Source: an uncultured Alphaproteobacteria bacterium (GTDB taxonomy: Bacteria; Pseudomonadota; Alphaproteobacteria; Rs-D84). Taken from it: a stretch of DNA of 64,000 bases. Position 1 is the first letter of the stretch. Each line of letters begins with the position of its first letter. Below are positions 1-64,000 of the stretch, piece by piece. Location of the stretch: the NCBI GenBank assembly GCA_951801825.1, contig CATOOF010000001.1, forward strand, positions 8,936-72,935, given 5' to 3'. The position numbers were made by a program, and so were the translations under genes. Below the pieces are notes generated by a model. The model did no database searches, was not told the origin of the DNA, and saw only the letters and a program-made list of their open reading frames with translations.

Positions 1-142
1 GACCTGCCTTGTCACCAACCACAACCAATGCCGAGAAGGACATGTTGCGGCCGCCCTTAACTGTTTTCGAGACGCGATTGATAGAAACCAGTTTATCTAC
101 CAAGTTATCCGTCTGCAATTTTTTATCATCAAAACGTGCCAT
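1..142 (-). CDS. rpsE: 30S ribosomal protein S5, 5' part (runs off window start)
   Basis: Minus-strand translation from ATG at 140-142 gives [47 protein letters not shown], the S5 N-terminal signature. It sits 25 nt downstream of rplR in the canonical spc order. Confidence 0.85.
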
Positions 143-167
143 TTTTTATGTACTCCGTATATTCCAA

Positions 168-542
168 TTAGATTCTGACGCCACCGGCGCGAATAGCTTC
201 GCACAGGGCCTTTACGCGACCGTGATAGCGATATCCGCCGCGGTCAAAATAACAGTTATCAGCAATATTAGCCTTTACTGCGCGTTCAGCAAATGTTTTG
301 CCAACCAGCTCAGCACCGGCAACATTCCAGCCCTGACCCTTAAAGTCTTTTTCCTTTGACGATGCGGCACAAACAGTGTGACCCTTTACATCATCAATCG
401 CCTGAATCTCAATATGACGCCCGGAACGAAAAACCGACAGACGGATTTTGCCAGGATTCTTTCTTTTCAACGCACCACGGTTTGCCAGTGTGCGTCTTTC
501 TTCTGTAGACAAATGTTTCAACATTTTGTTTCCTTTTTGCAT
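168..542 (-). CDS. rplR: 50S ribosomal protein L18
   Basis: ORF-track protein matches the L18 family (…FDRGGYRYHGRVKALCEAIRAGG) and sits at the expected operon position. Confidence 0.9.
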   Translation of the reverse strand: MQKGNKMLKHLSTEERRTLANRGALKRKNPGKIRLSVFRSGRHIEIQAIDDVKGHTVCAASSKEKDFKGQGWNVAGAELVGKTFAERAVKANIADNCYFDRGGYRYHGRVKALCEAIRAGGVRI

Positions 543-571
543 ATCCCCGTAACAGCGGGAATCACTATTTA

Positions 572-1123
572 TTATTTCTTTTTACCTTCCTTGCGGCGGA
601 TTTTTTCGCCCTTATAGAAGATGCCCTTACCCTTGTACGGATCTGCTTTGCGAACCTTGTGAATCTTGTCAGCAAACTGACCAACCAGGCACTTGTCAAC
701 ACCGCTTATGATAAATTCAGTTGGTGCATCGCCCATCTGGACAGACAATCCGGCCGGAATCGGCATAATAACATCATGTGAATAACCTGCAACCAATACC
801 AAATCGTTACCTTTTACAGATGCCTTGTAACCGACGCCTTTCATGTACATAGCTTTTTTAAAGCCTTCCGAAACGCCTTCAATAGCCGCACGTACATTGC
901 GTGCCATCGTACCCCACATTGCACGGGACGCTTTGTCTTCCGCGTCTTTGGGTGTAATTACAATATGACCGTCTTCAATTTTAATATCAACCAAACCTGC
1001 ATTTTTGGTATCCAACGGCAGTTTTACTTCGCCCTTTGGGCCCTTTACGACCAGAACCGCATCCGCCATTTCAACGGAAACACCGTCCTGGATTTTTACT
1101 GGATATTTTCCTGCACGAGACAT
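572..1123 (-). CDS. rplF: 50S ribosomal protein L6
   Basis: MSRAGKYPVKIQDGVSVE… matches L6 in length and sequence; spc operon order. Confidence 0.93.
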   Translation of the reverse strand: MSRAGKYPVKIQDGVSVEMADAVLVVKGPKGEVKLPLDTKNAGLVDIKIEDGHIVITPKDAEDKASRAMWGTMARNVRAAIEGVSEGFKKAMYMKGVGYKASVKGNDLVLVAGYSHDVIMPIPAGLSVQMGDAPTEFIISGVDKCLVGQFADKIHKVRKADPYKGKGIFYKGEKIRRKEGKKK

Positions 1124-1142
1124 AACTTGTTCCTCACTTCAA

Positions 1143-1541
1143 TTAGATAACCTTGCACAACACTTCGCCGCCGACATTCATCATGCGAGCCTTGTGGTCA
1201 GTCATTACGCCGTTGGGGGTTGATACAATTGCAATACCCAGACCATTTAATACTTTCGGCATTTTTGCACTGCCGGAATAAACACGACGGCCGGGTTTAG
1301 ATACTACGGAAATTTCCTGAATTGCACCGTTTCCGCCAACATACTTCAGCTCAACGATTAAATTTGAACGATGTTCGTCAATCTGTTCCTTGCGAAAATC
1401 AGTGATGAAACCTTCATCTTTCAGTACGGACAAAACCGCGGCGCGCAAATTGCTGGCCGGGACGGTAATGGTTTCCTTACCTGCATTCTGCCCGTTGCGA
1501 ATGCGGGTCACCATATCTCCTATTGGGTGTGATAATGACAT
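1143..1541 (-). CDS. rpsH: 30S ribosomal protein S8
   Basis: MSLSHPIGDMVTRIRNGQ… is the classic S8 N-terminus; 132 aa. Confidence 0.94.
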   Translation of the reverse strand: MSLSHPIGDMVTRIRNGQNAGKETITVPASNLRAAVLSVLKDEGFITDFRKEQIDEHRSNLIVELKYVGGNGAIQEISVVSKPGRRVYSGSAKMPKVLNGLGIAIVSTPNGVMTDHKARMMNVGGEVLCKVI

Positions 1542-1610
1542 CTTTTACTCCTATTATGCCGAATAATTTCGGCTCAAACAGCTGCATTGTCCACAGCTGC
1601 GATTGTTGTT

Positions 1611-1913
1611 TTACCAGCTCGACTTACGTACGCCCGGCAGTTTACCTTCGGACGCCATTGTACGAACCTGCTGACGGCACAGACCGAACATGCGGGAAAA
1701 ACCGCGTGAACGTCCCGTAACGCTACAACGATTGCGCAAACGTGTAGGATTTGCATTGCGTGGCAGTTTTGCCAGCTTTTTCATCGCCTCCATACGTTCA
1801 TCAGGCGTGGCATTGACGGACATCTTGGCCTTTATCGCATCATGCTTTTTAGCATACTGCGCGACCAGTTTTTCACGTCTTTTCTGTTTGTTTATCAACG
1901 CTAACTTAGCCAT
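1611..1913 (-). CDS. rpsN: 30S ribosomal protein S14
   Basis: 100 aa, ends …[41 protein letters not shown], the S14 signature. Confidence 0.93.
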
Positions 1914-1931
1914 TTTTTTTCCTTACTCTTA

Positions 1932-2477
1932 TTATTTCAAAACCAACGGCAGGCCGATTTTTGTCAGCAGTGCGCGGGCCTCTTCATCTGTCTTTGCGGT
2001 TGTGGCAATAACAATGTCCATACCGCGGATTGCATCAATCTTGTCAACGGAAATTTCAGGGAAAATCAAATGTTCCTTGATACCGAAGGCATAGTTTCCA
2101 CGGCCATCAAACTTGGATTTGGACAAACCGCGAAAGTCTTTTACGCGCGGCAATGCAACCGTAATCAACTTGTCCAGGAAATCATACATTCTTTTACCAC
2201 GCAAGGTTACTTTTGTACCAATAGGCTGGCCTTCGCGCAGACGGTATGTCGCAATTGATTTTTTCGCACGTGTAATAACAGATTTCTGAGCCGCAATCGC
2301 AGTCAAATCTGCCGCGGCAGAATCCAATTTCTTTTTGTCCGAAACAGCTTCACCGACACCCATGTTCAAAACAATCTTTGTCAATTTCGGAACGGCCAGC
2401 TCGTTCGTATAGCCGAATTCTTTTTTCAATTCAGGCACGATATTTTTTTCATAAATTTCACGCAATCTGCTTTGCAT
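1932..2477 (-). CDS. rplE: 50S ribosomal protein L5
   Basis: [25 protein letters not shown]…; 181 aa L5 family. Confidence 0.93.
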
Positions 2478-2525
2478 TTTTTTATTCCTTACATTTATTG
2501 TTCCCGTAACAGCGGGAAACCATTC

Positions 2526-2828
2526 TTATATCTGGGCCCCAGATTTTTTTGCAATGCGAACTTTCTTGCCCTCTTCCATTTTATAGCCAGCGCGTGTGGC
2601 CTTTTTGGTTTTCGGATCAATCAGCGCGACATTGGATACATGAACCGGTGCCTCGCGGTCAATGATATGACCAGGTTGTTCCTGAGTGGGTTTGATGTGC
2701 CATTTGCGGCGGTTCACACCCTCAACTACAACGCGGGATTCCGTCGGACGCGCTTCCAGCACTTTGCCTTTAACGCCCTTGTACTTCCCAGAGATAACTA
2801 CGACTTCGTCGCCTTTCTTTATTTTCAT
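2526..2828 (-). CDS. rplX: 50S ribosomal protein L24
   Basis: [23 protein letters not shown]… KOW-type L24. Confidence 0.92.
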
Positions 2829-2869
2829 TTTGCTCGCCTTTTATCTTTGATGTTACCTGTCGGCCAATA

Positions 2870-3244
2870 TTATATAACCTCTGGCGCCAAGGAGACAATC
2901 TTCTGAACGTCATACTTACGACGCACTTCACGGGCAATCGGCCCAAAGATACGCGTACCAATCGGATCAAAGTTGTTTTTGTTAATCAAAACAACCGCAT
3001 TGTCGTCAAAGCGGATGATAGAGCCATCCGGACGCTTTACCGGGAATTTGGTGCGAACGATAATAGCGCGCTGAACCGTACCCTTTTGAACCTTACCGCG
3101 TGGAATTGCTTCCTTAATCGCGACGACAATTTTGTCACCAACCGTTGCATAGCGGCGATGAGAACCGCCCAGAACCTTGATGCACATTGCTTTCCGCGCA
3201 CCAGAGTTATCTGCAACTGTCATAACTGTTTCATTCTGAATCAT
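2870..3244 (-). CDS. rplN: 50S ribosomal protein L14
   Basis: [28 protein letters not shown]… L14 signature. Confidence 0.94.
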
Positions 3245-3362
3245 TTTTTTACCCTATATCCTGCAAACCGGGCAATCCCCGACTGCTTTGTTACGAGTTC
3301 CGACTGTCAGCACATTTCCATCCCAAATGTGTAACCTCAAAGAACCCTCGGCTTCGGCTTTA

Positions 3363-3629
3363 TTAAGCCACTTCAACCTCATCGTTCTTGGAAACGCCAA
3401 CGCGTCCCTTTACGACCCAAGATTTTGTCTTGGAAATCGGACGATGTTCCTCTATCGCAACAATGTCGCCAACTTTAAATTCGTTGTTTTCATCGTGCGC
3501 CTTGTATTTTTTATTCTGCTTCACGAACTTACCATACAGCGGATGACGGAAACGACGTTCCACTTCAACGACAACCGTTTTGTCGTTTGCTGTACTTTTA
3601 ACTGTTCCCTGCAGTATACGTCTTGGCAT
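3363..3629 (-). CDS. rpsQ: 30S ribosomal protein S17
   Basis: …[41 protein letters not shown]; S17 family. Confidence 0.92.
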
Positions 3630-3773
3630 AACTTATGTCCCTTACCTGTTTTAACCCCCAGTTTCCGGCGCATTTGGCACCGGACACGATGGTTAAGTTG
3701 CTTGTTTTTTCAACCAATTTCGGCATATGATATCTAAAAATTTAGAAATCTCAACAAAAATCGGCAATTTTTT

Positions 3774-3968
3774 TTATTTTTTTGCTGCATTCAGCTTTGT
3801 TTTGACGCGTGCAATTTCACGACGGGTCTGACGAATAACGTGTGTCTTCGGCAACTGACCCGCGACATGCTGGAAACGCTGGTTCATTTGTTCCTTGCTC
3901 AAATCAACCAATTTGCTCTGCAATGCTTCCACCGTCAAAGATTCTTTTTCAACTTTCTTGTCTGCCAT
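3774..3968 (-). CDS. rpmC: 50S ribosomal protein L29 (start uncertain: 3968 or 3989)
   Basis: MADKKVEKESLTVEALQSKLVDLSKEQMNQRFQ… fits L29 in length and pattern. The ORF extends further upstream but the canonical protein is about 64 aa. Confidence 0.8.
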   Translation of the reverse strand: MADKKVEKESLTVEALQSKLVDLSKEQMNQRFQHVAGQLPKTHVIRQTRREIARVKTKLNAAKK

Positions 3969-4022
3969 TTTAGCTACCTTTTTTTGCATCTGGCCCATAC
4001 ACGACCACATACAACCTTTTTA

Positions 4023-4436
4023 TTAGTTAACCTTGCGTTCAACAATCTTTGTCTTAACCGGCAATTTTGCAGCAGCCAATGCGAACGCTTCGTATGCTAC
4101 TTCCGGCTTTACACCGTCCAATTCGAACATGATACGGCCCGGCTTTACACGGCAAATCCAGTATTCAACCGCACCTTTACCTTTACCCATACGAACTTCG
4201 GCAGGTTTCTTTGTTACCGGAACATCCGGGAAAATACGAATCCACAATTTACCCATACGTTTCATATGACGCGTGATTGCGCGACGAGCCGCCTCTATCT
4301 GGCGTGCTGTAACGCGTTCCGGAGTCATGGCCTTCAGTCCAAAAGAACCAAATGCCAATTCGCTACCACCTTTGGTCGCACCATGGATGCGGCCTTTGTG
4401 CTGTTTGCGAAATTTTGTTTTTGTTGGCATCAACAT
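4023..4436 (-). CDS. rplP: 50S ribosomal protein L16
   Basis: [24 protein letters not shown]… L16 signature. Confidence 0.94.
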
Positions 4437-4504
4437 AATTAACTACCTTTTATTACTTGTTCTAATTTTTGTTTCCCCGGCGCCATATAGACGCCGGCAA
4501 AAAT

Positions 4505-5206
4505 TTACTTGCTTTTTCTTTCGCTGCTGCCGGCGTATTCGGCGGGTCTCGCCATTTCAGATGCCAGCTTTTCCTTGTTTACAACATCACCTGTGTAAAT
4601 CCAAACCTTTACACCGATAACGCCGTATGTTGTTTTCGCCTGGATAGACGCATAATCAATATCCGCACGCAGTGTATGCAACGGAATGCGTCCTTCGCGG
4701 ATTTGTTCGCTACGCGCGATTTCCGCACCGTTCAGTCGACCAGAGCACATAACCTTGATACCCTGTGCGCCCGCTTTCAGGGCATTCTGAACAGCCTTTT
4801 TCATGGCGCGCTTCGGCGATACACGGCCCTCAATCTGCTGTGCCATGTTCTGCGCGACCAACTGGGCATTCAAATCAGGACGGCGAACTTCATAAATGTT
4901 AACGACAACCTGATCATTTTTAACCAATTTCTTGATATCGTTACGCAGTGCTTCAATATCTGCACCGTTTTTGCCGATAATCATACCCGGGCGTGATGTA
5001 TGGATTGTAACAACCACTTTCTTGGCAAAGCGTTCAACAACAACCTTGGCCAAGCCCGCTTTCTTCAACTTCTTTTCAATAAATTTACGGATTTTAATAT
5101 CCTCGGCAACCAATGCGGCGTAATCTTTTTTACCCGCAATCCAGCGTGAGTCTGTAATCTTGTTAATACCCAGACGCTGTGAAATTGGCGATACTTTCTG
5201 TCCCAT
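4505..5206 (-). CDS. rpsC: 30S ribosomal protein S3
   Basis: MGQKVSPISQRLGINK… KH-domain S3, 233 aa. Confidence 0.94.
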   Translation of the reverse strand: MGQKVSPISQRLGINKITDSRWIAGKKDYAALVAEDIKIRKFIEKKLKKAGLAKVVVERFAKKVVVTIHTSRPGMIIGKNGADIEALRNDIKKLVKNDQVVVNIYEVRRPDLNAQLVAQNMAQQIEGRVSPKRAMKKAVQNALKAGAQGIKVMCSGRLNGAEIARSEQIREGRIPLHTLRADIDYASIQAKTTYGVIGVKVWIYTGDVVNKEKLASEMARPAEYAGSSERKSK

Positions 5207-5296
5207 TTTCTTTTTTCCTTGTTTTAAGGGCCTTGTGTTCTTGAAACCGTTATGGTTTTATTCAGGATTTCTCCATACCACCGGCCCCGGCTTTTA

Positions 5297-5701
5297 TTAT
5301 TTTGCTTTTGTTTCTTTTTTTGCCTTTTTGGACGGCGCAACGCCTGATTCCAAAACGATTGTCAGATTCGAGAAAGGTTTCAAAATCGGACGCGCACTAC
5401 CACGCGGACCGGCCATGATACGTTTCATCGTCAGTGCTTTTCCGCACCATATTTCCTTAACAAACAGTGTGTCCACCGGCAGATTCTTGTTGTGTTCCGC
5501 ATTCGCAACCGCAGACAGCAGAGTCTTTAAAACTTCGCCTGCAACGCGCTTTTTCGAAAACTTCAAGACATCAACCGCACGCTCTACCGGCAACCCGCGA
5601 ACCATATCGCACACCAGGTTCAATTTCTGGTGGCTGACGCGAATCATTTTATTAAAGGCGCGAACCTGATTCTCTTTAATTCCATATCTTGTCGTTGTCA
5701 T
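5297..5701 (-). CDS. rplV: 50S ribosomal protein L22 (with Lys-rich C-terminal tail)
   Basis: L22 family sequence, with an extra C-terminal …APSKKAKKETKAK tail. Confidence 0.9.
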   Translation of the reverse strand: MTTTRYGIKENQVRAFNKMIRVSHQKLNLVCDMVRGLPVERAVDVLKFSKKRVAGEVLKTLLSAVANAEHNKNLPVDTLFVKEIWCGKALTMKRIMAGPRGSARPILKPFSNLTIVLESGVAPSKKAKKETKAK

Positions 5702-5713
5702 AACTACTTACCT

Positions 5714-5998
5714 TTATTTCTTGGCGGCCGCGGCCTTTTTATTTGCAGCGTGACCCTTAAATGTACGCGTCGGGGCAAATTCACCCAACTTGTGCCCAAT
5801 CATATCTTCTACGATGGATACAGGAATAAATTTGTTACCATTGTGAACCTCAAAGGTCAGTCCAACCATCGGCGGAACAATTGTGCTGCCGCGGGACCAT
5901 GTTTTAATCGGCTTGTGGTCGTCTTTTTCAATCGCCGCAGCTGTCTTTTTCAAGACAGAGGGATGAACATACGGACCTTTCCAAACTGAACGAGACAT
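5714..5998 (-). CDS. rpsS: 30S ribosomal protein S19
   Basis: [18 protein letters not shown]… S19 signature. Confidence 0.94.
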
Positions 5999-6055
5999 TA
6001 ATAACTCCGTTTTTTATCTTTGGTCGGCCACCCATATAGATAGCCGACTTATTTA

Positions 6056-6889
6056 TTATTTCTTCTTTGCCAAATGTCTGCTGCGGATAATCATCTTAGC
6101 AGTGCGCTTGTTGCTACGTGTGCGGTAACCCTTGGCCGGAATACCTGTACGTGATACAGGCTCGTGACCCTTAGAGTGACCATTACCACCACCCATCGGG
6201 TGATCGTTCGGGTTCATCGCCATACCGCGTACGGACGGGCGAATACCCAACCAGCGTGCACGCCCAGCCTTACCCAGGTTTACATTGCGCTGATCCGGAT
6301 TTGAAACACTGCCAACCGTCGCCAGACAGTCAGAGTGAACCTTGCGCAGTTCGCCGCTGTTCATTTTAATCTGAGCATACACACCGTCCTTACCCATCAA
6401 CTGAGCATAGCAACCGGCACTGCGAGCCAGCTGGCCGCCTGCACCCGGTTTCAGTTCGACGTTGTGAACAATTGTACCAATCGGCATGTTCTTCAAGGGC
6501 ATTGCATTACCCGGCTTGATATCTTCGCGCTGGCCGGAAATAACAGTATCACCAACTTTCAAATCACGCGGCGCCAGGATATAGGAACGAACACCGTCCG
6601 TATATTCAATCAGTGCGATAAACGCAGTACGGTTCGGATCGTATTCCAGACGAACAACAGTTGCCGGAACACCGGTCTTTTTACGCTTAAAATCAATCAA
6701 ACGATATTTACGCTTGTGACCGCCGCCCTGATGCATGACGGTTACATGGCCCATATTGTTACGGCCACCTTTGGATTTCAAACCAACAGTCAGCGATTTT
6801 TCCGGTGCGCCGCGGTGCAGTTCACTGCGGTCGACCTGGGTCAGGCCACGCATACCCGGCGTATTCGGCTTATAATGCTTTAATGCCAT
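6056..6889 (-). CDS. rplB: 50S ribosomal protein L2
   Basis: 277 aa with the …[15 protein letters not shown]… and …[17 protein letters not shown] motifs of L2. Confidence 0.95.
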
Positions 6890-6963
6890 TTTTTCTTACC
6901 TTTGCTTTGTTCTGACACTAACGTCCAGTTACCCCGGATTCTCTGCCAGAACGGTTTATTTTA

Positions 6964-7296
6964 TTATATATTTGCGGACAGGTCCAGTTTTGCATCTGCC
7001 GGCAACGAAACGTATGCCTTTTTAACAGTGCGCTGTGTACCTGTGCTGCGGCCACGGAAAGTTTTAACTTTACCCTTGGTAACCACAATGTTAACCTTGG
7101 TCGGTTTTACATTGTAGATTGCCTGAACCGCACGTGCAACATCCTCTTTTGTGGCATCTGCCGCAACTTCGAATGCAACACCATTGTTTTCAGACAGTTT
7201 TGCTGCCTTTTCCGAGATTATCGGACGACGCAGTATACCATAAGTATCAGCGGTCGCAACGATTTTTTTCTCTGTACTAACTTTTTTTTCTGCCAT
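6964..7296 (-). CDS. rplW: 50S ribosomal protein L23
   Basis: 110 aa L23-like protein at the expected position between L4 and L2. Confidence 0.88.
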   Translation of the reverse strand: MAEKKVSTEKKIVATADTYGILRRPIISEKAAKLSENNGVAFEVAADATKEDVARAVQAIYNVKPTKVNIVVTKGKVKTFRGRSTGTQRTVKKAYVSLPADAKLDLSANI

Positions 7297-7314
7297 TTTA
7301 TTGACCTTTCTTTA

Positions 7315-7935
7315 TTATGCCAATCTTGCTTCTACCGCTTTGACCGCATCTTGCGTCAAAACCAATTTTTCATGTTTCAGGATGTCCAAAACGTTCAAGC
7401 CCATTGTCGGCAATGCATCAATGTTTGCAATGTTTGCCGCAGATTTTTTGAAGTTTTCATCCAGCGTTTCACCGCCAACAAACAAGGCCGACGTCAGTCC
7501 CAAGTTTTTCAGCTGTTTTGCAAACGCCCCTGTCTTGGCCGCCGACAGCTTTTCGGAATCAATCACAACCAGGCTACCATCTTTTACCTTGGACGACAAC
7601 GCCATTTTCAAGCCCAGACTGCGAATTTTCTTTGGCAAATCGATGCTGTGGTCACGGACAACCGGCCCATGAACAACACCACCGCCGCGCATATGAACAT
7701 TATATTTTTCACCCTGACGCGCATTACCAGTCTTTTTCTGCTTGAACGCCTTTTTACCGCTACCCTCGACATCAGATACGGTTTTAACCGCATGTGTGCC
7801 GGCACGCGACTTGGCACGCTGCCAAGTTACGACGCGATGCAAGATGTCCGCACGGGGTTCCAATCCGAATATCAGGTCCGACAATTCAACCTTGCCGACT
7901 GATTTCCCATCAAAATTTACGATATCTATTTGCAT
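7315..7935 (-). CDS. rplD: 50S ribosomal protein L4
   Basis: 206 aa L4 family protein (…VHMRGGGVVHGPVVRDHS…). Confidence 0.92.
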   Translation of the reverse strand: MQIDIVNFDGKSVGKVELSDLIFGLEPRADILHRVVTWQRAKSRAGTHAVKTVSDVEGSGKKAFKQKKTGNARQGEKYNVHMRGGGVVHGPVVRDHSIDLPKKIRSLGLKMALSSKVKDGSLVVIDSEKLSAAKTGAFAKQLKNLGLTSALFVGGETLDENFKKSAANIANIDALPTMGLNVLDILKHEKLVLTQDAVKAVEARLA

Positions 7936-7973
7936 TTTATTTCACCTTACTCTTGCTGTTACAATTTACTTTA

Positions 7974-8684
7974 TTATTCCGCAACAGCTTCTGTTTCGGT
8001 TGCTTTTACTGCTTCGGCCATTTTTGTCGGCATCGGCAGGTCTTTGTGTTCTTTCTTTACGGCATCCGTTACCAATACGAATGTACCGTTTGCACCCGGA
8101 ACTGCGCCTTCGACAAAAATCAAATTGTCTGCCGCATCTGTGCCGAATACTTTCAGGTTCTGAACCGTTACGGTTTCATTTCCCATCTGACCAGCCATTT
8201 TTTTGCCTTTCAAGACACGACCCGGCCATTCGCGCATACCCGTACCACCAATGGAACGATGCGCTTTCAAAACACCGTGTGTCGCTTCTTTACCGCCGAA
8301 ATTGTGACGCTTCATCGCGCCCTGGAATCCCTTACCCTTGCTTGTCGCCTGAACGTCAACAAATTGACCGGCAACAAAATGTTCCGCCGACAATGCAGTA
8401 CCCGCCGGGATAATGCAATCGTCAGATACGCGGAATTCAACAACCTTGCGGAATGGTTTTACACCCGCCTTTTCTGCTGCGACCGCTTGGGGTTTTGCAA
8501 TATGTTTTGCCTTGGCCTCGCGCATACCTACGATATTTGCGACATAACCGTTCTTGTCCGTCGTACGATTTCCGATAACTGTACAATCGCCGACCGCCAG
8601 GACCGTCACCGCATGGGCCGCCCCCGCGTCGTCATACAGACGCGTCATTCCTATTTTTGTTGTAATTAATCCGCTACGTTTCAT
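7974..8684 (-). CDS. rplC: 50S ribosomal protein L3
   Basis: MKRSGLITTKIGMTRLYDD… L3 signature. Confidence 0.94.
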   Translation of the reverse strand: MKRSGLITTKIGMTRLYDDAGAAHAVTVLAVGDCTVIGNRTTDKNGYVANIVGMREAKAKHIAKPQAVAAEKAGVKPFRKVVEFRVSDDCIIPAGTALSAEHFVAGQFVDVQATSKGKGFQGAMKRHNFGGKEATHGVLKAHRSIGGTGMREWPGRVLKGKKMAGQMGNETVTVQNLKVFGTDAADNLIFVEGAVPGANGTFVLVTDAVKKEHKDLPMPTKMAEAVKATETEAVAE

Positions 8685-8754
8685 TTTTGTTGCCTTTATT
8701 TATGTCAGAGGTTAGCGTGTTTTATTATTTGCATCCCACGCCAACCTAACAGCC

Positions 8755-9066
8755 TTACAATTTAATCTTTACGTCAACTCCGGACGCCAAATCCAACTTC
8801 ATCAAAGCATCAACAGTCTGAGGGGTTGGGTTAACAATGTCGATTACCGCCTTATGATTGCGGATTTCGAACTGCTCACGCGACTTTTTGTCCACGTGCG
8901 GCGAACGGTTCACCGTAAATTTCTGAATCAAAGTCGGCAAGCGAACGGGTCCAACGACATCCGCGCCAGTGCGCTTTGCAGTTTTGACAATTTCTTCCAC
9001 AGATTCCATCAAGACCCTGTGGTCAAATGCCGTCAACTTGATGCGAATTTTAGATGCAGGTACCAT
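8755..9066 (-). CDS. rpsJ: 30S ribosomal protein S10 (start taken at internal Met; ORF extends to 9105)
   Basis: [27 protein letters not shown]… matches the S10/NusE family. The 13-aa upstream extension is probably not translated. Confidence 0.88.
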
Positions 9067-9145
9067 TTGTTCGTTTTCCTTATGTTTATCCGGGCCGGTA
9101 ATCACTGGCGCTATTTCATCCAGTTACACCGGCCCGTTGGTTGTA

Positions 9146-10333
9146 TTATTTGATAATCTTCGATACAACACCGGCGCCAACCGTGCGACCGCCTTCGCGG
9201 ATAGCAAAGCGACGACCTTCGCTCATAGCAATCGGTGCAATCAGCTGCACTGTGATACGAACGTTGTCACCCGGCAGAACCATTTCTTTGTCAGCCGGCA
9301 ATGTGATTGTACCAGTTACGTCAGTTGTGCTGAAGTAGAACTGCGGACGATAGTTCGAGAAGAACGCCGTGTGACGACCACCCTCTTCTTTCGTCAAGAT
9401 ATAAACTTCAGCTTCGAATTCTGTGTGCGGTGTGATGGAACCCGGTTTGCAGATAATCTGACCACGTTCAACATCTTCTTTCTTTGTACCACGCAACAAC
9501 AGACCTACGTTGTCACCAGCTTCACCCTGATCCAGCAATTTGCGGAACATTTCAACACCGGTAACAGTTGTTTTCTGTGTCGGACGCAGACCAACGATTT
9601 CGCATTCGTCACCAACCTTGATAACACCGGATTCGATACGGCCTGTTACCACGGTACCACGACCTGTGATAGAGAATACGTCTTCAATCGGCATCAAGAA
9701 CGGCTTGTCAACCGGGCGTTCCGGCATCGGGATAAATTCATCGCAAGCCTTCAACAACGCGTCAATAGCTTCTTTGCCCAAACCGTCGTTTTTACCTTCC
9801 AGAGCGGAAATAGCAGAACCACGGATAATCGGAGCATTGTCACCGTCGAAATCGTTCGCAGACAACAGTTCGCGAATTTCCATTTCAACCAATTCCAACA
9901 GTTCCGGATCATTCGCCAAATCGCACTTGTTCAAGAATACAACGATTTTCGGAATACCTACCTGGCGCGCCAACAGAATGTGCTCGCGTGTCTGAGGCAT
10001 CGGACCGTCTGTCGCCGCAACTACCAAGATAGCACCGTCCATCTGCGCGGCACCGGTAATCATGTTTTTAACATAGTCCGCGTGTCCCGGGCAGTCTACG
10101 TGAGCATAGTGACGTGTTTCTGTTTCATATTCAACGTGAGCTGTGTTAATTGTTATACCACGTGCCTTTTCTTCCGGCGCGTTATCAATTTCGTTAACGC
10201 CCTTCGATTTGTCAGCACCAACACCATAACACTGTACAATAGCTGCAGTTGTTGTCGTTTTACCGTGGTCAACGTGACCAATGGTACCGATGTTAACATG
10301 CGGCTTGGTTCTTACATACTTTTCTTTTGCCAT
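9146..10333 (-). CDS. tuf: Elongation factor Tu
   Basis: 395 aa with [17 protein letters not shown] and NKCD GTPase motifs; between fusA and rpsJ as in the str operon. Confidence 0.97.
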
Positions 10334-10376
10334 AGTTTTCTCCTTAGGCTTTGCTTGTTTAGTTTAAAACTCTATT

Positions 10377-12458
10377 TTATTTTGTCAACTTTTTAATAAC
10401 TTCGTCTGCAACATTGGACGGCACTTCAGCATAGTGCGACAATTCCATGTACGGATTTGCGCGGCCCTGTGACAAAGAACGCAATGTCTTAACGTATCCG
10501 AACAGATTAGCCAGCGGTACGAACGCCGAAATCAGCTGGTTGCCGAACTGGGTTTCAATACCGTTAATCTGACCGCGGCGACTGTTCAGGTCCCCGATGA
10601 TGTCACCGACGTATTCTTCCGGAGTATTTACCGAAAGCTTCATAATCGGTTCCAACAACTTTGGCGAGGCCTTTTTCATCGCTTCGCGGAAACAGGCACG
10701 CGCCGCAATTTCAAAGCACAGAACATTGGAGTCAACTTCGTGATACTTACCGTCAACCAATGTTGCCTTGAAATCTACTGTGGGATAGCCAATCAGAACA
10801 CCTGTCTGCTGGGCTATCTTCAAACCCTTTTCAACGCCGGGGATGTATTCTTTCGGAATAGCACCACCAACAATCTTGTTATCAAACGAATATCCTTCGC
10901 CCGGTTCAACAGGTTCGAATTCAATCTTTACCTGAGCGTACTGACCCGAACCACCCGACTGTTTCTTGTGGGTATATTCTTCGGTAATCGCCTTGCGGAA
11001 GGTTTCACGATATGCAATGCGAGGTTCACCCACCGCAACGTCAACCTTAAATTCACGCAACAAACGGTCAACCAGAATTTCCAGATGCAGTTCGCCAACA
11101 CCCGCCAAAATTGTCTGGCCTGATTCTTCGTCAACGGATACACGGAAAGACGGATCTTCCTTAGCCAGCGCCTGCAGACCCAGGGACATCTTTTCAATGT
11201 CGGCCTTGGTCTTGGGCTCAACAGCGATGCTGATAACCGGTTCCGGAACGTGAATGTTTTCCAGAATAATCGGATTTGATTCGTCGCACAGCGTATCACC
11301 AGTAATGGTTTCTTTCATACCAACCAGCGTTACAATATCGCCCGCTGTTGCTTCTTTGATTTCTTCGCGGTTGTTCGCGTGCATCAGCAACATACGGCCA
11401 ACACGCTCACGCTTGTCGCGGTTGGAGTTATAAATATATGAACCAGATGTCAGCTTGCCCGAGTATACACGGATAAACATCAGGTTTCCAACAAACGGAT
11501 CATTTGCAACCTTAAACGCCAGGGCGCTGAACGGCTCATTTACGCTGGGCTTGCGCTCGGCCACGGTTTCACCGTCCATCTTGGTACCTTTAATAGCCGG
11601 AATATCCAACGGTGACGGCAGATAGTCAACAATAGCATCCAACAGCGGTTGTACACCCTTGTTCTTAAACGCCGAACCACACATTACCGGAACAAAATTC
11701 TGTGCAATTGTACCCTTGCGCAACAGCTTTTTGATTGTGTCATGGTCTGGTTCTGTGCCTTCCATATAGGCTTCCATTACCGCATCATCCAGTGTTACAA
11801 CTTCTTCAATCAAATGATTGTGCAGTTCTTCGGCCTTTGCCTTCAGCTCTTCTGGAATATCAACGATAATCGGGTTGCTGCCGTTTTCATCCTGCCATAC
11901 GATACCATTCATTTCCAGAACGTCAACAACGCCCTTAAAGTCGGATTCCGCACCAATCGGGAAATTCAAAACCAGCGGATTTGCACCCAAACGTTCACGA
12001 ATCATATCAACACAGCGGAAGAAGTTTCCACCGATACGATCCATCTTGTTAATAAAGCAGATACGCGGAACATTATAACGGTCAGCCTGGCGCCATACTG
12101 TTTCAGTCTGGGGCTGAACACCCGATACAGATTCAAATACAGCAACCGCACCGTCCAAAACGCGCAAAGAACGCTCTACTTCCATTGTAAAGTCAACGTG
12201 TCCCGGGGTATCAATCAGGTTGATACGATGATCACGCCAAAAGCATGTTGTCGCGGCAGATGTAATAGTAATACCGCGTTCCTGTTCCTGGGCCATCCAG
12301 TCCATTGTTGCGGCCCCGTCGTGCACTTCGCCGATTTTATAGCTTTTACCAGTATAGAACAAAATACGTTCCGACGTGGTGGTTTTACCAGCGTCAATAT
12401 GGGCCATAATGCCGATATTGCGGTACATATGTAAAGGAGCGGTTTTTCCAACAGACAT
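10377..12458 (-). CDS. fusA: Elongation factor G
   Basis: 693 aa with [17 protein letters not shown] and all EF-G domains. Confidence 0.97.
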
Positions 12459-12497
12459 GTGTCTTTCCTTAGTTTAAATTGTCTTTTATTTTTTATA

Positions 12498-12971
12498 TTA
12501 CCAGCGGAAATGTGCAAACGCCTTGTTCGCTTCAGCCATTTTATGTGTGTCAATCTTTTTCTTGAACGCACCACCCTGGCCGTTTAATGCATCACGCAGT
12601 TCACCGAATACACGGTCTTCCATTGTGCGCTCGCCGCGCTTACGCGAAAACATAACCAACCAACGGATAGCCATTGTCTGCTGACGTGCTGGACGAACCT
12701 CAACAGGAACCTGATAAGTTGCACCGCCAACACGACGACCCTTAACCTCAACCGACGGCTTCAGGGCATCAATCGCCTCAAGCAACGCGGCCAGTTCATC
12801 ACCGTCTTTTGCAATCTTTTTCAGTTTATCCATTGCGCCGTAAACGATATTTTCGGCAACTTCTTTTTTGCCGTCCCACATTACATTATTAATTAATTTT
12901 GCAACAACCAGATTGTTATACTTGGAATCTGGCAATATTTCACGTTTAGCTGCGCTTTTACGTCTTGACAT
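12498..12971 (-). CDS. rpsG: 30S ribosomal protein S7
   Basis: [18 protein letters not shown]… S7 signature. Confidence 0.95.
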
Positions 12972-13048
12972 TTTCTTTTCCTTTTATTCTTCACCCGGCC
13001 TTATTGTTTTCCGGATTACTCATGCGGCACCGCCACATGCAATTAGCA

Positions 13049-13420
13049 TTATTTCTTTATCTTTGCACCATATAATGAACGACCCTGCTTACGGCTATCA
13101 ACACCCTTGGTATCCAAGACACCACGAATGATGTGATATTTAACACCGGGCAAGTCCTTTACACGGCCGCCGCGGATCATAACAACGCTATGTTCCTGCA
13201 GGTTGTGGCCTTCGCCCGGGATGTAAGCGGTCACTTCGCGACCGTTCGCCAGTTTAACACGTGCAACTTTACGCTGCGCCGAGTTAGGTTTCTTAGGTGT
13301 AGTCGTATAAACACGCGTGCAAACACCACGCTTCTGCGGGCATTCAACCATGTCAGGCGCCGTAGATTTTACAACAACCTTTTTACGCGGTTTCCGAATC
13401 AGTTGGTTTACTGTTGGCAT
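13049..13420 (-). CDS. rpsL: 30S ribosomal protein S12
   Basis: [14 protein letters not shown]… with …[14 protein letters not shown]…; S12. Confidence 0.96.
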
Positions 13421-13568
13421 TCAAAATCTCTTTTTTTCCTTACAACTTTTGTACACACAAAAACCGCCCGCCAGACTTATCCCACCAGGAAAAACCAGGT
13501 GTTATAAATCCGTCAATCGTGCAGATTTCTGTATTTTTTCTTTCCTTGTTTACACGGAAAGCGAACAT

Positions 13569-13597
13569 ACTATAACCGCGCCCCCTAAGATTGTCAA
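13569..13597 (-). promoter_or_regulatory. sigma70-type promoter for the str/S10/spc super-operon
   Basis: On the minus strand: TTGACA (13592-13597), 17-nt spacer, TATAGT (13569-13574), about 150 nt upstream of the rpsL start. Confidence 0.6.
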
Positions 13598-13735
13598 GAA
13601 AAATCTAGGAAAAAATAATAAAGGAATAAATGTCAAACCCGCGAATTCTGGGGGATTTAACACACAGCACAATCATACAAAAAGTTATTTGGTATGTATA
13701 AAAAATTACACTATTTTCTTGTTTGTATAAACAGC

Positions 13736-13768
13736 CCCCGACATGATATCGGGGGCCGCTTTTTCATT
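13736..13768 (-). terminator. rho-independent terminator (bidirectional hairpin) downstream of the OMP gene
   Basis: GCCCCCGA-CATGATA-TCGGGGGC stem-loop flanked by T-runs; 10 nt beyond the stop of the 13779-14552 gene. Confidence 0.55.
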
Positions 13769-13778
13769 ATATATTAAT

Positions 13779-14552
13779 TTAGAAATCAATACCGAATTTA
13801 GCACCAAATGCAAATCCGTCCTGAACTTCCCATTTGCCTTCGGCTTCATGTGACATTTCCTTGCCGACATATGCACCGACAAACTTTGTTTCATCGATGT
13901 TATAGTTCACACCGACTTTACCCGTCCATACACCCGGTTTGTCATCCCAGTTATCAGTATTGGTTGTATATTCAACACCGGCCACCAGGTTCCATTCGCT
14001 GCTAATCAGCACCTGACCATCGAGCCCAAAGCGCAACTGATGCAGACCCTCGTCATCCCAGTTAAAGGATTCTGTGTTGGCATAGTCAAACGCGATATGT
14101 CCTGCAACCGTCCAGCCATTGTCAGACACATAACCCGCACGCGCCCCCAATGTCCAGATATAATCTGTCGTGTCTTCATCCAAGAATGATACATGATCAC
14201 CCCAAACCGGTGTTACCGCATAAGAACCGAACAGGTCGCCCTTCCAGTTACCCATATCAATTGCACGATAATTCAGACCAAAGGATGTCATCCCCCAGTC
14301 AGCCGTATCAAACCAGTCTGTCTGCGATACATTTGTGGCCAAAACCACCGCCAGGCGGTTTGTAACACCATATGCAAATTCTTCGTTCAAACCAACTGTT
14401 TTGGTATCATTTGTATCAGACCCAACCGTTGTAATACTGTAAAACCGACCCTGGTCCGGACGATACAATGGATTGCCATCAATAATATTTGCCGCATGTG
14501 CGCCAGAAACCGCAAACACAGCCATCAACGAAGTTAAAACTAATTTTTTCAT
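13779..14552 (-). CDS. Outer-membrane beta-barrel protein (porin-like), function unknown
   Basis: Signal peptide MKKLVLTSLMAVFAVSGAHA, alternating aromatic/hydrophilic beta-strands, and a C-terminal …FGAKFGIDF ending in Phe. Confidence 0.6.
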   Translation of the reverse strand: MKKLVLTSLMAVFAVSGAHAANIIDGNPLYRPDQGRFYSITTVGSDTNDTKTVGLNEEFAYGVTNRLAVVLATNVSQTDWFDTADWGMTSFGLNYRAIDMGNWKGDLFGSYAVTPVWGDHVSFLDEDTTDYIWTLGARAGYVSDNGWTVAGHIAFDYANTESFNWDDEGLHQLRFGLDGQVLISSEWNLVAGVEYTTNTDNWDDKPGVWTGKVGVNYNIDETKFVGAYVGKEMSHEAEGKWEVQDGFAFGAKFGIDF

Positions 14553-14720
14553 ATTCTATCCTTTCCTTAAGGTTAACAACTAGACATTGTTTTCTAGTTC
14601 TTAAGAATATTTTACTATCGCCCACAAGTCCCCCGCAAGGGAAAAGATTTTTGCAAAAACCCATAAAATATGTTATGCTAAGCCGGCTTTCGAATCGGAA
14701 AAACTTCCTAACTTACATCA

Positions 14721-14749
14721 AAAAATCCCTGGTTTTCAGGGACTTTTTA
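14721..14749 (-). terminator. rho-independent terminator downstream of mltG
   Basis: TCCCTG-GTTTT-CAGGGA hairpin with flanking A6/T5 runs. Confidence 0.55.
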
Positions 14750-14819
14750 CATTCACTAACAAAATTCGTTATAGAACACAATTATTAACAAATTTAACGT
14801 TTTTGACGATTACAACTGT

Positions 14820-15827
14820 TTAATTTCTACTTTTTTTTATCGCGCGCCAGTCGGCATGATGACGCATATGCTGTTCATAAGAATTAGAAAAATGATGCCC
14901 GCCGCGCCCATCTGCGACAAAAAACAGATAATTTGTATCAGCCGGCTTCAACACAGCGCGAATTGCCGCCTGGCCCACATTTGCAATCGGTGCCGGCGGC
15001 AGGCCACGATGCAGATATGTGTTGTACGGACTCTCTATCTTCAAATGTCCGCGCAACAACGGTTCGCCCCGCATATCCCCCACCCCCCCTGTCAAGGCAT
15101 ATACAACGGTCGGATCTGCCTGCAGTCGCATATTTTTATTCAACCGATTGACATAAACACTGGCCACCAGCGGCATTTCTGCCGCACGCGGCGTTTCTTT
15201 TTGTACAATTGATGCCAGCGTAAGAACATCATTCCAGCTGCTGAGCGGCGACGGCGCAATACGCCCCGCCCTGACCCATGCATCATGTATGGCATCCATT
15301 TTCTTGCGCGCCAAATCCAGCACCGCCAGCCGCGCCGTACCGCGTGCAACGCGATACGTGTCGGGAAAAATATCACCATCACGCAGATTGCAAACCGGCA
15401 AATCACTGGGCTTGTCACACTCTACCGCGCCAGACAAACCGCCGGCCTGCAACAGTAATTGCTTTGTCTGAATAATAGTAAGGCCTTCAGGTATTACAAC
15501 CGTGGTCGCCGCAACATCGCCTGTCGCCAACATGCGCGCCACGCGCCATGCGCTAACATGCGGCGGAAATTCATATTCACCGCTCTGCACACGGCCATCC
15601 GCCATGCGCACACACATTTTAAACAACCCAACCGAATCAATAACGCCGGCCGACACCAGCTGACGCGCCACGGCGGCAACACTGGCGCCACGCGGCACAC
15701 TTATTACGACACTTTTACGTAACGGGGAATAAAATCCGACCGTATACACCCCGGCAATCAACGCCGCCAGTAATGCCAGGCCGAAAAAAATCATAAACTT
15801 TTGTTGTTTAAAACTTCTGGGCTTCAT
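14820..15827 (-). CDS. mltG: Endolytic murein transglycosylase MltG (YceG family)
   Basis: N-terminal TM helix followed by a YceG-like domain (…VIPEGLTIIQ…, …YNTYLHRGLPPAPIANVG…). Confidence 0.8.
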   Translation of the reverse strand: MKPRSFKQQKFMIFFGLALLAALIAGVYTVGFYSPLRKSVVISVPRGASVAAVARQLVSAGVIDSVGLFKMCVRMADGRVQSGEYEFPPHVSAWRVARMLATGDVAATTVVIPEGLTIIQTKQLLLQAGGLSGAVECDKPSDLPVCNLRDGDIFPDTYRVARGTARLAVLDLARKKMDAIHDAWVRAGRIAPSPLSSWNDVLTLASIVQKETPRAAEMPLVASVYVNRLNKNMRLQADPTVVYALTGGVGDMRGEPLLRGHLKIESPYNTYLHRGLPPAPIANVGQAAIRAVLKPADTNYLFFVADGRGGHHFSNSYEQHMRHHADWRAIKKSRN

Positions 15828-15905
15828 AACCTGAATATTATTGCAGATAAAAAATATTTTGCAAACGCTAATAAGAAACCGCCCACAAAGGGGTGGTTAA
15901 ATTTT

Positions 15906-15983
15906 TGGTCGGAGTGACAGGATTCGAACCTACGACCTCTGCGACCCGAACGCAGCGCTCTACCAGACTGAGCTACACTCCGA
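15906..15983 (-). tRNA. tRNA-Pro (anticodon CGG)
   Basis: Reverse complement TCGGAGTGTAGCTCAGTCTGGTAGAGCGCTGCGTTCGGGTCGCAGAGGTCGTAGGTTCGAATCCTGTCACTCCGACCA folds as a cloverleaf: 7-bp acceptor stem, GTTCGAATC T-loop, encoded CCA, anticodon loop TTCGGGT. Confidence 0.85.
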
Positions 15984-16100
15984 TATGGCGGGATTATGCA
16001 CCTGTTTTTTATAAAATGCAACTATTTTTATTTATAATTTTCACTTGTAATTATCTTTTTATGCACCATATTTTAACCTGTATATAAATAAGGAATAAAT

Positions 16101-17780
16101 ATGTTCGCTTTAAAATTCTTGTCAAAATCCAAATTTGACAGCTATCAGGACTATAAACAAAACGCAGCCCCAACCGTTCCGGACAACTTTAATTTCGCAT
16201 ATGACGTGATCGATGCCCTGGCCATCGAAAGCCCGGACAAGGTCGCTCTGATTTGGAATGATGACGCGGGCGATAAAAAAATATTTACGTTCCGCGACCT
16301 AGCGCGTGCATCAAACGCGGCGGCAAATTTTCTAAGCGGACGCGGAATAAAAAAAGGCGACACTGTATTACTGTTTATGCGCCGGCGCTGGGAATACTGG
16401 GTTCTGATGATGGCGATGCATAAGCTGGGGGCGATTCCCATTCCGTCCACAAATCAGCTAAAGGCGGAGGATATTAAATACCGCATCCAAACCGCCGATG
16501 TAAAAAACATTATCGCATTTGATGACGGGTACATTGTCAATGAAATAAAAGCCGCAATTGGCGACGCCCCAATTCAGCTAATTTCTTGCGCAGATGTTGC
16601 CGACGGCATACAGCAGTCCCCTACAACATTCACACGCATCCCGAATGAAACCGGCGACACGATGGTTCTATATTTTACCAGCGGAACAACAGATTTGCCA
16701 AAAATGGTTGCACATAATTTTGCATACCCGCTGGGACATATAAATACCGCAATGTTCTGGCAGCGCCTGGGCGATGGCGATATTCATTTCACTTTGTCCG
16801 AATCGGGATGGGCAAAATGCTCATGGGGAAAAATGTACGGCCAGTGGCTGGCCGGGGCCGCAGTATTTGTTTTTGATTTTGCAGGCCGCTTTACCGCGCA
16901 CGATTTGTTAAAAGCCATATCCGAAAATCACGTAACGTCATTCTGCGCACCACCGACGGTTTACAAAATGTTACTGCATGCAGATTTAAGTAAATACGAC
17001 CTGTCTGCCCTGACCAAGGCCGACATTGCCGGCGAGGCATTAAATCCAGAGGTTTATGAAAGATTCCTGCGCGCCACAGGTATAAAAATGCGTGAAGGAT
17101 TCGGCCAAACAGAAACATGCGTTATGCTGTTCAACAACGAATGGATAGAACCCAAGCCCGGCAGTATGGGAATGCCTGCGGCCGGCTGGGACATAGAATT
17201 ACTAGACGAACGCGGCCGTCCGGTTCCCAACGGTACCGTCGGCGAAATTTGCGTAAACCTGAAAGACAGTCGTCCGGTTGGTCTGTTCCTGGGATATCAC
17301 AAAAACGAAAAACAAACCGCAGCGGTTTACCGCGACGGCTATTACCACACAGGCGACGTTGCATTCCGCGACAACGACGGATATTTTTGGTTTGTTGGGC
17401 GCAACGACGATTTGATAAAGAGCAGCGGATATCGCATCAGTCCGTTTGAAGTGGAAAGCGTTCTGTTAGAGCATCCCGCCGTACGCGAAGTGGCGGTTAC
17501 CGGAATTCCGGACCCGTCACGCGGCCAGGCGGTAAAGGCAACAGTTGTATTGAACAAGTATTTCCAGCCCGGCGATGTACTGGTACGCCAATTACAGGAC
17601 CACGTACGCACCCGCACCGCCGCATACAAGCACCCACGCGTGATTGAGTTCGTAGACAGCCTGCCTATGACAATCAGCGGCAAAATTCGCCGTGCGCTGA
17701 TACGAACACTTGACAGTGCAAAAACAACCATCATAGAGCCTGTAAAAGACACACTTGGGATAAACAAGGATGAAAAATAA
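16101..17780 (+). CDS. AMP-forming acyl-CoA synthetase/ligase (medium-chain type)
   Basis: 559 aa with YFTSGTTDLPK (AMP-binding box), …YHTGD…, …GYRISPFEVE… and C-terminal …ISGKIRR. Confidence 0.85.
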   Translation: MFALKFLSKSKFDSYQDYKQNAAPTVPDNFNFAYDVIDALAIESPDKVALIWNDDAGDKKIFTFRDLARASNAAANFLSGRGIKKGDTVLLFMRRRWEYWVLMMAMHKLGAIPIPSTNQLKAEDIKYRIQTADVKNIIAFDDGYIVNEIKAAIGDAPIQLISCADVADGIQQSPTTFTRIPNETGDTMVLYFTSGTTDLPKMVAHNFAYPLGHINTAMFWQRLGDGDIHFTLSESGWAKCSWGKMYGQWLAGAAVFVFDFAGRFTAHDLLKAISENHVTSFCAPPTVYKMLLHADLSKYDLSALTKADIAGEALNPEVYERFLRATGIKMREGFGQTETCVMLFNNEWIEPKPGSMGMPAAGWDIELLDERGRPVPNGTVGEICVNLKDSRPVGLFLGYHKNEKQTAAVYRDGYYHTGDVAFRDNDGYFWFVGRNDDLIKSSGYRISPFEVESVLLEHPAVREVAVTGIPDPSRGQAVKATVVLNKYFQPGDVLVRQLQDHVRTRTAAYKHPRVIEFVDSLPMTISGKIRRALIRTLDSAKTTIIEPVKDTLGINKDEK

Positions 17781-17784
17781 AAAT

Positions 17785-17810
17785 CCGGGGCGAAAACGTC
17801 CCGTTTTTTT
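17785..17810 (+). terminator. rho-independent terminator
   Basis: CGGGGCG-AAAA-CGTCCCG hairpin (one G·U pair) followed by T7. Confidence 0.5.
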
Positions 17811-18104
17811 ATTATTGTTTTAAACCCCCATATTTTTTATAATTGCCTTGAATCTACAGGGATGTGGGTTCTGGGACTTAAGAAATCCCATACAACATCG
17901 GTGTATAGATACATCGTAATCCGCATATATGCGGCGCATTTTTCTGCGTCCGCTATTGTAAAACCCCGCATAGCGTCGGGGAGCCGTCAGCCATACCACA
18001 GGTTTATCCAAAAGCTGGCGGGGTCATTATGTTGTATGATTTTCTTAACTCCCCGACCACCAAATCCTTGGTGGTTTTTTGTTTACCAAACAAGGAGTTA
18101 GAAA

Positions 18105-18908
18105 ATGAAAAAATTAACAACAGCGTTCGCTGCATTCATCCTGGCAACCGGGGCATGCCATGGGGCCGTGGACACCAACACATATTACTATGGCGGCATT
18201 TTTTCAGAATGCACATCAAAATACATAAATGTTTACGGCATAGAAAGCCTGAACTATCGTGACAACTACTGGCGCCTGGTAACAAAAAATGGCTGGGGCG
18301 GCAGCAACTGCGCATTAAATGTTACCGCAGCATGTCAGGCCACACTTATAAACGTAATGGGCCTGCAAGAATTTAACGACAACAGTATAATAGGCGTATT
18401 AAGCAATATAATATGCTCTTGCCAGTCCGACAGCGATTGCGTAAGTGGATTTGAGTGTCAAAAAAACATCAAGGCACCATATGGCCAGTGTATCCAAATT
18501 TCAAACTATTGCACAAACAACGACCAATGCGACAATGAAAAAGGCTATATATGCATAAGCGGAAAATGTACGCAAAAATGTTATATCGACACCAAACCAG
18601 AAAACATTTACTGGGAAACGGTAAAGAAAGATTCAACATATAACGTACCAATGATTGAAAAGGAAAGCATTTATACATGCGCATCTTCTGGCTGGACCCA
18701 GACAACCAATTATCGCTGTGCGGCACATTATTACGGCACCCCAACATCAGCCACATCAACCTGTAACAGATGTCCGGCCTATCCGGGGCCGGCAACTTCT
18801 GCGCCTGGCTCTACCCTGCAAACAGACTGCTATATACCCAAGGGTACGCAATACGGCGATCAGACAGGCAGTTTTACAATCGTAAACAATGACTGCCATC
18901 ATGATTAA
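18105..18908 (+). CDS. Secreted cysteine-rich protein, paralog family member A
   Basis: Signal peptide MKKLTTAFAAFILATGACHGA; more than 25 Cys. C-terminal module …CNRCPAYPG…TDCYIPKGTQYGDQTGSFTIVNNDC is shared with the 18939 and 37093 genes. Confidence 0.6.
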   Translation: MKKLTTAFAAFILATGACHGAVDTNTYYYGGIFSECTSKYINVYGIESLNYRDNYWRLVTKNGWGGSNCALNVTAACQATLINVMGLQEFNDNSIIGVLSNIICSCQSDSDCVSGFECQKNIKAPYGQCIQISNYCTNNDQCDNEKGYICISGKCTQKCYIDTKPENIYWETVKKDSTYNVPMIEKESIYTCASSGWTQTTNYRCAAHYYGTPTSATSTCNRCPAYPGPATSAPGSTLQTDCYIPKGTQYGDQTGSFTIVNNDCHHD

Positions 18909-18916
18909 AAAATGAA

Positions 18917-18942
18917 CCGGGGACGATTGTCCCCGGCTTTAT
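18917..18942. terminator. bidirectional terminator between convergent Cys-rich genes
   Basis: CCGGGGAC-GATT-GTCCCCGG perfect hairpin with flanking A/T runs. Confidence 0.6.
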
Positions 18943-19445
18943 TCCGAATAATAGCATGGCGGCGAAAAGACAAAATCCCCCGACGTGTCTTTCCCAGATA
19001 CAGAATAACACTCTGTTATCTTTTTCGCACCCACGTCGCTGGTTCCTTCTTCATCTAAAGCGCCTACGAAATAAGCATTGCCGGGACATGCCTGACAATT
19101 TTTACCAGACCCGTAAAAACCCGCCTTGCATCTATATTGACAATACGTAACATTACAACGGGTTTCGTACGATGGCAGCCTTACAATACCGTTAGGGGCG
19201 CCCCACTCTGTCAGCCCCTTACATTCGTCATCACATTCCAGGTTTGGTTCAAAACCGCCGCCGCCATCAAAACACAAATCATTGCATCCGGCCGGACATT
19301 TCAAACATGATTCTGCCGTAACAGGCTCATATATGCCGGTTACCTCGTTCTTTTTATAACAGCATTGTACCAGCACCCCACCCAGCGCAACATTTTCCCA
19401 ACATAACGCCGCAACAACCACAACCCCCAGAACTTTCTTGATCAT
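18939..19445 (-). CDS. Secreted cysteine-rich protein, paralog family member B (start at MIKKVL; ORF extends to 19523)
   Basis: Signal peptide MIKKVLGVVVVAALCWENVALG. Module …CKAGFYGSGKNCQACPGNAYF…TECYSVSGKDTSGDFVFSPPC is parallel to member A. Confidence 0.55.
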   Translation of the reverse strand: MIKKVLGVVVVAALCWENVALGGVLVQCCYKKNEVTGIYEPVTAESCLKCPAGCNDLCFDGGGGFEPNLECDDECKGLTEWGAPNGIVRLPSYETRCNVTYCQYRCKAGFYGSGKNCQACPGNAYFVGALDEEGTSDVGAKKITECYSVSGKDTSGDFVFSPPCYYSE

Positions 19446-19585
19446 AAAACCACCGTTTGTTTTCGGCATTTTTTGGGGTTGACATATGGCGAAAATCTTG
19501 GATAAAATTGTATAAAAATACAATATAGGAAAACGGTCCTTTTAAATAGGCACCGTTTTTTTCATTCTAACAGATTGTTTGTGCA

Positions 19586-19615
19586 TAAAAAAAGCCCCTA
19601 AACGGGGCTTTTTTA
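19586..19615. terminator. bidirectional rho-independent terminator (downstream of fabF)
   Basis: AAAAAAAGCCCC-TAAAC-GGGGCTTTTTT. Confidence 0.6.
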
Positions 19616-20869
19616 TTAATCGGTAACTTTCTTCAGAACCAATGATGCATTTGTTCCACCAAAACCAAAACTGTTACTGATTGCAACATCCAGCTTACGC
19701 TTTTTAGCCTTGTTCGGAACCAGGTCAAAACTGCCGACTTCGTCAACCGGATCTTCCAGATTGATTGTCGCCGGTGCAACACCGTCACGAATCGCCAACG
19801 TACAGAATATGGCCTCTACCGCGCCGGCCGCACCCAACAGATGCCCCGTCATTGATTTAGTAGACGACATAGAAACCGGCAGGTCGCCAAACAGTTCTTT
19901 TACGGCGGTTAATTCGCCAATATCGCCCAGCCCTGTCGATGTGCCATGCGCGTTGATATAGTCAACATCCGCCGGCGTCAGGTTTGCATCACGCAACGCG
20001 GCCTTCATCGCACGCAGGCCACCCTCGCCGCCTTCGGCCGGTGCCGTGATATGATACGCATCACCGGACATCCCGTATCCGGCAACCTCTGCATAAATTT
20101 TTGCACCACGCGCCTTTGCATGTTCATACTCTTCCAAAACCAAAATACCGGCGCCTTCGGCCATAATAAAGCCGTCACGGCCCTTGTCCCACGGGCGGGA
20201 TGCTTTTTCCGGTTCATCATTACGCGTAGACAGTGCCTTCATCGCAGAAAATCCTGCAACACCGATTTTACCAACCGCCGCCTCGGACCCGCCGGCCAGC
20301 ATAATATCTGCGTCGCCATGCTGAATCAGACGCGCCGCTTCGCCGATTGAATGCGCCGCAGATGCACACGCCGTCACAACGGACAAGTTTGGTCCCTTCA
20401 GTCCATAGCGAATGGATACATGTCCCGCCGTCATATTAATAATGCATTTCGGGATAAAGAACGGGCTGATTCGACGCGGACCGCCGGTATACAATTCAAC
20501 ACAATTGTCATAAATTGTATTCAATCCGCCAATGCCCATACCAATCGATACACCAATGCGTTCTTTGTCGCCGGCATAATCAATTAACCCGGCATCGCGC
20601 ATCGCCTCGTCTGCGGCAACAACACCGTAAACAATACCCTTGTCCATTTTGCGCTGGTCGCGCGGCTCAACCACGCTGTCGGGGTTGTACTGGCCGGGCT
20701 CTGTTCCCGCCACCGGCAAACCTGCAATCTGGGATGCACAATCAGACGCATCAAACGTGTCGATTTTACGAACGCCGGATTTACCCTCCAAAATATTTTT
20801 CCATGCATGTTCAACCCCGGTACCAACCGGCGATACAATGCCCATGCCTGTTATAACTACTCTTCTCAT
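19616..20869 (-). CDS. fabF: 3-oxoacyl-ACP synthase II
   Basis: 417 aa; MRRVVITGMGIVSPVG…; active-site Cys context …VVTACASAAHSIG…; His/His motifs …NAHGTSTG… and …KSMTGHLLGAAG. Confidence 0.93.
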   Translation of the reverse strand: MRRVVITGMGIVSPVGTGVEHAWKNILEGKSGVRKIDTFDASDCASQIAGLPVAGTEPGQYNPDSVVEPRDQRKMDKGIVYGVVAADEAMRDAGLIDYAGDKERIGVSIGMGIGGLNTIYDNCVELYTGGPRRISPFFIPKCIINMTAGHVSIRYGLKGPNLSVVTACASAAHSIGEAARLIQHGDADIMLAGGSEAAVGKIGVAGFSAMKALSTRNDEPEKASRPWDKGRDGFIMAEGAGILVLEEYEHAKARGAKIYAEVAGYGMSGDAYHITAPAEGGEGGLRAMKAALRDANLTPADVDYINAHGTSTGLGDIGELTAVKELFGDLPVSMSSTKSMTGHLLGAAGAVEAIFCTLAIRDGVAPATINLEDPVDEVGSFDLVPNKAKKRKLDVAISNSFGFGGTNASLVLKKVTD

Positions 20870-21007
20870 TTTCTATATTCCTTTTATACTTATCTGTCTG
20901 TGGCCATATAATAAACCTTTGGCCGCCGAAAATACAGAAAAAAATCCGCCGACAAAAATACATTGCGACGGATTTGTTTATCTCACGATAAAATACCCTA
21001 ACAAAAA

Positions 21008-21241
21008 TTATTTTTTGTGGGATTCGATGTATTTAACCGCATCGCCAACTGTTGCCAGTTTTGCAGCTTCTTCGTCAGGAATTGTGATATCAAATTCTTT
21101 TTCAACTTCCATAACGAATTCAACAACGTCCAAAGAATCAGCACCCAAATCGTTTACGAACGCAGCTGTTTCGGTGACTTTTGCTTCGTCAACGCCCAGC
21201 TTATCAGCTACGATTTTTTTTACTTTTTCAAAAGTTGTCAT
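21008..21241 (-). CDS. acpP: Acyl carrier protein
   Basis: 77 aa with the phosphopantetheine site …[11 protein letters not shown]…. Confidence 0.95.
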
Positions 21242-21368
21242 TTTTTTTCCTTTGTTTCAGTTAAATGTGTGGCCCTGCTCTGGGCGTGTCATAATCTAAC
21301 GCTATCATTTTATGACAATGGTGTCAAGAAATTATAACAAACAATAACAAAACTTGACAAAACGGATT

Positions 21369-22376
21369 TTATATGTTCAGGCTGTTTATTTCATCAACCA
21401 GGTCATTCATATTTGCACGCAAATCTTCGGGGGCCGATGCCCACACCAGGTGTCGCATCATAAACTTGTGCACATCATCCATGGTCAGGTTTGGAATACC
21501 GGCGGCGGCGGCAACACGATGCCAACTGGCACGCGGATCGGTAAGCTTCATGCGACCACGCACAGAAAACACCCAGTTCCCATCCTGAGGCAAATCTTGT
21601 AACAACACCACCGCGGCATCTGACAATGGACGCGCGCCCCACATGTAATGATTAAAGTCCAAATCGGACCAGCGCATAGAAAACACCTGTGACTTTGGTG
21701 CGAATCCATAAATCAGCATTAAAAACGCGGCACGTAAAACCGGCGACGGCTCGGCATTGATGGCCGCAATCAGCCGAACAATTCCGGATTTAGTAAGCGG
21801 GCGAACGCGCCTGTGCTGAACCACGCGCTCCATTTTGGCGACCGGATTTTCCTTTGCATAGCCAGTCTCGATGGCATATTTAAAAATACTCTGGACCAGT
21901 TCCTGCATACGTCGTGCAATTGCCGGCCCGGGAATATTTTCAATCACGGCACAAACGTCATCATACGATATATCCGAAACATATTTATCCCGCAACCCGA
22001 CCAAATGCCGCTCAATACCGCGACGCAACTTTACCATTCCGTCTTCACTGCGACGAACGCGTGCCGCCAGATACATATCCGTCAGCCGTCCCATCGTTAT
22101 TTTACTGCGGCGCACCTTTGGTTTTTCTGCGGCACGCATTAATACCTCTGATACGCGACCGCGGGCCTGCTCAATATCCACATCAGGATAATTGCCAATA
22201 ATGATGCGCCGGTCATGCCCGCCTATTCTTTTTCGAACAAAAAAAGTTTTTATGCCGCGACTGGTAACATACATCCGCAACCGTGGTTCCGATATATCCT
22301 GGACAACATCGAACCCCTTGTTCGGCGCCGGCAGATTATCCAGGATATAAGGGTTAAAGAAGAATTGATGCGCCAC
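21369..22376 (-). CDS. Tyrosine-recombinase (P4-type integrase)-like protein, probably degenerate
   Basis: N-terminus …NLPAPNKGFDVVQDISEPRLRMYVTSRGIKTFFVRKRIGGHDRRIIIGNYPDVDIEQARGRV… matches the arm-binding DUF4102 domain of P4-like integrases. The C-terminal region lacks a recognisable HxxR…Y catalytic box, and at 335 aa it is shorter than typical family members. Confidence 0.5.
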   Translation of the reverse strand: MAHQFFFNPYILDNLPAPNKGFDVVQDISEPRLRMYVTSRGIKTFFVRKRIGGHDRRIIIGNYPDVDIEQARGRVSEVLMRAAEKPKVRRSKITMGRLTDMYLAARVRRSEDGMVKLRRGIERHLVGLRDKYVSDISYDDVCAVIENIPGPAIARRMQELVQSIFKYAIETGYAKENPVAKMERVVQHRRVRPLTKSGIVRLIAAINAEPSPVLRAAFLMLIYGFAPKSQVFSMRWSDLDFNHYMWGARPLSDAAVVLLQDLPQDGNWVFSVRGRMKLTDPRASWHRVAAAAGIPNLTMDDVHKFMMRHLVWASAPEDLRANMNDLVDEINSLNI

Positions 22377-22393
22377 GGCCGCCCCCGTTTGCT

Positions 22394-22822
22394 TTACTTT
22401 GTGTTTGACTTGTCACGGCGCCAGAATGCACGACGATTGTTCTGTGCGGCCTCATATTCCTCAACAGCGGCGGCATATTCACAATTTGCCATATAATACG
22501 GACAATTTTTTTCAGCACACGGCGTAACTTTTCCGGTATCTTTTTCCTCTTTAAAATGAGGGCAATAATGTCTTACCTCATACAGTGTAACCCCACGGGA
22601 ATCAAACACGCTGTCTTGTGCAATGTTCTTGGGCACCTCCAGCAGTTTTGACCGGATACAGCGGCTCTGCGGCGCTGTGTCGTCCGCAAAATACAAATGC
22701 GTAATTTTTTTGCGCAGCCCTTCCAGTTTGCGCCATGCACAGCCTGCGGCATGCCGCAGCTTTTTATATTCGTCCCAGTCGGATTTGATAATATTCCATT
22801 TTTGTATGATTTTAGCGAACAT
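22394..22822 (-). CDS. Hypothetical Cys/His-rich small protein
   Basis: 142 aa ORF with a …HYCPHF…CAEKNCPYYMANCEY… cluster; no recognisable family. Confidence 0.35.
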   Translation of the reverse strand: MFAKIIQKWNIIKSDWDEYKKLRHAAGCAWRKLEGLRKKITHLYFADDTAPQSRCIRSKLLEVPKNIAQDSVFDSRGVTLYEVRHYCPHFKEEKDTGKVTPCAEKNCPYYMANCEYAAAVEEYEAAQNNRRAFWRRDKSNTK

Positions 22823-22836
22823 ATGCTTTTCCTTTT

Positions 22837-24627
22837 TTAGCTTACTTTCAGTGCGTTGATAAATGCGCTTTGCGGTATTTCAACACTGCCAAATGTGCGC
22901 ATGCGCTTTTTGCCTTCTTTTTGCTTTTCCAGCAGTTTGCGCTTACGCGTTATATCCCCGCCATAACATTTTGCGGTAACATCCTTGCGATATGCCGCAA
23001 TAGTTTCTCTCGCTATAATTTTTCCACCAATTGCCGCCTGCAACGGTATTTTAAACTGGTGCCGCGGAATCAGGTCTTTTAATTTTTCCACAATCTGGCG
23101 CCCTCGTTTTTCTGCAAAACTGCGATGGCACATAAACGACAACGGTTCCACATTTTCATCGTTTACCAGAATAGACACCTTTACCAAATCCGATGCCTGA
23201 TATCCCTGCAGAACATAATCAAACGACGCATATCCCGAAGATATAGACTTTACCCGGTCATAAAAATCAAATACGATTTCAGCCAGTGGTAACTGGTATA
23301 CCAAAACCGCGCGATTACCGACATAGGAAATATTTTCCTGAATGCCGCGCCGTTCCGAGCACAATGCCATAATCCCGCCCATGTATTTATCGGGCATCAT
23401 AATTGTTGCACGAACCCAGGGTTCTTCAATTCTTTCTATTTTTGTAGGCTCTGGCATATCGGCCGGGTTTTCCAAATCTACAACCTCGCCACTGCGCAGA
23501 TACAGTTTGTAAAGCACGCTGGGGACAGTGTTAATCAGGGTCAAATTAAACTCACGCGACAGGCGCTCGCTTATAATCTCCATATGCAACAGACCCAAAA
23601 ATCCGCAACGCAACCCAAATCCCAGCGCAGATGATTTTTCTGTCGTAAACATAAACGATGCATCATTCAGCGCCAGTTTTTCTGCACTCTCACGCAATGC
23701 GGGATAATCGTCGGCCTCTACCGGAAAGAACGAAGAAAACACGACCGGAATTGACGGCTTGAACCCGGGCAGCGCGTCCCCGCCACCGCGAACATCTAAG
23801 ATAGTGTCGCCAACCTTGCAGTCATGAATGGTTTTCATCCCGGTAATAATAAATCCTATTTCGCCGGTCTTTAATTCTTCTGTATTAACCATTTTTGGGG
23901 TAAAATATCCTATTTTATCAATAACATATTCAGCCCCGGTTGCCATAAATTTTATCTTTTGACCGCGTGATAATTTCCCGTCAACAACACGCACCAATAT
24001 AACAACGCCCAGATATGAATCATACCACGAATCAACCAACAGTGCCCGCGTCGATGCGTTTTCATCCCCCCGCGGACTGGGCAGCTTTTGAACAATCTCT
24101 TCCAGTAATTCCGGAACGCCGGCGCCGGTTTTTCCCGACACGCCCAACGCATCAGATGCATCCAGCCCAATAACATCTGCAATCTGTTCACGCGTGCCGA
24201 CAACATCACTTGACGGCAGGTCTATTTTATTCAGCACGGGCAACATTTCCAAATCATTATCCAGCGCCAAATAAGCATTGGCCAATGTCTGGGCCTGAAC
24301 ACCCTGGGTTGCATCAACCAGAACCAGCGCCCCCTCGCACGCGGCCAGCGAACGCGACACCTCATACGAAAAGTCGACGTGTCCGGGTGTGTCCATTAAA
24401 TTCAGCTGATAGGTTTGACCATCCTTTGCGGTATAATTCAGGCGAACCGTCTGGGCCTTGATTGTAATTCCCCGCTCGCGCTCTATATCCATGGAATCAA
24501 GAACCTGCGACTTCATCTCACGCGATTGCAGGCCCCCGGTATATTCAATCAATCTGTCTGATAAAGTAGATTTACCGTGGTCTATGTGTGCAACAATTGC
24601 AAAATTTCTGATATTTTTCTGGCTCAT
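22837..24627 (-). CDS. lepA: Elongation factor 4 (LepA)
   Basis: Start taken at [22 protein letters not shown]…; the full protein shows LepA GTPase and C-terminal domains. The upstream ORF extension is unlikely to be translated. Confidence 0.93.
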
Positions 24628-24698
24628 GCGGCAATGGTACACCAGTATATCCCAACTTGCAATCTGTTTTTTATAGGAAATATCGGTATGTATTATCG

Positions 24699-25139
24699 CT
24701 ACAGTTCTTTGGCATGCGTATACGTCATACCGCATGGTGCGTACCCGTGCTTGGCATAAAAGCTTTTGGCCTGACGGGTGGGCGCCGGCTGTACCAGCAC
24801 ACGGCACACACCCGCATTGCGGCAATGCGATTCGTATGCATTAATCAGACGGGTACCCAAACCGCGGCGGCCACAAACAGGATCAACAAACACCCAATCA
24901 ATCCGAGACTCTGGCCGGGCACCATCAGTTTCAATATGCCCCTTAATAAAACCGCGCAGCTGTTCACGCACAAAACAAGCAAACAATATATGCTTATGAA
25001 TATTTACATCACGCTGCATAAATCCATGAATCATTATCGCATTATTAGGACGCGACATATTCGCAATCCAAAAACATTCCAACAACAAATTATCCGTCAG
25101 ATCAGAAATTTTGGTAATTACAATATCATTATGATTCAT
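24699..25139 (-). CDS. GNAT-family N-acetyltransferase
   Basis: Start at [10 protein letters not shown]…; acetyl-CoA-binding motif …[16 protein letters not shown]…. Confidence 0.7.
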
Positions 25140-25488
25140 TTGCAATCTGCCCCAACAGTTCATCAATTCGCGATGCCCGCTCCAGAGTATCATCGTATTC
25201 AAAACGAATATCTGGTACATATTTTTGATTCATGCGCGCGGCCAGCTCGAACCGGACTGTTCGCGTGACCTCATCCAGACGGCGCTGAACGGCGGAAATA
25301 TCTTCGTTTCGCGAATAGTAATACAGTCGCACAAACTGTAATCCGCCATGTGCAACCGCCCCGACCAGCGACACACCGCCTAAAATTGCATCCTCGCCGT
25401 AATTGTCGCGTAAAATCTGTGCAACCAGCATTTGAACCTTGGCGGCAATACGATCGGGCCGATTTGAGTTTGTACGTTTTTTCTGCAT
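25129..25488 (-). CDS. rbfA: Ribosome-binding factor A
   Basis: 119 aa, …VSLVGAVAHGGLQFVRLYY…PDIRFEYDDTLERASRIDELL matches the RbfA pattern. Confidence 0.75.
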   Translation of the reverse strand: MQKKRTNSNRPDRIAAKVQMLVAQILRDNYGEDAILGGVSLVGAVAHGGLQFVRLYYYSRNEDISAVQRRLDEVTRTVRFELAARMNQKYVPDIRFEYDDTLERASRIDELLGQIANES

Positions 25489-25577
25489 ATTTTTATCTTT
25501 TTTTTATACTTATTAATTTGTAAATTAGACTAAATTTATGTACAATCAAGAAAATTTTTGACAAATCCGGGGGAAAA

Positions 25578-26150
25578 ATGAAACTTGTTGAATCAATTCT
25601 TAAAAAATCTGAACATCCGGCCTATGCATGGATAGTTTTTGTTTTAACAGTATGCGAATCGATATTCCTGTTTGTCCCGCCAGAGGTTTTTATGACCCCG
25701 CCTATTATTGCGAACCGCCGACGTGCGATTCCGATTACGATTGCGGCGGCGGCCGGTTCGCTGGTCGGCGGCGCAATTGCATATTTGATTGGATACTGGC
25801 TGTTTGACTCGGTCGGACTGTGGCTGATACAAAATTTTGCCACGATGGAAAAATTTGAAATGGCCCAGGCGTTATTTATAAAGCATGGTCTGTTTATAAT
25901 TGTCCTGACCGCGTTTACCCCTATTCCGTACAAGCTGATGGCAATATGCGCAGGATTCATGGGATTCCCGGCGGCATTGTTCTTAGGCGTATCGGCGGTA
26001 TTCCGCACGGCGCGTTTTGCCATCGTCGCAGCGTTACTGTGGCGTTTCCAGGAACAGGCAAACACCATCGTAAAAAAATATTTCTGGCCACTTACCATGT
26101 TTGCAATTATTGCGGCAGGACTGGGCATCGGCCTGATGATGCTGTTATAG
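25578..26150 (+). CDS. YqaA/DedA-superfamily (VTT-domain) inner-membrane protein
   Basis: 190 aa with 4-5 TM helices and an …FVPPEVFMTPP… motif. Confidence 0.55.
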   Translation: MKLVESILKKSEHPAYAWIVFVLTVCESIFLFVPPEVFMTPPIIANRRRAIPITIAAAAGSLVGGAIAYLIGYWLFDSVGLWLIQNFATMEKFEMAQALFIKHGLFIIVLTAFTPIPYKLMAICAGFMGFPAALFLGVSAVFRTARFAIVAALLWRFQEQANTIVKKYFWPLTMFAIIAAGLGIGLMMLL

Positions 26151-26171
26151 CCCCGGGCACGTGTCCCATAC

Positions 26172-26181
26172 TGGGGGGGGG
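26172..26181. repeat. homopolymeric G10 tract (intergenic, between convergent genes)
   Basis: tgggggggggg read directly; 22 nt after the stop of the 25578-26150 gene. Confidence 0.9.
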
Positions 26182-26321
26182 CGTCATTAATACAGCCATA
26201 CATTTGCTATATGTCTACATAACAGCATGCGTAAATAAAAATACAGCGACATTGTGTCGCTGTATTTTCTTCTCATAAAAGGCATGCGCCTTTCTCTCCC
26301 TATCATCCCTGTCGGGAAACT

Positions 26322-27560
26322 TTATTCAACCCATATGGTCGCGGTTGCAGTACCCGTGGTTCCCACCGGAATAACCCCCAGTTTTGCCACACCAATCGCA
26401 TCACGTGTTGCAGATACACCCGATACATTCACAGATGTACCACTTACCGTGGCCGATACACCATTTGAACCGCTGGCCGTATACGTTGTATTATTATCAG
26501 TTAACTCGATTGTTGCGGCGGTGGCCTGGTTCGCCGTAAAAGTACCCTTAACAGCCCCCCCCTGTTTAATAGTAAGCGTGGCGTTATTTACCGTCGGAAC
26601 ATTTATCGTTCCCTTTGTGACGGAAATTTTACCGTCTGTCTGGCTAACATTCGTAACGACATTACCCGTCGCGCTAGACTCTGCAACATCCAGTGCATTT
26701 ATCGCATTTGTAATATCACCCGGGGTCGCCGCGGTAACACCCTTTGTAACTGTAAGCGCACCGTTATTTGCCGTAATTGCCGAAACAACGTTTCCGGCAC
26801 CGGTTGTTGTCGCCGTTGTAACTGTATTTGTATCTGTTCCAGATACTGTTATAACCCCAGATGCATCCTTGGTCACAGTAACACTGCCGGAACCTTTAAT
26901 ATTACCATTACTGCCCGCGGTCAATGTATCCTGCTTGCCCGTGGCATAATTATTGTATTGGGTTACTTTGTCCGCCGTAATACCGGAATTAAGAGCGGCC
27001 TGCTGAGCAGAACTCATCGTGGTCCATGCACCATTGGGACCACCCATCTGGTAATTTGCAGTGGATTTAACCTGATACACATTCTTGGCGGCCGCAACGG
27101 CGGCATCCCCCATTGCGGCGGCAATTTCCTCTGCCACCTTTACAGAAGGAATACGCGCATCATTGTCTGTATGCAGGGTGTCATATGTATTAATCGTATC
27201 TATGTTAATCTTTGTCGGGGCAATTGCGGCAGATGCAGAAATATCCGCATTTACAATCGTGCCATCTGCTATATCCCCAGATGTCACAGAACTTTTACCC
27301 GCCAATGTACCTAATGCCGGCTTGTTCTTTATCTGTCCCATGCCGGATGTTGCGTTCCAGTCGGGCTGAACCTGTGCCGCTGGAATATCTGGCTTGTTCG
27401 TCAAATCATTATAAGAGCCAGACGTCGCCACCGGTGCCAAGTTACCTTCTGTGCCCAAACGTTTGTTTAACAGCGTGGTTGATACAACCTCTGCACGGGC
27501 CGGTATCACAGACACAATTGCGATAAAAGAAACTGCAAAAATACCAGCTATATTCCTCAT
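26322..27560 (-). CDS. Secreted surface-fibre protein with phage-tail-fibre-type repeats
   Basis: Signal peptide, then …SGSYNDLTNKPDIPAAQVQPDWNATSGMGQIKNKP… Thr/Gly/Ala-rich beta-rich body. Shares the …NDARIPSVKVAEEIA… motif with the neighbouring gene. Confidence 0.55.
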   Translation of the reverse strand: MRNIAGIFAVSFIAIVSVIPARAEVVSTTLLNKRLGTEGNLAPVATSGSYNDLTNKPDIPAAQVQPDWNATSGMGQIKNKPALGTLAGKSSVTSGDIADGTIVNADISASAAIAPTKINIDTINTYDTLHTDNDARIPSVKVAEEIAAAMGDAAVAAAKNVYQVKSTANYQMGGPNGAWTTMSSAQQAALNSGITADKVTQYNNYATGKQDTLTAGSNGNIKGSGSVTVTKDASGVITVSGTDTNTVTTATTTGAGNVVSAITANNGALTVTKGVTAATPGDITNAINALDVAESSATGNVVTNVSQTDGKISVTKGTINVPTVNNATLTIKQGGAVKGTFTANQATAATIELTDNNTTYTASGSNGVSATVSGTSVNVSGVSATRDAIGVAKLGVIPVGTTGTATATIWVE

Positions 27561-27672
27561 AACCTAAAAACTCTCTACCCGTCTTATATTATCACAAATC
27601 CCCACTTCAACACAAGGTCATATATGGCGTAACCATATCTTTTTTGAATTACGCCATATATTCCGCCCTATG

Positions 27673-28914
27673 TTAACGTCCAATCGTTTCCCAAACATAT
27701 GCGCCGTTGCGGAACAATAACGCACAGCCCGCTTCAGAAGTTTCACAATTCGTACCGGGTTTTGGAATTGCATTATTTGCCTTGGCCAGTGCGCTGTCCG
27801 CCGTATCCTGGGCATCTGACGCCGCAGTATTTGCCTGGGTGGCCGCGGCTTGCGCCGTGGTGGCCTTGCCGCCTACTTCCTTTATCGCGGCGACAACGGT
27901 TGTCGCGGTTGTTCCCATATTTGTCGCAGAAACATCTCCAACCTCTGCATCATAGGTTGCGGTTGGTAACTTAGTTCCCAGTCCAGATGTTGTGCTTTCA
28001 ATCGCCGTCTTGTTTGCATTCGCCGTTGCGGCCGCGGCCTGGACCGCCGCATCATTTGATGTTTTATATGTGTCTAAGGCCGCCGCGGCATCGGTTCCCG
28101 CCTTTTTGGCCGTAGCCACCGCCGCATCTGTCTCTGTTTTTGTATATGCGTCACCAATATTATAGCCCGCCAATGTAGTGGCTTTATCCGCCTTGCCTTC
28201 AACCGCGGTGTTTATTGCATCAACCGCAACCTTAATTTTATTATCAACACTGCCATCAACAGTATCTGCCGCATTCAAGGTTGCAATCGCATCGGTGTTT
28301 GTCTTGATTGCATCAATTTTTTCCTTTGTTGCACCAGAGACCATAACCGCACTGTTATTAATGGCAGTAATCGCGGACGTATTTTCTGCAATGTCCGCCT
28401 TTAGTTCTGTATCATCATATGTCGCGGCTGTTTTTGCATCATCAATTAACTCAACAACCGTCTTGTCTGCGGGTACGGTACCGATTGTCTTATTAATTGC
28501 ATTATCTGCCGCGGTACGCGCCGCTATCTCGTCATCAATTCTTGTGCCCAATGCGGTATCCGCAGATGTACGTGCCGCTGATTCTGCATCCATCTCTGCC
28601 TTGGTAAGACCTTTGTTACTGGCCGTCAATGGCGTAACAAAATCTTCCTTTTTTCTTGAATAGATATTTGCAGCCGCCGTTACCGCCGCATCAGCCGATG
28701 CACTGGCAATGTCTTCGGCAACTTTTACTGTTGGAATACGTTCATCATTATCAGCATTGCTGGTATTATAAGAAGACATGTTGTCAATTTTCAACGTATC
28801 CTGTTTTGTTTTGGCAATATCATCAACATACGTTGTTGATGCAATATCCGCACGTGCCGCACCAACCGCCAAAAACGCCGCCAGAGAAGCTACCAAAAAT
28901 CCTGCTCTTTTCAT
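27673..28914 (-). CDS. Secreted Ala/Thr-rich coiled-coil surface protein (paralog)
   Basis: Signal peptide MKRAGFLVASLAAFLAVGAARA, then DIASTTYVDDIA…, then …NDERIPTVKVAEDIA…; a long coiled-coil; C-terminal IPKPGTNCETSEAGCALLFRNGAYVWETIGR. Confidence 0.55.
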   Translation of the reverse strand: MKRAGFLVASLAAFLAVGAARADIASTTYVDDIAKTKQDTLKIDNMSSYNTSNADNDERIPTVKVAEDIASASADAAVTAAANIYSRKKEDFVTPLTASNKGLTKAEMDAESAARTSADTALGTRIDDEIAARTAADNAINKTIGTVPADKTVVELIDDAKTAATYDDTELKADIAENTSAITAINNSAVMVSGATKEKIDAIKTNTDAIATLNAADTVDGSVDNKIKVAVDAINTAVEGKADKATTLAGYNIGDAYTKTETDAAVATAKKAGTDAAAALDTYKTSNDAAVQAAAATANANKTAIESTTSGLGTKLPTATYDAEVGDVSATNMGTTATTVVAAIKEVGGKATTAQAAATQANTAASDAQDTADSALAKANNAIPKPGTNCETSEAGCALLFRNGAYVWETIGR

Positions 28915-29015
28915 AATATATGATACCTAAATAATTTTATCCGCTATGTGATGCGTTGCACGCATCTACTGTACCCGGCGGTCGTTTATCCAACCACCGG
29001 GATTTTTTTTATAAC

Positions 29016-29831
29016 TTAAACGCCCGGCGTCGGTGCTGGTGCTGGGTCTGCACGTTCAATTTGTTCCCATTTCAAGGTCGCAACATCGCCAAGGGTCTTG
29101 ATGGTTAAAACATATGTTCCATCTTCGCCTGTTGTCGTAACCTTTTTAATGGATTCGTTCAGCGCCTGTGTCGCATCAGCCTGGGCTTTTTCAACCGCCG
29201 TGTTCAATGCGGTATCTGCCGCTTTATACGCAGTGTCCAATGCACCAATCGCATCAGCGTTAGCTTTTTCTGCTGCTGTTGCACGGTCCGTTTCAACCTT
29301 TACCGCGTTGGCAATATCTGTTGCAACCTGTGTTTTATCCGCCTTGTCAGAAACAGCTGTATCAATAGCGTCTTTGATTGCACCCTCTTCCGCAGTAATA
29401 GAGTTTGTAATAATTGTTTTAACCTGGTCCTGTGTTACTTTGCTAGTATTCAATTCATTGATTGCCTCGGTCAGTGTTTTATTCGTTGTCCCCAGTTCGG
29501 CTGTTCCAACCGTCCCCTCCAACGCACTAATATCATCCTCGGCCGTATATAAGCGCGCATCAATATCCTTTAAATCCGCCGCCGAAGCCTTGGAATCCAA
29601 TGCCTTGGATATTTCCGATGTATCGCTGTTCAGTTCTTCTGTAATCCGATTGGTAATTGTTGTGTTAATACCGTCGCGAAATTCCGTAACAGTTGATTCC
29701 AACGTTGTGACGCTACCCTGTACTTTGCCAATTTCTTGATCAACATAGGCCCTGGATGTAACGGCCGCATTTGCATCGACTGCAACCAAGCCCAACAGAA
29801 CTGTAAAAATACCAGTTGTAAGTTTTTTCAT
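29016..29831 (-). CDS. Secreted coiled-coil surface protein (paralog)
   Basis: Signal peptide; N-terminal AAVTSRAYVDQEI motif; heptad-rich Thr/Ala/Asp body; Pro-rich C-terminus. Confidence 0.5.
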   Translation of the reverse strand: MKKLTTGIFTVLLGLVAVDANAAVTSRAYVDQEIGKVQGSVTTLESTVTEFRDGINTTITNRITEELNSDTSEISKALDSKASAADLKDIDARLYTAEDDISALEGTVGTAELGTTNKTLTEAINELNTSKVTQDQVKTIITNSITAEEGAIKDAIDTAVSDKADKTQVATDIANAVKVETDRATAAEKANADAIGALDTAYKAADTALNTAVEKAQADATQALNESIKKVTTTGEDGTYVLTIKTLGDVATLKWEQIERADPAPAPTPGV

Positions 29832-29868
29832 AATTTTTTCCTTTCCTTAAACTTTATTTATCTGAAGA

Positions 29869-30693
29869 TTAATCTGCCGGAGTAACCGTGCTTTCCAGCG
29901 GCGCCGTAACATCCAGCCACATCAGGCTATTACCGGCTGAATCGACCGACAGAACACAGCGTCCCGACTCTGCGGCACAGGACCCTGTCGGTTTCGGTAT
30001 CGCCAGGTCAATAATTTTAGCGTTTGCTTCTTCCTTTGTATAAACATCGGCTACGTTGGCCTTTTTATCCAGTTCAGTTTTTAACGTGCCAGATTCAACA
30101 GATTTATCAATTGCGTCGGTCACAACATCGCCATTGCTGACAATTGTGGTAATAATTTCTTTTACGGATTCATTTTGTTCCAATGCATTCGTAATCTTTT
30201 CCGTAACGGTTGCATTTGTTACCAAATCCGCCGCCGCCACAGTACCCGCGACATAATTACCGGTTGCATCAATTGTTGCGATATTGCCGGCCTTGATTGC
30301 TTCGCCCGTCAGCTTGTCTGCCTTGCCTGCGACATCCGTTTCCAGTTGTCCAACAGTTGTATTCAAATTATTAACAGTTGTGCTAATCTGGTTTACAGTC
30401 GATGTATCCGCCTTTGTGTCCAGTGCCTGGTCAATGGCTGTTTTCAGTTCACTGTTTTCAGACTGCAGTTCGTTTGTAATATTTGTTACGATAACATCCT
30501 GCAACTGCTCTGTTTTAGTATAATTGTTTTCAATTGTTGTCTGCAGTTCCTTAACATCTGTCGAAACCTTGTTATCAACATATTGTTTGCTTGCGATTTG
30601 AGGCGCCGCCGATGCACTGGCAATCCCAGCACTTACCATTATAGCCGCTGCAAATCCGGAAAAAGCGACATTCTTTACTTTCATTTTTTTCAC
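29869..30693 (-). CDS. Secreted coiled-coil surface protein (paralog)
   Basis: Signal peptide; …QIASKQYVDNKV… motif; DVYTK-type repeats; C-terminal …IPKPTGSCAAESGRCVLSVDSAGNSLMWLDV…. Confidence 0.5.
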   Translation of the reverse strand: MKKMKVKNVAFSGFAAAIMVSAGIASASAAPQIASKQYVDNKVSTDVKELQTTIENNYTKTEQLQDVIVTNITNELQSENSELKTAIDQALDTKADTSTVNQISTTVNNLNTTVGQLETDVAGKADKLTGEAIKAGNIATIDATGNYVAGTVAAADLVTNATVTEKITNALEQNESVKEIITTIVSNGDVVTDAIDKSVESGTLKTELDKKANVADVYTKEEANAKIIDLAIPKPTGSCAAESGRCVLSVDSAGNSLMWLDVTAPLESTVTPAD

Positions 30694-30741
30694 TTCCTTT
30701 TTTTACACTTGGCCCAAGGGCCGTTTATAATGATTTGACAG

Positions 30742-32592
30742 TTACTCTGTAACCACTTCAAACCAGCCCTTTTGACCATTGCTAATCGCCAGTACGAAAT
30801 CACCTTCTTCTGGTGCGCCTTCGACAGTAACCGCCTGGTCCGCCTTTGTCAGCGATGCCTGAACATCCGCCGCCAATTTCGTTTTTGCAATTGCCGCATC
30901 ATCTGCAACATCTGCATTTGTAATTGTGTCTTTTGCCGCCAATGTGCCCAAATCTTCTGTTTTGGCATATCCGCTTAAGTCTATATTGCCGGCCTCTACA
31001 ACCGCATCCTCAAGCGCTTTTTTAGTTGCAAACTTTTCATCAGCCGCTGATTTCGTATAAACATTTTCCGCATCAGCCTTTAACGCCAGCGACGTTGTTG
31101 CCGCATCAGCCGCCGTCTTGGCCGCATCGGCCTTATCGGATGCCGTTCCTGCCGCCGTCAATGCGGACGCCGCCACACCAGATGCCGCATCGGCCGCTGT
31201 TTTTGCGGCCCCGGCTGTTGATACCGCCAACGCCGCATCGGCAACCGCGCCGCTAACATCGACCGCCATTTCATCAACATCAGTCGCCAGTGTATTTACA
31301 CGCCCCTCCAGAGCGGTTACCGTTGCGCCTTTTGCATAATCGGCCAAATCGGTAACATTTGCCTTTTTCTCAAGCGCAGTGTTAACATCAGCCGTTTTGG
31401 CATATTCGGATAAAGCCGCACTCATGTCGCCTGCAACAATATCGGCAACTTTCTCGTCAACCTGGGTCTTTGTGTAAACATCTGCAGATTTTGCATAATC
31501 AGCCAGAGATTGGTGCTCTGTCAGATACTTTGCATCTGACTGGCCCTTTGTGTAAACATCCGAAACATTCGCCTTGTCCGCCAGCGCCGTATTAACCCAT
31601 GCCTTAGGTGCAAGATCCGCAGTTGCGTTTGTAATGCTTTCTTCTACCGCCGTTTTCGTGGCATACGCCGCCAGCTGTGTCTTGTCCGCCTTGTCAGACA
31701 ATGCATTGGCCATTTCGGTCGATGTAACATGCCCCGCATCCGCAATTGCTGTTTTAATCGCCTGATTCATTTGCTCTGTTGTGGAATACTTAGCGGAATC
31801 AAGGCCCTCGCCCGGGTCACCCTTGTCACCCTTTTCACCTTTCTCGCCCGCCGGGCCCTGGGGACCGGTTAAGCCTTGGGGCCCCTGGGGGCCGACCAGC
31901 TCACTAATTGCAATCAAATCCTGCCACTGGGTATCGCCGACATAGCGCCACTGAATATGGGTTGCATTCTTAGAAATCTCAACCTCGCGGCCATTTGCAC
32001 CAACAATGGTTTCCAGCCCGTCTTTCAGCGCATCTATATTCAGGAAAATTTCATCATCTTCTATTTCAATATAGCCATCGCCCGTCAACACATTTTGCTT
32101 GTCTGCAAAAAAACCGTCTATTTCATCATTTGTGTACAAAGCACCAACCTGGGATTCAAGTTCGCCAACACGGTCTGTCAATGCGCCGGCAATTCCTGGA
32201 TCCATGGAACCACCGCCACTGTTGCTAACGCCGCTGCCCGGTTTTTGATTTTTGATAGAACTGCCCCCACTGACAGATGTGCCGCCACCCAAATATTTGC
32301 CAATAGACAAACGTGGCGCGGTTGCAACACGGCCCGTCGTTGCCGTACCGCGATTTGAAGACCCAGACGCAGACGCCCCGCCAGCCGACGGCGCCACGCG
32401 CATTGATCCCGCGCGCACTGCGTTTATGGCCCCACTGGGGGCGCCGCCACCCGCGGCCGCAGATGATGCACTGGAATACGTTCCTGCCCCCCCTAACGAC
32501 CGCACCGACGCGGCCCCAAAAGCGCCCGATATCGCCGATGTGCACAAAACACAAACAACTGCCAATCGTGATATTTGAACTCTGTTTTTCAT
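30742..32592 (-). CDS. Secreted collagen-like-repeat surface-fibre protein (start at MKNRVQ; ORF extends to 32631)
   Basis: Signal peptide; Gly/Ser-rich linker; …IQWRYVGDTQWQDLIAISELVGPQGPQGLTGPQGPAGEKGEKGDKGDPGEG (10 GXY triplets); then about 300 aa of KADKTQL/DVYTK-type repeats. Confidence 0.6.
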   Translation of the reverse strand: MKNRVQISRLAVVCVLCTSAISGAFGAASVRSLGGAGTYSSASSAAAGGGAPSGAINAVRAGSMRVAPSAGGASASGSSNRGTATTGRVATAPRLSIGKYLGGGTSVSGGSSIKNQKPGSGVSNSGGGSMDPGIAGALTDRVGELESQVGALYTNDEIDGFFADKQNVLTGDGYIEIEDDEIFLNIDALKDGLETIVGANGREVEISKNATHIQWRYVGDTQWQDLIAISELVGPQGPQGLTGPQGPAGEKGEKGDKGDPGEGLDSAKYSTTEQMNQAIKTAIADAGHVTSTEMANALSDKADKTQLAAYATKTAVEESITNATADLAPKAWVNTALADKANVSDVYTKGQSDAKYLTEHQSLADYAKSADVYTKTQVDEKVADIVAGDMSAALSEYAKTADVNTALEKKANVTDLADYAKGATVTALEGRVNTLATDVDEMAVDVSGAVADAALAVSTAGAAKTAADAASGVAASALTAAGTASDKADAAKTAADAATTSLALKADAENVYTKSAADEKFATKKALEDAVVEAGNIDLSGYAKTEDLGTLAAKDTITNADVADDAAIAKTKLAADVQASLTKADQAVTVEGAPEEGDFVLAISNGQKGWFEVVTE

Positions 32593-32652
32593 AACTCTCT
32601 CTATACCTGTCAATGATATCAAATTACGCAAACCGCAACAACATTTTTCTGG

Positions 32653-33387
32653 TTAAAATTCATACCTGATACCAAAAGATACCGAATTATCCAAAATCAT
32701 GCCTGTTTTGCTTTTAAAGCCATATACATTGTCATCGGTGTCTTGGAAGCCCAGCTTTAATTCAGCCCCGGTCATACCGGCCAAACGATACCGCAAATCC
32801 AGCACCAGATTTTCATCCAGCTGATGCGTCCACCCCAGCATCAGTCCCGCCATCGGCGACAGTGCCGTTTTAGTCTTGTCATAGCCGTTGAAATAATCAC
32901 CGCTTATCTTATAATTGGACAACGCCGCACCAACACCCGCGCCGACATACAGCCCGTTCGTAAAGTCATAATATCCGTTCAGCATAACATACGGAATCGA
33001 CAGCGAAAATTTTGCAACCGCATCTTCGTCGCTGAAATAGCCCAAATATCCGCCTTCCAGTTCCGCGCGCCAGAAATAGTTAATTTTCTTACCCGCCGCA
33101 ATCGAGCCGCCGAACACAGGCTCAAACGAATATTTATCCTCGCTATGGCTTTCATCCGCGCTGAACCCCTCAGAAACACTGTATTCGTTCTTGAAATTCA
33201 GCAGGCTCAGTTCTGCACGCCCAGTTATATACCAGCCTGTTTTTGCTTTGTCCTTATAATTATATGTAACATCGTATCCACCGCGGCCGTCTCTTGAAAT
33301 ATGACTGGGCTGTGCGGTGCGCACCGCCGCAAAAGACGGCACGACAAATAATCCCATCAAAACACTTACTGACACTAATTTTTTCAT
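32653..33387 (-). CDS. Outer-membrane beta-barrel protein (OmpA-N/Opa-like small barrel)
   Basis: Start at MKKLVSVSVLMGLFVVPSFA signal; alternating beta-strand pattern; C-terminal …VSFGIRYEF. Confidence 0.6.
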   Translation of the reverse strand: MKKLVSVSVLMGLFVVPSFAAVRTAQPSHISRDGRGGYDVTYNYKDKAKTGWYITGRAELSLLNFKNEYSVSEGFSADESHSEDKYSFEPVFGGSIAAGKKINYFWRAELEGGYLGYFSDEDAVAKFSLSIPYVMLNGYYDFTNGLYVGAGVGAALSNYKISGDYFNGYDKTKTALSPMAGLMLGWTHQLDENLVLDLRYRLAGMTGAELKLGFQDTDDNVYGFKSKTGMILDNSVSFGIRYEF

Positions 33388-33524
33388 GAAAATACCCCTC
33401 CATTTATTCCTTAAGTATATCATAAAAAAGGATATGCTCCAACAACAAAAAACAGATATTGACCGTTTTCTCTTTTTCTGCTACGTTTTTAGCATACTAA
33501 TTGTACACGGAAAGAGGTAACAAC

Positions 33525-33929
33525 ATGAAAAACTGTTTGCTTTTATGCACTGCATTAACATTGGCGGCATGCAGTGGCGCGAAGATGCCATCCGACATAA
33601 ACGAAGAAAAAGTATTTTTTGCTTTTGACTCGGCCGATGTGACACAGGAAATGGCACGCAACCTGCAGGGCCAGTCGCTGTATATGAAAAAACACCCCGA
33701 CATCAATGTCACCATGGAAGGTCATTGCGACGAACGCGGTTCTACGGAATACAATCTGGCGCTGGGTGCACTGCGTGCCGGCAACGCCGCACACGTTTTA
33801 ATAAAAGACGGAATTGAACCGTCACGCGTAAAAACAATATCATACGGCAAGGAACGCCCCCAGTATTTTGGCACAGGCGAAAAGGTCTGGTCAAAAAACC
33901 GCAACACGACAACGCGCGTAGACAAATAA
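33525..33929 (+). CDS. pal: Peptidoglycan-associated lipoprotein (OmpA-family C-terminal domain)
   Basis: Lipobox LTLAAC; OmpA-like domain (…FFAFDSADV…GHCDERGSTEYNLALGALRAGNA…); ATG at 33525 preceded by GAAAGAGG. Confidence 0.85.
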   Translation: MKNCLLLCTALTLAACSGAKMPSDINEEKVFFAFDSADVTQEMARNLQGQSLYMKKHPDINVTMEGHCDERGSTEYNLALGALRAGNAAHVLIKDGIEPSRVKTISYGKERPQYFGTGEKVWSKNRNTTTRVDK

Positions 33930-33933
33930 TCAA

Positions 33934-33957
33934 GCGCCCCATCGGGGCGTTTTTTTC
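33934..33957 (+). terminator. rho-independent terminator after pal
   Basis: GCGCCCC-ATC-GGGGCGC followed by T7. Confidence 0.7.
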
Positions 33958-33965
33958 ATGTCCTC

Positions 33966-34787
33966 TTGACCCAAAAACAAATTTTTACTACCATCCGAAT
34001 CATGGAAGACAATACCGCTATATCTTTTGCAAACGTCGCCGCCCGTTACGAGGGGGGTGCAGACGTTTTAACCGACGTTTCTTTTAACATCAGCGCCGGG
34101 GCGTTCTACTTTCTGTCGGGCGCGTCCGGGGCCGGAAAAACGACACTGTTGCGCCTTATATATCAACTGCACACGCCGGCCGACGGCCAGATAAAACTGT
34201 TTGGAAAAACAACGGCCGACATATCACGCGACGAAATCGCCAACCTGCGCCAGAAAATGGCAATCGTTTTTCAGGAATATTCTCTTTTGTCACACCTGAC
34301 CGTGTTTGACAATGTTGCCCTGCCCCTGCGCGTGCGCGGCGTGCCAGAGGTAAAAATAAAAAAACTGGTGGCCAAGGTTTTAGACTGGGTCGGCCTGGGA
34401 AAATATGCCGCCACATTTCCGCGCGCACTCTCGGGCGGCCAGCAACAGCGCGTATCGGTCGCCCGCGCAATCATAGTACAGCCGACAATTCTGCTGGCCG
34501 ACGAACCGACAGGCAACCTTGACGATGAAAACGCATCGCGCCTGATGGAGCTGTTTATTCAAATGAACAAACTGTTTGGCACGACGATAATTTTGGCAAC
34601 CCACAACAAGAAACTGATGGATACATACAAGTTCCCTGTTCTGCATGTGGAAAATCATCGTGTGGGTTTCGTGGGCAAGGCCCCCGCCGCCGCAAAAACA
34701 GAAACAAAAAAAGTCTGGAAGGGCCCGAAACCGCAAAACTATTTTGCAGAATTATCAAAACAATTTGACGACATTGGAAACGCATAA
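33966..34787 (+). CDS. ftsE: Cell-division ABC transporter ATP-binding protein FtsE (with C-terminal extension)
   Basis: Walker [10 protein letters not shown], signature [14 protein letters not shown], Walker [13 protein letters not shown]; directly followed by ftsX. Confidence 0.85.
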
Positions 34788-35627
34788 ATGAAAAGACCTG
34801 TTGTATTTTCCCTGCTTCGCGAGCAATCCGTATTCATGACGGCAATTATGGCCCTGTTGACGTTTTTATCCGTAATTGCATTGGGGGTTGCCATTGCAAT
34901 CGGAACCGGCGTTGCACGCTGGAACACCCAATGGGACCTGATGGCAACGGTTCAGGTTATGCCGGGCCAAAACGGTGCCAGCGCACAAAAAATAATCGAT
35001 TCCAACAAGGATAAAATCGCATCCGTAAAAAAGGTATCTGCCGACGAAATGACAGAGCTTATGCGGCCGTGGATTTCCGGCGGCGGGGCGACTATGAAAA
35101 ATTACCTGCCGGAAATGTACGAAATAAAACTGAATCAAAAATCTGATATGAAGTTTTTTGCAGACCAGTTTGCCGGCAACGCCCGCTTTTTGCCCCATGC
35201 CGCGGCATTGGGGGCCGCAACGGGTGCCGGATGGCGCATGGTCGCAATTGCATCACTGATACTGGTCCTGACGCTGGGGGCGATTGGAGTATGCATTTCG
35301 TTTATTGCCCGCAACACGGCGCAACTACACCGACGCGAGCTGGAAATACTGAACCAGGTGGGGGCCCGGGACAGTTTTGTGGCCCACCAAATGCAAATTA
35401 TTGTCGGGAAAATTTCCATCGTTGCGGCGGCGGCCGGGTTTGTTGCAGCCATGCCAGTATTAATGCTGATTTTATCGGCCGCACGTCATGCACGCGTTGG
35501 CCTTATGGCGATGATGGGCCTGTCTGCGGGCGCATGGTTCGCACTGTTTCTGATGCCAATCGCAATCAGCATATTTGCAATATTTATAACCAAGCGCACC
35601 ACGTTGAAAATTCTTAAAAACAGCTGA
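34788..35627 (+). CDS. ftsX: Cell-division protein FtsX (permease-like)
   Basis: TM1, a periplasmic domain, then 3 C-terminal TM helices; start codon abuts the ftsE stop. Confidence 0.8.
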   Translation: MKRPVVFSLLREQSVFMTAIMALLTFLSVIALGVAIAIGTGVARWNTQWDLMATVQVMPGQNGASAQKIIDSNKDKIASVKKVSADEMTELMRPWISGGGATMKNYLPEMYEIKLNQKSDMKFFADQFAGNARFLPHAAALGAATGAGWRMVAIASLILVLTLGAIGVCISFIARNTAQLHRRELEILNQVGARDSFVAHQMQIIVGKISIVAAAAGFVAAMPVLMLILSAARHARVGLMAMMGLSAGAWFALFLMPIAISIFAIFITKRTTLKILKNS

Positions 35628-36136
35628 TGAAGTTTTTTACACCGTCTTTTTTAGCCTTTGCTTTATTCATCATGGGCGGAATGATGTTCAAGTCGATGAC
35701 GCCGCGCGTATGCGGGACTATTTTGCCTGATGACAGCATATTTGTACTGACCGGTGATGCACGACGCATTCCGTTTGCCATGCGCCAGCTTAGAAAATAT
35801 CCGGATGCAGACCTATACATCATCGGCGCAGGTGCCCAGGGTTCTTTTGAGATGGCAAAAAAAGTAACCGTTGAATCCGATTCGAAATCGACATATCAAA
35901 ACGCTGTTGCAATCCGCGCCATTGTACAAAAGACAGGACTGGATAGGATTGTTGTCGTAACAACCGAAGACCACATGAACCGGGCCCAGTATCTGATAAG
36001 CCGCGAACTGCCCGATATAGAGGTTGTTGCCTGCCCTGTTCGCCTGACGGACATGCCCGCAACAAAAAGACTTGAACGATGGGCCACGGAATATATAAAA
36101 TATATTGTCACAATGTTTGGAATCAAGGAAGGATAA
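35627..36136 (+). CDS. DUF218 (YdcF/ElyC-like) protein
   Basis: N-terminal TM then the …DSIFVLTGDARRIP…IIGAGAQGSFE…VVTTEDHMNRA… pattern of DUF218; ATGA overlap with ftsX. Confidence 0.6.
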   Translation: MKFFTPSFLAFALFIMGGMMFKSMTPRVCGTILPDDSIFVLTGDARRIPFAMRQLRKYPDADLYIIGAGAQGSFEMAKKVTVESDSKSTYQNAVAIRAIVQKTGLDRIVVVTTEDHMNRAQYLISRELPDIEVVACPVRLTDMPATKRLERWATEYIKYIVTMFGIKEG

Positions 36137-36142
36137 AGAAAC

Positions 36143-36850
36143 ATGTTACGTACAATTTTATTCAAAATTATTTTGGCGCTGTATTTTCTGTTATGGTCAC
36201 CGCTGTTGTTAATCGGATTGGTAAACAAGCGTTTAAATGACTTTTTCGTCGTCACGGATGCACGCGGTGTTCTGTTGCTGGCACGGTGGATTGCCGGAAT
36301 AAAATATCAGATACACTATCCCGCAACCGAAGAAAACGGTGTTCCGGTTAAACCGAACGAAAACATACGTCTGGACGGCAAGGCGATTATTGCGGCAAAA
36401 CACATGTCGATATTGGAAATTGCAATATTGTCGACAAACATCCCCAACTCTTTCTTTATAATAAAGCGGGAATTATTGTGGATACCAATATATGGCTGGG
36501 CATTTTGGCGCATGGGATTACAGCCTGTGAACCGTACACGCGGAAAAACAAACATGAACAAACTGGCCAATGCGGTTGCAAAGAAAATCATGAACGGCCA
36601 GGTATTAATTATTTTCCCAGAAGGCACGCGCGTAAAACCAGGCGCACGTCCGGCGTTAAAGCGCGGGCTGTTGTACCTGGCGCATCAGTTAAAACTGCCG
36701 ATTATGCCTGTGGGAACAGATGCGGGTGTATACTGGCCAAAGCATGGAAAAATGCGCCCCGGAACAGCGAATGTTTATTTCGAGCCACTGTTGCCCTGCA
36801 ATGCATCATTGGATGAAATTCGCGATGCAATCAACGCACACAGCGCATAA
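36143..36850 (+). CDS. plsC: Lysophospholipid (1-acyl-sn-glycerol-3-phosphate) acyltransferase, PlsC family
   Basis: Acyltransferase motif I as KHMSILE (HX4E rather than HX4D); motif III FPEGTR; N-terminal TM. Confidence 0.7.
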   Translation: MLRTILFKIILALYFLLWSPLLLIGLVNKRLNDFFVVTDARGVLLLARWIAGIKYQIHYPATEENGVPVKPNENIRLDGKAIIAAKHMSILEIAILSTNIPNSFFIIKRELLWIPIYGWAFWRMGLQPVNRTRGKTNMNKLANAVAKKIMNGQVLIIFPEGTRVKPGARPALKRGLLYLAHQLKLPIMPVGTDAGVYWPKHGKMRPGTANVYFEPLLPCNASLDEIRDAINAHSA

Positions 36851-36875
36851 TACATAACACAAAAAAATAAATATG

Positions 36876-36904
36876 AAAAAAGCCCCCTGTTTGGGGCTTT
36901 TTAT
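36876..36904 (+). terminator. rho-independent terminator
   Basis: AAAAAAGCCCC-CTGTTT-GGGGCTTTTT. Confidence 0.65.
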
Positions 36905-37092
36905 GTTGTTTTTACAATAAAAAAACCGACTGAATTCAGTGCCTAAAAAAAACGGTCAGTTATATCAAGCATATATTCTCGCACCGATTTTAGCGTCAAT
37001 CCTGGGGTTAAGTCAACGCAAAAATATGCCAGAAAAAGGACCGTTTTCCTGGCAATGCGGCGCATATATTTTCCATCAACAAGGGGACTTTT

Positions 37093-37839
37093 ATGGCGGC
37101 ACGACACAGATTTTATTTACTTATTGCGGGATTGGCCTCTTGCGCCATGATGAATAAAAGCCACGGAAAAGACATAGGCTACACAATCGGCGAAGTATTG
37201 TATTCCAGCCCATACTGCGCATCCCCGGCATCGGGGGATGGCGATACCCCATGCCAAGTTTGCGTCCCATCCAGAATAGCCTATGATAAATGCAACTATA
37301 GCACCAGTTGCATTGACAACTGGATAAACGACGAAAACATTTGCATTGATAACACATGCAGCAGCTACAACGGCACCAGCAACATACATTATGGGGGCGC
37401 ATACGGAAAAAATTCTGGCGGCGGATTTTATATTTGCGACGACTATAGCGGGTGGAAATATTCCGCAACCCAGCCTGACACAAATCCGGACAATTGCTCT
37501 AACCAATATGACGGCAACCACGGTCATCTTATAAATTGTTGTGATTTTGATCCGGATGCAGGCATCGGCGGTTCATGGTGCCCATCAGGATACGATCGTG
37601 AATACTGTGACAGCGGCTATTACGGCGGATTCAATAACTGCGCCCAATGCCCCAGTGGTCCAAACTATGTTACCGGCCCAATCAACGATTACTCCCCCCA
37701 GGGACCAATATCTGGAAAATCAAGCGAATCCGGAAACTATTCAAAAAACAAATGCTATATTCCGCCACTGGGCGGCTCTGAACACTACATGGACAGCACG
37801 GGCCAATATGTATTTACCAGCAACTGTTATTGGAGCTGA
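37093..37839 (+). CDS. Cysteine-rich lipoprotein, paralog family member C
   Basis: Lipobox-like LIAGLASC; module …CDSGYYGGFNNCAQCPSGPNYV…KNKCYIPPLGGSEHYMDSTGQYVFTSNC parallels members A and B. Confidence 0.55.
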   Translation: MAARHRFYLLIAGLASCAMMNKSHGKDIGYTIGEVLYSSPYCASPASGDGDTPCQVCVPSRIAYDKCNYSTSCIDNWINDENICIDNTCSSYNGTSNIHYGGAYGKNSGGGFYICDDYSGWKYSATQPDTNPDNCSNQYDGNHGHLINCCDFDPDAGIGGSWCPSGYDREYCDSGYYGGFNNCAQCPSGPNYVTGPINDYSPQGPISGKSSESGNYSKNKCYIPPLGGSEHYMDSTGQYVFTSNCYWS

Positions 37840-37939
37840 TAAGAGCGCCACGATTTGTCGGCATGTCTTTTGACGGGTTTTAAATTGCAAAACAGGAAAA
37901 ACCTGCTAAGATAGCCGACACATAGAAAGGTTCAATGTA

Positions 37940-38897
37940 ATGCAAACACAAAACACACCTGATCTGCTGTCATACATCTCGGAATTTTATCGCACGACGG
38001 ACACAAAACTGAACCATATCATACAATCAATAGAGACACTAAAAAAACACGTCACACGCCTTTATGCGCTGCGAACGGACATATCCGACATACCACCGGC
38101 ATCGGGCCATCTACTGTTAAAACAACAGGGATGCCTGAAACTGTTATCAATGATTGACCGGGTGTTAAAAGATGCCGGCATTGAATACTTTCTGGGATAC
38201 GGAACACTGTTGGGTGCGGCCCGCGGCGGCGGATTCATACCATGGGACGACGATATTGACATATGCCTGATGCGTGCAGATTTTGACCGCGCCGTGGACG
38301 TATTAACCCGGCATTTTAATCATGACCTGTTTTCAACCCGCTGGGGGCTAAGTGGCGGAATATTCAAAGTACTGTTCACAAAAAAAAATCTGTGTAGACC
38401 TGTTTCCATGGGATACATATCATACCCGAATGGAAACGGAAGACCAGCGCACAGAATTTGTAAACACATATATTCACGCAATGGATACCGCCCGCCAGAT
38501 GGAGGCAGACCAGCGCATGCTGGCCGAAAATCCCGGGGCGATTGTATCATCCACGCACCAAAATTATTGCCAGATTCGCGACGATATAATCATGAACGAC
38601 ATCGCCCCTGATTACGAGCATGGCGACATATTTGAAGGCATTGACTGGCAGACATTCCCGGAACGCATCGGCAGATTTTTCCATGCCAACCCGTTTCATC
38701 ATGAATGGATTTTCCCGCTGGGCCAGATAGAATTCTGTGGCCACATGTTCCCGGCCCCAAATAATGTAGACGCTGTTCTGACAACACGCTTCGGCGACTG
38801 GGGGACACTGCGTCCCGATTTTGCCCGCCACAACGGCAATCCGTTTTCTTATCAAGAACTGGAATCTGTTCGCAAATTTATCGGTACCGAACAATGA
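37940..38897 (+). CDS. licD: LicD-family phosphotransferase, split over two frames at an A9 tract
   Basis: Frame 1 (from 37940) carries …GTLLGAARGGGFIPWDDDIDICLMR… (LicD DxD motif). Frame 2 (from 38352) carries …KKICVDLFPWD… and the C-terminal half. The frames switch within aaaaaaaaa at 38380-38388. Confidence 0.65.
38380..38388 (+). repeat. homopolymeric A9 tract inside licD (frameshift site)
   Basis: cacaaaaaaaaatc read directly. Confidence 0.9.
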
Positions 38898-39280
38898 AGC
38901 GCGTCATAACATACGGAACATTCGACACTTTTCATTGGGGCCATATGGAATTGTTGCGCCGTGCCCGCGAAATGGGCGACTGGCTGGCGGTGGGATTGTC
39001 AACGGACGAATTCAACGCGATAAAGGGAAAGAAATCGCACCTGCCATATTCCCGACGCCTGGAAATATTACAGGCAATAAAATATGTCGACCTGGTATTT
39101 CCTGAAAACAACTGGGGGCAAAAGCGCGACGATATATTAAAATACAACATTGATACATTTGTAATGGGCGACGACTGGCGCGGCCGTTTTGACAATCTGG
39201 CCGACGTATGTAATGTGGTATACCTGGCACGGACAGCCAACATCAGCAGCACACTGATAAAACACTCGTTACAAAAGTAA
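38894..39280 (+). CDS. tagD: Glycerol-3-phosphate cytidylyltransferase (TagD-like)
   Basis: 128 aa, MKRVITYGTFDTFHWGHMELLRRA… is near-colinear with Bacillus TagD (MKKVITYGTFDLLHWGH…); ATGA overlap with licD. Confidence 0.8.
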   Translation: MKRVITYGTFDTFHWGHMELLRRAREMGDWLAVGLSTDEFNAIKGKKSHLPYSRRLEILQAIKYVDLVFPENNWGQKRDDILKYNIDTFVMGDDWRGRFDNLADVCNVVYLARTANISSTLIKHSLQK

Positions 39281-39291
39281 TAAATAAGAAT

Positions 39292-39702
39292 CTAGTCGCA
39301 CCATCCCATGCGATGTCCGCCCGCATATGGACGCCCCAGCTTTTCAGAAATCAATATTTCACCAACATCACGTCCGGCGGCATCTTTTACATATGCATCA
39401 ATACGCCCCAAATATTTGTCATCCTTGATTTTGGTCAGCTCAACCACACTGCCAACAGGTATTAACTGAGCCAATCTGTCGCGCGCCATATTTGCACGCG
39501 TAATCTCATATTCACATTCACCGTGCATTTCCGGCGTATCAACATTCATCAGCCTGACACGAACAGAAATACTGATACCGTCTTCCAAATTAACATATGC
39601 GGCAAACGTATCGCCGTCGAAAATATAATCAACTGTTGCCGGGACGGCGCGGGCCAGTGTCGGCAACAAAACAAGAAACAATACCGCTAATACTTTTTTC
39701 AT
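39292..39702 (-). CDS. Secreted thermonuclease (SNase-like)
   Basis: Signal peptide MKKVLAVLFLVLLPTLARA; …IFDGDTF…VRLMNVDTPE… staphylococcal-nuclease fold motifs. Confidence 0.7.
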   Translation of the reverse strand: MKKVLAVLFLVLLPTLARAVPATVDYIFDGDTFAAYVNLEDGISISVRVRLMNVDTPEMHGECEYEITRANMARDRLAQLIPVGSVVELTKIKDDKYLGRIDAYVKDAAGRDVGEILISEKLGRPYAGGHRMGWCD

Positions 39703-39716
39703 CCGCAATCAATGCA

Positions 39717-41030
39717 CTACGGTAGCTTGGGCGACCACGTCGGCTCCAGGCCGTTAACATCCTCTGGCAGCTCGATATCATATATATTCTGACCTGTGAT
39801 ATCAACACTGCGGATATGGCTTATACGCTCCATCCCATCCAGGGCTTTTTCCGTTTCGTAATATACCAGCCGCCGACTGCCCGGCGCCCAGGATGGCGCC
39901 TCCATAAACCAGCCCCCGGCCAAAATCTTTTCATTACGCCCGCGCGGATTCATAATACCGATAAAGAATGTATCATCGGCCATTTTAGTAAATGCAATAA
40001 ACTGGCCGTCCGGCGACCATGCCGGCGTCGCATATCGTCCGTTGCCGTACGTAATACGCTCTTCTACGCCCGTATCCAGGTCCAGAACATGAATCTGCTG
40101 GCGGCCCGACCGGTCGGAATTAAATGCCATCTTTTTACCGTCGGGCGAATAAGACGGACTGGTATTTAGCGAATTGCCAAACGTCAGCTGGCGCAGTGTC
40201 TTATCTTCCATATTATACTCGTATATATGAGTTATTCCGTTTTTGACCAACGACAACGCAATCTTTGTTCCATCCGGCGAGAATCGCGGCGCAAAATTCA
40301 TACCCCCAAACTGGCCCAGTCTGCGGGCGGCCCCAGTATCCAAATCCAGCGTCCAGACCATTGGGTCATCATCGCGATAGGATAAAAATACCACCGTCTG
40401 CATATTAGGCGAGAAATGCGGCGACATAACAAAGGTTTTATCATCCGATAGATATCGCATACCATATCCGTCCTGGTCCATTATGGCCATACGCTTTACG
40501 CGTGCGTCCACAGGACCGGATTCGGCAATAAACACAATCTGGGTATCGAAATATCCTATCTCGCCGGTCAGGCGCTCATATATTGCATCAGCCATTATAT
40601 GCGCCAAACGCCGTACGGATTTTTTAGACGCCACCAGCGACTGGGCCTCTATCTGCTCTTTGCCATTTACATCCCATACATAAAATTCCAGCTTGTATTT
40701 GCCATCCTCCAGCGCCAGCGTCGCCTGAACCAGCACCTGGGCCTTTATCGCCATCCAGGATTTAAAGTTAGGCATTTGGCCCATTTTAACATATTCCGGA
40801 AATGCGTCATGATTTACAATTCGAAACAGTCCGGTGGACTTTAAATCTTTCTCAACCACCTCACGTATCATGGCGGCATCTTTTGTGCTGGCGTTGCCAA
40901 TAACTTCAAACTTTTGAACAGCGACCGGTATCGGCGATGCCGCCCCGGCAACAATATCCACTTTTAGCTCGGCCCGTGCCGTGCCAACAGAAAAAATAAC
41001 CGCAAACGCAATCAGAATTTTTTTCAGCAT
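39717..41030 (-). CDS. tolB: Tol-Pal system beta-propeller protein TolB
   Basis: Signal peptide, N-terminal domain and repeated …FSPDG…/…WSPDG… propeller blades; 437 aa from MLKKILIAF. Confidence 0.9.
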   Translation of the reverse strand: MLKKILIAFAVIFSVGTARAELKVDIVAGAASPIPVAVQKFEVIGNASTKDAAMIREVVEKDLKSTGLFRIVNHDAFPEYVKMGQMPNFKSWMAIKAQVLVQATLALEDGKYKLEFYVWDVNGKEQIEAQSLVASKKSVRRLAHIMADAIYERLTGEIGYFDTQIVFIAESGPVDARVKRMAIMDQDGYGMRYLSDDKTFVMSPHFSPNMQTVVFLSYRDDDPMVWTLDLDTGAARRLGQFGGMNFAPRFSPDGTKIALSLVKNGITHIYEYNMEDKTLRQLTFGNSLNTSPSYSPDGKKMAFNSDRSGRQQIHVLDLDTGVEERITYGNGRYATPAWSPDGQFIAFTKMADDTFFIGIMNPRGRNEKILAGGWFMEAPSWAPGSRRLVYYETEKALDGMERISHIRSVDITGQNIYDIELPEDVNGLEPTWSPKLP

Positions 41031-41198
41031 AACGCCCCCTATTCCTTTCAAGACAATTACTTATAAAATATCGGGCTAATTTTATCCGCAATCGGAAAAA
41101 AAAGCAAGCACGCCCCACCCCGCCAAATAAAAAATCCGCGCCCCGCTAACAACACACCCGCCCTCACAACAGTAATTACAACTGCCTCTACATTTGTA

Positions 41199-41226
41199 TT
41201 GACAAGCGCCAATACAATGTTATAGT
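41199..41226 (+). promoter_or_regulatory. candidate sigma70 promoter for the BrnA-like gene
   Basis: TTGACA, 16 nt, TATAGT, 39 nt upstream of the ATG. Confidence 0.4.
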
Positions 41227-41265
41227 CAACTGTAAAGACGCAAGTATTGTAAACCGTATAGAGAA

Positions 41266-41496
41266 TTGCCTATGCCAAACGTTATGCAGCAACTGTTTAT
41301 CATGAACATCGAAAGCCTGTTAAAGGAATACGCCGCATACAAGGCATTTAACAAATCTGACTGCGTTATAAACATGCGCATCCCGCGCCCGATATTGGAT
41401 AAAATAAAAGAACTGGCCGAGGCCCAGCACGTCCCCTATCAGTCGCTGATATCATCCGTATTGTTTTCCCTGGCAAATATCGAGGAACAAAAATAG
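41266..41496 (+). CDS. BrnA-type (DUF4415-like) antitoxin-domain protein, orphan
   Basis: …VINMRIPRPILDKIKELAEAQHVPYQSLISSVL matches the BrnA C-terminal pattern (…iRld.d.l..lk..A...g.gYQtlin..L). No BrnT-like partner is adjacent. Confidence 0.45.
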   Translation: MPMPNVMQQLFIMNIESLLKEYAAYKAFNKSDCVINMRIPRPILDKIKELAEAQHVPYQSLISSVLFSLANIEEQK

Positions 41497-41512
41497 CCCG
41501 CAGAGAGCTTAT

Positions 41513-41538
41513 AAAAACAAATTAAAAAAAGCCCCGCA
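41513..41538. terminator. bidirectional terminator hairpin
   Basis: AAAAAAAGCCCCGC-ATT-GCGGGGC. Confidence 0.55.
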
Positions 41539-41565
41539 TTCGCGGGGCAATATTTCAGAGATTTT

Positions 41566-41913
41566 TTACCAGCCGGTTATAGCACAGCCCAGAACGCCCT
41601 GCTGTACACCCTGTGACATAAAGAACGTCAAAACAGCACCCAAGCCGAACAGCAGAACAAAACCTACCAGCATGCCGGTACCCTTTTTCTGCAGGTCGTC
41701 CATCTTAACCTCGCCTTTAGAGATATAGCCCCAGGCCCAACCGGCGATAACGAACGCCGCACCAACGAATGCCAATGTACGCAAAATATGAAACACGCCC
41801 TGCATCTGCTGAATCAGCTGGCACAGGCCATTCGTACTGGGCGCCGCCATAGCCGGCACCGACACCATTGCGGCGATAATCGCAACATTCAATTTCGTAA
41901 TAATTTTCTTCAT
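41566..41913 (-). CDS. Small secreted membrane protein, VirB2/TrbC-pilin-like (tentative)
   Basis: Start at MKKIITKL (ctcct RBS on + = AGGAG); signal peptide ending AMA; two hydrophobic helices separated by a short polar loop; 115 aa. This topology is characteristic of T4SS pilins. Confidence 0.35.
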   Translation of the reverse strand: MKKIITKLNVAIIAAMVSVPAMAAPSTNGLCQLIQQMQGVFHILRTLAFVGAAFVIAGWAWGYISKGEVKMDDLQKKGTGMLVGFVLLFGLGAVLTFFMSQGVQQGVLGCAITGW

Positions 41914-42025
41914 TAGAAATCTCCTTATATATTCTACTAACGGTTGAATTATATCACAAAAAAAGCCACGCTCCAAATAAAAAACAGGCGCATATCGCGC
42001 CTGCATAAAATTGTCCGGAAACAAA

Positions 42026-42403
42026 TTACATCGCCGAAACCAGAACATATTTACGAGATACGCTTGTCTGGCATGCATTGCAACGCGGCGCGGCATATAC
42101 AACCGGCGCGCTGTATGTAACCTCGCGCGCGGCCGGCGCCATGATAACGCGGTCGGCACGCGGCGCCTGGCCCGTCATATCACGGTTATACAAGTCCGCA
42201 CAACGTGTATTGCGATACACGATTTTTTTACCAGTATTCATATTGCGAATTTCATTGCTAAAATGATTGCCATATTCGCCTACGTAATAAATGCAGTCTT
42301 CGCCGTCCTGAGTATAGCGAACGTCACCCTTATAATAATCATAGTAAGACGCACACCCCGCCAGGCCCGCCAACGCTACAATAGAAACCAGTACTTTTTT
42401 CAT
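42026..42403 (-). CDS. Hypothetical lipoprotein
   Basis: Lipobox LAGC after MKKVLVSIVALAG; Tyr-rich mature region. Confidence 0.5.
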   Translation of the reverse strand: MKKVLVSIVALAGLAGCASYYDYYKGDVRYTQDGEDCIYYVGEYGNHFSNEIRNMNTGKKIVYRNTRCADLYNRDMTGQAPRADRVIMAPAAREVTYSAPVVYAAPRCNACQTSVSRKYVLVSAM

Positions 42404-42557
42404 ACCATTGTCCTTAGTCTAACAAACTTTTCTCTCGCACTCCGATTCGTTGATACAATTATTGCACAAAAACAAACATTGTCAACAGACAAACAAAAAT
42501 GTACACATCAAATAAATTGTGTTATACTTTTTATCACGTACTTAAAAAGGAAAGGTA

Positions 42558-43502
42558 ATGAACTACAAAGATTTTGGATTAGTTAATACCCGTGCGATGT
42601 TCGCCGACGCGATTGCGCGCCGTTATGCCGTACCGGCGTTTAACTTTTACAACATGGAAACATTGTCGGCAATTCTTGCCGCCGCCACCGAAACACGCAG
42701 CCCGGTTATCTTGGCCGTATCGGAATCGGCGATGAAATACATGGGCGACGATTTGCTGATGGGAATGATTTGGGGTAAAAAATTTAAGCCTGAAAACGGC
42801 GTTGCCCTGCATCTGGACCATGGCGGCAGCTTTGAGGCGTGCGAGCATGCGATAAAGCTGGGCTTTTCCTCTGTCATGATAGACGGCAGCAAACTGTCAT
42901 TCGCAGAAAACGCCGAACTGGCCCGCCGTGTTGCAGACCTGGCCCACAGCCACGATGTATCGGTAGAAGCCGAACTGGGCACCCTGGCCGGAATAGAAGA
43001 CGAAACCACATTCAGCGACACATCCAGCTATACCAACCCAGAAGATGTTATCAAGTTTGTTGGCGACACCGGCATTGATTCCCTGGCAATTGCAATCGGA
43101 ACCAGCCACGGCGCCTACAAACGCAAATCGGACGATGAAAAGCTGCGCTTTGACATTCTGGCGGAAATTGCGCAAAAGCTGCCCCAGTTCCCGCTGGTAC
43201 TGCATGGCGCGTCATCCATCCCCCAGAACTTTGTAAAAACAATAAATGAATTCGGTGGCGACATCGCAGGTGCACGCGGCATCGACCCGACCCAGCTGCG
43301 CCAGGCAACCGAAATGAACATCTGCAAGATAAACGTTGACAGCGATTCCCGCCTGGCGTTTACAGCGGGCGTTCGCAAAAACCTGGCTGAAAAGCCGGCC
43401 GGCTTTAATCCGCGCGACTATCTGGGCGCGGGGCGCAAGCTGATTGTCGAAAACTGTATCGATGAAATCAAAAACATCATGGGCAGCGACAACAAGCTGT
43501 AA
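42558..43502 (+). CDS. fba: Fructose-bisphosphate aldolase, class II
   Basis: …AVPAFNFYNMETL…HLDHGGSFE…LHGASSIP… class II aldolase motifs; 314 aa. Confidence 0.9.
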   Translation: MNYKDFGLVNTRAMFADAIARRYAVPAFNFYNMETLSAILAAATETRSPVILAVSESAMKYMGDDLLMGMIWGKKFKPENGVALHLDHGGSFEACEHAIKLGFSSVMIDGSKLSFAENAELARRVADLAHSHDVSVEAELGTLAGIEDETTFSDTSSYTNPEDVIKFVGDTGIDSLAIAIGTSHGAYKRKSDDEKLRFDILAEIAQKLPQFPLVLHGASSIPQNFVKTINEFGGDIAGARGIDPTQLRQATEMNICKINVDSDSRLAFTAGVRKNLAEKPAGFNPRDYLGAGRKLIVENCIDEIKNIMGSDNKL

Positions 43503-43508
43503 TATAAA

Positions 43509-43531
43509 CGCCCCAAACGGGGCGTTTTTTA
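43509..43531 (+). terminator. rho-independent terminator after fba
   Basis: CGCCCC-AAAC-GGGGCG followed by T6. Confidence 0.7.
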
Positions 43532-43849
43532 TTTTTCTTTCTTATCTGTTTTTTCCTTGCTATCTACGCTCCAATAAATTCCATCGGTCCAGTAATCCAA
43601 ACCAAACATAAATATTTTAAGCAAGAAAGTAGATGGCATTTTCAGCTCGCCCCGCTCGTACTTACGCAGGACCGCCCGCGATATCCCCATTTCTTCGGCC
43701 AGTATTTGCCGCGATACCCCCAACATCTGGCGCGCGCGATACAGCAGCACACTCGGCGGCAGATTACTCGAAAACCTTTTAGCAATAAATGGCGTAACAG
43801 ATATCCGACGCGCCGGATTCGGCGCACGCTTGTTTAGTTGAACATTCAT
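43529..43849 (-). CDS. XRE-family helix-turn-helix transcriptional regulator
   Basis: …LYRARQMLGVSRQILAEEMGISRAVLRKYERGE… HTH_3 motif. Confidence 0.65.
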   Translation of the reverse strand: MNVQLNKRAPNPARRISVTPFIAKRFSSNLPPSVLLYRARQMLGVSRQILAEEMGISRAVLRKYERGELKMPSTFLLKIFMFGLDYWTDGIYWSVDSKEKTDKKEK

Positions 43850-43866
43850 TTTTTCTCTCCATAGTT

Positions 43867-44125
43867 TTTAAGTTATTAAAAACACCGCCCGTGACGAATG
43901 GGCGGTTGGAGGTTCAAAACTATCATAACAATAGCGTTGCTTATTCAATGTATTCGCAACCCTCCAACCGGTTGTGGAGTAATAAAGTGTTATGAGAGGT
44001 TTTGAAGCCCCACACCGGATGTCACCCGATGCGTTATGAATTGTAGCATAAAACTTGGAAAAAGCAAATATTAACTATAACGCCGGCAACGTAGTGTACA
44101 AGACGTACATGAGTTGCCGGCGTTT
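43867..44125 (-). other. structured intergenic element / candidate sRNA or structured efp 3'UTR
   Basis: Minus-strand order: 12-bp perfect hairpin AACGCCGGCAAC…GTTGCCGGCGTT (44079-44125); long-range IR GGTTGGAGG (43894-43902) with CCTCCAACC (43962-43970); terminator CCGCCC-loop-GGGCGG followed by T5 (43867-43895). Confidence 0.35.
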
Positions 44126-44141
44126 GACATAGATGCGTTAT

Positions 44142-44711
44142 TTATTTAGCGCGCTCTACATACTCTAAGGTTTCTGTGTTAACAACGATTTTTTCACCGG
44201 CGTTAACAAACAGCGGCACCTGAACACGAACACCATTGTCAAGAACGGCCGGCTTGCCGCCGCTCGACGATGCCGTCTGACCCTTCAGTGCGGGCTCTGT
44301 TTCCTCTACCGTGGCAATAACCGTTTTAGGCAATGAAATAGACACCGGATGTCCTTCGACAAAGTTTGCCTTTACCGTCATTTCCGGGGCCAAAAACTTC
44401 ATCATATCCCCCAGGGAATCTACCGGCATCGTAAACTGCTCGTAATCGGACAGGTTCATGAAAAACGCATCGCTGCCGTCGGCATACAAATACTGGCAGT
44501 CAAAATCTTCGACCATCAGTTTTTCAACCTTATCCTCCGAGCGCCAGCGGTCCCCGCCCTTGTTGCCTGAATCGATATCACGCAGGTCGGCCTGAACAAA
44601 CGCGCCGCCCTTGCCCGGCTTTACCTTTGTAATCGATGTAACGGAATAGCGACGGCCGTTATGGGAAATAACCCAGCCAACACGCATATCATTTGCAACA
44701 TATGATGCCAT
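44142..44711 (-). CDS. efp: Elongation factor P
   Basis: 189 aa, …VKPGKGGAFVQADLRDIDSGNK… EF-P signature. Confidence 0.93.
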   Translation of the reverse strand: MASYVANDMRVGWVISHNGRRYSVTSITKVKPGKGGAFVQADLRDIDSGNKGGDRWRSEDKVEKLMVEDFDCQYLYADGSDAFFMNLSDYEQFTMPVDSLGDMMKFLAPEMTVKANFVEGHPVSISLPKTVIATVEETEPALKGQTASSSGGKPAVLDNGVRVQVPLFVNAGEKIVVNTETLEYVERAK

Positions 44712-44728
44712 AGTAGTACCTCTTGTTT

Positions 44729-45268
44729 TTAGTTTTTGCCATGGGCTTTGTTATAGCGCTCAATCGAGTCCATAATGATTTTATCTGCCGCATCACGGTC
44801 GGCCCAGCCTGCAATCTTCGACCAGGAATTAGGCTCCAAATCCTTGTAATGCTGAAAGAAATATTCAATCTTGTGCATCATGATTTTCGGCAGTTCGTTC
44901 ATATAAGACACGTTTTCATAATACGGGTCAATGCGGTCACGCGGAACGCAGATAATTTTTTCATCACCGCCCGCCTGGTCTTCCATCAGCAAGGCGCCAA
45001 TCGGATGAACATCAATCATAACACCCGGACGCAGCGGCGCATTACATACAACCACACAATCCAGCGGGTCACCATCATCGCCCAATGTTCCCGGAAAATA
45101 ACCATAGTTCGCAGGATACGCAACCGGCGTATGCAAGATACGGTCCACACGCAACAGGCCTGTTTCCTTGTCAATTTCATACTTTACATAACCGTTTTCC
45201 GGAACCTCGATAATCGCGGTCATTTTTTTCGGCGGCATTTTGCCCGGTTTCAATTCTTCTAACGACAT
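44729..45268 (-). CDS. ppa: Inorganic pyrophosphatase (family I)
   Basis: …AIIEVPENGYVKYEID…DGDPLDCVV… PPase motifs. Confidence 0.93.
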   Translation of the reverse strand: MSLEELKPGKMPPKKMTAIIEVPENGYVKYEIDKETGLLRVDRILHTPVAYPANYGYFPGTLGDDGDPLDCVVVCNAPLRPGVMIDVHPIGALLMEDQAGGDEKIICVPRDRIDPYYENVSYMNELPKIMMHKIEYFFQHYKDLEPNSWSKIAGWADRDAADKIIMDSIERYNKAHGKN

Positions 45269-45327
45269 ATATTTACCCTCTTTTTACCGCCGACAGCTTA
45301 GCATATTTTTTTGATTTTGCAATGTAT

Positions 45328-46295
45328 TTATTGCCCGCCGTCATTCTCTTTTTTCAAAAGCCTTGCATATTTATCCATTGAATTGTCGTATACGTCGTTA
45401 GTATCAAACTTATCAAAATCGGCGCGCGTGTATCGAACATAGCCACTCCCCCAGAATGCATCGCCCTTTGTATGTTTTTCCTGGGAATCCTGCCATGACT
45501 TGCATCGATAGTGATTTATACGGATTATATCCTGCGACAGGCCGGGGATAACATTGCTGGGGGTGACGGCGTGGCCGCGCTCGTCAACACTGCGCCAGAT
45601 TACGTCGAAAACGTGTGGCGACCGACACCCAACGACCATGCGCGGATTTACGATTATTTTGTTTGCCTCACCCGAATTATCCCGTTGACGATACTTATAG
45701 TTTTCAATAACCAACCCTGCGGGCCGCGTCACATGCCCCGCCGACCCATACAGGCACCACCTAATAAAAATCTGGGCCGTACGCTGTGGAATACGGCGCA
45801 GAAAATCTGGAATCGTACAATCTTTCACCGGCATTATAAACTCGTCCAAATCAATGACCGCCAGCCAACGCGCCTCGGCCGCGGCGCGACGAACAGCGGC
45901 ATAGTTTACCCGGTTTTGAACCCCCTCACCCCGGACATAATGATACTCGACCACCCCGGCGTCGATATAAGGTTTTAAAATCTCAAAGGTGTTGTCGGTT
46001 GACTCGTTGTCAAATATATAAAATTTTTCAACCCCGACCAGTCGATGATAATCTATCCATTCTTTAAAATAACGACCTTCGTTTCGCGCTACCGCGCTAA
46101 CTGTCAGAAAATACTTATTTTTACCCCCCCCCCCGCAACTATTGTCCGAGCGGCGGAAAATATGCCGAATTTTATTATATTGCGCACACGATTACGGATC
46201 ATGCGACATGGCACAATACCAGATACCATACCGGCGACAAATTTACGTCCCTTGGATATCTTTTTCTCGTTATGTGTTATGTCAATTTTAATCAT
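45328..46295 (-). CDS. Glycosyltransferase (GT2/GT92-like), split over two frames at a poly-G tract
   Basis: Frame A (GTG at 45954 and open upstream to 46191) encodes …KNKYFLTVSAVARNEGRYFKEWIDYHRLVGVEKFYIFDNESTDNTFEILKPYIDAG…IDLDEF… (GT-A fold, DxD). The only ATG-initiated N-terminus (46295) is in frame +1 and terminates 18 nt after the G11 tract. Confidence 0.65.
46124..46134 (-). repeat. homopolymeric G11 (C11 on + strand) tract in the 5' end of the glycosyltransferase gene
   Basis: ttacccccccccccgcaa read directly. Confidence 0.9.
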
Positions 46296-46356
46296 ATCAT
46301 ATATCCATATTAAAAAAATGCATCCCGCACATGGCGGGATTTTTTTCGCAACACTT

Positions 46357-47475
46357 TTACATGCGCATCGGCATCAAAATAAACAATGCGTCAGTATTCT
46401 TGTCCGTTGACTTGATAATTGTCGGCGACAACGGGTCCTGCATTTCCATTTGGAACTTTTCGCCTTCTACCTGGCCGGCGACATCCAACAGGAACTTTAC
46501 ATTAAATGTAACCGTAAATGATGCATCGCTGTTGTATTCGATATCCAATTCCTGGGTCGCGGTACCGGCATCGGGACTGGACGCGTTCACAACCAGCTTG
46601 TTCATAGAGTAAGTCAGCTGAACCGATTTTGTTTTATCAACACTCGCAACCGATACCAGGTCGACCGCGTTAACAAACTGCTTTCTGTCCAGAATTGCAA
46701 TCTTGTCATTGCCCTTTGGTATAACAACGCGATAATTCGGATACTGGGCATCGACCAACTTGCTGGTCAGGGTTGCAGCACCAACGGTAAAGCGTGCCTT
46801 GGTATCGGACAGTTCAACCATACAGTCGTCAACGGTCGCATCCTCCAACAATTTTGACAGTTCGCCAATAACGCGACGTGGCAAAATAACGGCCGGCATA
46901 TCCGCGCTGCCCTCTGGGGCGGGCATCGCACACAGTGCCATACGCTGCGCATCGGTCGCAACCGCCGTCAGCATTTTTTCCTTGCCCTCGTCCGAGATGT
47001 GGAAGTAAATACCCCCCAGATGATAGCGAACATCATCCGTCGGGATTGCAAATTTTGTCTGATTAATCAGATGCGCCAGGTCGCCCGTCGTCATCTGGAA
47101 CTTGGTCGTCAGATTGCTGCCCGCCATGGCCGGAAAGTTTTCCGCCGGCAATGTTGGCAAACGAAATACCGCACGTCCGCTGGATACGACCAACTGGTCG
47201 CCGGACTGTTTAAAGTTAATCTCTGCATCATCGGGCAACTTGCGAACAATATCATACAGCATCTGAACCGGAACAGTGATTTTTCCACCCAGTGTGATGT
47301 CGGCGGCCACATGCTCTACCAGTTCCAGGTCAACGTTTGTCGCAGACAGAACTAAATCATCCGCCACCTCCAGCTTTACATTCATCAATATCGGCAGGGT
47401 CGCACGCTTTTCCACAATGGACTGCATATGCCCCAGCGCACGTATCAAAACCTGACGAAATACCGAAAATTCCAT
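46357..47475 (-). CDS. dnaN: DNA polymerase III beta sliding clamp
   Basis: 372 aa, three-domain clamp; MEFSVFRQVLIRAL…. Confidence 0.9.
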   Translation of the reverse strand: MEFSVFRQVLIRALGHMQSIVEKRATLPILMNVKLEVADDLVLSATNVDLELVEHVAADITLGGKITVPVQMLYDIVRKLPDDAEINFKQSGDQLVVSSGRAVFRLPTLPAENFPAMAGSNLTTKFQMTTGDLAHLINQTKFAIPTDDVRYHLGGIYFHISDEGKEKMLTAVATDAQRMALCAMPAPEGSADMPAVILPRRVIGELSKLLEDATVDDCMVELSDTKARFTVGAATLTSKLVDAQYPNYRVVIPKGNDKIAILDRKQFVNAVDLVSVASVDKTKSVQLTYSMNKLVVNASSPDAGTATQELDIEYNSDASFTVTFNVKFLLDVAGQVEGEKFQMEMQDPLSPTIIKSTDKNTDALFILMPMRM

Positions 47476-47584
47476 ATTATGTGCTCCTGTATATTATAAT
47501 AAGATGCCTACATTCTTGAGACCTAGTTTATCAAAAAACACCGATTCGGTGCAAGACCAAATGCACACCACGTTGCCCCGACAT

Positions 47585-47611
47585 AAAAAGCCCCGCATTC
47601 GGGGCTTTTTC
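47585..47611. terminator. bidirectional terminator between cdaA and dnaN
   Basis: AAAAAGCCCC-GCATTC-GGGGCTTTTT. Confidence 0.65.
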
Positions 47612-48370
47612 CTATTTGTTAAGTACCTTTTCCAGCTTTGCTCGCAATTTTTTCATATCATCATACTTGGTAAACTTACCCTTTTCAGCGATTGATATGT
47701 CGCCCGATTCTTCTGATACGACCAAAACGGTGGCACTCGACTGCTCTGACAGCCCCAGCGCCGCACGATGACGCGTTCCATATTTCCAGTTCAGGTTGTT
47801 CTGTGACAGTGGCAAAATCCCGCCGGCCGACGCGATACGCCCATTTTCAATAATCACGGCCCCATCGTGCAACGGTGTCTTGTTAAAAAATATGGTCAAC
47901 AGTAATTCACTCGATATCACAGCGTCTATTGTCACGCCTTTTTTATCAATGGCGCTTTCGTCTAGCATGCTGGGGAATACAATCAATGCGCCGGTATGCT
48001 TTGCCGACATATATTCAACCGCCGATACTATCGCATCCAGTGAGCGCGTATCCTTTTGCCGCACGCCGCCGCGACGCAACAGGCGCCCCCATCCCTGGAC
48101 ATTGCCCAACAGCGCCATAAACTTGCGCAGTTCGGGCTGAAAAATAACAACCAACCCCAGCGACAGGAACAGCGCGGTCCAATGCAAAAACGCCCCCAGC
48201 AAATCAAGATGCGCCCACGACATCACAAAACTGGCAATCCACAGCACCGCCAGCCCCAGCAGTCCGCGGACCAGTTTTTCCGACTGCGTATTCTGTATAA
48301 AGCTTCGATAAAATAACAGCACCATCGCTGCAATTATAACAATCTGAATAAATCCAACCCAGTTAAACAT
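47612..48370 (-). CDS. cdaA: Diadenylate cyclase CdaA (c-di-AMP synthase)
   Basis: 3 N-terminal TM helices and a DAC domain with …LHDGAVII…, …GTRHRAALGLSEQSSATVLVVSEESGDISIA…. Confidence 0.85.
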   Translation of the reverse strand: MFNWVGFIQIVIIAAMVLLFYRSFIQNTQSEKLVRGLLGLAVLWIASFVMSWAHLDLLGAFLHWTALFLSLGLVVIFQPELRKFMALLGNVQGWGRLLRRGGVRQKDTRSLDAIVSAVEYMSAKHTGALIVFPSMLDESAIDKKGVTIDAVISSELLLTIFFNKTPLHDGAVIIENGRIASAGGILPLSQNNLNWKYGTRHRAALGLSEQSSATVLVVSEESGDISIAEKGKFTKYDDMKKLRAKLEKVLNK

Positions 48371-48387
48371 GTTTATCGCCCTCTTGT

Positions 48388-50481
48388 TTAGTTATCTATT
48401 ATGGTTTCAATTAAATCACCGATTGGCGCCCCCATCCATTCCGGATCGTCGCGCATATCGGGCGCACCACGGCTAAGCGCTGTTTTACACGGCTGGTCGT
48501 CCGCCAGCCAGTTTTCCAACAAATCGCCCGCCAACAGCCCCAGCCCGGCACCGGCCGCCAAACTGATACCACCCGTAAACGGCGCCAGCAGTAATCCAAT
48601 ACCGGTTGCCGATGCAACCTTGCCCGCAACCGCCGCGCCACTTATTCTTATATCAGGTTCTGCCAAATTGCCAGAAATTTCTACGGAATTCATAACATTT
48701 CCCGTCAGCGACAGTTTTAATCCGCGAACCGGCACCGTCGTCAGCGCCAGACGCATGCTTTCTTCTCCTAAATCCAGACTGCCCGCCAGACGCAGATTTA
48801 TAGCGTTCGTTTCAACCGCAACACCATTTTCAGTCTCTATTCGCCCATTTCGAATCTTGGCCGAAATGGCGGCACATGAAATCTTTATCTGGTTATGCTT
48901 TTTCTCGGACCGGAACAAATCCTGGATGCCGTGACGCAGGCTGGTCAGGAAATCCGTGCCATAAATATTTGCAACCAATGCCGAATGCGCATACCCCGAG
49001 CCATTCGAATAAATCTGAACAGGACCGGTCGCCGTCTGCATTAATTCCGATAAATCGGCCCCGCGCCCACGTAAATAAAACCGCAGTCCCACCGGCAGAT
49101 TAGATATCAAATCAGGGGCACGCACCTGGTCGAGTATCTTTCCAACCTGAATGTTTTCGCCCATACCCGCCGCAATGATATCCAATGTTCCGTCAGGCTC
49201 TATCACAACATCTGCCGCGGCCTCTGTGGTGCCCCCCCCAATTCCGGCATGCAGATCAATGCGTCCCTGGCCGCTGTTTATGCGCATGCTCAAATCAATA
49301 TCAGCCAGGGTCAAATCCCGATAAACAATCATCTTGTCAATCTCGGCACGCAGATTCATGTCAAATTTCAAAAATTCCTTGCCATACAGTGGAATGTCTT
49401 TGAACACGTTCAGTTCCCTGTCGGGACGACCGCGGCGCTTAGACGCATACAGTTCCGGGAACAGTTCCATCAAATTTATCCGACGCGATTCCAGATTAAG
49501 CGTAAACGTGGGCTTTTTCCGTGTCCAATTATAATCCCCGGAAAATGTTATCTCGTTCCCGCGTACCAATGCGGTTGATTTGCGAAATGTTATCTTGCGC
49601 CCATCAAATCCGCCGGCCACATTCACACTCATTGTCGGCATATATGCCAATTCCAGGTTCAGCATCGCCCCCAGTGCGGCAACATCTGGGATATCGCCGC
49701 TTAGCACGAAATCAATCGGCAAGCGGCTGGTGCCTTCCAGTGCGACATTCGCAATCAGCGCATTGCCGCCCGTAGATATTGCAACCCGCACGGGATAAAC
49801 TTTCCGCTCGGGGTTATATTCGGAATAAGAAACAATAAACGGATAAACTTTTTCAGTCGGCTTTATCCATCCGGCATATTCGCGGGCATCATCTTTTGGG
49901 ATGTATTTAATTTCAAACCCGGCCAGAGAATACGTTCCATCCAGCAAATGCAGTGTCAGATTTTTTACCTCAACCCCGCCCAGGCCCGGATCTGCAAATG
50001 GATATTTCGGCTGAACCGCCGCCACATCCGGGGCATCATCGGCATTAGCGGCCGTGTCTTTATCAGTTTCGTCGGCATGCGGCGATATGGAGTATTCACC
50101 CTTTTCGTTTCGCTCTATACAGACCGATGCGTCATTAATTTTTACGTTCTTTATCGTCGGCCGGTCACGCAACAGCGACACCAAATCCAGCGTAACATCG
50201 ATTGATTCTGCACTGAATGCGTATTCATGGCGCGCCCACTGCGCATTTCGAACGCGCACCTGGTGCAACTCTATGCGCGGACGCAATGAAAATTTCCACG
50301 ATACCGCGCCGTCAATTTCTATATCCACCCCTGTCGCACCGCGCAAAATACCCAATATATCGCCACGCAGTGTTTCAAGGTTAACCTGGCTTAGCGCGAT
50401 AACAACGGCCACCACCAGCCCCATAAAAAATATCGAGACTATGCGCGCAATTGTAAAAAACAAATTTTTTCGAAACAGCAT
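48388..50481 (-). CDS. AsmA-family outer-membrane assembly protein
   Basis: 697 aa; N-terminal TM anchor; long beta-rich AsmA-like body. Confidence 0.65.
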   Translation of the reverse strand: MLFRKNLFFTIARIVSIFFMGLVVAVVIALSQVNLETLRGDILGILRGATGVDIEIDGAVSWKFSLRPRIELHQVRVRNAQWARHEYAFSAESIDVTLDLVSLLRDRPTIKNVKINDASVCIERNEKGEYSISPHADETDKDTAANADDAPDVAAVQPKYPFADPGLGGVEVKNLTLHLLDGTYSLAGFEIKYIPKDDAREYAGWIKPTEKVYPFIVSYSEYNPERKVYPVRVAISTGGNALIANVALEGTSRLPIDFVLSGDIPDVAALGAMLNLELAYMPTMSVNVAGGFDGRKITFRKSTALVRGNEITFSGDYNWTRKKPTFTLNLESRRINLMELFPELYASKRRGRPDRELNVFKDIPLYGKEFLKFDMNLRAEIDKMIVYRDLTLADIDLSMRINSGQGRIDLHAGIGGGTTEAAADVVIEPDGTLDIIAAGMGENIQVGKILDQVRAPDLISNLPVGLRFYLRGRGADLSELMQTATGPVQIYSNGSGYAHSALVANIYGTDFLTSLRHGIQDLFRSEKKHNQIKISCAAISAKIRNGRIETENGVAVETNAINLRLAGSLDLGEESMRLALTTVPVRGLKLSLTGNVMNSVEISGNLAEPDIRISGAAVAGKVASATGIGLLLAPFTGGISLAAGAGLGLLAGDLLENWLADDQPCKTALSRGAPDMRDDPEWMGAPIGDLIETIIDN

Positions 50482-50487
50482 TTTTAT

Positions 50488-51453
50488 TTAAGGCAACTTC
50501 AGTTCCAACAGCCGAACCACCGGCTGCATAAATTCCGGCATTTGGGCGCGCAACGTTATCAGCCGGCCCGTTGACGGGTGCTGAAAGGTTATCTTATGCG
50601 CGAACAAAAACAAGTTTTTCGTATTCGTCAAAGAATCCAGCCCCGGCATCGCACCGCCGTTACCGTACAGTGCATCCCCAACAATGGGCGCATTTAATGA
50701 CACCGCACTGTGAACGCGCAACTGGTGCGTACGGCCCGTCTTTGGCGAAAACAATACCCATGACAGCATCCCCGCCGCCTGGGTCAAAACACTATATTCG
50801 GTAACAGCATGCTGTGGCCGCGGCCCCGTTCCGCCATCCAGACGCCGCGGCGAATCAAACACCTGACCTTTTAGCATATAATTATCTATGATTCCACGTT
50901 CAGGACTTACCCGGCCATTTAACAGCGCCAGATATTGTTTTTGTGCGGTTTTGTTTTGAAACTGTGCCGCCAGTTTTTGTGCCGCCGTCTGATTTTTTGC
51001 CACAACCAATATACCGCTGGTTTCGCGGTCCAAACGGTGGACTAATGCAATCTTGTCATACGGGAACAAGGCCGCCGCCATTTTATCCACAGATTTGCGA
51101 ATCCCCGTTCCGCCCTGAACTGCCAACCCCGCCGGCTTGTCAAACACAACTATATCATTGTCATCATGAATAATGCACTGGCGCAACGATTCCAAATCAG
51201 CCAGCGAAAATGCATCGCCGGCCTCTGACTTTTTAGGCGCATTCGCATATCCGGCAACCGTCGGCGGAATGCGCACCACGTCGCCCGCCCGCAAAATTTC
51301 GTTTCCAGAAACACGCGATGAATTCACACGAATCTGGCCGCCGCGACACAGCTTGTAAAACTGGCGCTGGGGCATTGCGGGGAAACGCCGCAAAAACCAC
51401 CGATGCAGACGCGCACCTTCTTCTACCTGGGAAACAGTTACCATATCCGCCAT
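50488..51453 (-). CDS. rluC: 23S rRNA pseudouridine synthase, RluC/RluD (RluA) family
   Basis: S4-like N-terminus and catalytic …HRLDRETSGILVVAKN… motif. Confidence 0.85.
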   Translation of the reverse strand: MADMVTVSQVEEGARLHRWFLRRFPAMPQRQFYKLCRGGQIRVNSSRVSGNEILRAGDVVRIPPTVAGYANAPKKSEAGDAFSLADLESLRQCIIHDDNDIVVFDKPAGLAVQGGTGIRKSVDKMAAALFPYDKIALVHRLDRETSGILVVAKNQTAAQKLAAQFQNKTAQKQYLALLNGRVSPERGIIDNYMLKGQVFDSPRRLDGGTGPRPQHAVTEYSVLTQAAGMLSWVLFSPKTGRTHQLRVHSAVSLNAPIVGDALYGNGGAMPGLDSLTNTKNLFLFAHKITFQHPSTGRLITLRAQMPEFMQPVVRLLELKLP

Positions 51454-51457
51454 AAAA

Positions 51458-51922
51458 CTATTCGCCGTATGTTATATAAACAGTGTTTTTGCCGTTTAAA
51501 TCGTTACAGTTGCCAGCGGCGCCGCCCTGGGTTCCGTTTGACATCTGGTAACCAATCGAATCAGACCATGCCTTGGTCACAAAATATTTACAGTCACCCT
51601 CCGACAGGCCCGTCACAGAAACAATGAACTGGTGCGAATTTGCCGGATTGACATTCAGCTCATACGATCCGCCATACGGGTTTTTATTAGACATCCCGAT
51701 TGCACCAAAAATTGTGGCGTTGTTTATATGCGAAAAATCGTCATATTCGCCCAACAACTGGCGCACGCCTGTTACCATCTGGATAACATCATCGTTGACA
51801 CTGTTGCGCTTTTGCGTGCGCATCGCGGTTGAAATCATGCCGATTGCGCCGACGGTAATAACCCCCATAATCGCCAGCACCCCCAGCATCTCTATCATAG
51901 AACGTCCGGATTCCTGATTCAT
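51458..51922 (-). CDS. Type IV pilin/pseudopilin-like protein
   Basis: Prepilin N-terminus SGRSMIEMLGVLAIMGVITV (Gly then Glu at +5); C-terminal Cys pair. Confidence 0.65.
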   Translation of the reverse strand: MNQESGRSMIEMLGVLAIMGVITVGAIGMISTAMRTQKRNSVNDDVIQMVTGVRQLLGEYDDFSHINNATIFGAIGMSNKNPYGGSYELNVNPANSHQFIVSVTGLSEGDCKYFVTKAWSDSIGYQMSNGTQGGAAGNCNDLNGKNTVYITYGE

Positions 51923-51976
51923 GACTTATTATTCCCCCATTTGCTATTTGTTTTTCAATATTATATCATATTTGGC

Positions 51977-53401
51977 ATGAGTATTCAATTTTCAGATTTG
52001 ATTGAAAATAGTCCCAGTGCCCCCGGCGTATATAAAATGTACGACGTGGACGGCACCCTGCTCTATGTGGGCAAGGCAAAAAACCTGTCGAACCGTCTAA
52101 AACAATATATGGACATAGGCAAACTGGAACTGCACAAACAGGTTATGCGAACGCTGGTAACGCGCGTAGAATGGGAAACCGTTCCGACGGAATCAGACGC
52201 GTTGCTGCGCGAACAGGAATTAATAAAAACACAAAAGCCCAAATATAACATCATGCTGACTGACGGCAAGATGTATCCCATGCTGGCGCTGACGCAGTCT
52301 GAATTTCCCCGCCTGCTCAAATTCCGCGGCAAGATATCACAGCGCCGCGACGTATACGGCCCGTACCCGTCGGTGGCGGCGCTGAACGAGACAATAAAAA
52401 CAATTCAAAAGGTATGCCAGCTGCGCACATGCACCGATACATTTATGAGAAACCGCGCGCGGCCCTGTCTGCTGCATCAAATCGGCCGATGCAGCGCCCC
52501 GTGCACATTACAACAGACCGACTATGCGTCGCGCGTATCACTGGCGCGCCGAATACTAACCGGCGACAGCGAACCCATCATCGCAGATTTATCGGCGGCG
52601 ATGCAAAAACATTCGGCAAACATGGAATTTGAATTGGCGGCCACATGCCGTGACAAAATAGCCGCATTAACACACACCGCAAACCGCGGTATGCGGCGCA
52701 CACGTGCACATAGCGCGAATTTAGACTGGCCGGAAACAGTTGCTCAATTACAGCAATGGCTGGGGATAAAAATAGAATGTGCGGGCGTGTTTGACAACTC
52801 GCACCTGTTTGGGCGAAACCCGGTTGGCGCCATGATAGCATTCGGACCGGACGGTTTTATCAAATCATCTTATCGCCACTTTAAATTAAACGATGCGGCG
52901 CGTGCCGGAAACGATATCGCAATGATGGCGGAATTCGTCGGGCGCGCCGTCGAACGCGGCCCTAAACTGGACCTGATTATCGTTGACGGCGGACGCGCCC
53001 AATGGAACATCGCACATAAAACCGCACCAAATATTCCCATCCTGGGGGTAACCAAGGGCGAAGTGCGCGACGGCGACGAGCACTTTATCCTGCCCGACGG
53101 GACCGAGTGTCACGACATGCCAAAAGATTCGAAACTGTTTTTATTACTGCGCGCCGTTCGCGACGAGGCACATCGTTTTGTAATCACATATCACCGCACG
53201 GTCCGTGCAAAAACAGTAACCGCATCGGTCCTGGACGAGATAGAGGGCATCGGCCCCACACGCAAAAAGGCATTATTGTTGCATTTCGGTTCCGCACGCG
53301 CGGTTGGCGATGCGGATTTGGCCGCACTAATGCGCGTGCCAGGCTTGGGAAAAAATGCCGCCGAAAAAATATATGCCTATTTTCATTCCAACGTGATATA
53401 A
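51977..53401 (+). CDS. uvrC: Excinuclease ABC subunit C (compact form)
   Basis: GIY-YIG (…GVYKMYDVDGTLLYVGKAKNL…), UvrBC-type helix and C-terminal (HhH)2 …EIEGIGPTRKKALLLHFGS…; start at MSIQFSD. Confidence 0.8.
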   Translation: MSIQFSDLIENSPSAPGVYKMYDVDGTLLYVGKAKNLSNRLKQYMDIGKLELHKQVMRTLVTRVEWETVPTESDALLREQELIKTQKPKYNIMLTDGKMYPMLALTQSEFPRLLKFRGKISQRRDVYGPYPSVAALNETIKTIQKVCQLRTCTDTFMRNRARPCLLHQIGRCSAPCTLQQTDYASRVSLARRILTGDSEPIIADLSAAMQKHSANMEFELAATCRDKIAALTHTANRGMRRTRAHSANLDWPETVAQLQQWLGIKIECAGVFDNSHLFGRNPVGAMIAFGPDGFIKSSYRHFKLNDAARAGNDIAMMAEFVGRAVERGPKLDLIIVDGGRAQWNIAHKTAPNIPILGVTKGEVRDGDEHFILPDGTECHDMPKDSKLFLLLRAVRDEAHRFVITYHRTVRAKTVTASVLDEIEGIGPTRKKALLLHFGSARAVGDADLAALMRVPGLGKNAAEKIYAYFHSNVI

Positions 53402-53430
53402 TAAGACTATTCATACAAAGGAGAAATTAT

Positions 53431-54030
53431 ATGAAATTTTTTGTAAACTTTTTATCGGCGTTCCGTATCGCGGCATCGTTTGCAATCATTCCGACACTGA
53501 TGTTCCAGTGGTACTGGGTATCGTTTATATTGTTCGCACTGGCGGCAATATCTGATTGGTTTGATGGTTTTCTGGCACGCAAATATAATGTATGCAGTAA
53601 AATCGGCGGCGTGATGGATCATATCGGGGATAAACTGCTGGTGGTAAATACACTGATTATGCTGACTGTTATGATGCCGACATGGTTCATTGTCGTACCT
53701 GTAATCATAATGATTGTACGCGAACTCTACATCAGTGGCCTGCGCGAATTTTTGGGCACCCAGAAAATAGAAATGCCGGTACCAAAGGCGCGCTTTTCCA
53801 TGGGCAAGATAAAAACCACACTGCAGATGATAACGATTGTGGCGTTTTTGGGATTGTTTGTAATGACGACAACCGTATCGCCGGCTGGAATCACGCGCAG
53901 CGGCCTTATCGCGATGAACATCATTTCCCAGATTGGCATATTTGGACTGTGGCTGTCGTTGCTGGCATCCGTTTGGAGCGCGACACAATACACATTCACA
54001 TTTGCCGAAAAAATAAAGAAAATAAAATAA
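53431..54030 (+). CDS. pgsA: CDP-diacylglycerol--glycerol-3-phosphate 3-phosphatidyltransferase
   Basis: CDP-alcohol phosphotransferase motif DWFDGFLARK…GGVMDHIGDK; the uvrC-pgsA adjacency is as in E. coli. Confidence 0.8.
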   Translation: MKFFVNFLSAFRIAASFAIIPTLMFQWYWVSFILFALAAISDWFDGFLARKYNVCSKIGGVMDHIGDKLLVVNTLIMLTVMMPTWFIVVPVIIMIVRELYISGLREFLGTQKIEMPVPKARFSMGKIKTTLQMITIVAFLGLFVMTTTVSPAGITRSGLIAMNIISQIGIFGLWLSLLASVWSATQYTFTFAEKIKKIK

Positions 54031-54065
54031 TAGAAAAACGCTCTATGTACATGAAATCCGCCCCG

Positions 54066-54098
54066 TTTACAGGGGCGGATGTTTTTTTGTCGGCATCA
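54066..54098 (+). terminator. rho-independent terminator after pgsA
   Basis: ATCCGCCCC-GTTTACA-GGGGCGGAT followed by T7. Confidence 0.7.
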
Positions 54099-54161
54099 AA
54101 AAACACAATTTCATTATATGTTTTTATTTAACAGGCTTAACACATCTGCCGGCTCAATTTA

Positions 54162-55295
54162 TTAAAACCATCCTTTTTTACCGGGCTTGGTCTCTGCAAA
54201 TTCTGCCAACAGCTTTTTCTGCTTGTCCGTCAGTTTGGTCGGAATCTGTATACCAATCTCTATATACATGTCGCCATAACTGCCCGCGCGTCGCCCCGGC
54301 ATTCCATGCCCGCGCACGCGCAGACGCTCGCCAACCTGGGTTCCGGCCGGAACCTTTACCGCCAATGTTTTATCATCAATTGTATTAACATCAATCTCGC
54401 CACCCAGGGCCAGTGTGGTAAACGCAATATCCATATGCATAATCAGATCAGACCCGACACGTTGGAAACGCTTGTCCGGGCGCACGCGCACATCCAGGTA
54501 AAAATCACCGGCCGGCCCACCGTTTGTACCGGCCTCGCCCTGGCCCGCCAAACGCAGACGCGCGCCATCCTCAACACCGGCCGGTATTTTTACCTCCAGC
54601 GTGCGGGATTTATGCACCGCCCCAACACCGTCACATGCATCGCATTTCTTTTCAATCTTGTGACCGATACCGTGGCATTCGGGACACGGGGCCTCCATCG
54701 CGAAAAATCCCTGTTGGGTGCGGACATATCCGCTGCCGCCACATTTTGGACAGCTGGGGGCGGGTTTGCCGTCGGCGGTGCCGTACCCGTGACATTTTTC
54801 GCATGTCGCGTTACTTGAAAACTTAACCGTATGGGTTTTGCCAAAATACGCGTCTTTTAAATCAATTACAACCTCGTCTAGCAAATCACGACCGCGCCGG
54901 TTTGCCGCACCACGTGACGCAGAGGCGCCGCCCCCGCCAAAATCACCAAATCCAAATCCGCGCATCGCCTCGCGCAGGATGTCCTCCATCCCGGCACCAC
55001 CCCCCATATTAAAATCAAATCCACCCGCGCCAAACGGATTTCCGCCCGCACCGGCCGACGCACCATTGCCGCCGGCGAACGCCGCGTTACCAAACCGGTC
55101 GTATGCCGCGCGTTTTTGCGGGTCTTTTAATATGTCAAAGGCGTTGTTTACCTCCTTAAACTTATCCTCTGCCGATTTATCCCCAGGATTGCGGTCCGGA
55201 TGATATTTCATAACCAGTTTATGATAAGCCTTTTTAATATCAGCGTCCGATGCATCGCGCGCCACGCCCAAAATTTCATATGGATTACTGTTCAT
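54162..55295 (-). CDS. dnaJ: Chaperone DnaJ
   Basis: J-domain (HPD), G/F region, four CxxCxGxG zinc-finger repeats. Confidence 0.93.
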   Translation of the reverse strand: MNSNPYEILGVARDASDADIKKAYHKLVMKYHPDRNPGDKSAEDKFKEVNNAFDILKDPQKRAAYDRFGNAAFAGGNGASAGAGGNPFGAGGFDFNMGGGAGMEDILREAMRGFGFGDFGGGGASASRGAANRRGRDLLDEVVIDLKDAYFGKTHTVKFSSNATCEKCHGYGTADGKPAPSCPKCGGSGYVRTQQGFFAMEAPCPECHGIGHKIEKKCDACDGVGAVHKSRTLEVKIPAGVEDGARLRLAGQGEAGTNGGPAGDFYLDVRVRPDKRFQRVGSDLIMHMDIAFTTLALGGEIDVNTIDDKTLAVKVPAGTQVGERLRVRGHGMPGRRAGSYGDMYIEIGIQIPTKLTDKQKKLLAEFAETKPGKKGWF

Positions 55296-55420
55296 TTTAT
55301 TTTTCCGTATTATTTTCCAAGAATATATAAGTCCATTATACTAAAAATCAAGCCAAATGAAAACCCAGGATAACAGAAATATGCCATCCTGGGAAATCAT
55401 ACCTACTACAATAATATAGT

Positions 55421-56023
55421 CTATCGGCGGTGCTGCAAATAATCTGCAAACGCATTCAGGTTAAAAAATGTGCGCTTGCCGCCGCAAATATTTAACAATT
55501 CTGACTCTTGGGATGATGCCCCCTTAATAAGAACCGGTATAATGCGCCACTTGGCCGGCCAGGTCATATCATTTACCTGGGTCCCCAGGATAAAGTTCAT
55601 CGACGCTTCGTCACGGCCCGTAGAACGGAACAAATAGTTACGGTTAGATACAAACGGGCTGTTTATCTCGTAATGCGCGGCGGCATTCATCGCAGGCGCA
55701 ATAGAGCGATACTGGGCTTCCAACGCCTTTGCATTTTCAGGAAAAGCCAGCTGACCGTAAAACTCTATCGTAACTTCGGGTTGAGCCGCAATCTTTTCCA
55801 GCGCCGCCAATACACCCGGGCGCAGCGTCGGATTCTGGGCACATTTATTCAGCACATATGCCATATCGGCCTTTAACATATTGCGCCCCAGACCATATCT
55901 GTATGCAATATTTAATGCCGTCGCCTTGGTTCGGCCATAATCCGCAATGGCAACATCAGAAAATTTTTTTTCAATCGGTTCAAAAACAATACCATTCAAA
56001 TCTATAATAATATTCTTACGCAT
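55421..56023 (-). CDS. Hypothetical protein (possible HAD-like fold)
   Basis: N-terminal IIDLNGIV resembles the HAD motif I DxDGT but with Asn at the second Asp position. Confidence 0.3.
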   Translation of the reverse strand: MRKNIIIDLNGIVFEPIEKKFSDVAIADYGRTKATALNIAYRYGLGRNMLKADMAYVLNKCAQNPTLRPGVLAALEKIAAQPEVTIEFYGQLAFPENAKALEAQYRSIAPAMNAAAHYEINSPFVSNRNYLFRSTGRDEASMNFILGTQVNDMTWPAKWRIIPVLIKGASSQESELLNICGGKRTFFNLNAFADYLQHRR

Positions 56024-56172
56024 AATATCCTCGCTGTGATGTAATTTCTCTAAATTTATACTAAAAAAATATTTTTGTCAAGACTTTTATGTAAGTATGT
56101 ATTCCCACCGCATATCGGATAATATTCTTTAGGCTTGCACAAAACGGAATAATGTTATAATAATTATATGCT

Positions 56173-58152
56173 ATGACAGACACATCTACACACACATACG
56201 ACGCATCAGATATTCAGGTATTAGAGGGGCTGGAGCCTGTTCGCCTGCGCCCGGGAATGTACATTGGCGGTACGGACGAAAAGGCGTGGCATCACCTGCC
56301 GGTGGAAATCATGGACAACTCGATTGATGAGGCGGTCGCCGGATTTGCCAAAAAGATTTCGGTTAACCTGATTGATTCCAAGACCATAGAAATCACTGAC
56401 GACGGCCGCGGTATCCCTGTGGACGAACATCCCAAATATCCCGGCAAATCCGCATTAGAGGTAATTTTAACCACCCTCCATTCTGGCGGCAAGTTTAATA
56501 ATAATGTATATAAAACCAGCGGTGGTCTCCATGGCGTGGGCAGTGCGGTTGTAAACGCCCTGTCATCGGAAATGATTGTTACGATATCGCGTGATGGATA
56601 TACATGGCGCCAAACTTTTGCCCGCGGCAAACCCACCAGCGCAATGATTCGCGGCGAGCCGACCAAGGCGCACGGAACACAAATCCGTTTCACAATCGAC
56701 GACCAGATATTCGGCGAAAACGCGGTATTTAAGCCTATAAAAATATATCGCATGGCCCGTGCCAAGGCATTTTTGTCAAAGGGTGTAAAAATAGACTGGC
56801 ACTGTAACCCGGCCCTGCTGACCGAGGATATGAACATCCCGGCCGACACGACGTTTTATTACCCCAACGGCCTGGCGGATTTCTTGGCCGAAAAAACAGA
56901 TAACAAACCGCGCATCCTGCCAAAAATATTCAGCGGCAGCGTCGATTTCCCCGACGACAGCGGACGCGTGGAATGGGCACTGACGTTTTTAACAGATGAA
57001 AACGGCGCCGCATCAGACGACGGGTTCTTTTCATCATACTGTAACACAATCGCGACAATTGATGGCGGCACGCATGAAACCGGCTTTAAATCAGCAATTA
57101 CCAAGGGGATAAAGGCATACGGCGAAAAAGTTAACAACAAATCTGCGGCAAATATAATCGGCGACGACGTATTTGATTCTGTTGCGGCAATTGTTTCCGT
57201 TTTTTATAAAACGCCGCAATTCTTGGGCCAGACCAAGGAAAAGTTATCTAACCCAGAGGTTGCCCGCTATACAGAGGCCGCCCTGCGCGACCCATGGGAA
57301 ATATTCCTGGCATCGGATCCGAAAACAGCCAACGCGGTACTGGATTTTGTAATAAATCTGGCGAATGCACGAATCAAAACAAAGCAAGTAAAAGATGTCG
57401 CCCGCAAGACCCCGACCAAGCGTATTCGCATGCCGGCCAAGCTGGCCGACTGCTCAAAGCACGGAATTGAGGGAACAGAGCTGTTCATAGTTGAGGGGGA
57501 ATCGGCCGGCGGTACGGCAAAACAGGCGCGCGACCGCGCGACCCAGGCGATTATGCCACTGCGCGGCAAGGTATTGAATGTTATATCCAATTCCGATGAA
57601 CGATTTGGAAACAACAAGGAACTAAACGAGCTTATTGATATCATCGGCGCCGGCACGGCCAAAAATTGGGACGATAGCAAACTGCGCTATGAAAAAATAA
57701 TCGTCATGACCGATGCCGACGTCGACGGCAGCCATATTGCATCGCTATTGATGGCATTCTTTTACCAACACATGCCCCAACTGATTTATGGGGGCCACCT
57801 ATATCTATCATGCCCTCCACTGTACAAGCTGACGCATGGCACAGAATCTATATATGTTGATACCGACGAACAGCTTGAAGAGCTTAAAAACGGCAAATAC
57901 AAAAACAAAAAAATCGAAATATCACGATTCAAGGGACTGGGCGAAATGATGCCGAATCAGCTAAAAGAAACAACCATGTCACCAAAGACACGCCGCCTGA
58001 TTCGCGTTGAACTGCCACCGCGTACCGACGACGGGGCCGAGGATACGGAAAAAACACGGACGATAGTATCCGAGCTTATGGGCAAAAAGCCTGAATTCCG
58101 TTTCAAATTTATTACTGAACACGCCCAGTTTGTAAAAGACCTGTTCGTATAA
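56173..58152 (+). CDS. parE: Type IIA topoisomerase B subunit, most likely topoisomerase IV ParE
   Basis: 659 aa with GHKL ATPase, Toprim (EGESAG, MTDADVDGSHI) and a short C-terminal domain lacking the ~170-aa GyrB insertion. Confidence 0.7.
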   Translation: MTDTSTHTYDASDIQVLEGLEPVRLRPGMYIGGTDEKAWHHLPVEIMDNSIDEAVAGFAKKISVNLIDSKTIEITDDGRGIPVDEHPKYPGKSALEVILTTLHSGGKFNNNVYKTSGGLHGVGSAVVNALSSEMIVTISRDGYTWRQTFARGKPTSAMIRGEPTKAHGTQIRFTIDDQIFGENAVFKPIKIYRMARAKAFLSKGVKIDWHCNPALLTEDMNIPADTTFYYPNGLADFLAEKTDNKPRILPKIFSGSVDFPDDSGRVEWALTFLTDENGAASDDGFFSSYCNTIATIDGGTHETGFKSAITKGIKAYGEKVNNKSAANIIGDDVFDSVAAIVSVFYKTPQFLGQTKEKLSNPEVARYTEAALRDPWEIFLASDPKTANAVLDFVINLANARIKTKQVKDVARKTPTKRIRMPAKLADCSKHGIEGTELFIVEGESAGGTAKQARDRATQAIMPLRGKVLNVISNSDERFGNNKELNELIDIIGAGTAKNWDDSKLRYEKIIVMTDADVDGSHIASLLMAFFYQHMPQLIYGGHLYLSCPPLYKLTHGTESIYVDTDEQLEELKNGKYKNKKIEISRFKGLGEMMPNQLKETTMSPKTRRLIRVELPPRTDDGAEDTEKTRTIVSELMGKKPEFRFKFITEHAQFVKDLFV

Positions 58153-58311
58153 TGTGTCAACGTTGCCCTATTCCATCCAACGCCCTGCATACAACGTCTC
58201 TGGGCGAAATGCGCATCCGACGCAAACTGCTAAAAAAACCAATTAAATATTGACAAAACAATTTAATGTACTATATTGTATTTTGTAAAAGTCAATAAAC
58301 AGGAGCTTTAC

Positions 58312-58785
58312 ATGACATTTCAATTCAATACTATAAAGCAGGATATTACCCAGCGCCCTATGGCACATACCCGAAAAAAGAAAAATACATATATCGTAAA
58401 CATAAGCCCTATTTCTGGCGCCATCCATTTCGCATTATGCAAAACAACACCTTTGCCAATCGTGATAAAAAACGGCCAAACCATGCAAAATACTACAGAC
58501 TGGATGACGGCAACACACTTTCCGAATCCGGGTGCACATCATTTGGTCGCAGACTATAACATGTTACAGCCGTTATTGGGCGATATTGCATCCACAGTGG
58601 TAGAATATCTGGACAAAGAAACAGGCAAGCCAGTGGCCTATCTTTACCCGACATCGCTGACAGTATGTGAAGGATTCGAAAACAACTATGAATCCCGCCT
58701 TAACAATCCAACGCGTAAAGATTTAAAATTTCAAATTGCCAAGCGCCAGCAACTGTTGGAAATAGCATATCAAAACACGAAATAA
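58312..58785 (+). CDS. Hypothetical protein
   Basis: 158 aa ORF starting at ATG 58312 with upstream AGGAG; no recognisable family. Confidence 0.35.
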   Translation: MTFQFNTIKQDITQRPMAHTRKKKNTYIVNISPISGAIHFALCKTTPLPIVIKNGQTMQNTTDWMTATHFPNPGAHHLVADYNMLQPLLGDIASTVVEYLDKETGKPVAYLYPTSLTVCEGFENNYESRLNNPTRKDLKFQIAKRQQLLEIAYQNTK

Positions 58786-58789
58786 AACA

Positions 58790-58818
58790 GCCGCCCCAAA
58801 CGGGGCGGATATTTTTTT
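58790..58818 (+). terminator. rho-independent terminator
   Basis: CCGCCCC-AAAC-GGGGCGG followed by ATATTTTTTT. Confidence 0.65.
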
Positions 58819-58829
58819 ATCATCCGGGT

Positions 58830-60341
58830 CTATTGAATACCCACCTGAAATTCGTCACCATATCCGGCGACCACCTGGCCGCGGATAGAGCATTTTATAT
58901 CTTCGAACCCGCCTTTGACCTGGTTCTTTTTTATTACATTACTGGTAATCAATCCGCCGGCCGTACCCAATACAACCCCTGCAACAGAATCCGACACCAG
59001 GCGCGATGTATTAAAGTTGCCTTCCTTATTCTTCCATACAGACGTATTTAAACCATCCTTCAGCCTGTTTAAATTGCTGACTATCGAGCTAATAAGCTGT
59101 TGTTGTGCCTGGGCGCTGATATCGCAGCGCATCGTTGTACGATTTAATTGCTTTTTTTCGTCATTACATCTGCATTCATCACCAACCATATGGGCATCGG
59201 GAATTTTATCGCACAGCTTTTCTTCCTCGCTGGGTTCCGGCGCCAATGCACAGTTTTGCGGATTCAGCCCCAGTAACGCCGTATACAACGACATAAATCC
59301 TTCTTGTGTTTTGTCCGCCGACGCACAGTATGTATCTATCTGGGCAATCTGCTGTATGATTTCACTGTTTTCAGCGCAGGCCACCTTCCAGTTTGCAATA
59401 GTAGCCATTATCGTTGCATCACACGTATAAACCGCGACTGGCTGGCCGGAGTCAGGATTCGGATTCGTTACCACTGGCGCAACGGCAACGGCAACAGCCG
59501 AAACAGCCTTTTTTACACATTTTGCGTAAAGACGCTTACCATCGTGTGTTTTCCAACCTTTATTTTCCTCTGCCGGGGAAAATGTGCTTTCGCATTCAAC
59601 AATCATTGTTGTTGAGCCCTGCTTATCGTAATGACACTTTCGATAACAGTTCTTGGCACCCATTTTTGTTTGAGAATCCAAACAAGATACATATGCATCC
59701 TTACAGCTTGAAGAAACACACTCTTTTTTCGCACTGTTATATTCACCGCTATTTCCGCATGTAATATACAGACAGGCATCCCCGCTTGCCACGATTACGC
59801 CGGATGCACCATCCAGAGACTTGCTTACAGTTGCTTTTATTTCCGCCTTTGTCCCCGTGGCCTGTTTATCTTGTATAGGGCTGTCACTGCAGATTGGCAG
59901 GCTGAACTTTTCCCACACGTCATCCGTGAAACCTGTACGACATTTAAAAACATCTGAGCCGTTTGTAACAATTGTCCCGTTTGGGCACTCATAATGCTCG
60001 CCTATTTGGTATGTGTCACACTCTAAACATTGATCTCCAAAATATAAGTATTCTTTCGCCTCATAAGAGACAGATATTTTTCCACCCAAATTGCTACCGA
60101 CAACATAACCGGCATAGCCGCCCATTATCATCCCACCCGGAATCGGAGAGACAAAACCCGCCAATGCACCCCGTCTGGCGCCAATTAACGCGGCCAAATT
60201 TTTTATAGACGATTTTGCACCGCATTTGCTGGTCAGATAGCAGGCGTTTGTAATATCGTCATTTGTTCCAGCCTTTGCGGCTATTGGTAATATAGTTGAC
60301 ACACAAAGAATACATACGCAAAGTGTCTGTTTTATATTCAT
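58830..60341 (-). CDS. Large secreted cysteine-rich protein
   Basis: Signal peptide MNIKQTLCVCILCVSTILPIAAKA; about 40 Cys; CxxC / ECPNGT-type motifs loosely related to the paralog family at 18105, 18939 and 37093. Confidence 0.5.
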   Translation of the reverse strand: MNIKQTLCVCILCVSTILPIAAKAGTNDDITNACYLTSKCGAKSSIKNLAALIGARRGALAGFVSPIPGGMIMGGYAGYVVGSNLGGKISVSYEAKEYLYFGDQCLECDTYQIGEHYECPNGTIVTNGSDVFKCRTGFTDDVWEKFSLPICSDSPIQDKQATGTKAEIKATVSKSLDGASGVIVASGDACLYITCGNSGEYNSAKKECVSSSCKDAYVSCLDSQTKMGAKNCYRKCHYDKQGSTTMIVECESTFSPAEENKGWKTHDGKRLYAKCVKKAVSAVAVAVAPVVTNPNPDSGQPVAVYTCDATIMATIANWKVACAENSEIIQQIAQIDTYCASADKTQEGFMSLYTALLGLNPQNCALAPEPSEEEKLCDKIPDAHMVGDECRCNDEKKQLNRTTMRCDISAQAQQQLISSIVSNLNRLKDGLNTSVWKNKEGNFNTSRLVSDSVAGVVLGTAGGLITSNVIKKNQVKGGFEDIKCSIRGQVVAGYGDEFQVGIQ

Positions 60342-60559
60342 TTTTCCCCCAAATTACCGCCGCCTGAAAAACGGTGGTTTAATTAGGCATATATCTATGC
60401 CTTGTTTTTAGACATTTTAGCATATTTTCAGCCCTTTTCCAAATTCAATTTTCTGCCTAAAAAAAAGGACCGTTTTCCTGATGCGGAAATGTTCTCTCAA
60501 CACGACGGCGCCCTAAATACAAATCAAGAAAAAACACACGCCCCATTTGGGGTGGTGGT

Positions 60560-61846
60560 TTATTTATATTCGGAAATCATCTGGGCAATCTGGGCGGCCA
60601 ATACCAGGTCTGTTTTCTTTGCCTTTTCAACCTGGGCAATCGCATACAAAACAGTGGCATGATTACGATCACCCACCAGGCGGCCTATTTCCGTCAGGGA
60701 CATTGTTGTCGCCCCCTTTAACACGGCCATCATTGTCTGACGCGCCATAACCAGCCCGCGTGCGCGACCCGTGCCGCATACCGCATCATAGGAAACGCCC
60801 AGCTTTTCGCACATGGATTTTACCATTGCAATCGGTGTTTTTGCTTTCTGCAGAGTATCCGCCAGCAAACGCTGTGCCACATCCATATCAACCGGCGCCC
60901 CCATTAATTCTGCATATGTCTTGATTTTGGTAACAACGCCCGCTACAACATGGCCATCAGATGCCATGCGCGGCAAAATAGCGTCTACAACATCTGCAGC
61001 AACACCGGCACGACGCAGCATTACGCGCTTTACATGCGCGTTTGGCGCCGCAATATCCGCCACCAGACCCGACGCCAGCACGGACTGTGCACGGCGGTCA
61101 AACCCGGTCAGATTATTCGGCGCACCGGACGCGGTCAGAACAACATTTTTGCCCGCCGCGCGCAAATCCATAACCAACTGCAGGAATTCATCCGTCGATG
61201 CACGCTTTCCGGACAAGGCCTGAACATCGTCCAAAATAAAAATATCACAATTGCGGCAGTAATCCTTGAATGCAAAAACACTTTTTTCATGCAGGCTGCG
61301 CGTGAATTCTGCAACGAACTGGCCGCCGGACATCAGAATTGCGCGCCCCGCCGACGCCGCCTTGATGCAACCCGCCAACATCGATTTTCCCGCGCCAGAC
61401 GCACCATAAATAAACAGCGGCGAAAAAGATACCGCGCCGGAGGCAACTTTCTTGCATGCGGACAAAACAAACGCGTTTTCATCACATGCCACAAATTCAT
61501 CAAACGCCGCCGCATTCTCTGCCGGTGCCGCCGCCGTCTGTGCCGCTGGTGCATATGCCGCCGCCGCATTGTCGTTTGCAATAATTGCCGCCGGTGCCGA
61601 TGTGCGAACACATACCTTTAATCCTAGGCCGAATTCGGCCGCAATGGCGGACAATACATTGGAATAAACACTGCTGATAAAATCGGCCGAGAACTGATTC
61701 TGGGCACCCAACACCAAATCGTTGCCGGAAATATCAAAATCAAGGGGCGCAATCCAGGATGTAAACGCGGCAGAATCTATTTTTGCGGCAATGGCCCCCT
61801 TGATTGTTTCCAAGTTTGTCATTTCTTTTTTTGCCGCTGTCTGCAT
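60560..61846 (-). CDS. dnaA: Chromosomal replication initiator DnaA (divergent)
   Basis: AAA+ core (GASGAGKSML, …ILDDVQ…) and C-terminal DNA-binding domain …ARQTMMAVLKGATTMSLTEIGRLVGDRNHATVLYA…. Confidence 0.75.
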   Translation of the reverse strand: MQTAAKKEMTNLETIKGAIAAKIDSAAFTSWIAPLDFDISGNDLVLGAQNQFSADFISSVYSNVLSAIAAEFGLGLKVCVRTSAPAAIIANDNAAAAYAPAAQTAAAPAENAAAFDEFVACDENAFVLSACKKVASGAVSFSPLFIYGASGAGKSMLAGCIKAASAGRAILMSGGQFVAEFTRSLHEKSVFAFKDYCRNCDIFILDDVQALSGKRASTDEFLQLVMDLRAAGKNVVLTASGAPNNLTGFDRRAQSVLASGLVADIAAPNAHVKRVMLRRAGVAADVVDAILPRMASDGHVVAGVVTKIKTYAELMGAPVDMDVAQRLLADTLQKAKTPIAMVKSMCEKLGVSYDAVCGTGRARGLVMARQTMMAVLKGATTMSLTEIGRLVGDRNHATVLYAIAQVEKAKKTDLVLAAQIAQMISEYK

Positions 61847-62165
61847 GCCGTTTCTCCTTTCCTTCCCTAAAAGAGTTTCCTGCCGCGCAAGAGTGTAAAA
61901 ATCACCTGCACATAAACGCTAAATTTTACTTGTCCCTATCTGGATTCATAAAAATTTAGTGTTTATGTCTGCCCTACTTCTACTCTCTCTCGCTGTTTGT
62001 TTTGATCGATTCTCTCAATCGTTGGATACGTCTGTTACGTTATAAGATAAAATTCTATTTGCAACTCAATAGTAAACAATTTTCGAACATTTATTTTTTG
62101 ACAACGATTCGTTTTTTTGCCAGATTTCTGCGCCTTGTATATACACTGTATATACAGGAATGGAA

Positions 62166-63179
62166 TCATGTACGAACGTATCCGCCGTCTGTTTTTCTAA
62201 CCAAACCCTGCAATTCCAAGATGACTAAATCACGCTTGATTTCCGAAATAGATTTTTTGACAACGTCTGCCAATACAGATTCGGATACCGCAATCGTGCC
62301 AATTGCGTTAAGCAGAATATTTTCTGGTGCGGATTTTTTTTCTTTTTCATTCTCATTTTGTTTCTGTGGGAAAAAATCCGATATACCACTGCATAATTTT
62401 GCCGCCCCGCGCGCAATCAGTGAATTGGGCCCGGCACTTCTGGAATCCGCCGGATGCGACGGAATTGCCCATATTTCACGCCCCAGTTCGGCGACGAATC
62501 GAGCGGTGCTCATACTGCCTGAATTTAAATCGGCCTCTCCCAGTATCAGTTTTTCGGCAATTCCCGCCACCAGGCGGTTGCGCTGTATAAAATTAGTGGC
62601 ATTTGGCACATAGCCTACCGGCATTTCGCTGACGACAACGCCGCGCTCTGTGATTCGACGATACAGCGATTCGTTTTCTATCGGCCATACATAATCCGCC
62701 CCACCGGCCAACACCGCAACCGTCTGGGCATTTCCCGGGGCCGCCAACGCGCCCAGGTGCGCCGCGGCATCGGTTCCCATCGCCATTCCTGAGACAACCG
62801 CAACACCGTGCGATGCGAATTCACATGCCATATCGCGCATAAACCCCATACCTGCCGCGGTTGCATGACGCGTGCCGACCATCGCAACCGCCCGACGCCC
62901 CAGCGCGGCCAAATTCCCACGCGCGCTAATAACAGGCGGATGATTTTTTACCGCACGCAGGCCGGCCGGATACATCGGGTCGTCATCACATATATAATAT
63001 ATGCCCTTGGACGCGGCGGCGTCCATTTCACGCAGCACCATGTCGCGATGGGACTGCCCCAAATTCATGGCGGCCGCGGCCGCGGCCGGCGAACCATGTT
63101 CCGCAACCAGCCTTGCATAGCGTACCGGTCCGATACGCGGCGCACGCAACACCAGCAATTTTTCAAATAAATCGTTCAT
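62166..63179 (-). CDS. dprA: DNA-processing protein DprA (Smf)
   Basis: Rossmann-like DprA domain …VVSGMAMGTDAAAH…, 337 aa. Confidence 0.8.
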   Translation of the reverse strand: MNDLFEKLLVLRAPRIGPVRYARLVAEHGSPAAAAAAMNLGQSHRDMVLREMDAAASKGIYYICDDDPMYPAGLRAVKNHPPVISARGNLAALGRRAVAMVGTRHATAAGMGFMRDMACEFASHGVAVVSGMAMGTDAAAHLGALAAPGNAQTVAVLAGGADYVWPIENESLYRRITERGVVVSEMPVGYVPNATNFIQRNRLVAGIAEKLILGEADLNSGSMSTARFVAELGREIWAIPSHPADSRSAGPNSLIARGAAKLCSGISDFFPQKQNENEKEKKSAPENILLNAIGTIAVSESVLADVVKKSISEIKRDLVILELQGLVRKTDGGYVRT

Positions 63180-63268
63180 AATATAAAAGTATAAAAAATT
63201 TTACCTATCCGCCGAAAGGAAAATATGCACCCCGGCCTAAAAAAAATCCCCCGTACAGGGGGGAGATT

Positions 63269-63988
63269 TTATAATGCGGAATCCAGCGACAACAAATAGT
63301 CATAATTTATTTCCGTACACTCTTTTGGCCGCTCTGCATCACCGCTGATTTTATCCCATGCCTCGCATGCTGACTTCAGGCTCTTTATCTGTTCCATAAT
63401 CTGGCCATATCTTGTCGAGTCGTTTTTCTTTAACACCGCCAGCTGGGAATACAGCAACTCGTTGTCCTTCAGCGCTTTTTGCCCCTGGACACTGCCGCCA
63501 ATCAGCTTGTTTCCAAACAGTTCCATGGCCCCCACGCCAAGTGCCGCACCACCAACCGCACCGCCAACGGTTCCCCATGTGCGCGCGGTTTTCTTGGCAT
63601 CAAGTATACGTTTTTCCAGCGATTTTTCATCCGCCCACGATCCGCATGTTATCGTCTGGCCCATTTCAAAATATTTTGCCGGAATGTCCGCAACACTTAC
63701 CTTTGCATCATCGGACTTCATCTCAACACGAACAAAACAAGTATTGTTTTCCGGTTCATCAACATCTTCGACCATGGATGCATAATTGTTGATATTGCTA
63801 TATCGCGACGCCCAGACAAAAGTATTGCCCACGCCTATATTATTATTAATGCAGGCCGCTTTTTCCTTTTCGCGCATATCCTTTTTTTCTTCTTCTGTCG
63901 GGATAGTTGCCTCTGGGGTGTCAACCTTTATACTGGGTTTGCTCACAGATGAGTCAGCCCCGACCGACATCGATGCCATTGACGCCAT
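63269..63988 (-). CDS. Hypothetical protein (N-terminus may lie beyond the window end)
   Basis: 239 aa ORF that is still open at 63988. Confidence 0.3.
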   Translation of the reverse strand: MASMASMSVGADSSVSKPSIKVDTPEATIPTEEEKKDMREKEKAACINNNIGVGNTFVWASRYSNINNYASMVEDVDEPENNTCFVRVEMKSDDAKVSVADIPAKYFEMGQTITCGSWADEKSLEKRILDAKKTARTWGTVGGAVGGAALGVGAMELFGNKLIGGSVQGQKALKDNELLYSQLAVLKKNDSTRYGQIMEQIKSLKSACEAWDKISGDAERPKECTEINYDYLLSLDSAL

Positions 63989-64000
63989 CGCATTAAGCTG

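Follow-up and report, generated by a model that had tools for sequence, protein, structure and literature searches.

Giardia VSPs and the Vsa proteins of Mycoplasma pulmonis are families of variable surface proteins in host-associated microbes. In integron cassettes of Xanthomonas, the small RNA sRNA-Xcc1 (Rfam RF02221) lies upstream of a symE toxin gene. Described invertons include a 'partial intergenic' type that overlaps gene ends (Chanin et al., bioRxiv 10.1101/2023.03.11.532203). In animal and human guts, Rs-D84 / Ca. Enterousia-like bacteria are widespread; they are uncultured, with genomes of about 1 Mb (0.67–1.6 Mb in Rs-D84) from which many biosynthetic pathways and standard transporters are missing (PMC12306168). 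In the window, by which we mean the whole 64,000-nucleotide stretch of DNA analysed here, three genes, A, B and C, are paralogues in a large and hitherto undescribed family of small Cys-rich proteins that are exported; the sRNA-Xcc1-like leader and the Box-M-Box element that lie before family genes are likewise new observations.

The family shares with the Giardia VSPs and M. pulmonis Vsa the presence of many paralogues in a small genome, a variable part (here presumably the exposed one) joined to a conserved C-terminal part, and possibly ON/OFF control of individual genes, with surface location and switching both putative in our case. The Giardia VSPs are further alike in being Cys-rich with CxxC content, and the Giardia VSP model (PF03302) matched 2 of 55 relatives weakly and none of the window proteins; weak matches of relatives scored 14–16 bits against a cut-off of 31.4 bits. 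Unlike Giardia VSPs, family members have neither a transmembrane tail nor a CRGKA motif, and they are not homologous to Vsa.

Three paralogues with a common C-terminal module

The genes concerned, and a longer ORF that had been grouped with them, are as follows.

18105-18908, + strand: family member A, 267 aa; signal peptide, variable Cys-rich region, module at about 18696-18905 (ORF and HMM)
18915-18938, both strands: bidirectional hairpin terminator common to A and B; 10-pair and 8-pair stems, T-runs on both strands
18939-19445, - strand: family member B, 168 aa; signal peptide, short Cys-rich region, module at about 18942-19151 (ORF and HMM)
37093-37839, + strand: family member C, 248 aa; lipoprotein-type signal, module at about 37585-37836 (ORF and HMM)
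58830-60341, - strand: D, exported Cys-containing protein, 503 aa; not a family member

The first-pass annotation had described A, B and C as ending in the same module, and this was confirmed: they have in common a C-terminal stretch of ~70 residues in which C, YG, C-x2-C-P, G, S-x2-G, C-Y, D-x2-G and C are invariant, so that the proposed conservation of Cys spacing holds on alignment. An HMM built from the three modules and run against the 838 six-frame ORFs of at least 40 aa in the window matched these three alone (E-values of 2e-34, 2e-33 and 3e-27); A was recovered with 3e-27 by this HMM and 1e-19 by the family HMM, and B and C were also matched by both. A weak further match at 42582-42896 on the - strand (E-value 0.15) lay antisense within an aldolase gene and was rejected. 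The window proteins contain 7.3–9.5% Cys. Gene A starts behind a good SD (AAGGAG) and has a positional relative, 53% identical, in locus L071, while an identical copy of protein B is found on 20 public contigs, and protein C is encoded identically on CAPYVX010000001.1 of GCA_948743385.1, with a 99% variant (P0001) and a 65% orthologue (P0151) besides. The lipobox claimed earlier for C was found, its N-terminus MAARHRFYLLIAGLASC containing a canonical L-A-S-C at residues 14–17, as judged only by a match to the pattern [LVI][ASTVI][GAS]C where a hydrophobic N-terminal segment ends; C is the one window member with such a motif, A and B having none. The convergent arrangement of A and B around a common terminator also held, the hairpin being that at 18915-18938.

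A fourth relative had been seen in D, and this did not stand up: neither a 3-sequence nor a 147-sequence family HMM matched it, hhalign of D against the family gave a probability of 0.1%, and none of the fetched loci contained a homologue of it, which together rule D out as a family member. D also had no match in Pfam or NCBIfam.

A word-indexed protein search with the three-module alignment found nothing; the relatives came from a full HMM scan of 1.84 billion proteins, in which the module profile matched 758 cluster representatives at E-values of 1e-3 or less, and as the same profile recovers so many sequences the module is not a chance resemblance. Most members are of 150–290 aa; behind a signal peptide lies a hypervariable Cys-rich part, and the module closes the protein at its very C-terminus. 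Among the best 150 of the 758 representatives, the median length was 206 aa and the Cys content 8.5%, the module ended within 5 aa of the C-terminus in 134 and the N-terminus was signal-like in 125, while lipobox-like motifs were present in just 13. The C-terminus of the relatives reads C-Y-Y-x-N, with no hydrophobic tail. The module profile and the signal-like N-termini thus bear out the idea of a paralogous family of exported Cys-rich proteins.

We confirmed 116 loci, nearly all in alphaproteobacterial MAGs from gut and termite, including some labelled Ca. Enterousia (order Rs-D84) or 'Rickettsiales', a taxonomic range skewed by the narrowness of the DNA patterns with which loci were sought; the host-associated lineage that had been suggested agrees with this. 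The family is expanded, with at least 13 copies in the genome CANSHD01 (0.97 Mb over its two listed contigs) and up to 4 copies per 12 kb. The copies are dispersed among housekeeping genes, and no conserved neighbour, secretion, anchoring, immunity or transporter gene was linked to the family loci. Positional orthologues diverge fast, with synteny conserved between C and the L043 gene and between B and the L008 gene. Exported and hypervariable, with a control element for every copy and a share of more than 1% of the genes, the family is a leading candidate for the contact interface of these bacteria, and antibodies, binding screens and enrichment could be directed at it.

Likeness of the module to ephrin-receptor-like repeats

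Searches with A, B and C gave no Pfam match even at an E-value cut-off of 10 and nothing above threshold in NCBIfam, the best being a 16.1-bit match to Myxo_Cys_RPT in the variable part of A; a PDB sequence search likewise found no relative. A known bacterial family behind the proteins (e.g., a metallochaperone) had been named by the first-pass annotation as the finding that would speak against its proposal, and since the family has no significant match to any such family in Pfam or NCBIfam, this objection falls away. Its comparison of the module with GCC2/GCC3, ephrin-receptor and TNFR repeats survived in part. Three relatives, P0020, P0048 and P0100, exceeded the gathering score of PF07699 (34.2, 32.0 and 31.3 bits against 23.1 bits), P0017 (residues 195–231) and P0055 (residues 229–264) gave sub-threshold matches on the first half of the module, and 4 of the 55 members in alignment A3 matched PF07699 at an E-value of 1 or less; A, B and C themselves match no Pfam family.

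In its first half the module is spaced like PF07699 and TNFR cysteine-rich domains, as C-x2-G-Y-Y...C-x2-C-P...G..S..G....C. Of the PF07699 pattern, C-x2-C-P-x-G-x-Y/S...G...C in a unit of ~48 aa, the elements C-x2-C-P, G, S-x2-G and C are shared without exception by A, B and C and recur in the family consensus. The AlphaFold model of the module (pLDDT 83) is composed entirely of beta-hairpins, in a predicted disulfide-stapled ladder and not a thioredoxin fold. Foldseek searches with both AlphaFold models of B returned mostly TNFR-family and EphA2 cysteine-rich domains, which were the best PDB matches, and the module-only model matched calcium-sensing-receptor (CaSR) chains as well; all of these matches had E-values above 0.1 and are non-significant. 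Taken together, this gives partial support to reading the module as one ephrin-receptor-like (GCC2_GCC3-type) Cys-rich unit followed by a beta-hairpin cap ending in C-Y-Y-x-N, with its cysteines probably disulfide-bonded. There are also differences from PF07699 proteins: A, B and C fall below every threshold and carry a single unit where PF07699 proteins have tandem arrays, the relatives that exceed the Pfam threshold being those with extra repeats; the cap CY.P..G...D.tG.f.yt.nCYY.n at the very C-terminus is family-specific; and, unlike eukaryotic PF07699/TNFR-type proteins, these are bacterial proteins of 150–290 aa with Sec signals. Structural confirmation of the ephrin-receptor-like module would bring a scaffold seen as chiefly eukaryotic into a bacterial surface repertoire.

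Such likenesses raise the question of whether the proteins are eukaryote-like effectors or mimics, the module having come from a eukaryotic host or protist and engaging ephrin-receptor/TNFR-type host receptors. The relatives over the Ephrin_rec_like threshold, the two weak VSP matches, the fold matches to TNFR and EphA2 domains and the setting in a gut lineage with reduced genomes would all suit this origin, but we consider it improbable: A, B and C have no significant similarity to any eukaryotic family in the Pfam and PDB sequence searches, the same type of repeat occurs in P0091, an unrelated bacterial protein with a pilin-like N-terminus, no host-delivery secretion system is linked to the family loci, and nothing eukaryotic in the searched libraries corresponds to the cap (CY.P...D.tG...nCYY). 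A periplasmic role in redox or metal binding, with CxxC serving thiol-disulfide exchange or metal chaperoning and not a scaffold, would account for the invariance of CxxC in the module and for the export of the proteins. We find this still harder to accept, as thioredoxin-like, Dsb, copper-chaperone and other Pfam/NCBIfam families were unmatched, the predicted hairpin ladder is not a thioredoxin fold, and at least 10 hypervariable paralogues in a genome of ~1 Mb are a poor fit to a housekeeping chaperone.

A leader related to sRNA-Xcc1

Gene A is preceded by a structured leader, of which the window holds a second copy before a gene of another kind.

17960-18104, + strand: leader of gene A, sRNA-Xcc1-like (nhmmer match 17960-18113), directly before the SD and ATG
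43529-43849, - strand: HTH-type protein, 106 aa (weak Pfam match to HTH_3)
43852-43974, - strand: second leader copy (nhmmer E-value 1.4e-7), upstream of the 106-aa HTH-type protein

In the A leader, a CUCC box and a GGAGG-type box precede two hairpins, after which come a CCUCC box and a terminator-like hairpin that has a U-run; the SD and the ATG lie next. By nhmmer, the leader is found upstream of ~88 family genes; most family genes, A among them, have it. The leader alignment is made up of 43 copies. The RF02221 model aligned over its full length with the same helices as the leader, scoring 29.5 bits (E-value 0.015) on that of A (17975-18065) and 39.1 and 42.5 bits on those at loci L037 and L043, all below the gathering score of 53. 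The outer helix, the two inner hairpins and the 3' tail are common to the leader and sRNA-Xcc1, as is the position directly upstream of a protein gene (symE for sRNA-Xcc1). The leader differs in these scores of 29.5–42.5 bits, in an extra 5' CUCCUGA box that is able to pair with the GGAGG box and so to form an alternative helix, in its terminator-like hairpin, and in its occurrence in other taxa before other downstream genes. It offers a new and abundant setting for working out the role of this RNA class.

The position of sRNA-Xcc1 upstream of a toxin gene in Xanthomonas integron cassettes bears on one further interpretation, in which the family proteins are secreted antagonists (bacteriocin-like toxins) or signalling ligands, the activity residing in the variable part and the module serving for export or for targeting to a receptor. 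That the proteins are small, secreted and rich in Cys, occur in many copies and diverge rapidly would suit this, but no immunity-like or transporter gene is conserved next to the family genes and known toxin domains were unmatched in Pfam and NCBIfam, and we give this interpretation little credence.

Our best explanation, which we regard as about an even call, is that the A/B/C family supplies a repertoire of variable binding proteins, at the surface or secreted, with each member regulated on its own. The proteins would form a coat or act as adhesins in contact with host or partner cells, the conserved module being a common handle for anchoring, assembly or export and the variable Cys-rich part the exposed face; surface location and binding are thus putative. 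Each family gene is a stand-alone unit with a dedicated 5' control element, either the sRNA-Xcc1-like leader (A and most relatives) or a Box-M-Box segment of ~85 bp (B and C). The dedicated 5' element of each gene suggests gene-by-gene ON/OFF control and, with it, a variable cell-surface repertoire.

Box1-M-Box3 elements and the question of inversion

Elements of the second type, in which two sites enclose a short middle segment (M), were identified at three positions in the window.

19446-19554, - strand: Box1-M-Box3 element before B (Box3 19446-19469, Box1 19528-19554)
36939-37054, + strand: Box1-M-Box3 element before C (Box1 36939-36961, Box3 37026-37054)
60360-60485, - strand: Box-M-Box element before D (site cores 60369-60380 and 60464-60475)

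At B, both Box1 and Box3 come close to palindromes and their cores (GGACCG, CGGTGG) are partly complementary; the middle carries a sigma70-like promoter on the + strand (19479-19508, TTGACA-18-TAAAAT, 11/12) that points away from the gene. At C, the core of Box1 is CGGTCA, Box3 is a palindrome with 11-bp arms around GGACCG, and the promoter (TTGACT-18-TAAAAT, 37016 to 36987, - strand) also points away; at both loci a terminator-like hairpin follows the outward promoter. The promoter of the D element (TTGGAA-17-TAAAAT, 60442 to 60414, - strand) points toward its gene, and promoter orientation varies by locus overall, being toward the gene in D, L053+ and L085 and away from it in B, C, L101 and L082. 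The site motif is enriched (8 observed against 0.83 expected). The B element was aligned with 17 related elements. The segment measures 83–85 bp from core to core (95–96 bp in two loci), and Box1 and Box3 are 81.3% complementary, against 71.1±1.6% in shuffles and 24–54% in slid controls. Changes in the boxes were two-sided in 28 cells and one-sided in 0, with 1 G-U cell, and each locus has core sequences of its own, matched between the two sites of the pair. Promoter and start signals are divided in a complementary way: where the upstream promoter is fixed, the RBS and start lie in the middle, and where the RBS and start are fixed, the promoter does. In cassette-type loci of other genomes (L040, L066, L077, L007) the middle segment carries an RBS, a start codon and the start of a signal peptide, and upon in-silico inversion the opposite-strand strong SD, ATG and open frame of the middle came in-frame with the gene in 13 of 13 cases.

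In these respects the Box-M-Box segment looks like an invertible switch. It resembles invertons in having inverted sites around a short segment with a directional expression signal, and locus-specific cores matched within the pair. A tyrosine integrase gene (21369-22376, - strand) lies within 2 kb of B, with synteny kept in L008, and a Xer-like (tyrosine) recombinase adjoins a family gene pair in L100; recombinase linkage is not consistent across family loci. The Box-M-Box segment is unlike invertons in its very short length (83–85 bp, or 95–96 bp in the two loci mentioned), in that one variant carries an RBS, start codon and signal-peptide n-region where a promoter would be expected, and in that no locus was seen in both orientations. 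The last difference comes from a weak test, because consensus assemblies cannot show minority orientations: no flipped copy of the B, C or D element was found in 28 such assemblies (the window included), the orientation being as in the window in 10 further assemblies for B, 6 for C (those of its 99% variant) and 9 for D. Among 5.8 billion protein clusters there were no ON-state proteins, only OFF-state read-through ORFs. When metagenomes were scanned for the palindromic junction that recombination would be expected to leave, 13 matches were obtained, of which 11 were unrelated hairpins; the 2 relevant ones, L082 and L085, showed the full sites to be palindromic, with no flip at the same locus. 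Contigs L100 and L102 have breakpoints exactly at Box3, and with a coverage of 1.7–2.7x and a 22-nt shared site these may be assembly chimeras.

We tentatively put forward, by analogy with the Giardia VSPs and Mycoplasma Vsa, a phase-variable surface-coat repertoire in a reduced-genome gut lineage, the members of which would be switched individually by site-specific invertons of ~85 bp. Each inverton would carry either a promoter or an RBS, start codon and charged signal-peptide start; flipping the latter variant would toggle translation and export and leave transcription as it is, and the matched locus-specific cores would keep each switch private. If they truly invert, the Box-M-Box elements would be among the smallest invertons known, and the inversion of an RBS together with a start codon and the start of a signal peptide would be new as a design.

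It is also possible, if doubtful, that Box1-M-Box3 acts not as a DNA switch but at the RNA level, as a leader with Box1:Box3 pairing in the mRNA, or is a divergent gene for a small RNA or small peptide, its invertible look being a by-product of near-palindromic sites. The complementarity of Box1 and Box3 would equally form an RNA helix, the outward promoter and following terminator-like hairpin of B and C make a short RNA possible, and both the single orientation seen across 28 assemblies at the B, C and D loci (window included) and the absence of an ON-state protein from the 5.8 billion clusters agree with this. Several of the features above speak against it: the two-sided box changes, which fit identity of DNA repeats better than pairing in RNA, the in-frame opening of the inverted middle in all 13 cases, the complementary placing of promoter and RBS/start between fixed flank and middle, and the locus-dependent direction of the promoter.

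The Box element had no match in Rfam, and an attC / integron site was discarded, since the R'/R'' consensus does not fit. The peptide MPNPNVGL might be taken for a special N-terminal export signal, but this was not accepted as the main account of it: the peptide arises by translation of the conserved Box3 site in the DNA, which is in frame in some cases and forms an ORF of 7–15 codons in others. As a separate observation, a Box-M-Box element precedes D although D is unrelated to the family.

Family proteins and their shared C-terminal module

Three window genes, referred to here as A, B and C, had been described in the first-pass annotation as ending in a common cysteine-rich module, and our searches bore this out, together with the lipobox of C and the convergence of A and B on one terminator.

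18105-18908, + strand: family gene A (267 aa; ordinary hydrophobic N-terminus)
18915-18938: bidirectional terminator between converging A and B
18939-19445, - strand: family gene B (168 aa; ordinary hydrophobic N-terminus)
37093-37839, + strand: family gene C (248 aa; lipobox L-A-S-C)

About 70 C-terminal residues could be aligned among the three proteins (invariant positions C, YG, C-x2-C-P, G, S-x2-G, C-Y, D-x2-G and C), whose Cys content is 7.3–9.5%. An HMM built from the three modules and run against the full set of 838 six-frame window ORFs retrieved A, B and C only (E-values of 2e-34 to 3e-27), the next-best match (0.15) being an ORF antisense within an aldolase gene. The 503-aa product of ORF D (58830-60341, - strand), previously listed as a relative with looser motif variants, was ruled out as a fourth member: the family HMMs were silent, the hhalign probability was 0.1%, and no homolog of D was found in any of the fetched loci.

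A profile search of 1.84 billion proteins identified 758 cluster representatives of the module at E≤1e-3. Among the best 150 of these the median length was 206 aa and the median Cys content 8.5%; 125 had a signal-like N-terminus, and in 134 the module (family consensus yrCaaGYYg..t.g.sgCt.CP...g..gtS.aGst.it.CYiP.gt...D.tG...yt.nCyY..) ended no more than five residues from the C-terminus. The regions preceding the module cannot be aligned to one another among paralogs.

Neither Pfam (2025) nor NCBIfam (2026) contains the family; A, B and C had no Pfam match at E≤10, and their sole NCBIfam match was a 16-bit Cys-repeat hit in the variable part of A. The earlier suggestion of a likeness to GCC2_GCC3, ephrin-receptor or TNFR-type repeats held for some relatives but not for A, B and C themselves by Pfam. 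Relatives with extra C..GYY....C..CP units exceeded the Pfam Ephrin_rec_like cut-off of 23.1 bits (P0020, 34.2; P0048, 32.0; P0100, 31.3), and P0017 and P0055 had sub-threshold matches to this model that covered the module's first half. Of 55 members, four matched Ephrin_rec_like and two weakly matched a Giardia VSP model. AlphaFold2 modeled B with a pLDDT of 75 (80–96 over the C-terminal 100 residues) and the module alone with 83.2, as six beta strands arranged as hairpins. The best PDB structure matches of both models included OX40, CD40, HVEM and the EphA2 cysteine-rich domain, with TNFR1, RANK and the CaSR cysteine-rich domain added for the module alone, all at E-values of 0.28 or higher; no PDB chains similar to the family by sequence were found. 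Because of the relatives' Pfam matches and these model matches, the module works like ephrin-receptor/TNFR-type Cys-rich units and is probably their distant relative, A, B and C themselves being candidate members; unlike those units, it has a family-specific C-terminal cap. We class the family with bacterial proteins made of ephrin-receptor/TNFR-like Cys-rich units. The 1101-residue P0091, whose N-terminus is prepilin-like and which also has Listeria-Bacteroides-type repeats, bears tandem C..GTY....C..CP.G..S..GA....CY units, and so this type of Cys repeat is also present in unrelated bacterial surface proteins.

Occurrence, genomic setting and possible role

When one genome per species was scanned, 116 family loci were confirmed, nearly all of them in MAGs whose labels read uncultured Alphaproteobacteria, Rickettsiales or Ca. 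Enterousia; as the scan relied on two narrow peptide patterns, absence outside these taxa does not follow. The MAG sources include guts of roe deer, rabbit, chicken, mouse, human and termite, in keeping with the host-associated lineage proposed from the sequence. Two family-bearing contigs carry the labels Bacteroides and Muribaculaceae; their synteny with the window makes it probable that they are mis-binned. An identical copy of the C protein is encoded on CAPYVX010000001.1 (591 kb; MAG GCA_948743385.1). The family is present in numerous copies: CANSHD01 has at least 13 (its two listed contigs sum to 0.97 Mb), and copy density reaches 4 per 12 kb. Copies are dispersed amid housekeeping genes, and no conserved partner gene was found beside them. 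Between the window and several family-bearing MAGs housekeeping proteins are 60–93% identical and gene order is kept, and the family genes at equivalent positions are strongly diverged. Ca. Enterousia is a member of the order Rs-D84, with genomes of 0.67–1.6 Mb that have neither a TCA cycle nor respiration and lack many biosynthetic pathways as well as standard transporters (PMC12306168); cysteine-rich proteins go unmentioned in that paper.

The anatomy combines an export signal, a disulfide-type scaffold, a hypervariable part attached to the conserved C-terminal handle, and many dispersed, separately regulated copies in a host-associated genome of ~1 Mb. Its best fit is a variable repertoire of binding proteins, on the surface or secreted, a reading to which we give an even chance. 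We see less support for mimicry of eukaryotic origin, for redox or metal proteins, or for secreted antagonists.

Several neighboring genes were also recorded. The commonest neighbor of family genes is an uncharacterised exported protein of ~358 aa, in many cases accompanied by one of 280 aa (e.g., L070 2-1255 and 1255-2094); it was seen at 11 loci in all, too few for us to call a functional link. A six-ORF run at 26322-33423 (- strand; 412, 413, 271, 274, 629 and 256 aa), with no Pfam match on record in the locus gene table bar a weak OMP beta-barrel in the last, may be a further lineage-specific envelope gene cluster. Adjoining C is a licD-like gene (37940-38897; LicD-family phosphocholine transferase, 318 aa) with an A-run at 38380-38388 (+ strand) of nine A in the window and eight in seven other assemblies, GCA_948743385.1 among them; the ninth A, which splits the gene into two overlapping ORFs, is due to slipped-strand phase variation or else to an error in sequencing.

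A structured leader upstream of family genes

A conserved leader of 130–150 nt lies directly upstream of A. The fetched loci contain ~117 family genes, about 88 of which have it in the same place, and ~100 copies occur across L002-L080.

17960-18104, + strand: leader directly upstream of A
43852-43974, - strand: second leader copy, upstream of a 106-aa HTH protein

From the 5' end it is made up of a CUCCUGA box (box 1), a variable loop, GGUCAGGAGGGU, two hairpins, AACCUCCUGACC and a short, terminator-like GC hairpin that carries a U-run; the SD CAGGAG and the ATG come next, separated from the hairpin by an A-rich spacer. Box 2 can form either of two conserved helices, one with box 1 and the other with box 3 (the latter 93.5% paired), and where box 2 is changed to GGUUGGAGG both pairing partners are changed as well. 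The box 2:3 form with the two hairpins aligns over the entire Rfam model RF02221 (sRNA-Xcc1), scoring 29.5–42.5 bits, below the gathering score of 53; in Xanthomonas, sRNA-Xcc1 is found upstream of symE, within integron cassettes. With two anti-SD-like boxes and one SD-like box, the leader may control termination and/or ribosome access.

A candidate invertible element, Box1-M-Box3

Some relatives begin with the peptide MPNPNVGL, and MPKTNGGF lies upstream of B; these two peptides pointed us to a conserved DNA element in which two inverted sites, Box1 and Box3, flank a middle segment, M.

19446-19554, - strand: element of B (middle promoter 19479-19508, directed away from B)
36939-37054, + strand: element of C (middle promoter 37016->36987, directed away from C)
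60360-60485, - strand: element of D (middle promoter 60442->60414, directed toward D)

Further elements are present in L040, L066, L068, L073, L051, L060, L007, L077, L029, L043, L048, L021, L004, L053, L082, L085 and L101. Each site is near-palindromic (ATGCCKAAtccAAA-N6-TTT), full sites such as Box3 of C having 11-bp arms flanking a 6-nt core, and the window contains eight copies of the motif where 0.83 are expected, five being inside the elements of B, C and D. The Box1 and Box3 cores are mutually reverse-complementary in locus-specific form (CCTCCG/CGGAGG, CGGCCG/CGGCCG, CCACCG/CGGTGG, CGGTCC/GGACCG), two further core groups having a constant GG/GG mismatch. Over 21 instances 81.3% of positions pair (71.1±1.6 in shuffles; 24–54% in slid controls), with 28 two-sided changes against 12.7 expected and zero one-sided changes; core-to-core spacing is 83–85 bp in 19 instances and 95–96 bp in two.

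The middle segment is of two types. In the cassette type (about 15 loci, all in other genomes) a fixed promoter lies upstream of Box1, and the opposite strand of the middle holds GGAGG-N6-8-ATG and ~19 open codons (MQKSGIF...). After in-silico inversion this stretch was in frame with the gene at all 13 of the 13 loci, although these copies are homologous and conserved in length and so are not 13 independent tests; the inverted cassette supplies a charged signal-peptide start, the hydrophobic part sitting after Box3. Promoter-type elements have a sigma70-like promoter in the middle, and their genes retain an SD and ATG of their own; at other loci this promoter points toward the gene in L053 (plus strand) and L085, and away from it in L101 and L082.

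Box1-M-Box3 resembles an invertible switch of very small size. A flipped element was sought at the B, C and D loci in 28 assemblies, the window included, and none was found, all the further assemblies (10 for the B locus, 9 for D and 6 for C) having the window's orientation. Searches for proteins with the N-termini of the ON state (after in-silico inversion) returned OFF-state read-through ORFs alone, and the one natural ON-type arrangement seen is a minus-strand gene in L053 whose downstream site is damaged. Site-specific inversion, present or past, is in our view possible, at close to even chances; an RNA-level or small-RNA explanation of the element we regard as rather unlikely. A 65% ortholog of C has three upstream contexts with breakpoints precisely at Box3 (L100, L102), including a head-to-head join with a start-less family gene (L100 2449-3015, - strand, and 3001-3750, + strand) with a Xer-like recombinase adjoining; as these are low-coverage contigs, the joins could be either real rearrangement or chimeric assembly. 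Across element loci no consistent linkage to recombinase genes was found. Near B there is a tyrosine integrase, of which a 66% identical copy occupies the same syntenic position in L008.

21369-22376, - strand: tyrosine integrase (335 aa), 2 kb from B, between acpP/fabF and the next operon

What the first reader, a model, noticed from the sequence alone, without database searches (positions are those of the whole stretch)
26322..32631. Tandem cluster of five secreted Ala/Thr-rich coiled-coil 'fibre' proteins sharing N- and C-terminal modules: a possible undescribed surface-fibril or adhesin system
Five consecutive minus-strand genes all start with Sec signal peptides. They have Ala/Thr/Asp/Lys-rich heptad-like bodies with recurring KADKT / DVYTK / NALE-type repeats, short intergenic gaps (38-112 nt) and shared terminal modules.

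- Three share a post-signal [S/T]-x-x-YVD-[D/N/Q] motif (STTYVDDIA, SRAYVDQEI, SKQYVDNKV).
- Two share a two-Cys C-terminal module: IPKP-(G/T)(T/G)-x-C-x(2)-E-x-G-x-C-x-L-x(7-8)-W (IPKPGTNCETSEAGCALLF… and IPKPTGSCAAESGRCVLSV…).
- Two share …ND(A/E)RIP(S/T)VKVAE(E/D)IA.
- One carries phage-tail-fibre repeats and one a collagen triple-helix tract.
- None has an autotransporter beta-barrel, LPXTG or obvious lipobox, so the anchoring mechanism is unclear.

The locus lies between a DedA-like gene and an OMP/pal/ftsEX block. It looks like a diversifying family of trimeric surface fibres, perhaps domesticated from phage receptor-binding proteins.
Basis: partly seen in the sequence, partly recalled or inferred. 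Interest (0 to 1): 0.8.

Follow-up and report, generated by a model that had tools for sequence, protein, structure and literature searches.

The report
Secreted phage-like fibre gene cluster
An uncultured, genome-reduced gut bacterium (Candidatus Enterousia group) has a conserved but fast-evolving row of genes for exported fibrous proteins, probably three-chain and built from phage tail-fibre parts, which most likely form surface fibres for attaching to other cells, though their location is unproven.

Summary
Five co-directional minus-strand genes (26322-32592) encode Ala/Thr-rich fibrous proteins with Sec-type leaders and shared end modules. None reaches threshold in Pfam or NCBIfam, and none has a PDB relative.

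New findings:
- The window comes from gut Alphaproteobacteria of order Rs-D84 (Candidatus Enterousia), which have genomes under about 1 Mb and are thought to depend on a partner.
- The locus sits in the same place in about 35 species: Pal | small OMP beta-barrel gene, then 3-7 fibre genes | DedA-RbfA-LepA.
- The fibre genes diverge far faster than their flanks and swap modules. One relative joins an E-type front to a C-type rear.
- Several modules also occur in real phage tail-fibre proteins.
- Four of the five (B-E) end in a Pro-linker plus a Trp-containing beta-hairpin. This resembles the T4 foldon in layout, but no homology was detectable. A ends only in a short ...IWVE.
- The first gene type carries a highly conserved, predicted-disordered N-terminal module. 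It defines 341 protein clusters and always lies at the N-terminus.

Best reading (about 0.55): trimeric surface fibres held by conserved N-termini. The closest analogue is the Bdellovibrio MAT fibres, but this is not a member of that family. Surface exposure, the route across the outer membrane and the ligands are all unshown.

The parts
32653..33387 (-). Small outer-membrane beta-barrel protein gene (244 aa, Sec leader). It lies directly upstream of the fibre genes, on the same strand, in every related genome. It is a candidate operon leader and a candidate anchor partner.
   Evidence: Pfam OMP_b-brl, E = 5.6e-7, 30.3 bits against a cutoff of 28.7. Conserved adjacency in about 30 loci. A 60-nt gap separates it from E, with no terminator-like site on this strand.
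30742..32592 (-). Fibre gene E (616 aa from ATG 32592). Order of parts: leader, conserved N-terminal module, helix, small alpha/beta domain, collagen tract, segmented helices and YTK/KADK repeats, C-terminal hairpin.
   Evidence: AF2: residues 9-130 pLDDT <50; 175-233 pLDDT 82-89; strands 599-604 and 607-612. PHROG tail-fibre/tail-collar hits between 2e-9 and 1e-5 around residues 200-390.
32239..32514 (-). E-type N-terminal module (residues 27-118). Motifs: ASSVRSLGGAGTY ... RAGSxRV ... PRLSIGKYLGGxTSVSGGSS. It is the proposed cell-proximal anchor.
   Evidence: Sixteen invariant columns across 20 divergent sequences. It is the most conserved part of the protein, 64-75% identity against under 25% in the distal half. 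There are 341 representative clusters at E <= 1e-3, always at the protein's N-terminus, on proteins of 119-1095 aa.
31894..32079 (-). Pre-collagen alpha/beta domain of E (residues 172-233; ...GREVEISKNATHIQWRYVGDTQWQDLIAISEL).
   Evidence: AF2 pLDDT 82-89. phrog_19976 'tail assembly protein' 2.3e-9 and phrog_3449 'tail collar' 2.8e-6. Best BFVD match is an uncharacterised Pseudomonas phage protein, 49% identity over 45 columns, E = 0.065, not significant.
31804..31893 (-). Collagen-like tract of E, ten G-X-Y triplets (GPQGPQGLTGPQGPAGEKGEKGDKGDPGEG).
   Evidence: Pfam Collagen E = 1.9e-4, below cutoff. Tract length varies between orthologues. 26 of 134 E-type representatives have at least 5 triplets.
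30745..30816 (-). C-terminal cap of E, Cys-less form (APEEGDFVLAISNGQKGWFEVVTE).
   Evidence: AF2 beta-hairpin 599-604/607-612. Cys-less HMM from non-window sequences, E = 5e-3. Most full-length E-type representatives end in the same pattern; 87 of 134 have a Trp near the C-terminus.
29869..30684 (-). Fibre gene D (271 aa from ATG 30684). It has a leader, QIASKQYVD, helical segments and a two-Cys C-terminal cap (IPKPTGSC...RCVLSV...MWLDVT, nt 29905-30000). It is the most conserved of the five between close relatives.
   Evidence: (79-84% identity to orthologues).
29016..29831 (-). Fibre gene C (271 aa). It has a leader, AVTSRAYVD, helical segments and a Cys-less cap (GEDGTYVLTIKTLGDVATLKWEQIER, nt 29052-29129).
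   Evidence: Its residues 72-267 are 74% identical to the C-terminal 190 aa of P0123, a protein whose front is E-type. This shows module exchange between paralogues.
27673..28914 (-). Fibre gene B (413 aa). It has a leader, DIASTTYVD, the ND-x-RIP-x-VKVAE module (nt 28681-28770), segmented helices, an alanine-zipper-like last helix and a two-Cys cap (IPKPGTNC...GCALLF..YVWETIGR, nt 27676-27768).
   Evidence: AF2: helix 333-382, short helix 388-392 between the two Cys, strands 397-402 and 405-410, pLDDT about 87. Sub-threshold Alanine_zipper/Ala_zip_lipo hits, E = 0.036 and 0.012. 30-aa modules 62-77% identical to IMG/VR phage proteins.
26322..27560 (-). Fibre gene A (412 aa), Thr/Gly/Val/Asn-rich and not a coiled coil. 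It has a leader, EVVSTTLLN, a phage tail-fibre repeat unit (nt 27309-27440), the ND-x-RIP-x-VKVAE module (nt 27096-27185) and ends ...ATIWVE. Orthologues end C-x4-C-x2-F-VDIWVE.
   Evidence: phrog_17509 8e-6; Ralstonia phage phiRSL1 tail fibre, 53% over 81 aa, E = 3e-12.

Best explanation
**What it is.** The five genes, probably transcribed together with the OMP beta-barrel gene upstream, encode Sec-exported fibre proteins that are probably homotrimeric. They are assembled from interchangeable modules of phage tail-fibre origin.

**Common plan (B, C, D and E).**
- A leader peptide.
- A conserved N-terminal element that holds the fibre to the cell. In A-D this is a short IAS-x-x-YVD motif at the mature N-terminus. 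In E it is a ~90-residue SVRSLGG...RLSIGKYLGG module.
- A variable shaft of segmented alpha-helical coiled coil, with or without a collagen triple helix and phage-type repeats.
- A small C-terminal cap: a Pro-containing linker, an optional disulfide loop and a Trp-containing beta-hairpin.

A is the exception. Its shaft is phage-type repeats rather than coiled coil, its N motif is degenerate, and it ends only in a short ...IWVE.

**Proposed mechanism.** By analogy with the foldon of T4 fibritin, the cap would bring the three chains into register once the C-terminus has left the Sec channel. The fibres then project from the outer surface of a genome-reduced, partner-dependent gut bacterium. There they mediate contact with other cells or surfaces. 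Their distal parts are reshuffled quickly by recombination within the locus and with phages.

**Shown.**
- The architecture and the shared modules.
- Conservation of the locus across the order.
- Rapid divergence and module exchange.
- Sharing of modules with phage proteins.
- The predicted hairpin.

**Inferred.**
- Trimer state.
- Leader cleavage.
- The operon.
- Which end is anchored.
- Surface exposure.
- Adhesive function.
For: - **Export.** All five proteins carry Sec-type leaders. The conserved Cys pair in the cap fits an oxidising, extracytoplasmic location.
- **Trimer.**
  - E has ten G-X-Y triplets.
  - Helical segments show heptad-type periodicity (AF2).
  - Alanine-zipper hits just below threshold fall on the helix before B's cap.
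  - The C-terminal hairpin is predicted at pLDDT about 80-87 in both modelled proteins.
  - The same end pattern recurs across the E-type family; 87 of 134 representatives have a Trp near the C-terminus.
- **Conserved end versus variable end.** E-type N-terminal identity is 64-75%, against under 25% and many indels distally. The N module is always N-terminal on proteins of 119-1095 aa.
- **Fixed locus.** The order Pal | OMP, fibres | DedA-RbfA-LepA holds in about 35 species-level genomes, with 3-7 fibre genes of 159-1023 aa.
- **Fast evolution.** In the closest relatives, flanking proteins are mostly 90-97% identical (78-82% for OMP, Pal and FtsX). The fibres are 43-84% identical, often with partial coverage.
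- **Module exchange.** P0123 joins an E-type front to a C-type rear that is 74% identical to C.
- **Phage modules.**
- **Not a prophage.** The flanks are housekeeping genes and synteny is conserved.
- **Expression hint.** Codon adaptation of B, C and D is about 0.70, like FabF, EF-P and aldolase. Typical housekeeping genes score 0.52-0.60.
- **Lifestyle.** Rs-D84/Enterousia genomes are under about 1 Mb. They lack the TCA cycle, respiration and standard transporters, and are proposed to depend on a partner (PMC12306168).
- **Precedent.** Bdellovibrio displays phage-fibre-like, leader-bearing trimers on its surface (PMC10769870).
Against: - No way across the outer membrane was identified. There is no autotransporter barrel, no two-partner or usher gene in the locus, and no lipobox.
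- A barrel as small as the neighbouring 244-aa OMP is unlikely to pass a folded trimer.
- The distal ends are 16-30-residue caps, not lectin-like or other binding domains. Adhesion would therefore have to come from the shaft.
- The trimer state rests on inference. The models are monomers with pTM 0.31 and mean pLDDT 63-68.
- The foldon comparison is by pattern and topology only. Profile searches did not hit fibritin.
- The proposed E anchor is predicted disordered.
- No expression or localisation data exist.
- Signal peptides were judged by eye.
Confidence: 0.55

Rival explanations
1. The proteins are periplasmic envelope proteins. Trimeric coiled coils would stay between the membranes and tie the outer membrane or OMP to peptidoglycan or the inner membrane. 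That would replace Braun's lipoprotein, or form a periplasmic skeleton.
For: - The locus sits inside an envelope neighbourhood: TolB, Pal, FtsEX, an OMP and, further off, AsmA.
- There is a Sec leader but no recognisable outer-membrane export device.
- Weak alanine-zipper (Lpp/OprI-like) hits.
- The sequence right at the mature N-terminus is conserved. In Alphaproteobacteria, L,D-transpeptidases link the N-termini of OMPs to meso-DAP (review PMC12729407, citing Godessart 2021).
Against: - Lengths range from 159 to 1023 aa, and gene number from 3 to 7, between related species. This is hard to reconcile with a fixed periplasmic spacing.
- Sequence turnover is rapid and modules are exchanged with phage receptor-binding proteins. 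That is what exposed proteins show, not internal structural ones.
- There is no lipobox and no C-terminal Lys.
- The mature N-termini start DI, AI, EI, AV or AA. From memory, the Brucella PG-linked OMPs start Ala-Asp.
Confidence: 0.15
2. The fibres form a protective coat or decoy layer. They would be abundant surface fibres whose job is shielding against phage, host immunity or predators, or acting as phage-receptor decoys, rather than specific adhesion.
For: - The tips lack binding domains.
- Codon adaptation is high for B-D.
- Hypervariability and similarity to phage modules would also fit an arms race with phages.
Against: - Nothing separates this from adhesion with the present data. The two functions could coexist.
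- No S-layer-type lattice domain or SLH-like anchor was found.
Confidence: 0.15
3. The proteins are released into the medium, for example through a type II system, and act as soluble trimeric factors. They would not be cell-bound fibres.
For: - Sec leaders with no obvious anchor.
- A pilin/pseudopilin-like gene exists elsewhere in the window, though only weakly supported (N_methyl E = 0.006, below the Pfam cutoff).
- From memory, the Legionella collagen-like protein Lcl is a Sec/T2SS substrate.
Against: - The strongly conserved N-terminal elements, set against variable distal parts, suggest retention on a conserved cellular partner.
- No T2SS genes were seen in the window or the loci examined.
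Confidence: 0.08
4. The locus is a decaying prophage, or a gene-transfer-agent or tailocin fibre module, rather than a set of cellular genes.
For: PHROG and phage matches.
Against: - Every protein has a Sec leader.
- No other phage structural genes are nearby.
- The flanks are housekeeping genes.
- Position and orientation are the same in about 35 species.
- GC content matches the surroundings.
Confidence: 0.02

Closest known systems
Bdellovibrio bacteriovorus MAT (mosaic adhesive trimer) fibres (Caulton et al. 2024, PMC10769870)
   Same: - Leader-bearing cellular proteins related to phage tail fibres.
- Multi-gene families.
- One conserved end for retention and one diversified end.
- The outer-membrane route and the anchor are unknown in both.
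- The organism lives by contact with other cells (shown for Bdellovibrio, proposed for Enterousia).
   Different: [quoted passage not shown]
- Here the shafts are mostly alpha-helical or collagen. The tips are 16-30-residue hairpin caps. No S74 or other domain is found. The N-terminal elements are a ~10-residue motif or a predicted-disordered module.
- The genes are tandem in one fixed locus.
Phage T4 fibritin (wac) with its C-terminal foldon (from memory of the literature)
   Same: - A segmented trimeric coiled coil that ends in a Pro-containing linker plus a Trp-containing beta-hairpin.
- The N-terminus is the attached end.
- Motif-level resemblance: compare EAPRDGQAYVRKDGEWVLL with DAPKDGKDYVAVVNNGIQTWVEV and APEEGDFVLAISNGQKGWFEVV.
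   Different: - No detectable sequence homology. There is no Fibritin_C Pfam hit. Profiles of the module do not hit any of the foldon-containing PDB chains. The foldon scores E = 6 in a database of roughly a thousand ORF fragments.
- The hairpin is 3-5 residues longer, and many copies add a disulfide loop.
- These proteins are Sec-exported cellular proteins.
Trimeric autotransporter adhesins (YadA, BadA; type Vc secretion)
   Same: Sec leader, mosaic trimeric coiled-coil fibres, rapid modular evolution, common in Alphaproteobacteria.
   Different: There is no C-terminal 4-strand membrane anchor (no YadA_anchor hit even at E <= 1). No YadA head or stalk motifs were found. The conserved retention element appears to be N-terminal, not C-terminal.
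Lpp/OprI alanine-zipper lipoproteins
   Same: A short Ala-rich helix of the alanine-zipper (Lpp/OprI) type. B residues 340-382 give sub-threshold hits.
   Different: No lipobox and no C-terminal Lys. These proteins are 5-10 times longer and highly variable.
Bacterial collagen-like surface proteins (Streptococcus Scl, Bacillus BclA, Legionella Lcl; from memory)
   Same: E combines a leader, a collagen triple-helix tract and a separate trimerisation element.
   Different: Only E has the tract, and it is short (10 triplets). There is no LPXTG, no C1q-like or other known C-terminal domain, and the anchor module is different.

Membership tests
Trimeric autotransporter adhesin (type Vc) | C-terminal YadA-like membrane anchor (4 beta-strands per chain, Pfam YadA_anchor) | tested here: not met
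   No such hit for any of the five at E <= 1. AF2 shows only a two-strand hairpin of about 14 residues at the C-terminus.
Trimeric autotransporter adhesin (type Vc) | Sec leader plus trimeric coiled-coil stalk | tested here: inconclusive
   Leaders are present by inspection. Helical segments with heptad periodicity are present. The trimer state was not modelled.
Bdellovibrio MAT fibres | Conserved beta-rich domain of about 130 aa immediately after the signal peptide (PMC10769870) | tested here: not met
   B, C and D have only a ~10-residue conserved motif before the helices. E has a conserved ~90-residue module, but it is Gly/Ser-rich and predicted disordered. No MAT N-domain sequence was available for direct comparison.
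Bdellovibrio MAT fibres | Beta-prism/beta-helix trimeric shaft with an adhesive tip domain or an S74 peptidase-chaperone domain | tested here: not met
   No Peptidase_S74 or tip-domain hit. No PDB sequence hit to the solved MAT tips. The models are mainly helical.
Fibritin / foldon | Sequence membership in Fibritin_C (foldon) | tested here: not met
   No Pfam hit. Profiles A2 and A5 do not retrieve any foldon chain from the PDB at E <= 10. The foldon scores E = 6 against the module HMM.
Fibritin / foldon | Topology: coiled coil, then a Pro-containing linker, then a C-terminal beta-hairpin with a conserved Trp | tested here: met
   AF2 models of B (helix 333-382, IPKP, strands 397-402/405-410) and E (strands 599-604/607-612). 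W is invariant in alignment A2 and at least 90% conserved in A5 and A7. Trimer formation was not testable.
Lpp/OprI alanine-zipper lipoprotein | Lipobox Cys and family score above cutoff | tested here: not met
   Ala_zip_lipo scores 16.1 bits against a cutoff of 43, and Alanine_zipper 14.8 against 23.1. No lipobox is present in any leader (sequence).
Phage tail fibre / receptor-binding protein | Shares tail-fibre sequence modules | tested here: met
   - A residues 19-99 against the phiRSL1 tail fibre, E = 3e-12.
- PHROG tail-fibre families for E down to 5e-9.
- B modules 62-77% identical to IMG/VR proteins of 447-2267 aa.
Phage tail fibre / receptor-binding protein | Encoded within a phage structural gene block; no secretion leader | tested here: not met
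   The flanks are housekeeping genes, synteny is conserved across about 35 species, and every copy has a leader.
Bacterial collagen-like proteins | Uninterrupted G-X-Y repeat tract | tested here: met
   E only: ten triplets at residues 234-263. The Pfam Collagen hit is below the gathering score (21.6 against 27.2 bits).

The most novel reading that the evidence does not exclude
The OMP-led operon would be a new, autotransporter-independent system for putting phage-derived trimeric fibres on a Gram-negative surface.
- The conserved N-terminal elements dock onto, or thread through, the co-encoded small beta-barrel or another envelope partner. These elements are SVRSLGG...RLSIGKYLGG in the first gene and IAS-x-x-YVD in the others.
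- A minimal foldon-like cap drives trimerisation outside the cytoplasm.
- Genome-reduced Rs-D84 bacteria use the interchangeable fibres to latch onto a partner cell, as epibionts do.

This would give the first molecular handle on the lifestyle of a widespread uncultured human and animal gut lineage.
Probability: 0.2. Interest if true: 0.8.

Novelty: new variant of a known kind. Interest (0 to 1): 0.6.

Why it matters
Rs-D84/Enterousia bacteria are common in human, chicken and ruminant guts. They have genomes under 1 Mb, lack respiration and standard transporters, and have never been cultured. How they obtain nutrients or contact partners is unknown (PMC12306168).

**A candidate interaction system.**
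- The locus is present in every genome examined.
- It takes up about 6 kb, under 1% of a genome this small.
- It evolves fast and borrows phage receptor-binding modules.
- These features make it a strong candidate for the cell-cell interaction apparatus of the lineage, and a practical marker for strain typing.

**Wider points.**
- It extends the idea, so far shown in Bdellovibrio, that bacteria reuse phage fibre parts as their own surface fibres.
- It does so with a different architecture: helical/collagen shafts, minimal hairpin caps and new N-terminal anchors.
- The hairpin cap, with or without its disulfide, could be a compact trimerisation tag for protein engineering if it works like the foldon.
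- The unanswered question of how a Sec-exported trimer would cross or attach to the outer membrane without a type V anchor is worth solving in its own right.

Tried and rejected
- **Trimer modelling.** I submitted three linked copies of D's C-terminus. Only monomers were modelled.
- **Fold searches.**
  - B model against PDB: nothing.
  - E model against BFVD: best E = 0.065, a 45-column match to an uncharacterised phage protein.
  - E model against PDB: nothing.
  - Long helices plus tiny domains give Foldseek little to work with.
- **PDB sequence and profile searches.** D, E and two profiles of the C-terminal module gave no meaningful hits and no foldon. Homology to the foldon is therefore dropped and only the analogy is kept.
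- **Viral scan with the broad family alignment.** It failed because no stretch was conserved enough. Single-protein scans worked.
- **B against cultured phage genomes.** No match.
- **Diversity-generating retroelement or cassette repeats.** No long direct or inverted DNA repeats occur in 26000-33500. Rejected.
- **Lipoprotein anchoring of E.** The conserved CVLC in its leader fails the lipobox rule and is absent from several orthologues. Rejected.
- **N-terminal peptidoglycan linkage as in Brucella OMPs.** The mature N-termini start DI, AI, EI, AV or AA, whereas the Brucella OMPs start Ala-Asp (recalled from memory). Kept only as part of the periplasmic rival.
- **Cluster-member look-up for names.** All members are unnamed.
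- **Pfam on ten long E-type relatives.** No tip domains.

Full report
**1. What is there**

Five ORFs lie head to tail on the minus strand:

| Gene | Coordinates | Length |
|---|---|---|
| A | 26322-27560 | 412 aa |
| B | 27673-28914 | 413 aa |
| C | 29016-29831 | 271 aa |
| D | 29869-30693 | 274 aa as listed |
| E | 30742-32631 | 629 aa as listed |

- Comparison with orthologues and the upstream sequence puts E's start at ATG 32592 (MKNRVQIS..., 616 aa). It puts D's start at ATG 30684 (MKVKN..., 271 aa).
- The gaps between genes are 37-112 nt. No terminator-like site lies between them on the coding strand.
- A sixth co-directional gene, a 244-aa OMP beta-barrel protein (32653-33387; Pfam OMP_b-brl 30.3 bits, cutoff 28.7), ends 60 nt before E.
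- Ala+Thr is 26-37% in the five proteins and at most 24% in every other ORF of the window.
- All five begin with a basic residue or two, a hydrophobic stretch and a small-x-small site. This was read by eye; no predictor was available.

**2. Are the shared modules real?**

- **N motif.** An HMM of leader plus IAS-x-x-YVD, built from 70 outside proteins, finds C (6e-21), B (1e-18) and D (6e-7). It finds A weakly (4e-4; A has EVVSTTLLN).
- **C module.** HMMs built only from non-window sequences were used.
  - The two-Cys form (A-I-P-K/A-P-x-x-x-C-x(2-6)-C-V-L-x(6-9)-W-E-x-I) finds B (3e-14) and D (7e-7).
  - A Cys-less form (...DG-x-Y-V-L-T-x(7-10)-W-E-x-I) finds C (2e-9), D (3e-3) and E (5e-3).
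  - Intermediates such as P0042 and P0118 join the two forms.
- **Four of five share the cap.** B, C, D and E end in variants of one module.
- **A's end.** It is ...ATIWVE. Orthologues have C-x4-C-x2-F-VDIWVE.
- **A and B** share a 56-residue stretch at 55% identity, E = 2e-8, around ND-x-RIP-x-VKVAE.
- **E** has ten uninterrupted G-X-Y triplets.
- **Coiled coil.** Heptad-type periodicity is segmental in B-E and absent in A. 'Coiled coil' therefore describes parts of four proteins, not all of five.

**3. Known families**

- Nothing reaches threshold in Pfam or NCBIfam. The nearest hits are Collagen (E), Alanine_zipper/Ala_zip_lipo (B) and generic coiled-coil noise.
- PHROGs gives tail-fibre, tail-collar and minor-tail hits for E (2e-9 to 1e-5) and weaker ones for A.
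- No PDB chain is related by sequence, either to D and E or to profiles of the C module.

**4. Organism and conservation**

- Relatives of B occur only in metagenomes and MAGs.
- A scan of one genome per species returned 35 loci. All are from uncultured gut Alphaproteobacteria, many named Candidatus Enterousia or, in older records, 'uncultured Rickettsiales'.
- According to PMC12306168, this is GTDB order Rs-D84.
  - Genomes are mostly under 1 Mb.
  - The TCA cycle, respiration and standard sugar, amino-acid and peptide transporters are missing.
  - A partner-dependent lifestyle has been proposed.
- In every locus with enough flanking DNA the order is the same: TolB ... FtsX-FtsE-Pal (one strand) | OMP beta-barrel followed by 3-7 Ala/Thr-rich genes (other strand) | DedA, RbfA, LepA.
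- Fibre gene lengths range from 159 to 1023 aa.
- Within the 64-kb window and the ±10-kb flanks, the family occurs only at this locus.

**5. Evolutionary behaviour**

- Against the closest relatives (L001, L005, L007-L009), most flanking proteins are 90-97% identical, and OMP, Pal and FtsX are 78-82%. A-E are 43-84% identical, often over only part of their length.
- In distant species the flanks stay at 51-91%, while the fibres keep only their ends.
- In E-type proteins the conserved part is the N-terminus. Identity is 75% at residues 21-40 and 64-68% at 81-120, against under 25% with many indels beyond residue 280.
- Modules move between paralogues.
  - P0123 aligns with E over its first ~340 residues.
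  - P0123 then continues with a 190-residue tail that is 74% identical to C residues 72-267, cap included.
  - The GTVPxxKTVV...ATYDDT module of B sits in the C-position gene of L001/L005.
- No long DNA repeats suggest a retroelement or a silent-cassette system.

**6. Link to phages**

- A's residues 19-99 match the annotated tail fibre of Ralstonia phage phiRSL1 (53%, E = 3e-12). They also match a baseplate/tail-pin protein of a Synechococcus phage.
- The same SGSYNDL-x-(D/N)KP...QVQ-x-DW...IKNKP unit is repeated many times in a 1668-aa IMG/VR protein.
- Thirty-residue modules of B are 62-77% identical to IMG/VR proteins of 447 and 2267 aa that lack leaders.
- The proteins are therefore mosaics of phage fibre parts.
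- They are not a prophage. Every copy has a leader, the neighbours are housekeeping genes, the position is fixed across the order, and GC content is unremarkable.

**7. Structure**

AlphaFold2 could be run only on monomers.

- **B** (43-row alignment; mean pLDDT 68, pTM 0.31).
  - It is a chain of helices with breaks.
  - After the last long helix (333-382) come IPKPG, a short helix between the two Cys, and a beta-hairpin at 397-402/405-410 (block pLDDT 87).
- **E** (41 rows; mean pLDDT 63).
  - Residues 9-130 are disordered, despite being the best conserved part.
  - A helix spans 132-167, and a small alpha/beta domain spans 175-233 (pLDDT 82-89).
  - The collagen tract has low confidence, as expected for one chain.
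  - Many helices follow, including 413-535, and a C-terminal hairpin at 599-604/607-612.
- **Fold searches.** Foldseek found nothing significant in the PDB or BFVD.

The end of the proteins reads coiled coil, Pro linker, then a Trp-containing hairpin. That layout matches the T4 fibritin foldon, and some copies read much like it. An example is DAPKDGKDYVAVVNNGIQTWVEV, against EAPRDGQAYVRKDGEWVLL recalled from memory.

Sequence searches give no support for homology. I therefore treat this as a functional analogy only.

**8. The E-type N-terminal module**

- It starts right after the predicted cleavage site: A-S-S-V-R-S-L-G-G-A-G-T-Y, then R-A-G-S-x-R-V, then P-R-L-S-I-G-K-Y-L-G-G-x-T-S-V-S-G-G-S-S.
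- Sixteen columns are invariant across 20 divergent sequences.
- An exhaustive profile search of 1.84 billion representatives found 341 clusters (248 at E <= 1e-10).
  - In all 150 listed, the match begins within the first 17 residues of the protein.
  - The proteins are 119-1095 aa long.
- Ten long members have no Pfam domain.
- 26 of 134 members have collagen tracts.
- 87 of 134 have a Trp within the last 22 residues, and most full-length ones end in the hydrophobic-x-L...(N/D)G...W-x-x-hydrophobic cap. A few carry the two-Cys form.
- A strongly conserved segment predicted as disordered in isolation is what one expects of a piece that folds against a partner.

**9. Interpretation**

The best-supported picture is a set of Sec-exported trimeric fibres.

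- One end is conserved. The mature N-terminus is the most likely point of attachment to the cell.
- The shaft is variable and recombining.
- The C-terminal cap probably sets the three chains in register.

The case for exposure outside the cell rests on four lines of evidence:
- hypervariability;
- exchange of modules with phage receptor-binding proteins;
- the Cys pair in the cap;
- codon adaptation like that of highly expressed genes (B, C and D about 0.70, against 0.52-0.60 for typical housekeeping genes).

The organism's proposed dependence on partner cells makes attachment the most natural function. The Bdellovibrio MAT fibres provide a worked precedent.

Weak points:
- No route across the outer membrane is evident.
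- The adjacent barrel looks too small to be a channel, so at most it is an anchor.
- The tips have no binding domain.
- Oligomeric state and location are untested.

The main rival is a periplasmic structural role. The envelope-gene neighbourhood favours it, but the sixfold length variation and rapid turnover argue against it.

**10. Comparison and novelty**

| Known system | Verdict | Reason |
|---|---|---|
| Trimeric autotransporter | Not a member | No anchor |
| MAT fibres | Not a member | No beta-rich N domain, no beta-prism shaft, no tips or S74 domain |
| Fibritin | Not a detectable homologue | No sequence support |
| Lpp-type lipoprotein | Not a member | No lipobox; below cutoff |
| Prophage | Not one | Housekeeping flanks, fixed position, leaders |

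The locus works most like MAT fibres or fibritin-type whiskers. I rate it a new variant of a known kind: cellular fibres built from phage fibre parts. It has two new anchor modules, a new minimal cap, and a lineage-wide fixed locus led by an OMP gene.

Interest is moderate to high. It offers a concrete, testable handle on an uncultured gut lineage and poses an open secretion and anchoring problem, but function and location are still inferred.

Noticed in passing
window 18105-18908 (+), 18939-19523 (-), 37093-37839 (+); also 58830-60341 (-): Three small secreted proteins are very rich in cysteine (17-20 Cys in 194-267 aa). They share a C-terminal C-x-x-C...YYG...C-x-x-CP...C-Y-I-P...G-x-F-x-F...C-(Y/H) module; 18939 against 37093 gives E = 1.5e-5. 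None has a Pfam hit. A fourth Cys-rich secreted protein (503 aa, 28 Cys) is also unassigned. They may form a second family of surface or secreted proteins in this reduced genome.
   Followed up: partly
window 51458-51922 (-) and 62166-63179 (-): There is a pilin/pseudopilin-like gene, with a weak N-terminal methylation motif (E = 0.006, below the Pfam cutoff). A gene whose N-terminus looks like DprA (by eye only) lies further along. Together they hint at a competence or type IV pilus-like system. This could bear on how exported proteins leave the cell.
   Followed up: partly
window 21369-22376 (-): A 335-aa protein with only the N-terminal and middle domains of a phage-type integrase (Arm-DNA-bind_3, Phage_int_M) sits beside LepA. 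It holds the same position in all relatives examined (L001, L047, L048). It therefore looks like a fixed cellular gene rather than a mobile element.
   Followed up: partly
window 13779-14552 (-): A second leader-bearing 257-aa protein ends in ...FGAKFGIDF, which looks like an outer-membrane barrel, but it has no Pfam hit at E <= 0.01. It would serve as a control in any OMP-fibre docking test.
   Followed up: no
L009 (WSMU01000003.1) 4421-5650 and 7251-8480: In this MAG contig the last fibre gene (409 aa) and the DedA gene appear twice in tandem. This is either a local duplication of the locus end or an assembly artefact.
   Followed up: no
L027 (CAVGNU010000018.1): A complete Rs-D84-type locus (Pal, OMP, five fibre genes) sits in a bin labelled Bacteroides fragilis. 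This is almost certainly a binning contaminant in the public record.
   Followed up: no

Follow-up and report, generated by a model that had tools for sequence, protein, structure and literature searches.

The window, meaning the whole 64-kb stretch of DNA that was analysed, is core chromosome, with a ribosomal protein operon and the EF-Tu/EF-G, fabF/acpP, lepA, pal, tolB, ftsE, dnaN, gyrB and dnaA genes. The larger open reading frames (ORFs) with a Pfam family match are housekeeping genes, and dnaA, dnaN and gyrB are found within 35 kb. LicD and GT92 glycosyltransferase-like genes occur elsewhere in the window. The DNA comes from a gut alphaproteobacterium of reduced genome, a relative of Candidatus Enterousia (order Rs-D84).

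Five co-oriented genes for fibre proteins with signal peptides, W1 to W5, occupy positions 26322-32631 behind an outer-membrane beta-barrel gene. The four siblings upstream of W1 and the outer-membrane protein gene were absent from the first-pass annotation. With its boundary genes, the conserved locus consists of:

33501-33929, plus strand: divergent pal-like gene for an OmpA-domain lipoprotein (lipobox LAAC; Pfam OmpA, E 1.8e-17), syntenic, left boundary
32653-33423, minus strand: W6, outer-membrane beta-barrel gene (OMP_b-brl), first of the array (PF13505, E 7.9e-7, 29.8 bits against a cut-off of 28.7)
30742-32631, minus strand: W5, 629-aa sibling with signal peptide, Gly/Ser-rich conserved N-region, small beta domain, collagen run, long rod and hairpin ...GDFVLAISNGQKGWFEVVTE
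29869-30693, minus strand: W4, 274-aa sibling, the most conserved fibre, with invariant termini and a hypervariable middle
29016-29831, minus strand: W3, 271-aa sibling with signal peptide, AVTSRAYVD start, helical rod and hairpin ...YVLTIK...LKWEQIER
27673-28914, minus strand: W2, 413-aa sibling with signal peptide, Ala/Thr-rich coiled-coil-like rod and C-terminal Cys-x6-Cys hairpin ending VWETIGR
26322-27560, minus strand: W1, exported fibre protein, last gene of the array, a 412-aa ORF with the C-terminal end ...IPVGTTGTATATIWVE
25578-26150, plus strand: dedA (VTT domain; Pfam VTT_dom, E 6.4e-12), syntenic in all relatives examined, right boundary

W6 lies 21 nt upstream of W5, is constant in position and has 78-82% identity in close relatives. 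All of W1 to W5 have a hydrophobic N-terminus and an A-x-A site, and exactly two cysteines, 2-7 residues apart, are found in the C-terminal hairpins of W2, W4 and the orthologues of W1 to W4. Alignment of W4 showed an invariant N-terminus, MKVKNIAFSGF...IASKxYVD, and an invariant C-terminus, IPxPxxxCxxxSGRCVLSVD...W.DVTxPL; among the listed matches of its 242 homologues no Pfam domain was present and the only informative name was 'hypothetical protein'. The AlphaFold2 (AF2) monomer of W4 (pLDDT 71.8) consists of helical segments and a terminal beta-hairpin. A Foldseek search of this model against the PDB returned nothing at E<1, as expected because it is a monomer model of an extended fibre. 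The collagen run of W5 comprises 10 Gly-X-Y triplets and is kept in its orthologues with 12-14; the Pfam Collagen match (E 1.9e-4) reached 21.6 bits, below the cut-off of 27.2, and the stretch made up of the collagen run and the part before it is matched by PHROG tail-fibre families. The fibres have very short conserved termini, and no anchor domain could be recognised in them.

W2 and one orthologue gave weak matches to the Lpp/OprI alanine zipper (E 0.012-0.036, below cut-off). W2 as an alanine-zipper lipoprotein of this type was rejected, as it has no lipobox and scored 14.8 bits against 23.1 in Pfam and 16.1 against 43 in NCBIfam. The PADLOC matches of the siblings (JetC, LmuB) were likewise discarded as weak coiled-coil noise. 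When the array was scanned for DNA repeats, the matches were all short and driven by composition and none was an inverted repeat, which was taken as no sign of invertible or DGR-type variation, and promoter and terminator scans of the array stayed at background level.

Modular make-up of W1

W1 had been described as a Thr/Gly-rich protein of 412 aa with a signal peptide, and this description is confirmed, the mature protein containing 16.2% T, 14.4% A and 10.3% G. A classical signal peptide is followed by ...SGSYNDLTNKPDIP-AAQVQPDWNATSGMGQIKNKP. The N-terminus, MRNIAGIFAVSFIAIVSVIPARA before EVV, has a basic n-region, a hydrophobic core of 16 residues and an A-x-A site; inspection found neither a lipobox Cys nor a twin-Arg motif, and the hydrophobic N-terminus and A-x-A site are kept by members of the family. 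Homologues of W1 in public assemblies number 435, including P0001 at 99% identity. Its parts are arranged along the minus strand as follows:

27492-27560, minus strand: signal peptide, residues 1-23, MRNIAGIFAVSFIAIVSVIPARA, predicted from the sequence to be cleaved after ARA
27261-27458, minus strand: phage-fibre-type module 1, residues ~35-100, with A unit ATSGSYNDLTNKPDIP, B unit AAQVQPDWNATSGMGQIKNKP and then LGTLAGKSSVT
27207-27290, minus strand: second short fibre motif, residues ~91-118, ...SVTSGDIADGTIVNADISASAAIAPTKI, matched by TPA2 gp46
27066-27200, minus strand: backbone common with the paralogue W2, residues ~121-165, TYDTLHTDNDARIPSVKVAEEIAAAMGDAAVAAAKNVY, from global alignment of the N-termini
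26496-26600, minus strand: phage-fibre-type module 2, residues ~321-355, PTVNNATLTIKQGGAVKGTFTANQATAATIEL, with phage-type matches
26325-26393, minus strand: family-defining C-terminus, residues ~390-412, GVAKLGVIPVGTTGTATATIWVE, with ends of the IWV[EQ] type

The motifs of module 1 had been placed at 27335-27440. This interval translates in frame on the minus strand to LAPVATSGSYNDLTNKPDIPAAQVQPDWNATSGMG, and the quoted stretch SGSYNDL...IKNKP corresponds to residues 47-81, at 27318-27422, so that a shift of ~18 nt had cut off the final QIKNKP. The motifs had also been called repeats. NKP occurs in W1 at residues 55 and 79 only, giving one A unit and one B unit, each motif once, within a stretch of ~85 residues that is absent from W2. 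Global alignment showed the N-terminus of W1 to be a W2-type N-terminus plus these ~85 extra residues, which hold the phage-type modules.

The presence of phage tail-fibre-type motifs in the ORF itself, as claimed at first, was upheld. A tblastn search of 50,697 phage genomes with W1 found 37 matching phage records, the best being Ralstonia phage phiRSL1 ORF188, a 'tail fiber protein', with 62.3% identity over 61 aa (E 9e-15). Synechococcus phages contribute 29 records, most of them, among the matches listed, annotated as tail fibre or tail-fibre-like, and many cyanomyoviruses have tail fibres that match module 1. Over 45-60 aa, residues ~35-100 have 62-80% identity with phage-type proteins. 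The 'tail fiber protein' gp46 of Tsukamurella phage TPA2 matches the DISASAAIAPTKI stretch of W1 with 82% identity over 28 aa, and the motif at residues ~91-118 recurs in paralogues and orthologues. By sequence comparison, the match between the W1 module and phage tail fibres is far beyond chance.

Residues 36-100 were further searched with phmmer against 1.84 billion representatives, which gave 9,426 proteins at E<=1e-3, a lower bound that counts protein clusters at 50% identity, and 3,722 at E<=1e-10. Elsewhere the NKP module usually occurs in 5-30 tandem copies: phage-type matches have 3-16 NKP copies by regular expression and up to 32 matched stretches, phiRSL1 ORF188 has more than 12 tandem copies of the unit, and the phage protein P0010, encoded directly after a Phage_portal gene, has 10+8 copies and also carries module 2 of W1. 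With E values from 1e-40 to 1e-143, multi-copy relatives match the 'tail fiber protein' family PHROG 9729. The sole profile match of W1 is PHROG 17509, of unknown function (E 8.4e-6, residues 40-147). No Pfam family was found for W1 at E<=0.1, and the NCBIfam and PADLOC scans of W1 gave no match. The Pfam check proposed earlier, against Phage_fiber_2, was negative; the reason is that this model stands for a different repeat, and the result does not make the resemblance false. Neither Pfam nor NCBIfam has a model for the YxDLxNKP / DWN...ILNKP unit. Spurious matches of the unit to unrelated Pfam families were noted. The Pfam family PTR ('Phage tail repeat like') was considered as a model of the unit and rejected, as the one multi-repeat protein that it matched was matched on a different, HxH-type repeat. 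A full-text literature search for NKP motif strings found no relevant paper.

Searches against solved structures gave chance-level matches only, both for the multi-repeat protein P0012 against PDB sequences and for W1 by phmmer against all PDB chains (two matches, E 0.078 and 0.51, neither a MAT protein, for which see below). The AF2 monomer of W1, built from a 33-sequence alignment, had a pLDDT of 52.9 and a pTM of 0.20 and was judged unusable. The NKP unit is among the more abundant fibre repeats in sequence space, with at least 9,426 clusters, and no solved structure is related to it by sequence; a curated model of the unit would improve the annotation of phage as well as surface proteins.

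Only residues ~35-100 and ~321-355 of W1 are common with viral proteins. This was seen in a coverage map corrected for composition, the uncorrected map being swamped by low-complexity alignments. At >=45% identity, module 1 (residues 41-90) is common to ~50-70 of the 73 non-IWVE matches and module 2 to 38 of the 73. IMG/VR loci match W1 in one module or the other only, one locus covering residues 277-361, and no IMG/VR protein spans the family-specific parts. The remainder of W1 places it in a cellular family whose members keep the signal peptide and end in ...IPxGxxxxxxxAxIWV[EQ]. An IW[VI][EQ] end is present in 44 of the 120 best W1 matches, among which most of the 34 distinct C-termini contain IPxG...AxIWV[EQ]. 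On the reading favoured below, the YxDLxNKP / DWN...IKNKP unit of W1 is a single shaft module, a building block and neither a binding domain nor a prophage relic.

Synteny and turnover of the fibre genes

Ten related metagenome loci (L001, L002, L005, L006, L007, L013, L024, L027, L028 and L029), including Candidatus Enterousia, are syntenic, with the order pal-OMP-[3-5 fibre genes]-dedA-rbfA-lepA. In the window, tolB lies ~6 kb beyond pal. Positional orthologues of W1 were found in L001, L002, L005, L006, L007, L013, L027, L028 and L029, and IWVE-type proteins take the last slot of the array in every context examined. The first-pass statement that no phage genes are adjacent is true: the larger ORFs of the 64 kb were scanned, and none proved to be a capsid, portal, terminase, tail tube, baseplate or lysis gene.

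Compared with the neighbouring genes, those for the fibres evolve 3-10 times faster, and their cassettes are swapped. In relatives where the neighbours have 90-98% identity the fibres have 29-84%, being alignable only in part, and close species differ greatly in the length and content of their fibres. Against L005, W1 has an almost unchanged C-terminal half, which in L002 is replaced. The dN/dS of the fibre genes is 0.09-0.30 versus 0.02-0.06 for housekeeping genes, with dS near saturation; as the values for the fibres are well below 1, they give no sign of positive selection, only of faster evolution.

Comparison with known fibre systems

The closest analogues of the W1 array are the mosaic adhesive trimer (MAT) fibres of Bdellovibrio bacteriovorus, which are chromosomal and not prophage-derived, carry a signal peptide and resemble phage tail fibres (Caulton et al. 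2024, PMC10769870). Bdellovibrio must recognise other cells, and its MAT fibres show modular 'tip swapping' with several paralogues per genome (PMC10769870). The MATs possess a beta-rich domain, conserved and ~130 aa long, right after the signal peptide, and many have an S74 chaperone-protease; their genes, 21 per genome, are dispersed, and surface location and glycan binding were shown experimentally (PMC10769870). Like the MATs, W1 has a signal peptide, as read from its N-terminus. Unlike them, W1 has ~20 residues between the cleavage site and the NKP module and no S74, its family-wide conserved N-terminal stretch measures ~10 aa against the ~130-aa MAT domain (the MATs being compared by description), and residues 24-140 show no beta domain in the low-confidence AF2 model. 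W1 had no phmmer match to the solved MAT fragments in the PDB (Bd2133, Bd3182, Bd1334 and others). Furthermore, the 3-5 fibre genes of the array share a single operon with that for an OMP, whereas MAT genes are scattered. Membership of the MAT family is unsupported for this array, which is known here from its genes.

Direct sequence homology links W1 residues ~35-100 with the phage NKP-shaft proteins (phiRSL1 ORF188 and cyanomyovirus tail-fibre-like proteins; PHROG 9729, 17509). Those proteins carry 5-30 tandem copies, lack a signal peptide and are encoded in virion modules, whereas W1, with its single A unit and single B unit, has a signal peptide and is encoded in the core chromosome. The array may also be likened to the YadA/BadA trimeric autotransporter adhesins, which are Sec-dependent, trimeric and rod-like in Gram-negatives, with modular, fast-evolving stalks. 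W1 differs from them in having no C-terminal YadA-type beta-barrel anchor and no head, neck or stalk domains by Pfam and NCBIfam, and its C-terminus is an IPVG...IWVE hairpin of ~23-25 residues ending in W-V-E, not the aromatic beta-signal of autotransporters.

The layout of W2 to W5, judged from the AF2 model of W4, is like that of T4 fibritin, with helical segments followed by a C-terminal beta-hairpin of ~25 residues with a conserved Trp. Through the C-terminal plan that they have in common, the comparison extends to W1. The IPxP...G.YVL....G..W..V pattern of the sibling hairpins presumably resembles the sequence of the T4 fibritin foldon. This likeness is without statistical support (hhalign probability 0.4%; a profile of ten C-termini against the PDB came back empty), the sequences being too short for statistics, and the sibling hairpins often have a disulfide. 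T4 fibritin is a virion protein assembled in the cytoplasm.

Proposed export and display, and competing explanations

The reading we favour, with some confidence, from the sequence features is that W1 is exported by Sec and is a fibrous, probably trimeric protein of the envelope, encoded last in a lineage-wide pal-OMP-[3-5 fibres]-dedA operon. Each fibre would comprise a conserved signal peptide, a short mature N-terminus, conserved as the IASxxYVD type though degenerate in W1, then a rod that varies and a C-terminal beta-hairpin of ~25 residues, the rod being composed of coiled-coil segments, beta-hairpin units, the collagen run of W5 and short phage-tail-fibre-shaft modules. In the proposed mechanism, the fibres would be exported by Sec and cleaved at the A-x-A site, trimerisation would start from the C-terminal hairpin, which in W2 and W4 would hold a disulfide, and the trimers would be displayed on the cell envelope with the co-transcribed outer-membrane protein, so that the variable rod and C-terminal half could contact partner or host cells or other surfaces. 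The C-terminal half would be exchanged between species as a cassette. Signal-peptide cleavage, trimer formation, surface location and an attachment function are thus what we infer for the fibres, and the surface exposure and binding of W1 in particular are suggested by how fast the fibres evolve, by their swapped cassettes and by the proposed lifestyle of the lineage.

The first-pass annotation had called W1 a secreted adhesin and not a prophage gene. The second half holds, given the core chromosome and the ten syntenic loci; of the first half, Sec export and a fibre-like nature stand by the conserved signal peptide and A-x-A site, the two-Cys hairpins and the collagen run, and adhesion is the conditional part discussed here. 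It is very improbable that W1 belongs to a degraded prophage, gene transfer agent or tailocin as one of its structural genes, an ordinary tail fibre that stayed behind in the chromosome. Its phage-type modules, the PHROG tail-fibre matches of W5 and an integrase-like gene 4 kb away would fit such an origin, but the scanned ORFs lack phage structural and lysis genes, all five fibres carry signal peptides, which are absent from virion proteins assembled in the cytoplasm, and IMG/VR holds no protein covering the family-specific parts of W1. A prophage origin argued from the integrase-like gene was discarded, this being a conserved core gene, syntenic with the locus in the ten related loci and under purifying selection (dN/dS ~0.05).

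A less distant competitor, still unlikely, is that W1 to W5 stay in the periplasm or serve as structural fibres of the envelope and do not act as external adhesins. They might, for example, be trimeric struts or tethers of coiled-coil type from the inner membrane or peptidoglycan to the outer membrane, and would work with the adjacent OMP and Pal and with TolB, encoded nearby, in a lineage without Lpp. Five Sec signals with no outer-membrane translocation machinery nearby (the window showed no secretion system that could carry a fibre across the outer membrane), the core-genome position of the array, fixed between pal and dedA and following an OMP gene, the weak Lpp/OprI matches of W2 and its orthologue and a dN/dS below 1 all speak for it. 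Indeed, the adjacency of pal, the distance of ~6 kb to tolB and the weak alanine-zipper matches of W2 fit a periplasmic structural role equally well. Against it, the zipper scores are far under the cut-off and a lipobox is absent, the width of a periplasm would be greatly exceeded by rods of 230-680 residues (estimated at ~0.15 nm per residue), such variation in length and content between close species would be unusual in a structural strut, and the modules are those of phage receptor-binding fibres. Somewhat less likely again, the array could form a general fibrillar coat, S-layer-like or glycocalyx-like, that is protective and not a specific attachment device, for example by hiding receptors from phages or from the immunity of the host, perhaps in the manner of a decoy made of phage-fibre modules. 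The Thr/Ala/Gly-rich composition, the several co-expressed fibre types, the LicD and GT92 genes and the rapid turnover of exposed sequence would suit a coat, but defence-system models gave weak coiled-coil noise only, Pfam and NCBIfam showed no S-layer or SLH-type domains, and the retention of ~6 kb in a lineage of mostly <1 Mb, apparently partner-dependent, favours a role in interaction.

Rs-D84/Enterousia genomes are mostly <1 Mb, without respiration, flagella or standard transporters, and have been proposed to be partner-dependent (PMC12306168). W1, as an exported fibre, may be a means by which these bacteria attach to other cells. A bolder and tentative proposal is that the pal-OMP-[3-5 fibre genes]-dedA array is an Rs-D84/Enterousia organ for attachment to partner cells, made from parts of phage receptor-binding fibres given Sec signals. 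If this is true, the parts permanently adopted by a cellular lineage would be the NKP shaft units, NATLTIKQGG units, the collagen run and the foldon-like hairpin, and the array would be a core-genome, multi-fibre recognition apparatus whose specificity is reset by C-terminal cassette swaps and whose fibres cross the outer membrane by an undescribed route involving the small co-transcribed beta-barrel protein. The finding extends the Bdellovibrio MAT idea, recognition fibres from phage tail-fibre parts, to a different phylum, with an architecture that also differs from that of the MATs, the fibre genes sharing an operon with one for an OMP and the conserved termini being very small. In conclusion, the fibre operon is kept in every relative examined while evolving through cassette exchange, and for the uncultured Rs-D84/Enterousia these 6 kb are a concrete, testable candidate for the partner-contact apparatus.

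The W1 motif and its phage counterparts

The 412-aa protein W1 is encoded by an ORF on the minus strand (26322-27560), within which the interval 27335-27440 (-) translates in frame to LAPVATSGSYNDLTNKPDIPAAQVQPDWNATSGMG; the complete motif peptide quoted in the first-pass annotation corresponds to residues 47-81 (27318-27422), its coordinates having been displaced at either end by some 18 nt. As read from the sequence, the N-terminus, MRNIAGIFAVSFIAIVSVIPARA followed by EVV, carries Sec/SPase-I signal features and neither a lipobox nor a twin-arginine motif, and the mature protein left by the predicted cleavage contains 16% Thr, 14% Ala and 10% Gly. The phage-type part comprises an A unit (YxDLxNKP type) and a B unit (DWN...IKNKP/ILNKP type), here called NKP units; since each type occurs once, the earlier term "repeats" is inaccurate for W1. 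When residues 41-121 were searched by tblastn against 50,697 phage genomes, 37 records matched, 29 of them from Synechococcus phages, with tail fibre or tail-fibre-like annotation in most of those listed. ORF188 of Ralstonia phage phiRSL1, annotated 'tail fiber protein', matched at 62.3% over 61 aa (E 9e-15) and contains more than a dozen ATSGxYxDLxxKP units in tandem plus one AAQVNSDWNSTGGLSQILNRP unit; the tail fibre gp46 of Tsukamurella phage TPA2 matched the neighbouring DISASAAIAPTKI stretch at 82% over 28 aa. Judging from these alignments, the W1 motif is a unit found in phage fibres, and the annotation of a phage tail-fibre-type motif in a signal-peptide-bearing chromosomal protein was borne out by them and by the in-frame peptide.

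Among 1.84 billion representative proteins, W1 residues 36-100 matched 9,426 at E<=1e-3, 3,722 at E<=1e-10 and 560 at E<=1e-30 (phmmer); the number of matched stretches in one protein reached 32. PHROG 9729 'tail fiber protein' was matched by 10/10 top hits scanned (E 1e-40 to 1e-143), and an Mtd_N domain was present in two of these ten. The NKP fibre repeat is very abundant (at least 9,426 clusters) yet uncurated: no Pfam or NCBIfam model covers it, and the HMM search of W1, Pfam tail-fibre models included, gave no match in either at E<=0.1. The sole profile match was to PHROG 17509, of unknown function (E 8.4e-6, residues 40-147), and PDB sequence searches returned no related solved structure. 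Tandem NKP arrays in P0010, P0012, P0243, P0250, P0257, P0288 and other database proteins score above threshold for Pfam PBP1_XylR (PF22177), Pet20 (PF08692) and EBNA2_N (PF25697), matches that are almost certainly spurious. By a crude hydrophobicity screen, signal-like N-termini occur in 19 of 147 repeat-rich NKP representatives, so that a signal peptide with an NKP array is not a unique combination; such proteins exist beyond the host lineage too.

W1 is a mosaic. Among its 120 best database hits, 44 end in IW[VI][EQ], with C-termini mostly of the form ...IPxG(S/T)xxxxxxAxIWV[EQ], and most of these IWVE-type proteins have a signal-like hydrophobic N-terminus and 0-2 motif units. Of the other 76, most have no signal peptide and contain multiple motif units (by regular expression, as many as 16), many having a DUF6712 domain at the start or ...TVTKTVWLQ at the end; in this group, the P0010 gene directly follows a Phage_portal gene and the P0028 gene lies inside a tightly packed phage-like module. 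In a composition-corrected coverage map, only residues ~35-100 and ~321-355 (PTVNNATLTIKQGGAVKGTFTAN...) are common to W1 and the non-IWVE group, the remainder being specific to the signal-peptide/IWVE family, and in IMG/VR the 10 loci found with W1 have matches confined to residues 36-151 or 277-361. Aligned with W2, the adjacent fibre protein, W1 has a W2-type N-terminus plus ~85 extra residues holding the phage-type modules; the common backbone consists of the signal peptide, ...STT... and ...ID..sY.t..DNDxRIPxVKVAExIA....

The fibre array and its chromosomal setting

W1 is not alone, as four more co-oriented ORFs lie upstream with gaps of 112, 101, 37 and 48 nt, preceded in turn by an outer-membrane protein gene:

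27673-28914, minus strand: W2, signal-like N-terminus, fibrous composition
29016-29831, minus strand: W3, signal-like N-terminus, fibrous composition
29869-30693, minus strand: W4, signal-like N-terminus, fibrous composition
30742-32631, minus strand: W5, signal-like N-terminus, fibrous composition
32653-33423: W6, OMP_b-brl outer-membrane protein gene, 21 nt upstream of W5

W1-W5 are distant paralogues with one common plan, in which an A-x-A cleavage site and (I/V)(A/T)SxxYVD (degenerate in W1) are followed by a variable rod and a ~25-residue C-terminal hairpin; this holds the sole conserved Trp and frequently a Cys-x(2-7)-Cys pair, there being no other cysteines in the mature proteins. The run of Gly-X-Y triplets in W5 (10, and 12-14 in its orthologues), together with the hairpin, argues for predicted trimers. 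An AF2 model of W4 (39-sequence alignment, pLDDT 71.8) shows a helix chain and two beta-hairpins, the first internal and the second terminal. After its signal peptide, W5 has a Gly/Ser/Ala-rich conserved region (residues ~1-150) with no family match, which might serve to anchor the array; within this region, the motif GRVATxPRLSIGKYLGGGTSVSGGSSIKNQKPG is preserved in the W5 orthologues of L002 and L007.

Outside the array, the window is core chromosome: ribosomal protein genes, EF-G, EF-Tu, S7, YceG and tRNA-Pro; acyl-CoA ligase, FabF, ACP, LepA, RimI, RbfA and DedA; Pal, FtsE/X, PlsC, LicD, TolB, aldolase, EF-P and PPase; DnaN, CdaA, AsmA, an RluD-type synthase, UvrC, DnaJ, GyrB, DnaA and DprA. 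Other features are as follows:

21369-22376, minus strand: integrase-like ORF, Arm-DNA-bind_3 and Phage_int_M; catalytic-domain match E 2.4e-4, below cut-off
41566-42159, minus strand: 197-aa ORF near tolB, TrbC/VirB2 pilin match E 1.4e-4, 22.5 bits against a 27.9 cut-off
46357-47475, 56173-58152, 60560-61846: dnaN, gyrB and dnaA, within ~35 kb of the fibre operon
13779-14552, 18939-19523, 51458-51922, 55421-56023, 58830-60341, 63269-63988, minus strand: sizeable ORFs without Pfam family
18105-18908, 37093-37839, plus strand: sizeable ORFs without Pfam family

In all related loci examined, the integrase-like ORF occupies the interval separating lepA from acpP/fabF; its identity is 61-84%, and a dN/dS of ~0.05 points to purifying selection. 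Being syntenic and conserved, it was rejected as a prophage marker and is more likely a tyrosine-recombinase-like gene that was domesticated or belongs to the core genome. The 197-aa ORF may encode a type IV secretion pilin-like protein. From the proximity of dnaN, gyrB and dnaA and a GC skew negative over nearly the whole window, the fibre locus is placed near the replication origin, where gene dosage is high. For the 267-aa ORF 18105-18908 (+), NCBIfam gives only a weak Cys-rich-repeat match, and a 267-residue gene is also called at the corresponding position of the related locus L001.

Conservation and exchange among relatives

The order pal-OMP-[fibre genes]-dedA-rbfA-(rimI)-lepA-(x)-int-like-acpP-fabF is conserved, with minor local variations, in the related loci L001, L002, L005, L006, L007, L013, L024, L027, L028 and L029, with three fibre genes in L029, four in L013 and L028, and five in the window, L002, L007 and L027. 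These relatives comprise gut MAGs labelled 'Alphaproteobacteria bacterium' and Candidatus Enterousia, which has been placed in the uncultured order Rs-D84; for this group, Begmatov et al. (PMC12306168) describe genomes mostly below 1 Mb that lack flagella, respiration and standard transporters, and propose that the bacteria depend on partner cells. L029, a Candidatus Enterousia MAG, is 83% (FabF), 90% (LepA) and 80% (FtsE) identical to the window. Every IWVE-type protein with context examined occupies the last slot, adjoining dedA, and in L024, from a more distant relative, this slot (10001-11569) holds P0018, which ends in a Cys-hairpin and has 7 A and 5 B units. Since last-slot fibres carry NKP units, in one to at least seven copies among cellular fibres, the module is a standard component of the last fibre and varies in copy number, as would be expected of a length-setting shaft module. 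P0362 is another signal-peptide fibre with several NKP units.

Between the window and its closest relatives, the housekeeping neighbours are 90-98% identical, while the fibres are 29-84% identical and often only partly alignable; Nei-Gojobori dN/dS is 0.09-0.30 for fibre genes versus 0.02-0.06 for housekeeping neighbours, with dS near saturation. Comparison of W1 with its L005 orthologue puts pN at 0.12-0.18 in the N-terminal half, which has diverged, and at 0.01-0.03 in the C-terminal half, with pS similar in the two. This near-invariant C-terminal half is replaced by unrelated sequence in L002, a case of cassette exchange between relatives. In L005 (WSMU01000003.1, 4421-9162), the W1 orthologue and dedA are present in two identical copies, separated by a chimeric ORF (6418-7143) with ~40 unrelated N-terminal residues and a W2-type C-terminus; this doubling may be an artefact of assembly, or else the last fibre gene has truly been duplicated in tandem.

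Proposed role of the fibres

In the best-supported reading, W1 and its siblings would be exported by Sec, processed and assembled into trimeric fibres of the cell envelope, made of a cellular scaffold and short modules that phages use in fibre shafts; the fibres would most likely be attached and exposed on the cell surface, with their variable parts contacting other cells or surfaces. The nearest functional precedent is the Bdellovibrio MAT superfamily, trimeric, phage-tail-fibre-like, signal-peptide-bearing fibres that the predator displays on its surface and whose tips can be swapped (PMC10769870). W1 was rejected as a MAT member, however, since it has neither the MAT-defining ~130-aa N-terminal domain nor the S74 module of many MATs, does not match solved MAT fragments in a PDB search, and belongs to an array unlike MAT genes in organisation. 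It was also rejected as a trimeric autotransporter for want of a beta-barrel anchor. The C-terminal hairpin resembles the T4 fibritin foldon, a suggestive likeness that failed every statistical test run (PDB profile search, hhalign and Foldseek with the W4 model).

A prophage or GTA remnant is effectively excluded by a locus syntenic in relatives and by the absence of capsid, portal, terminase, tail and lysis genes among the ORFs scanned in the 64-kb window; with the signal features and the core-chromosome setting, the first-pass view stands that this chromosomal gene does not belong to a prophage and encodes an exported, fibre-like protein, and of its "secreted tail-fibre-like adhesin" export and fibre-likeness hold, adhesion being a function that we infer. 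No secretion system able to carry a fibre over the outer membrane lies near the locus, whose only conserved companion is W6, the small beta-barrel protein. A rival reading is a periplasmic or structural role, to which the adjoining pal, the nearby tolB and weak alanine-zipper matches point; in another, the fibres would make up a protective coat. Among these, surface-displayed envelope fibres are the best-supported reading, and the main interest lies in the NKP repeat and in the conserved operon of fibre genes as a whole, in a lineage that is genome-reduced and apparently partner-dependent: because ~6 kb of fibre genes is retained in such a genome, their function would be important.
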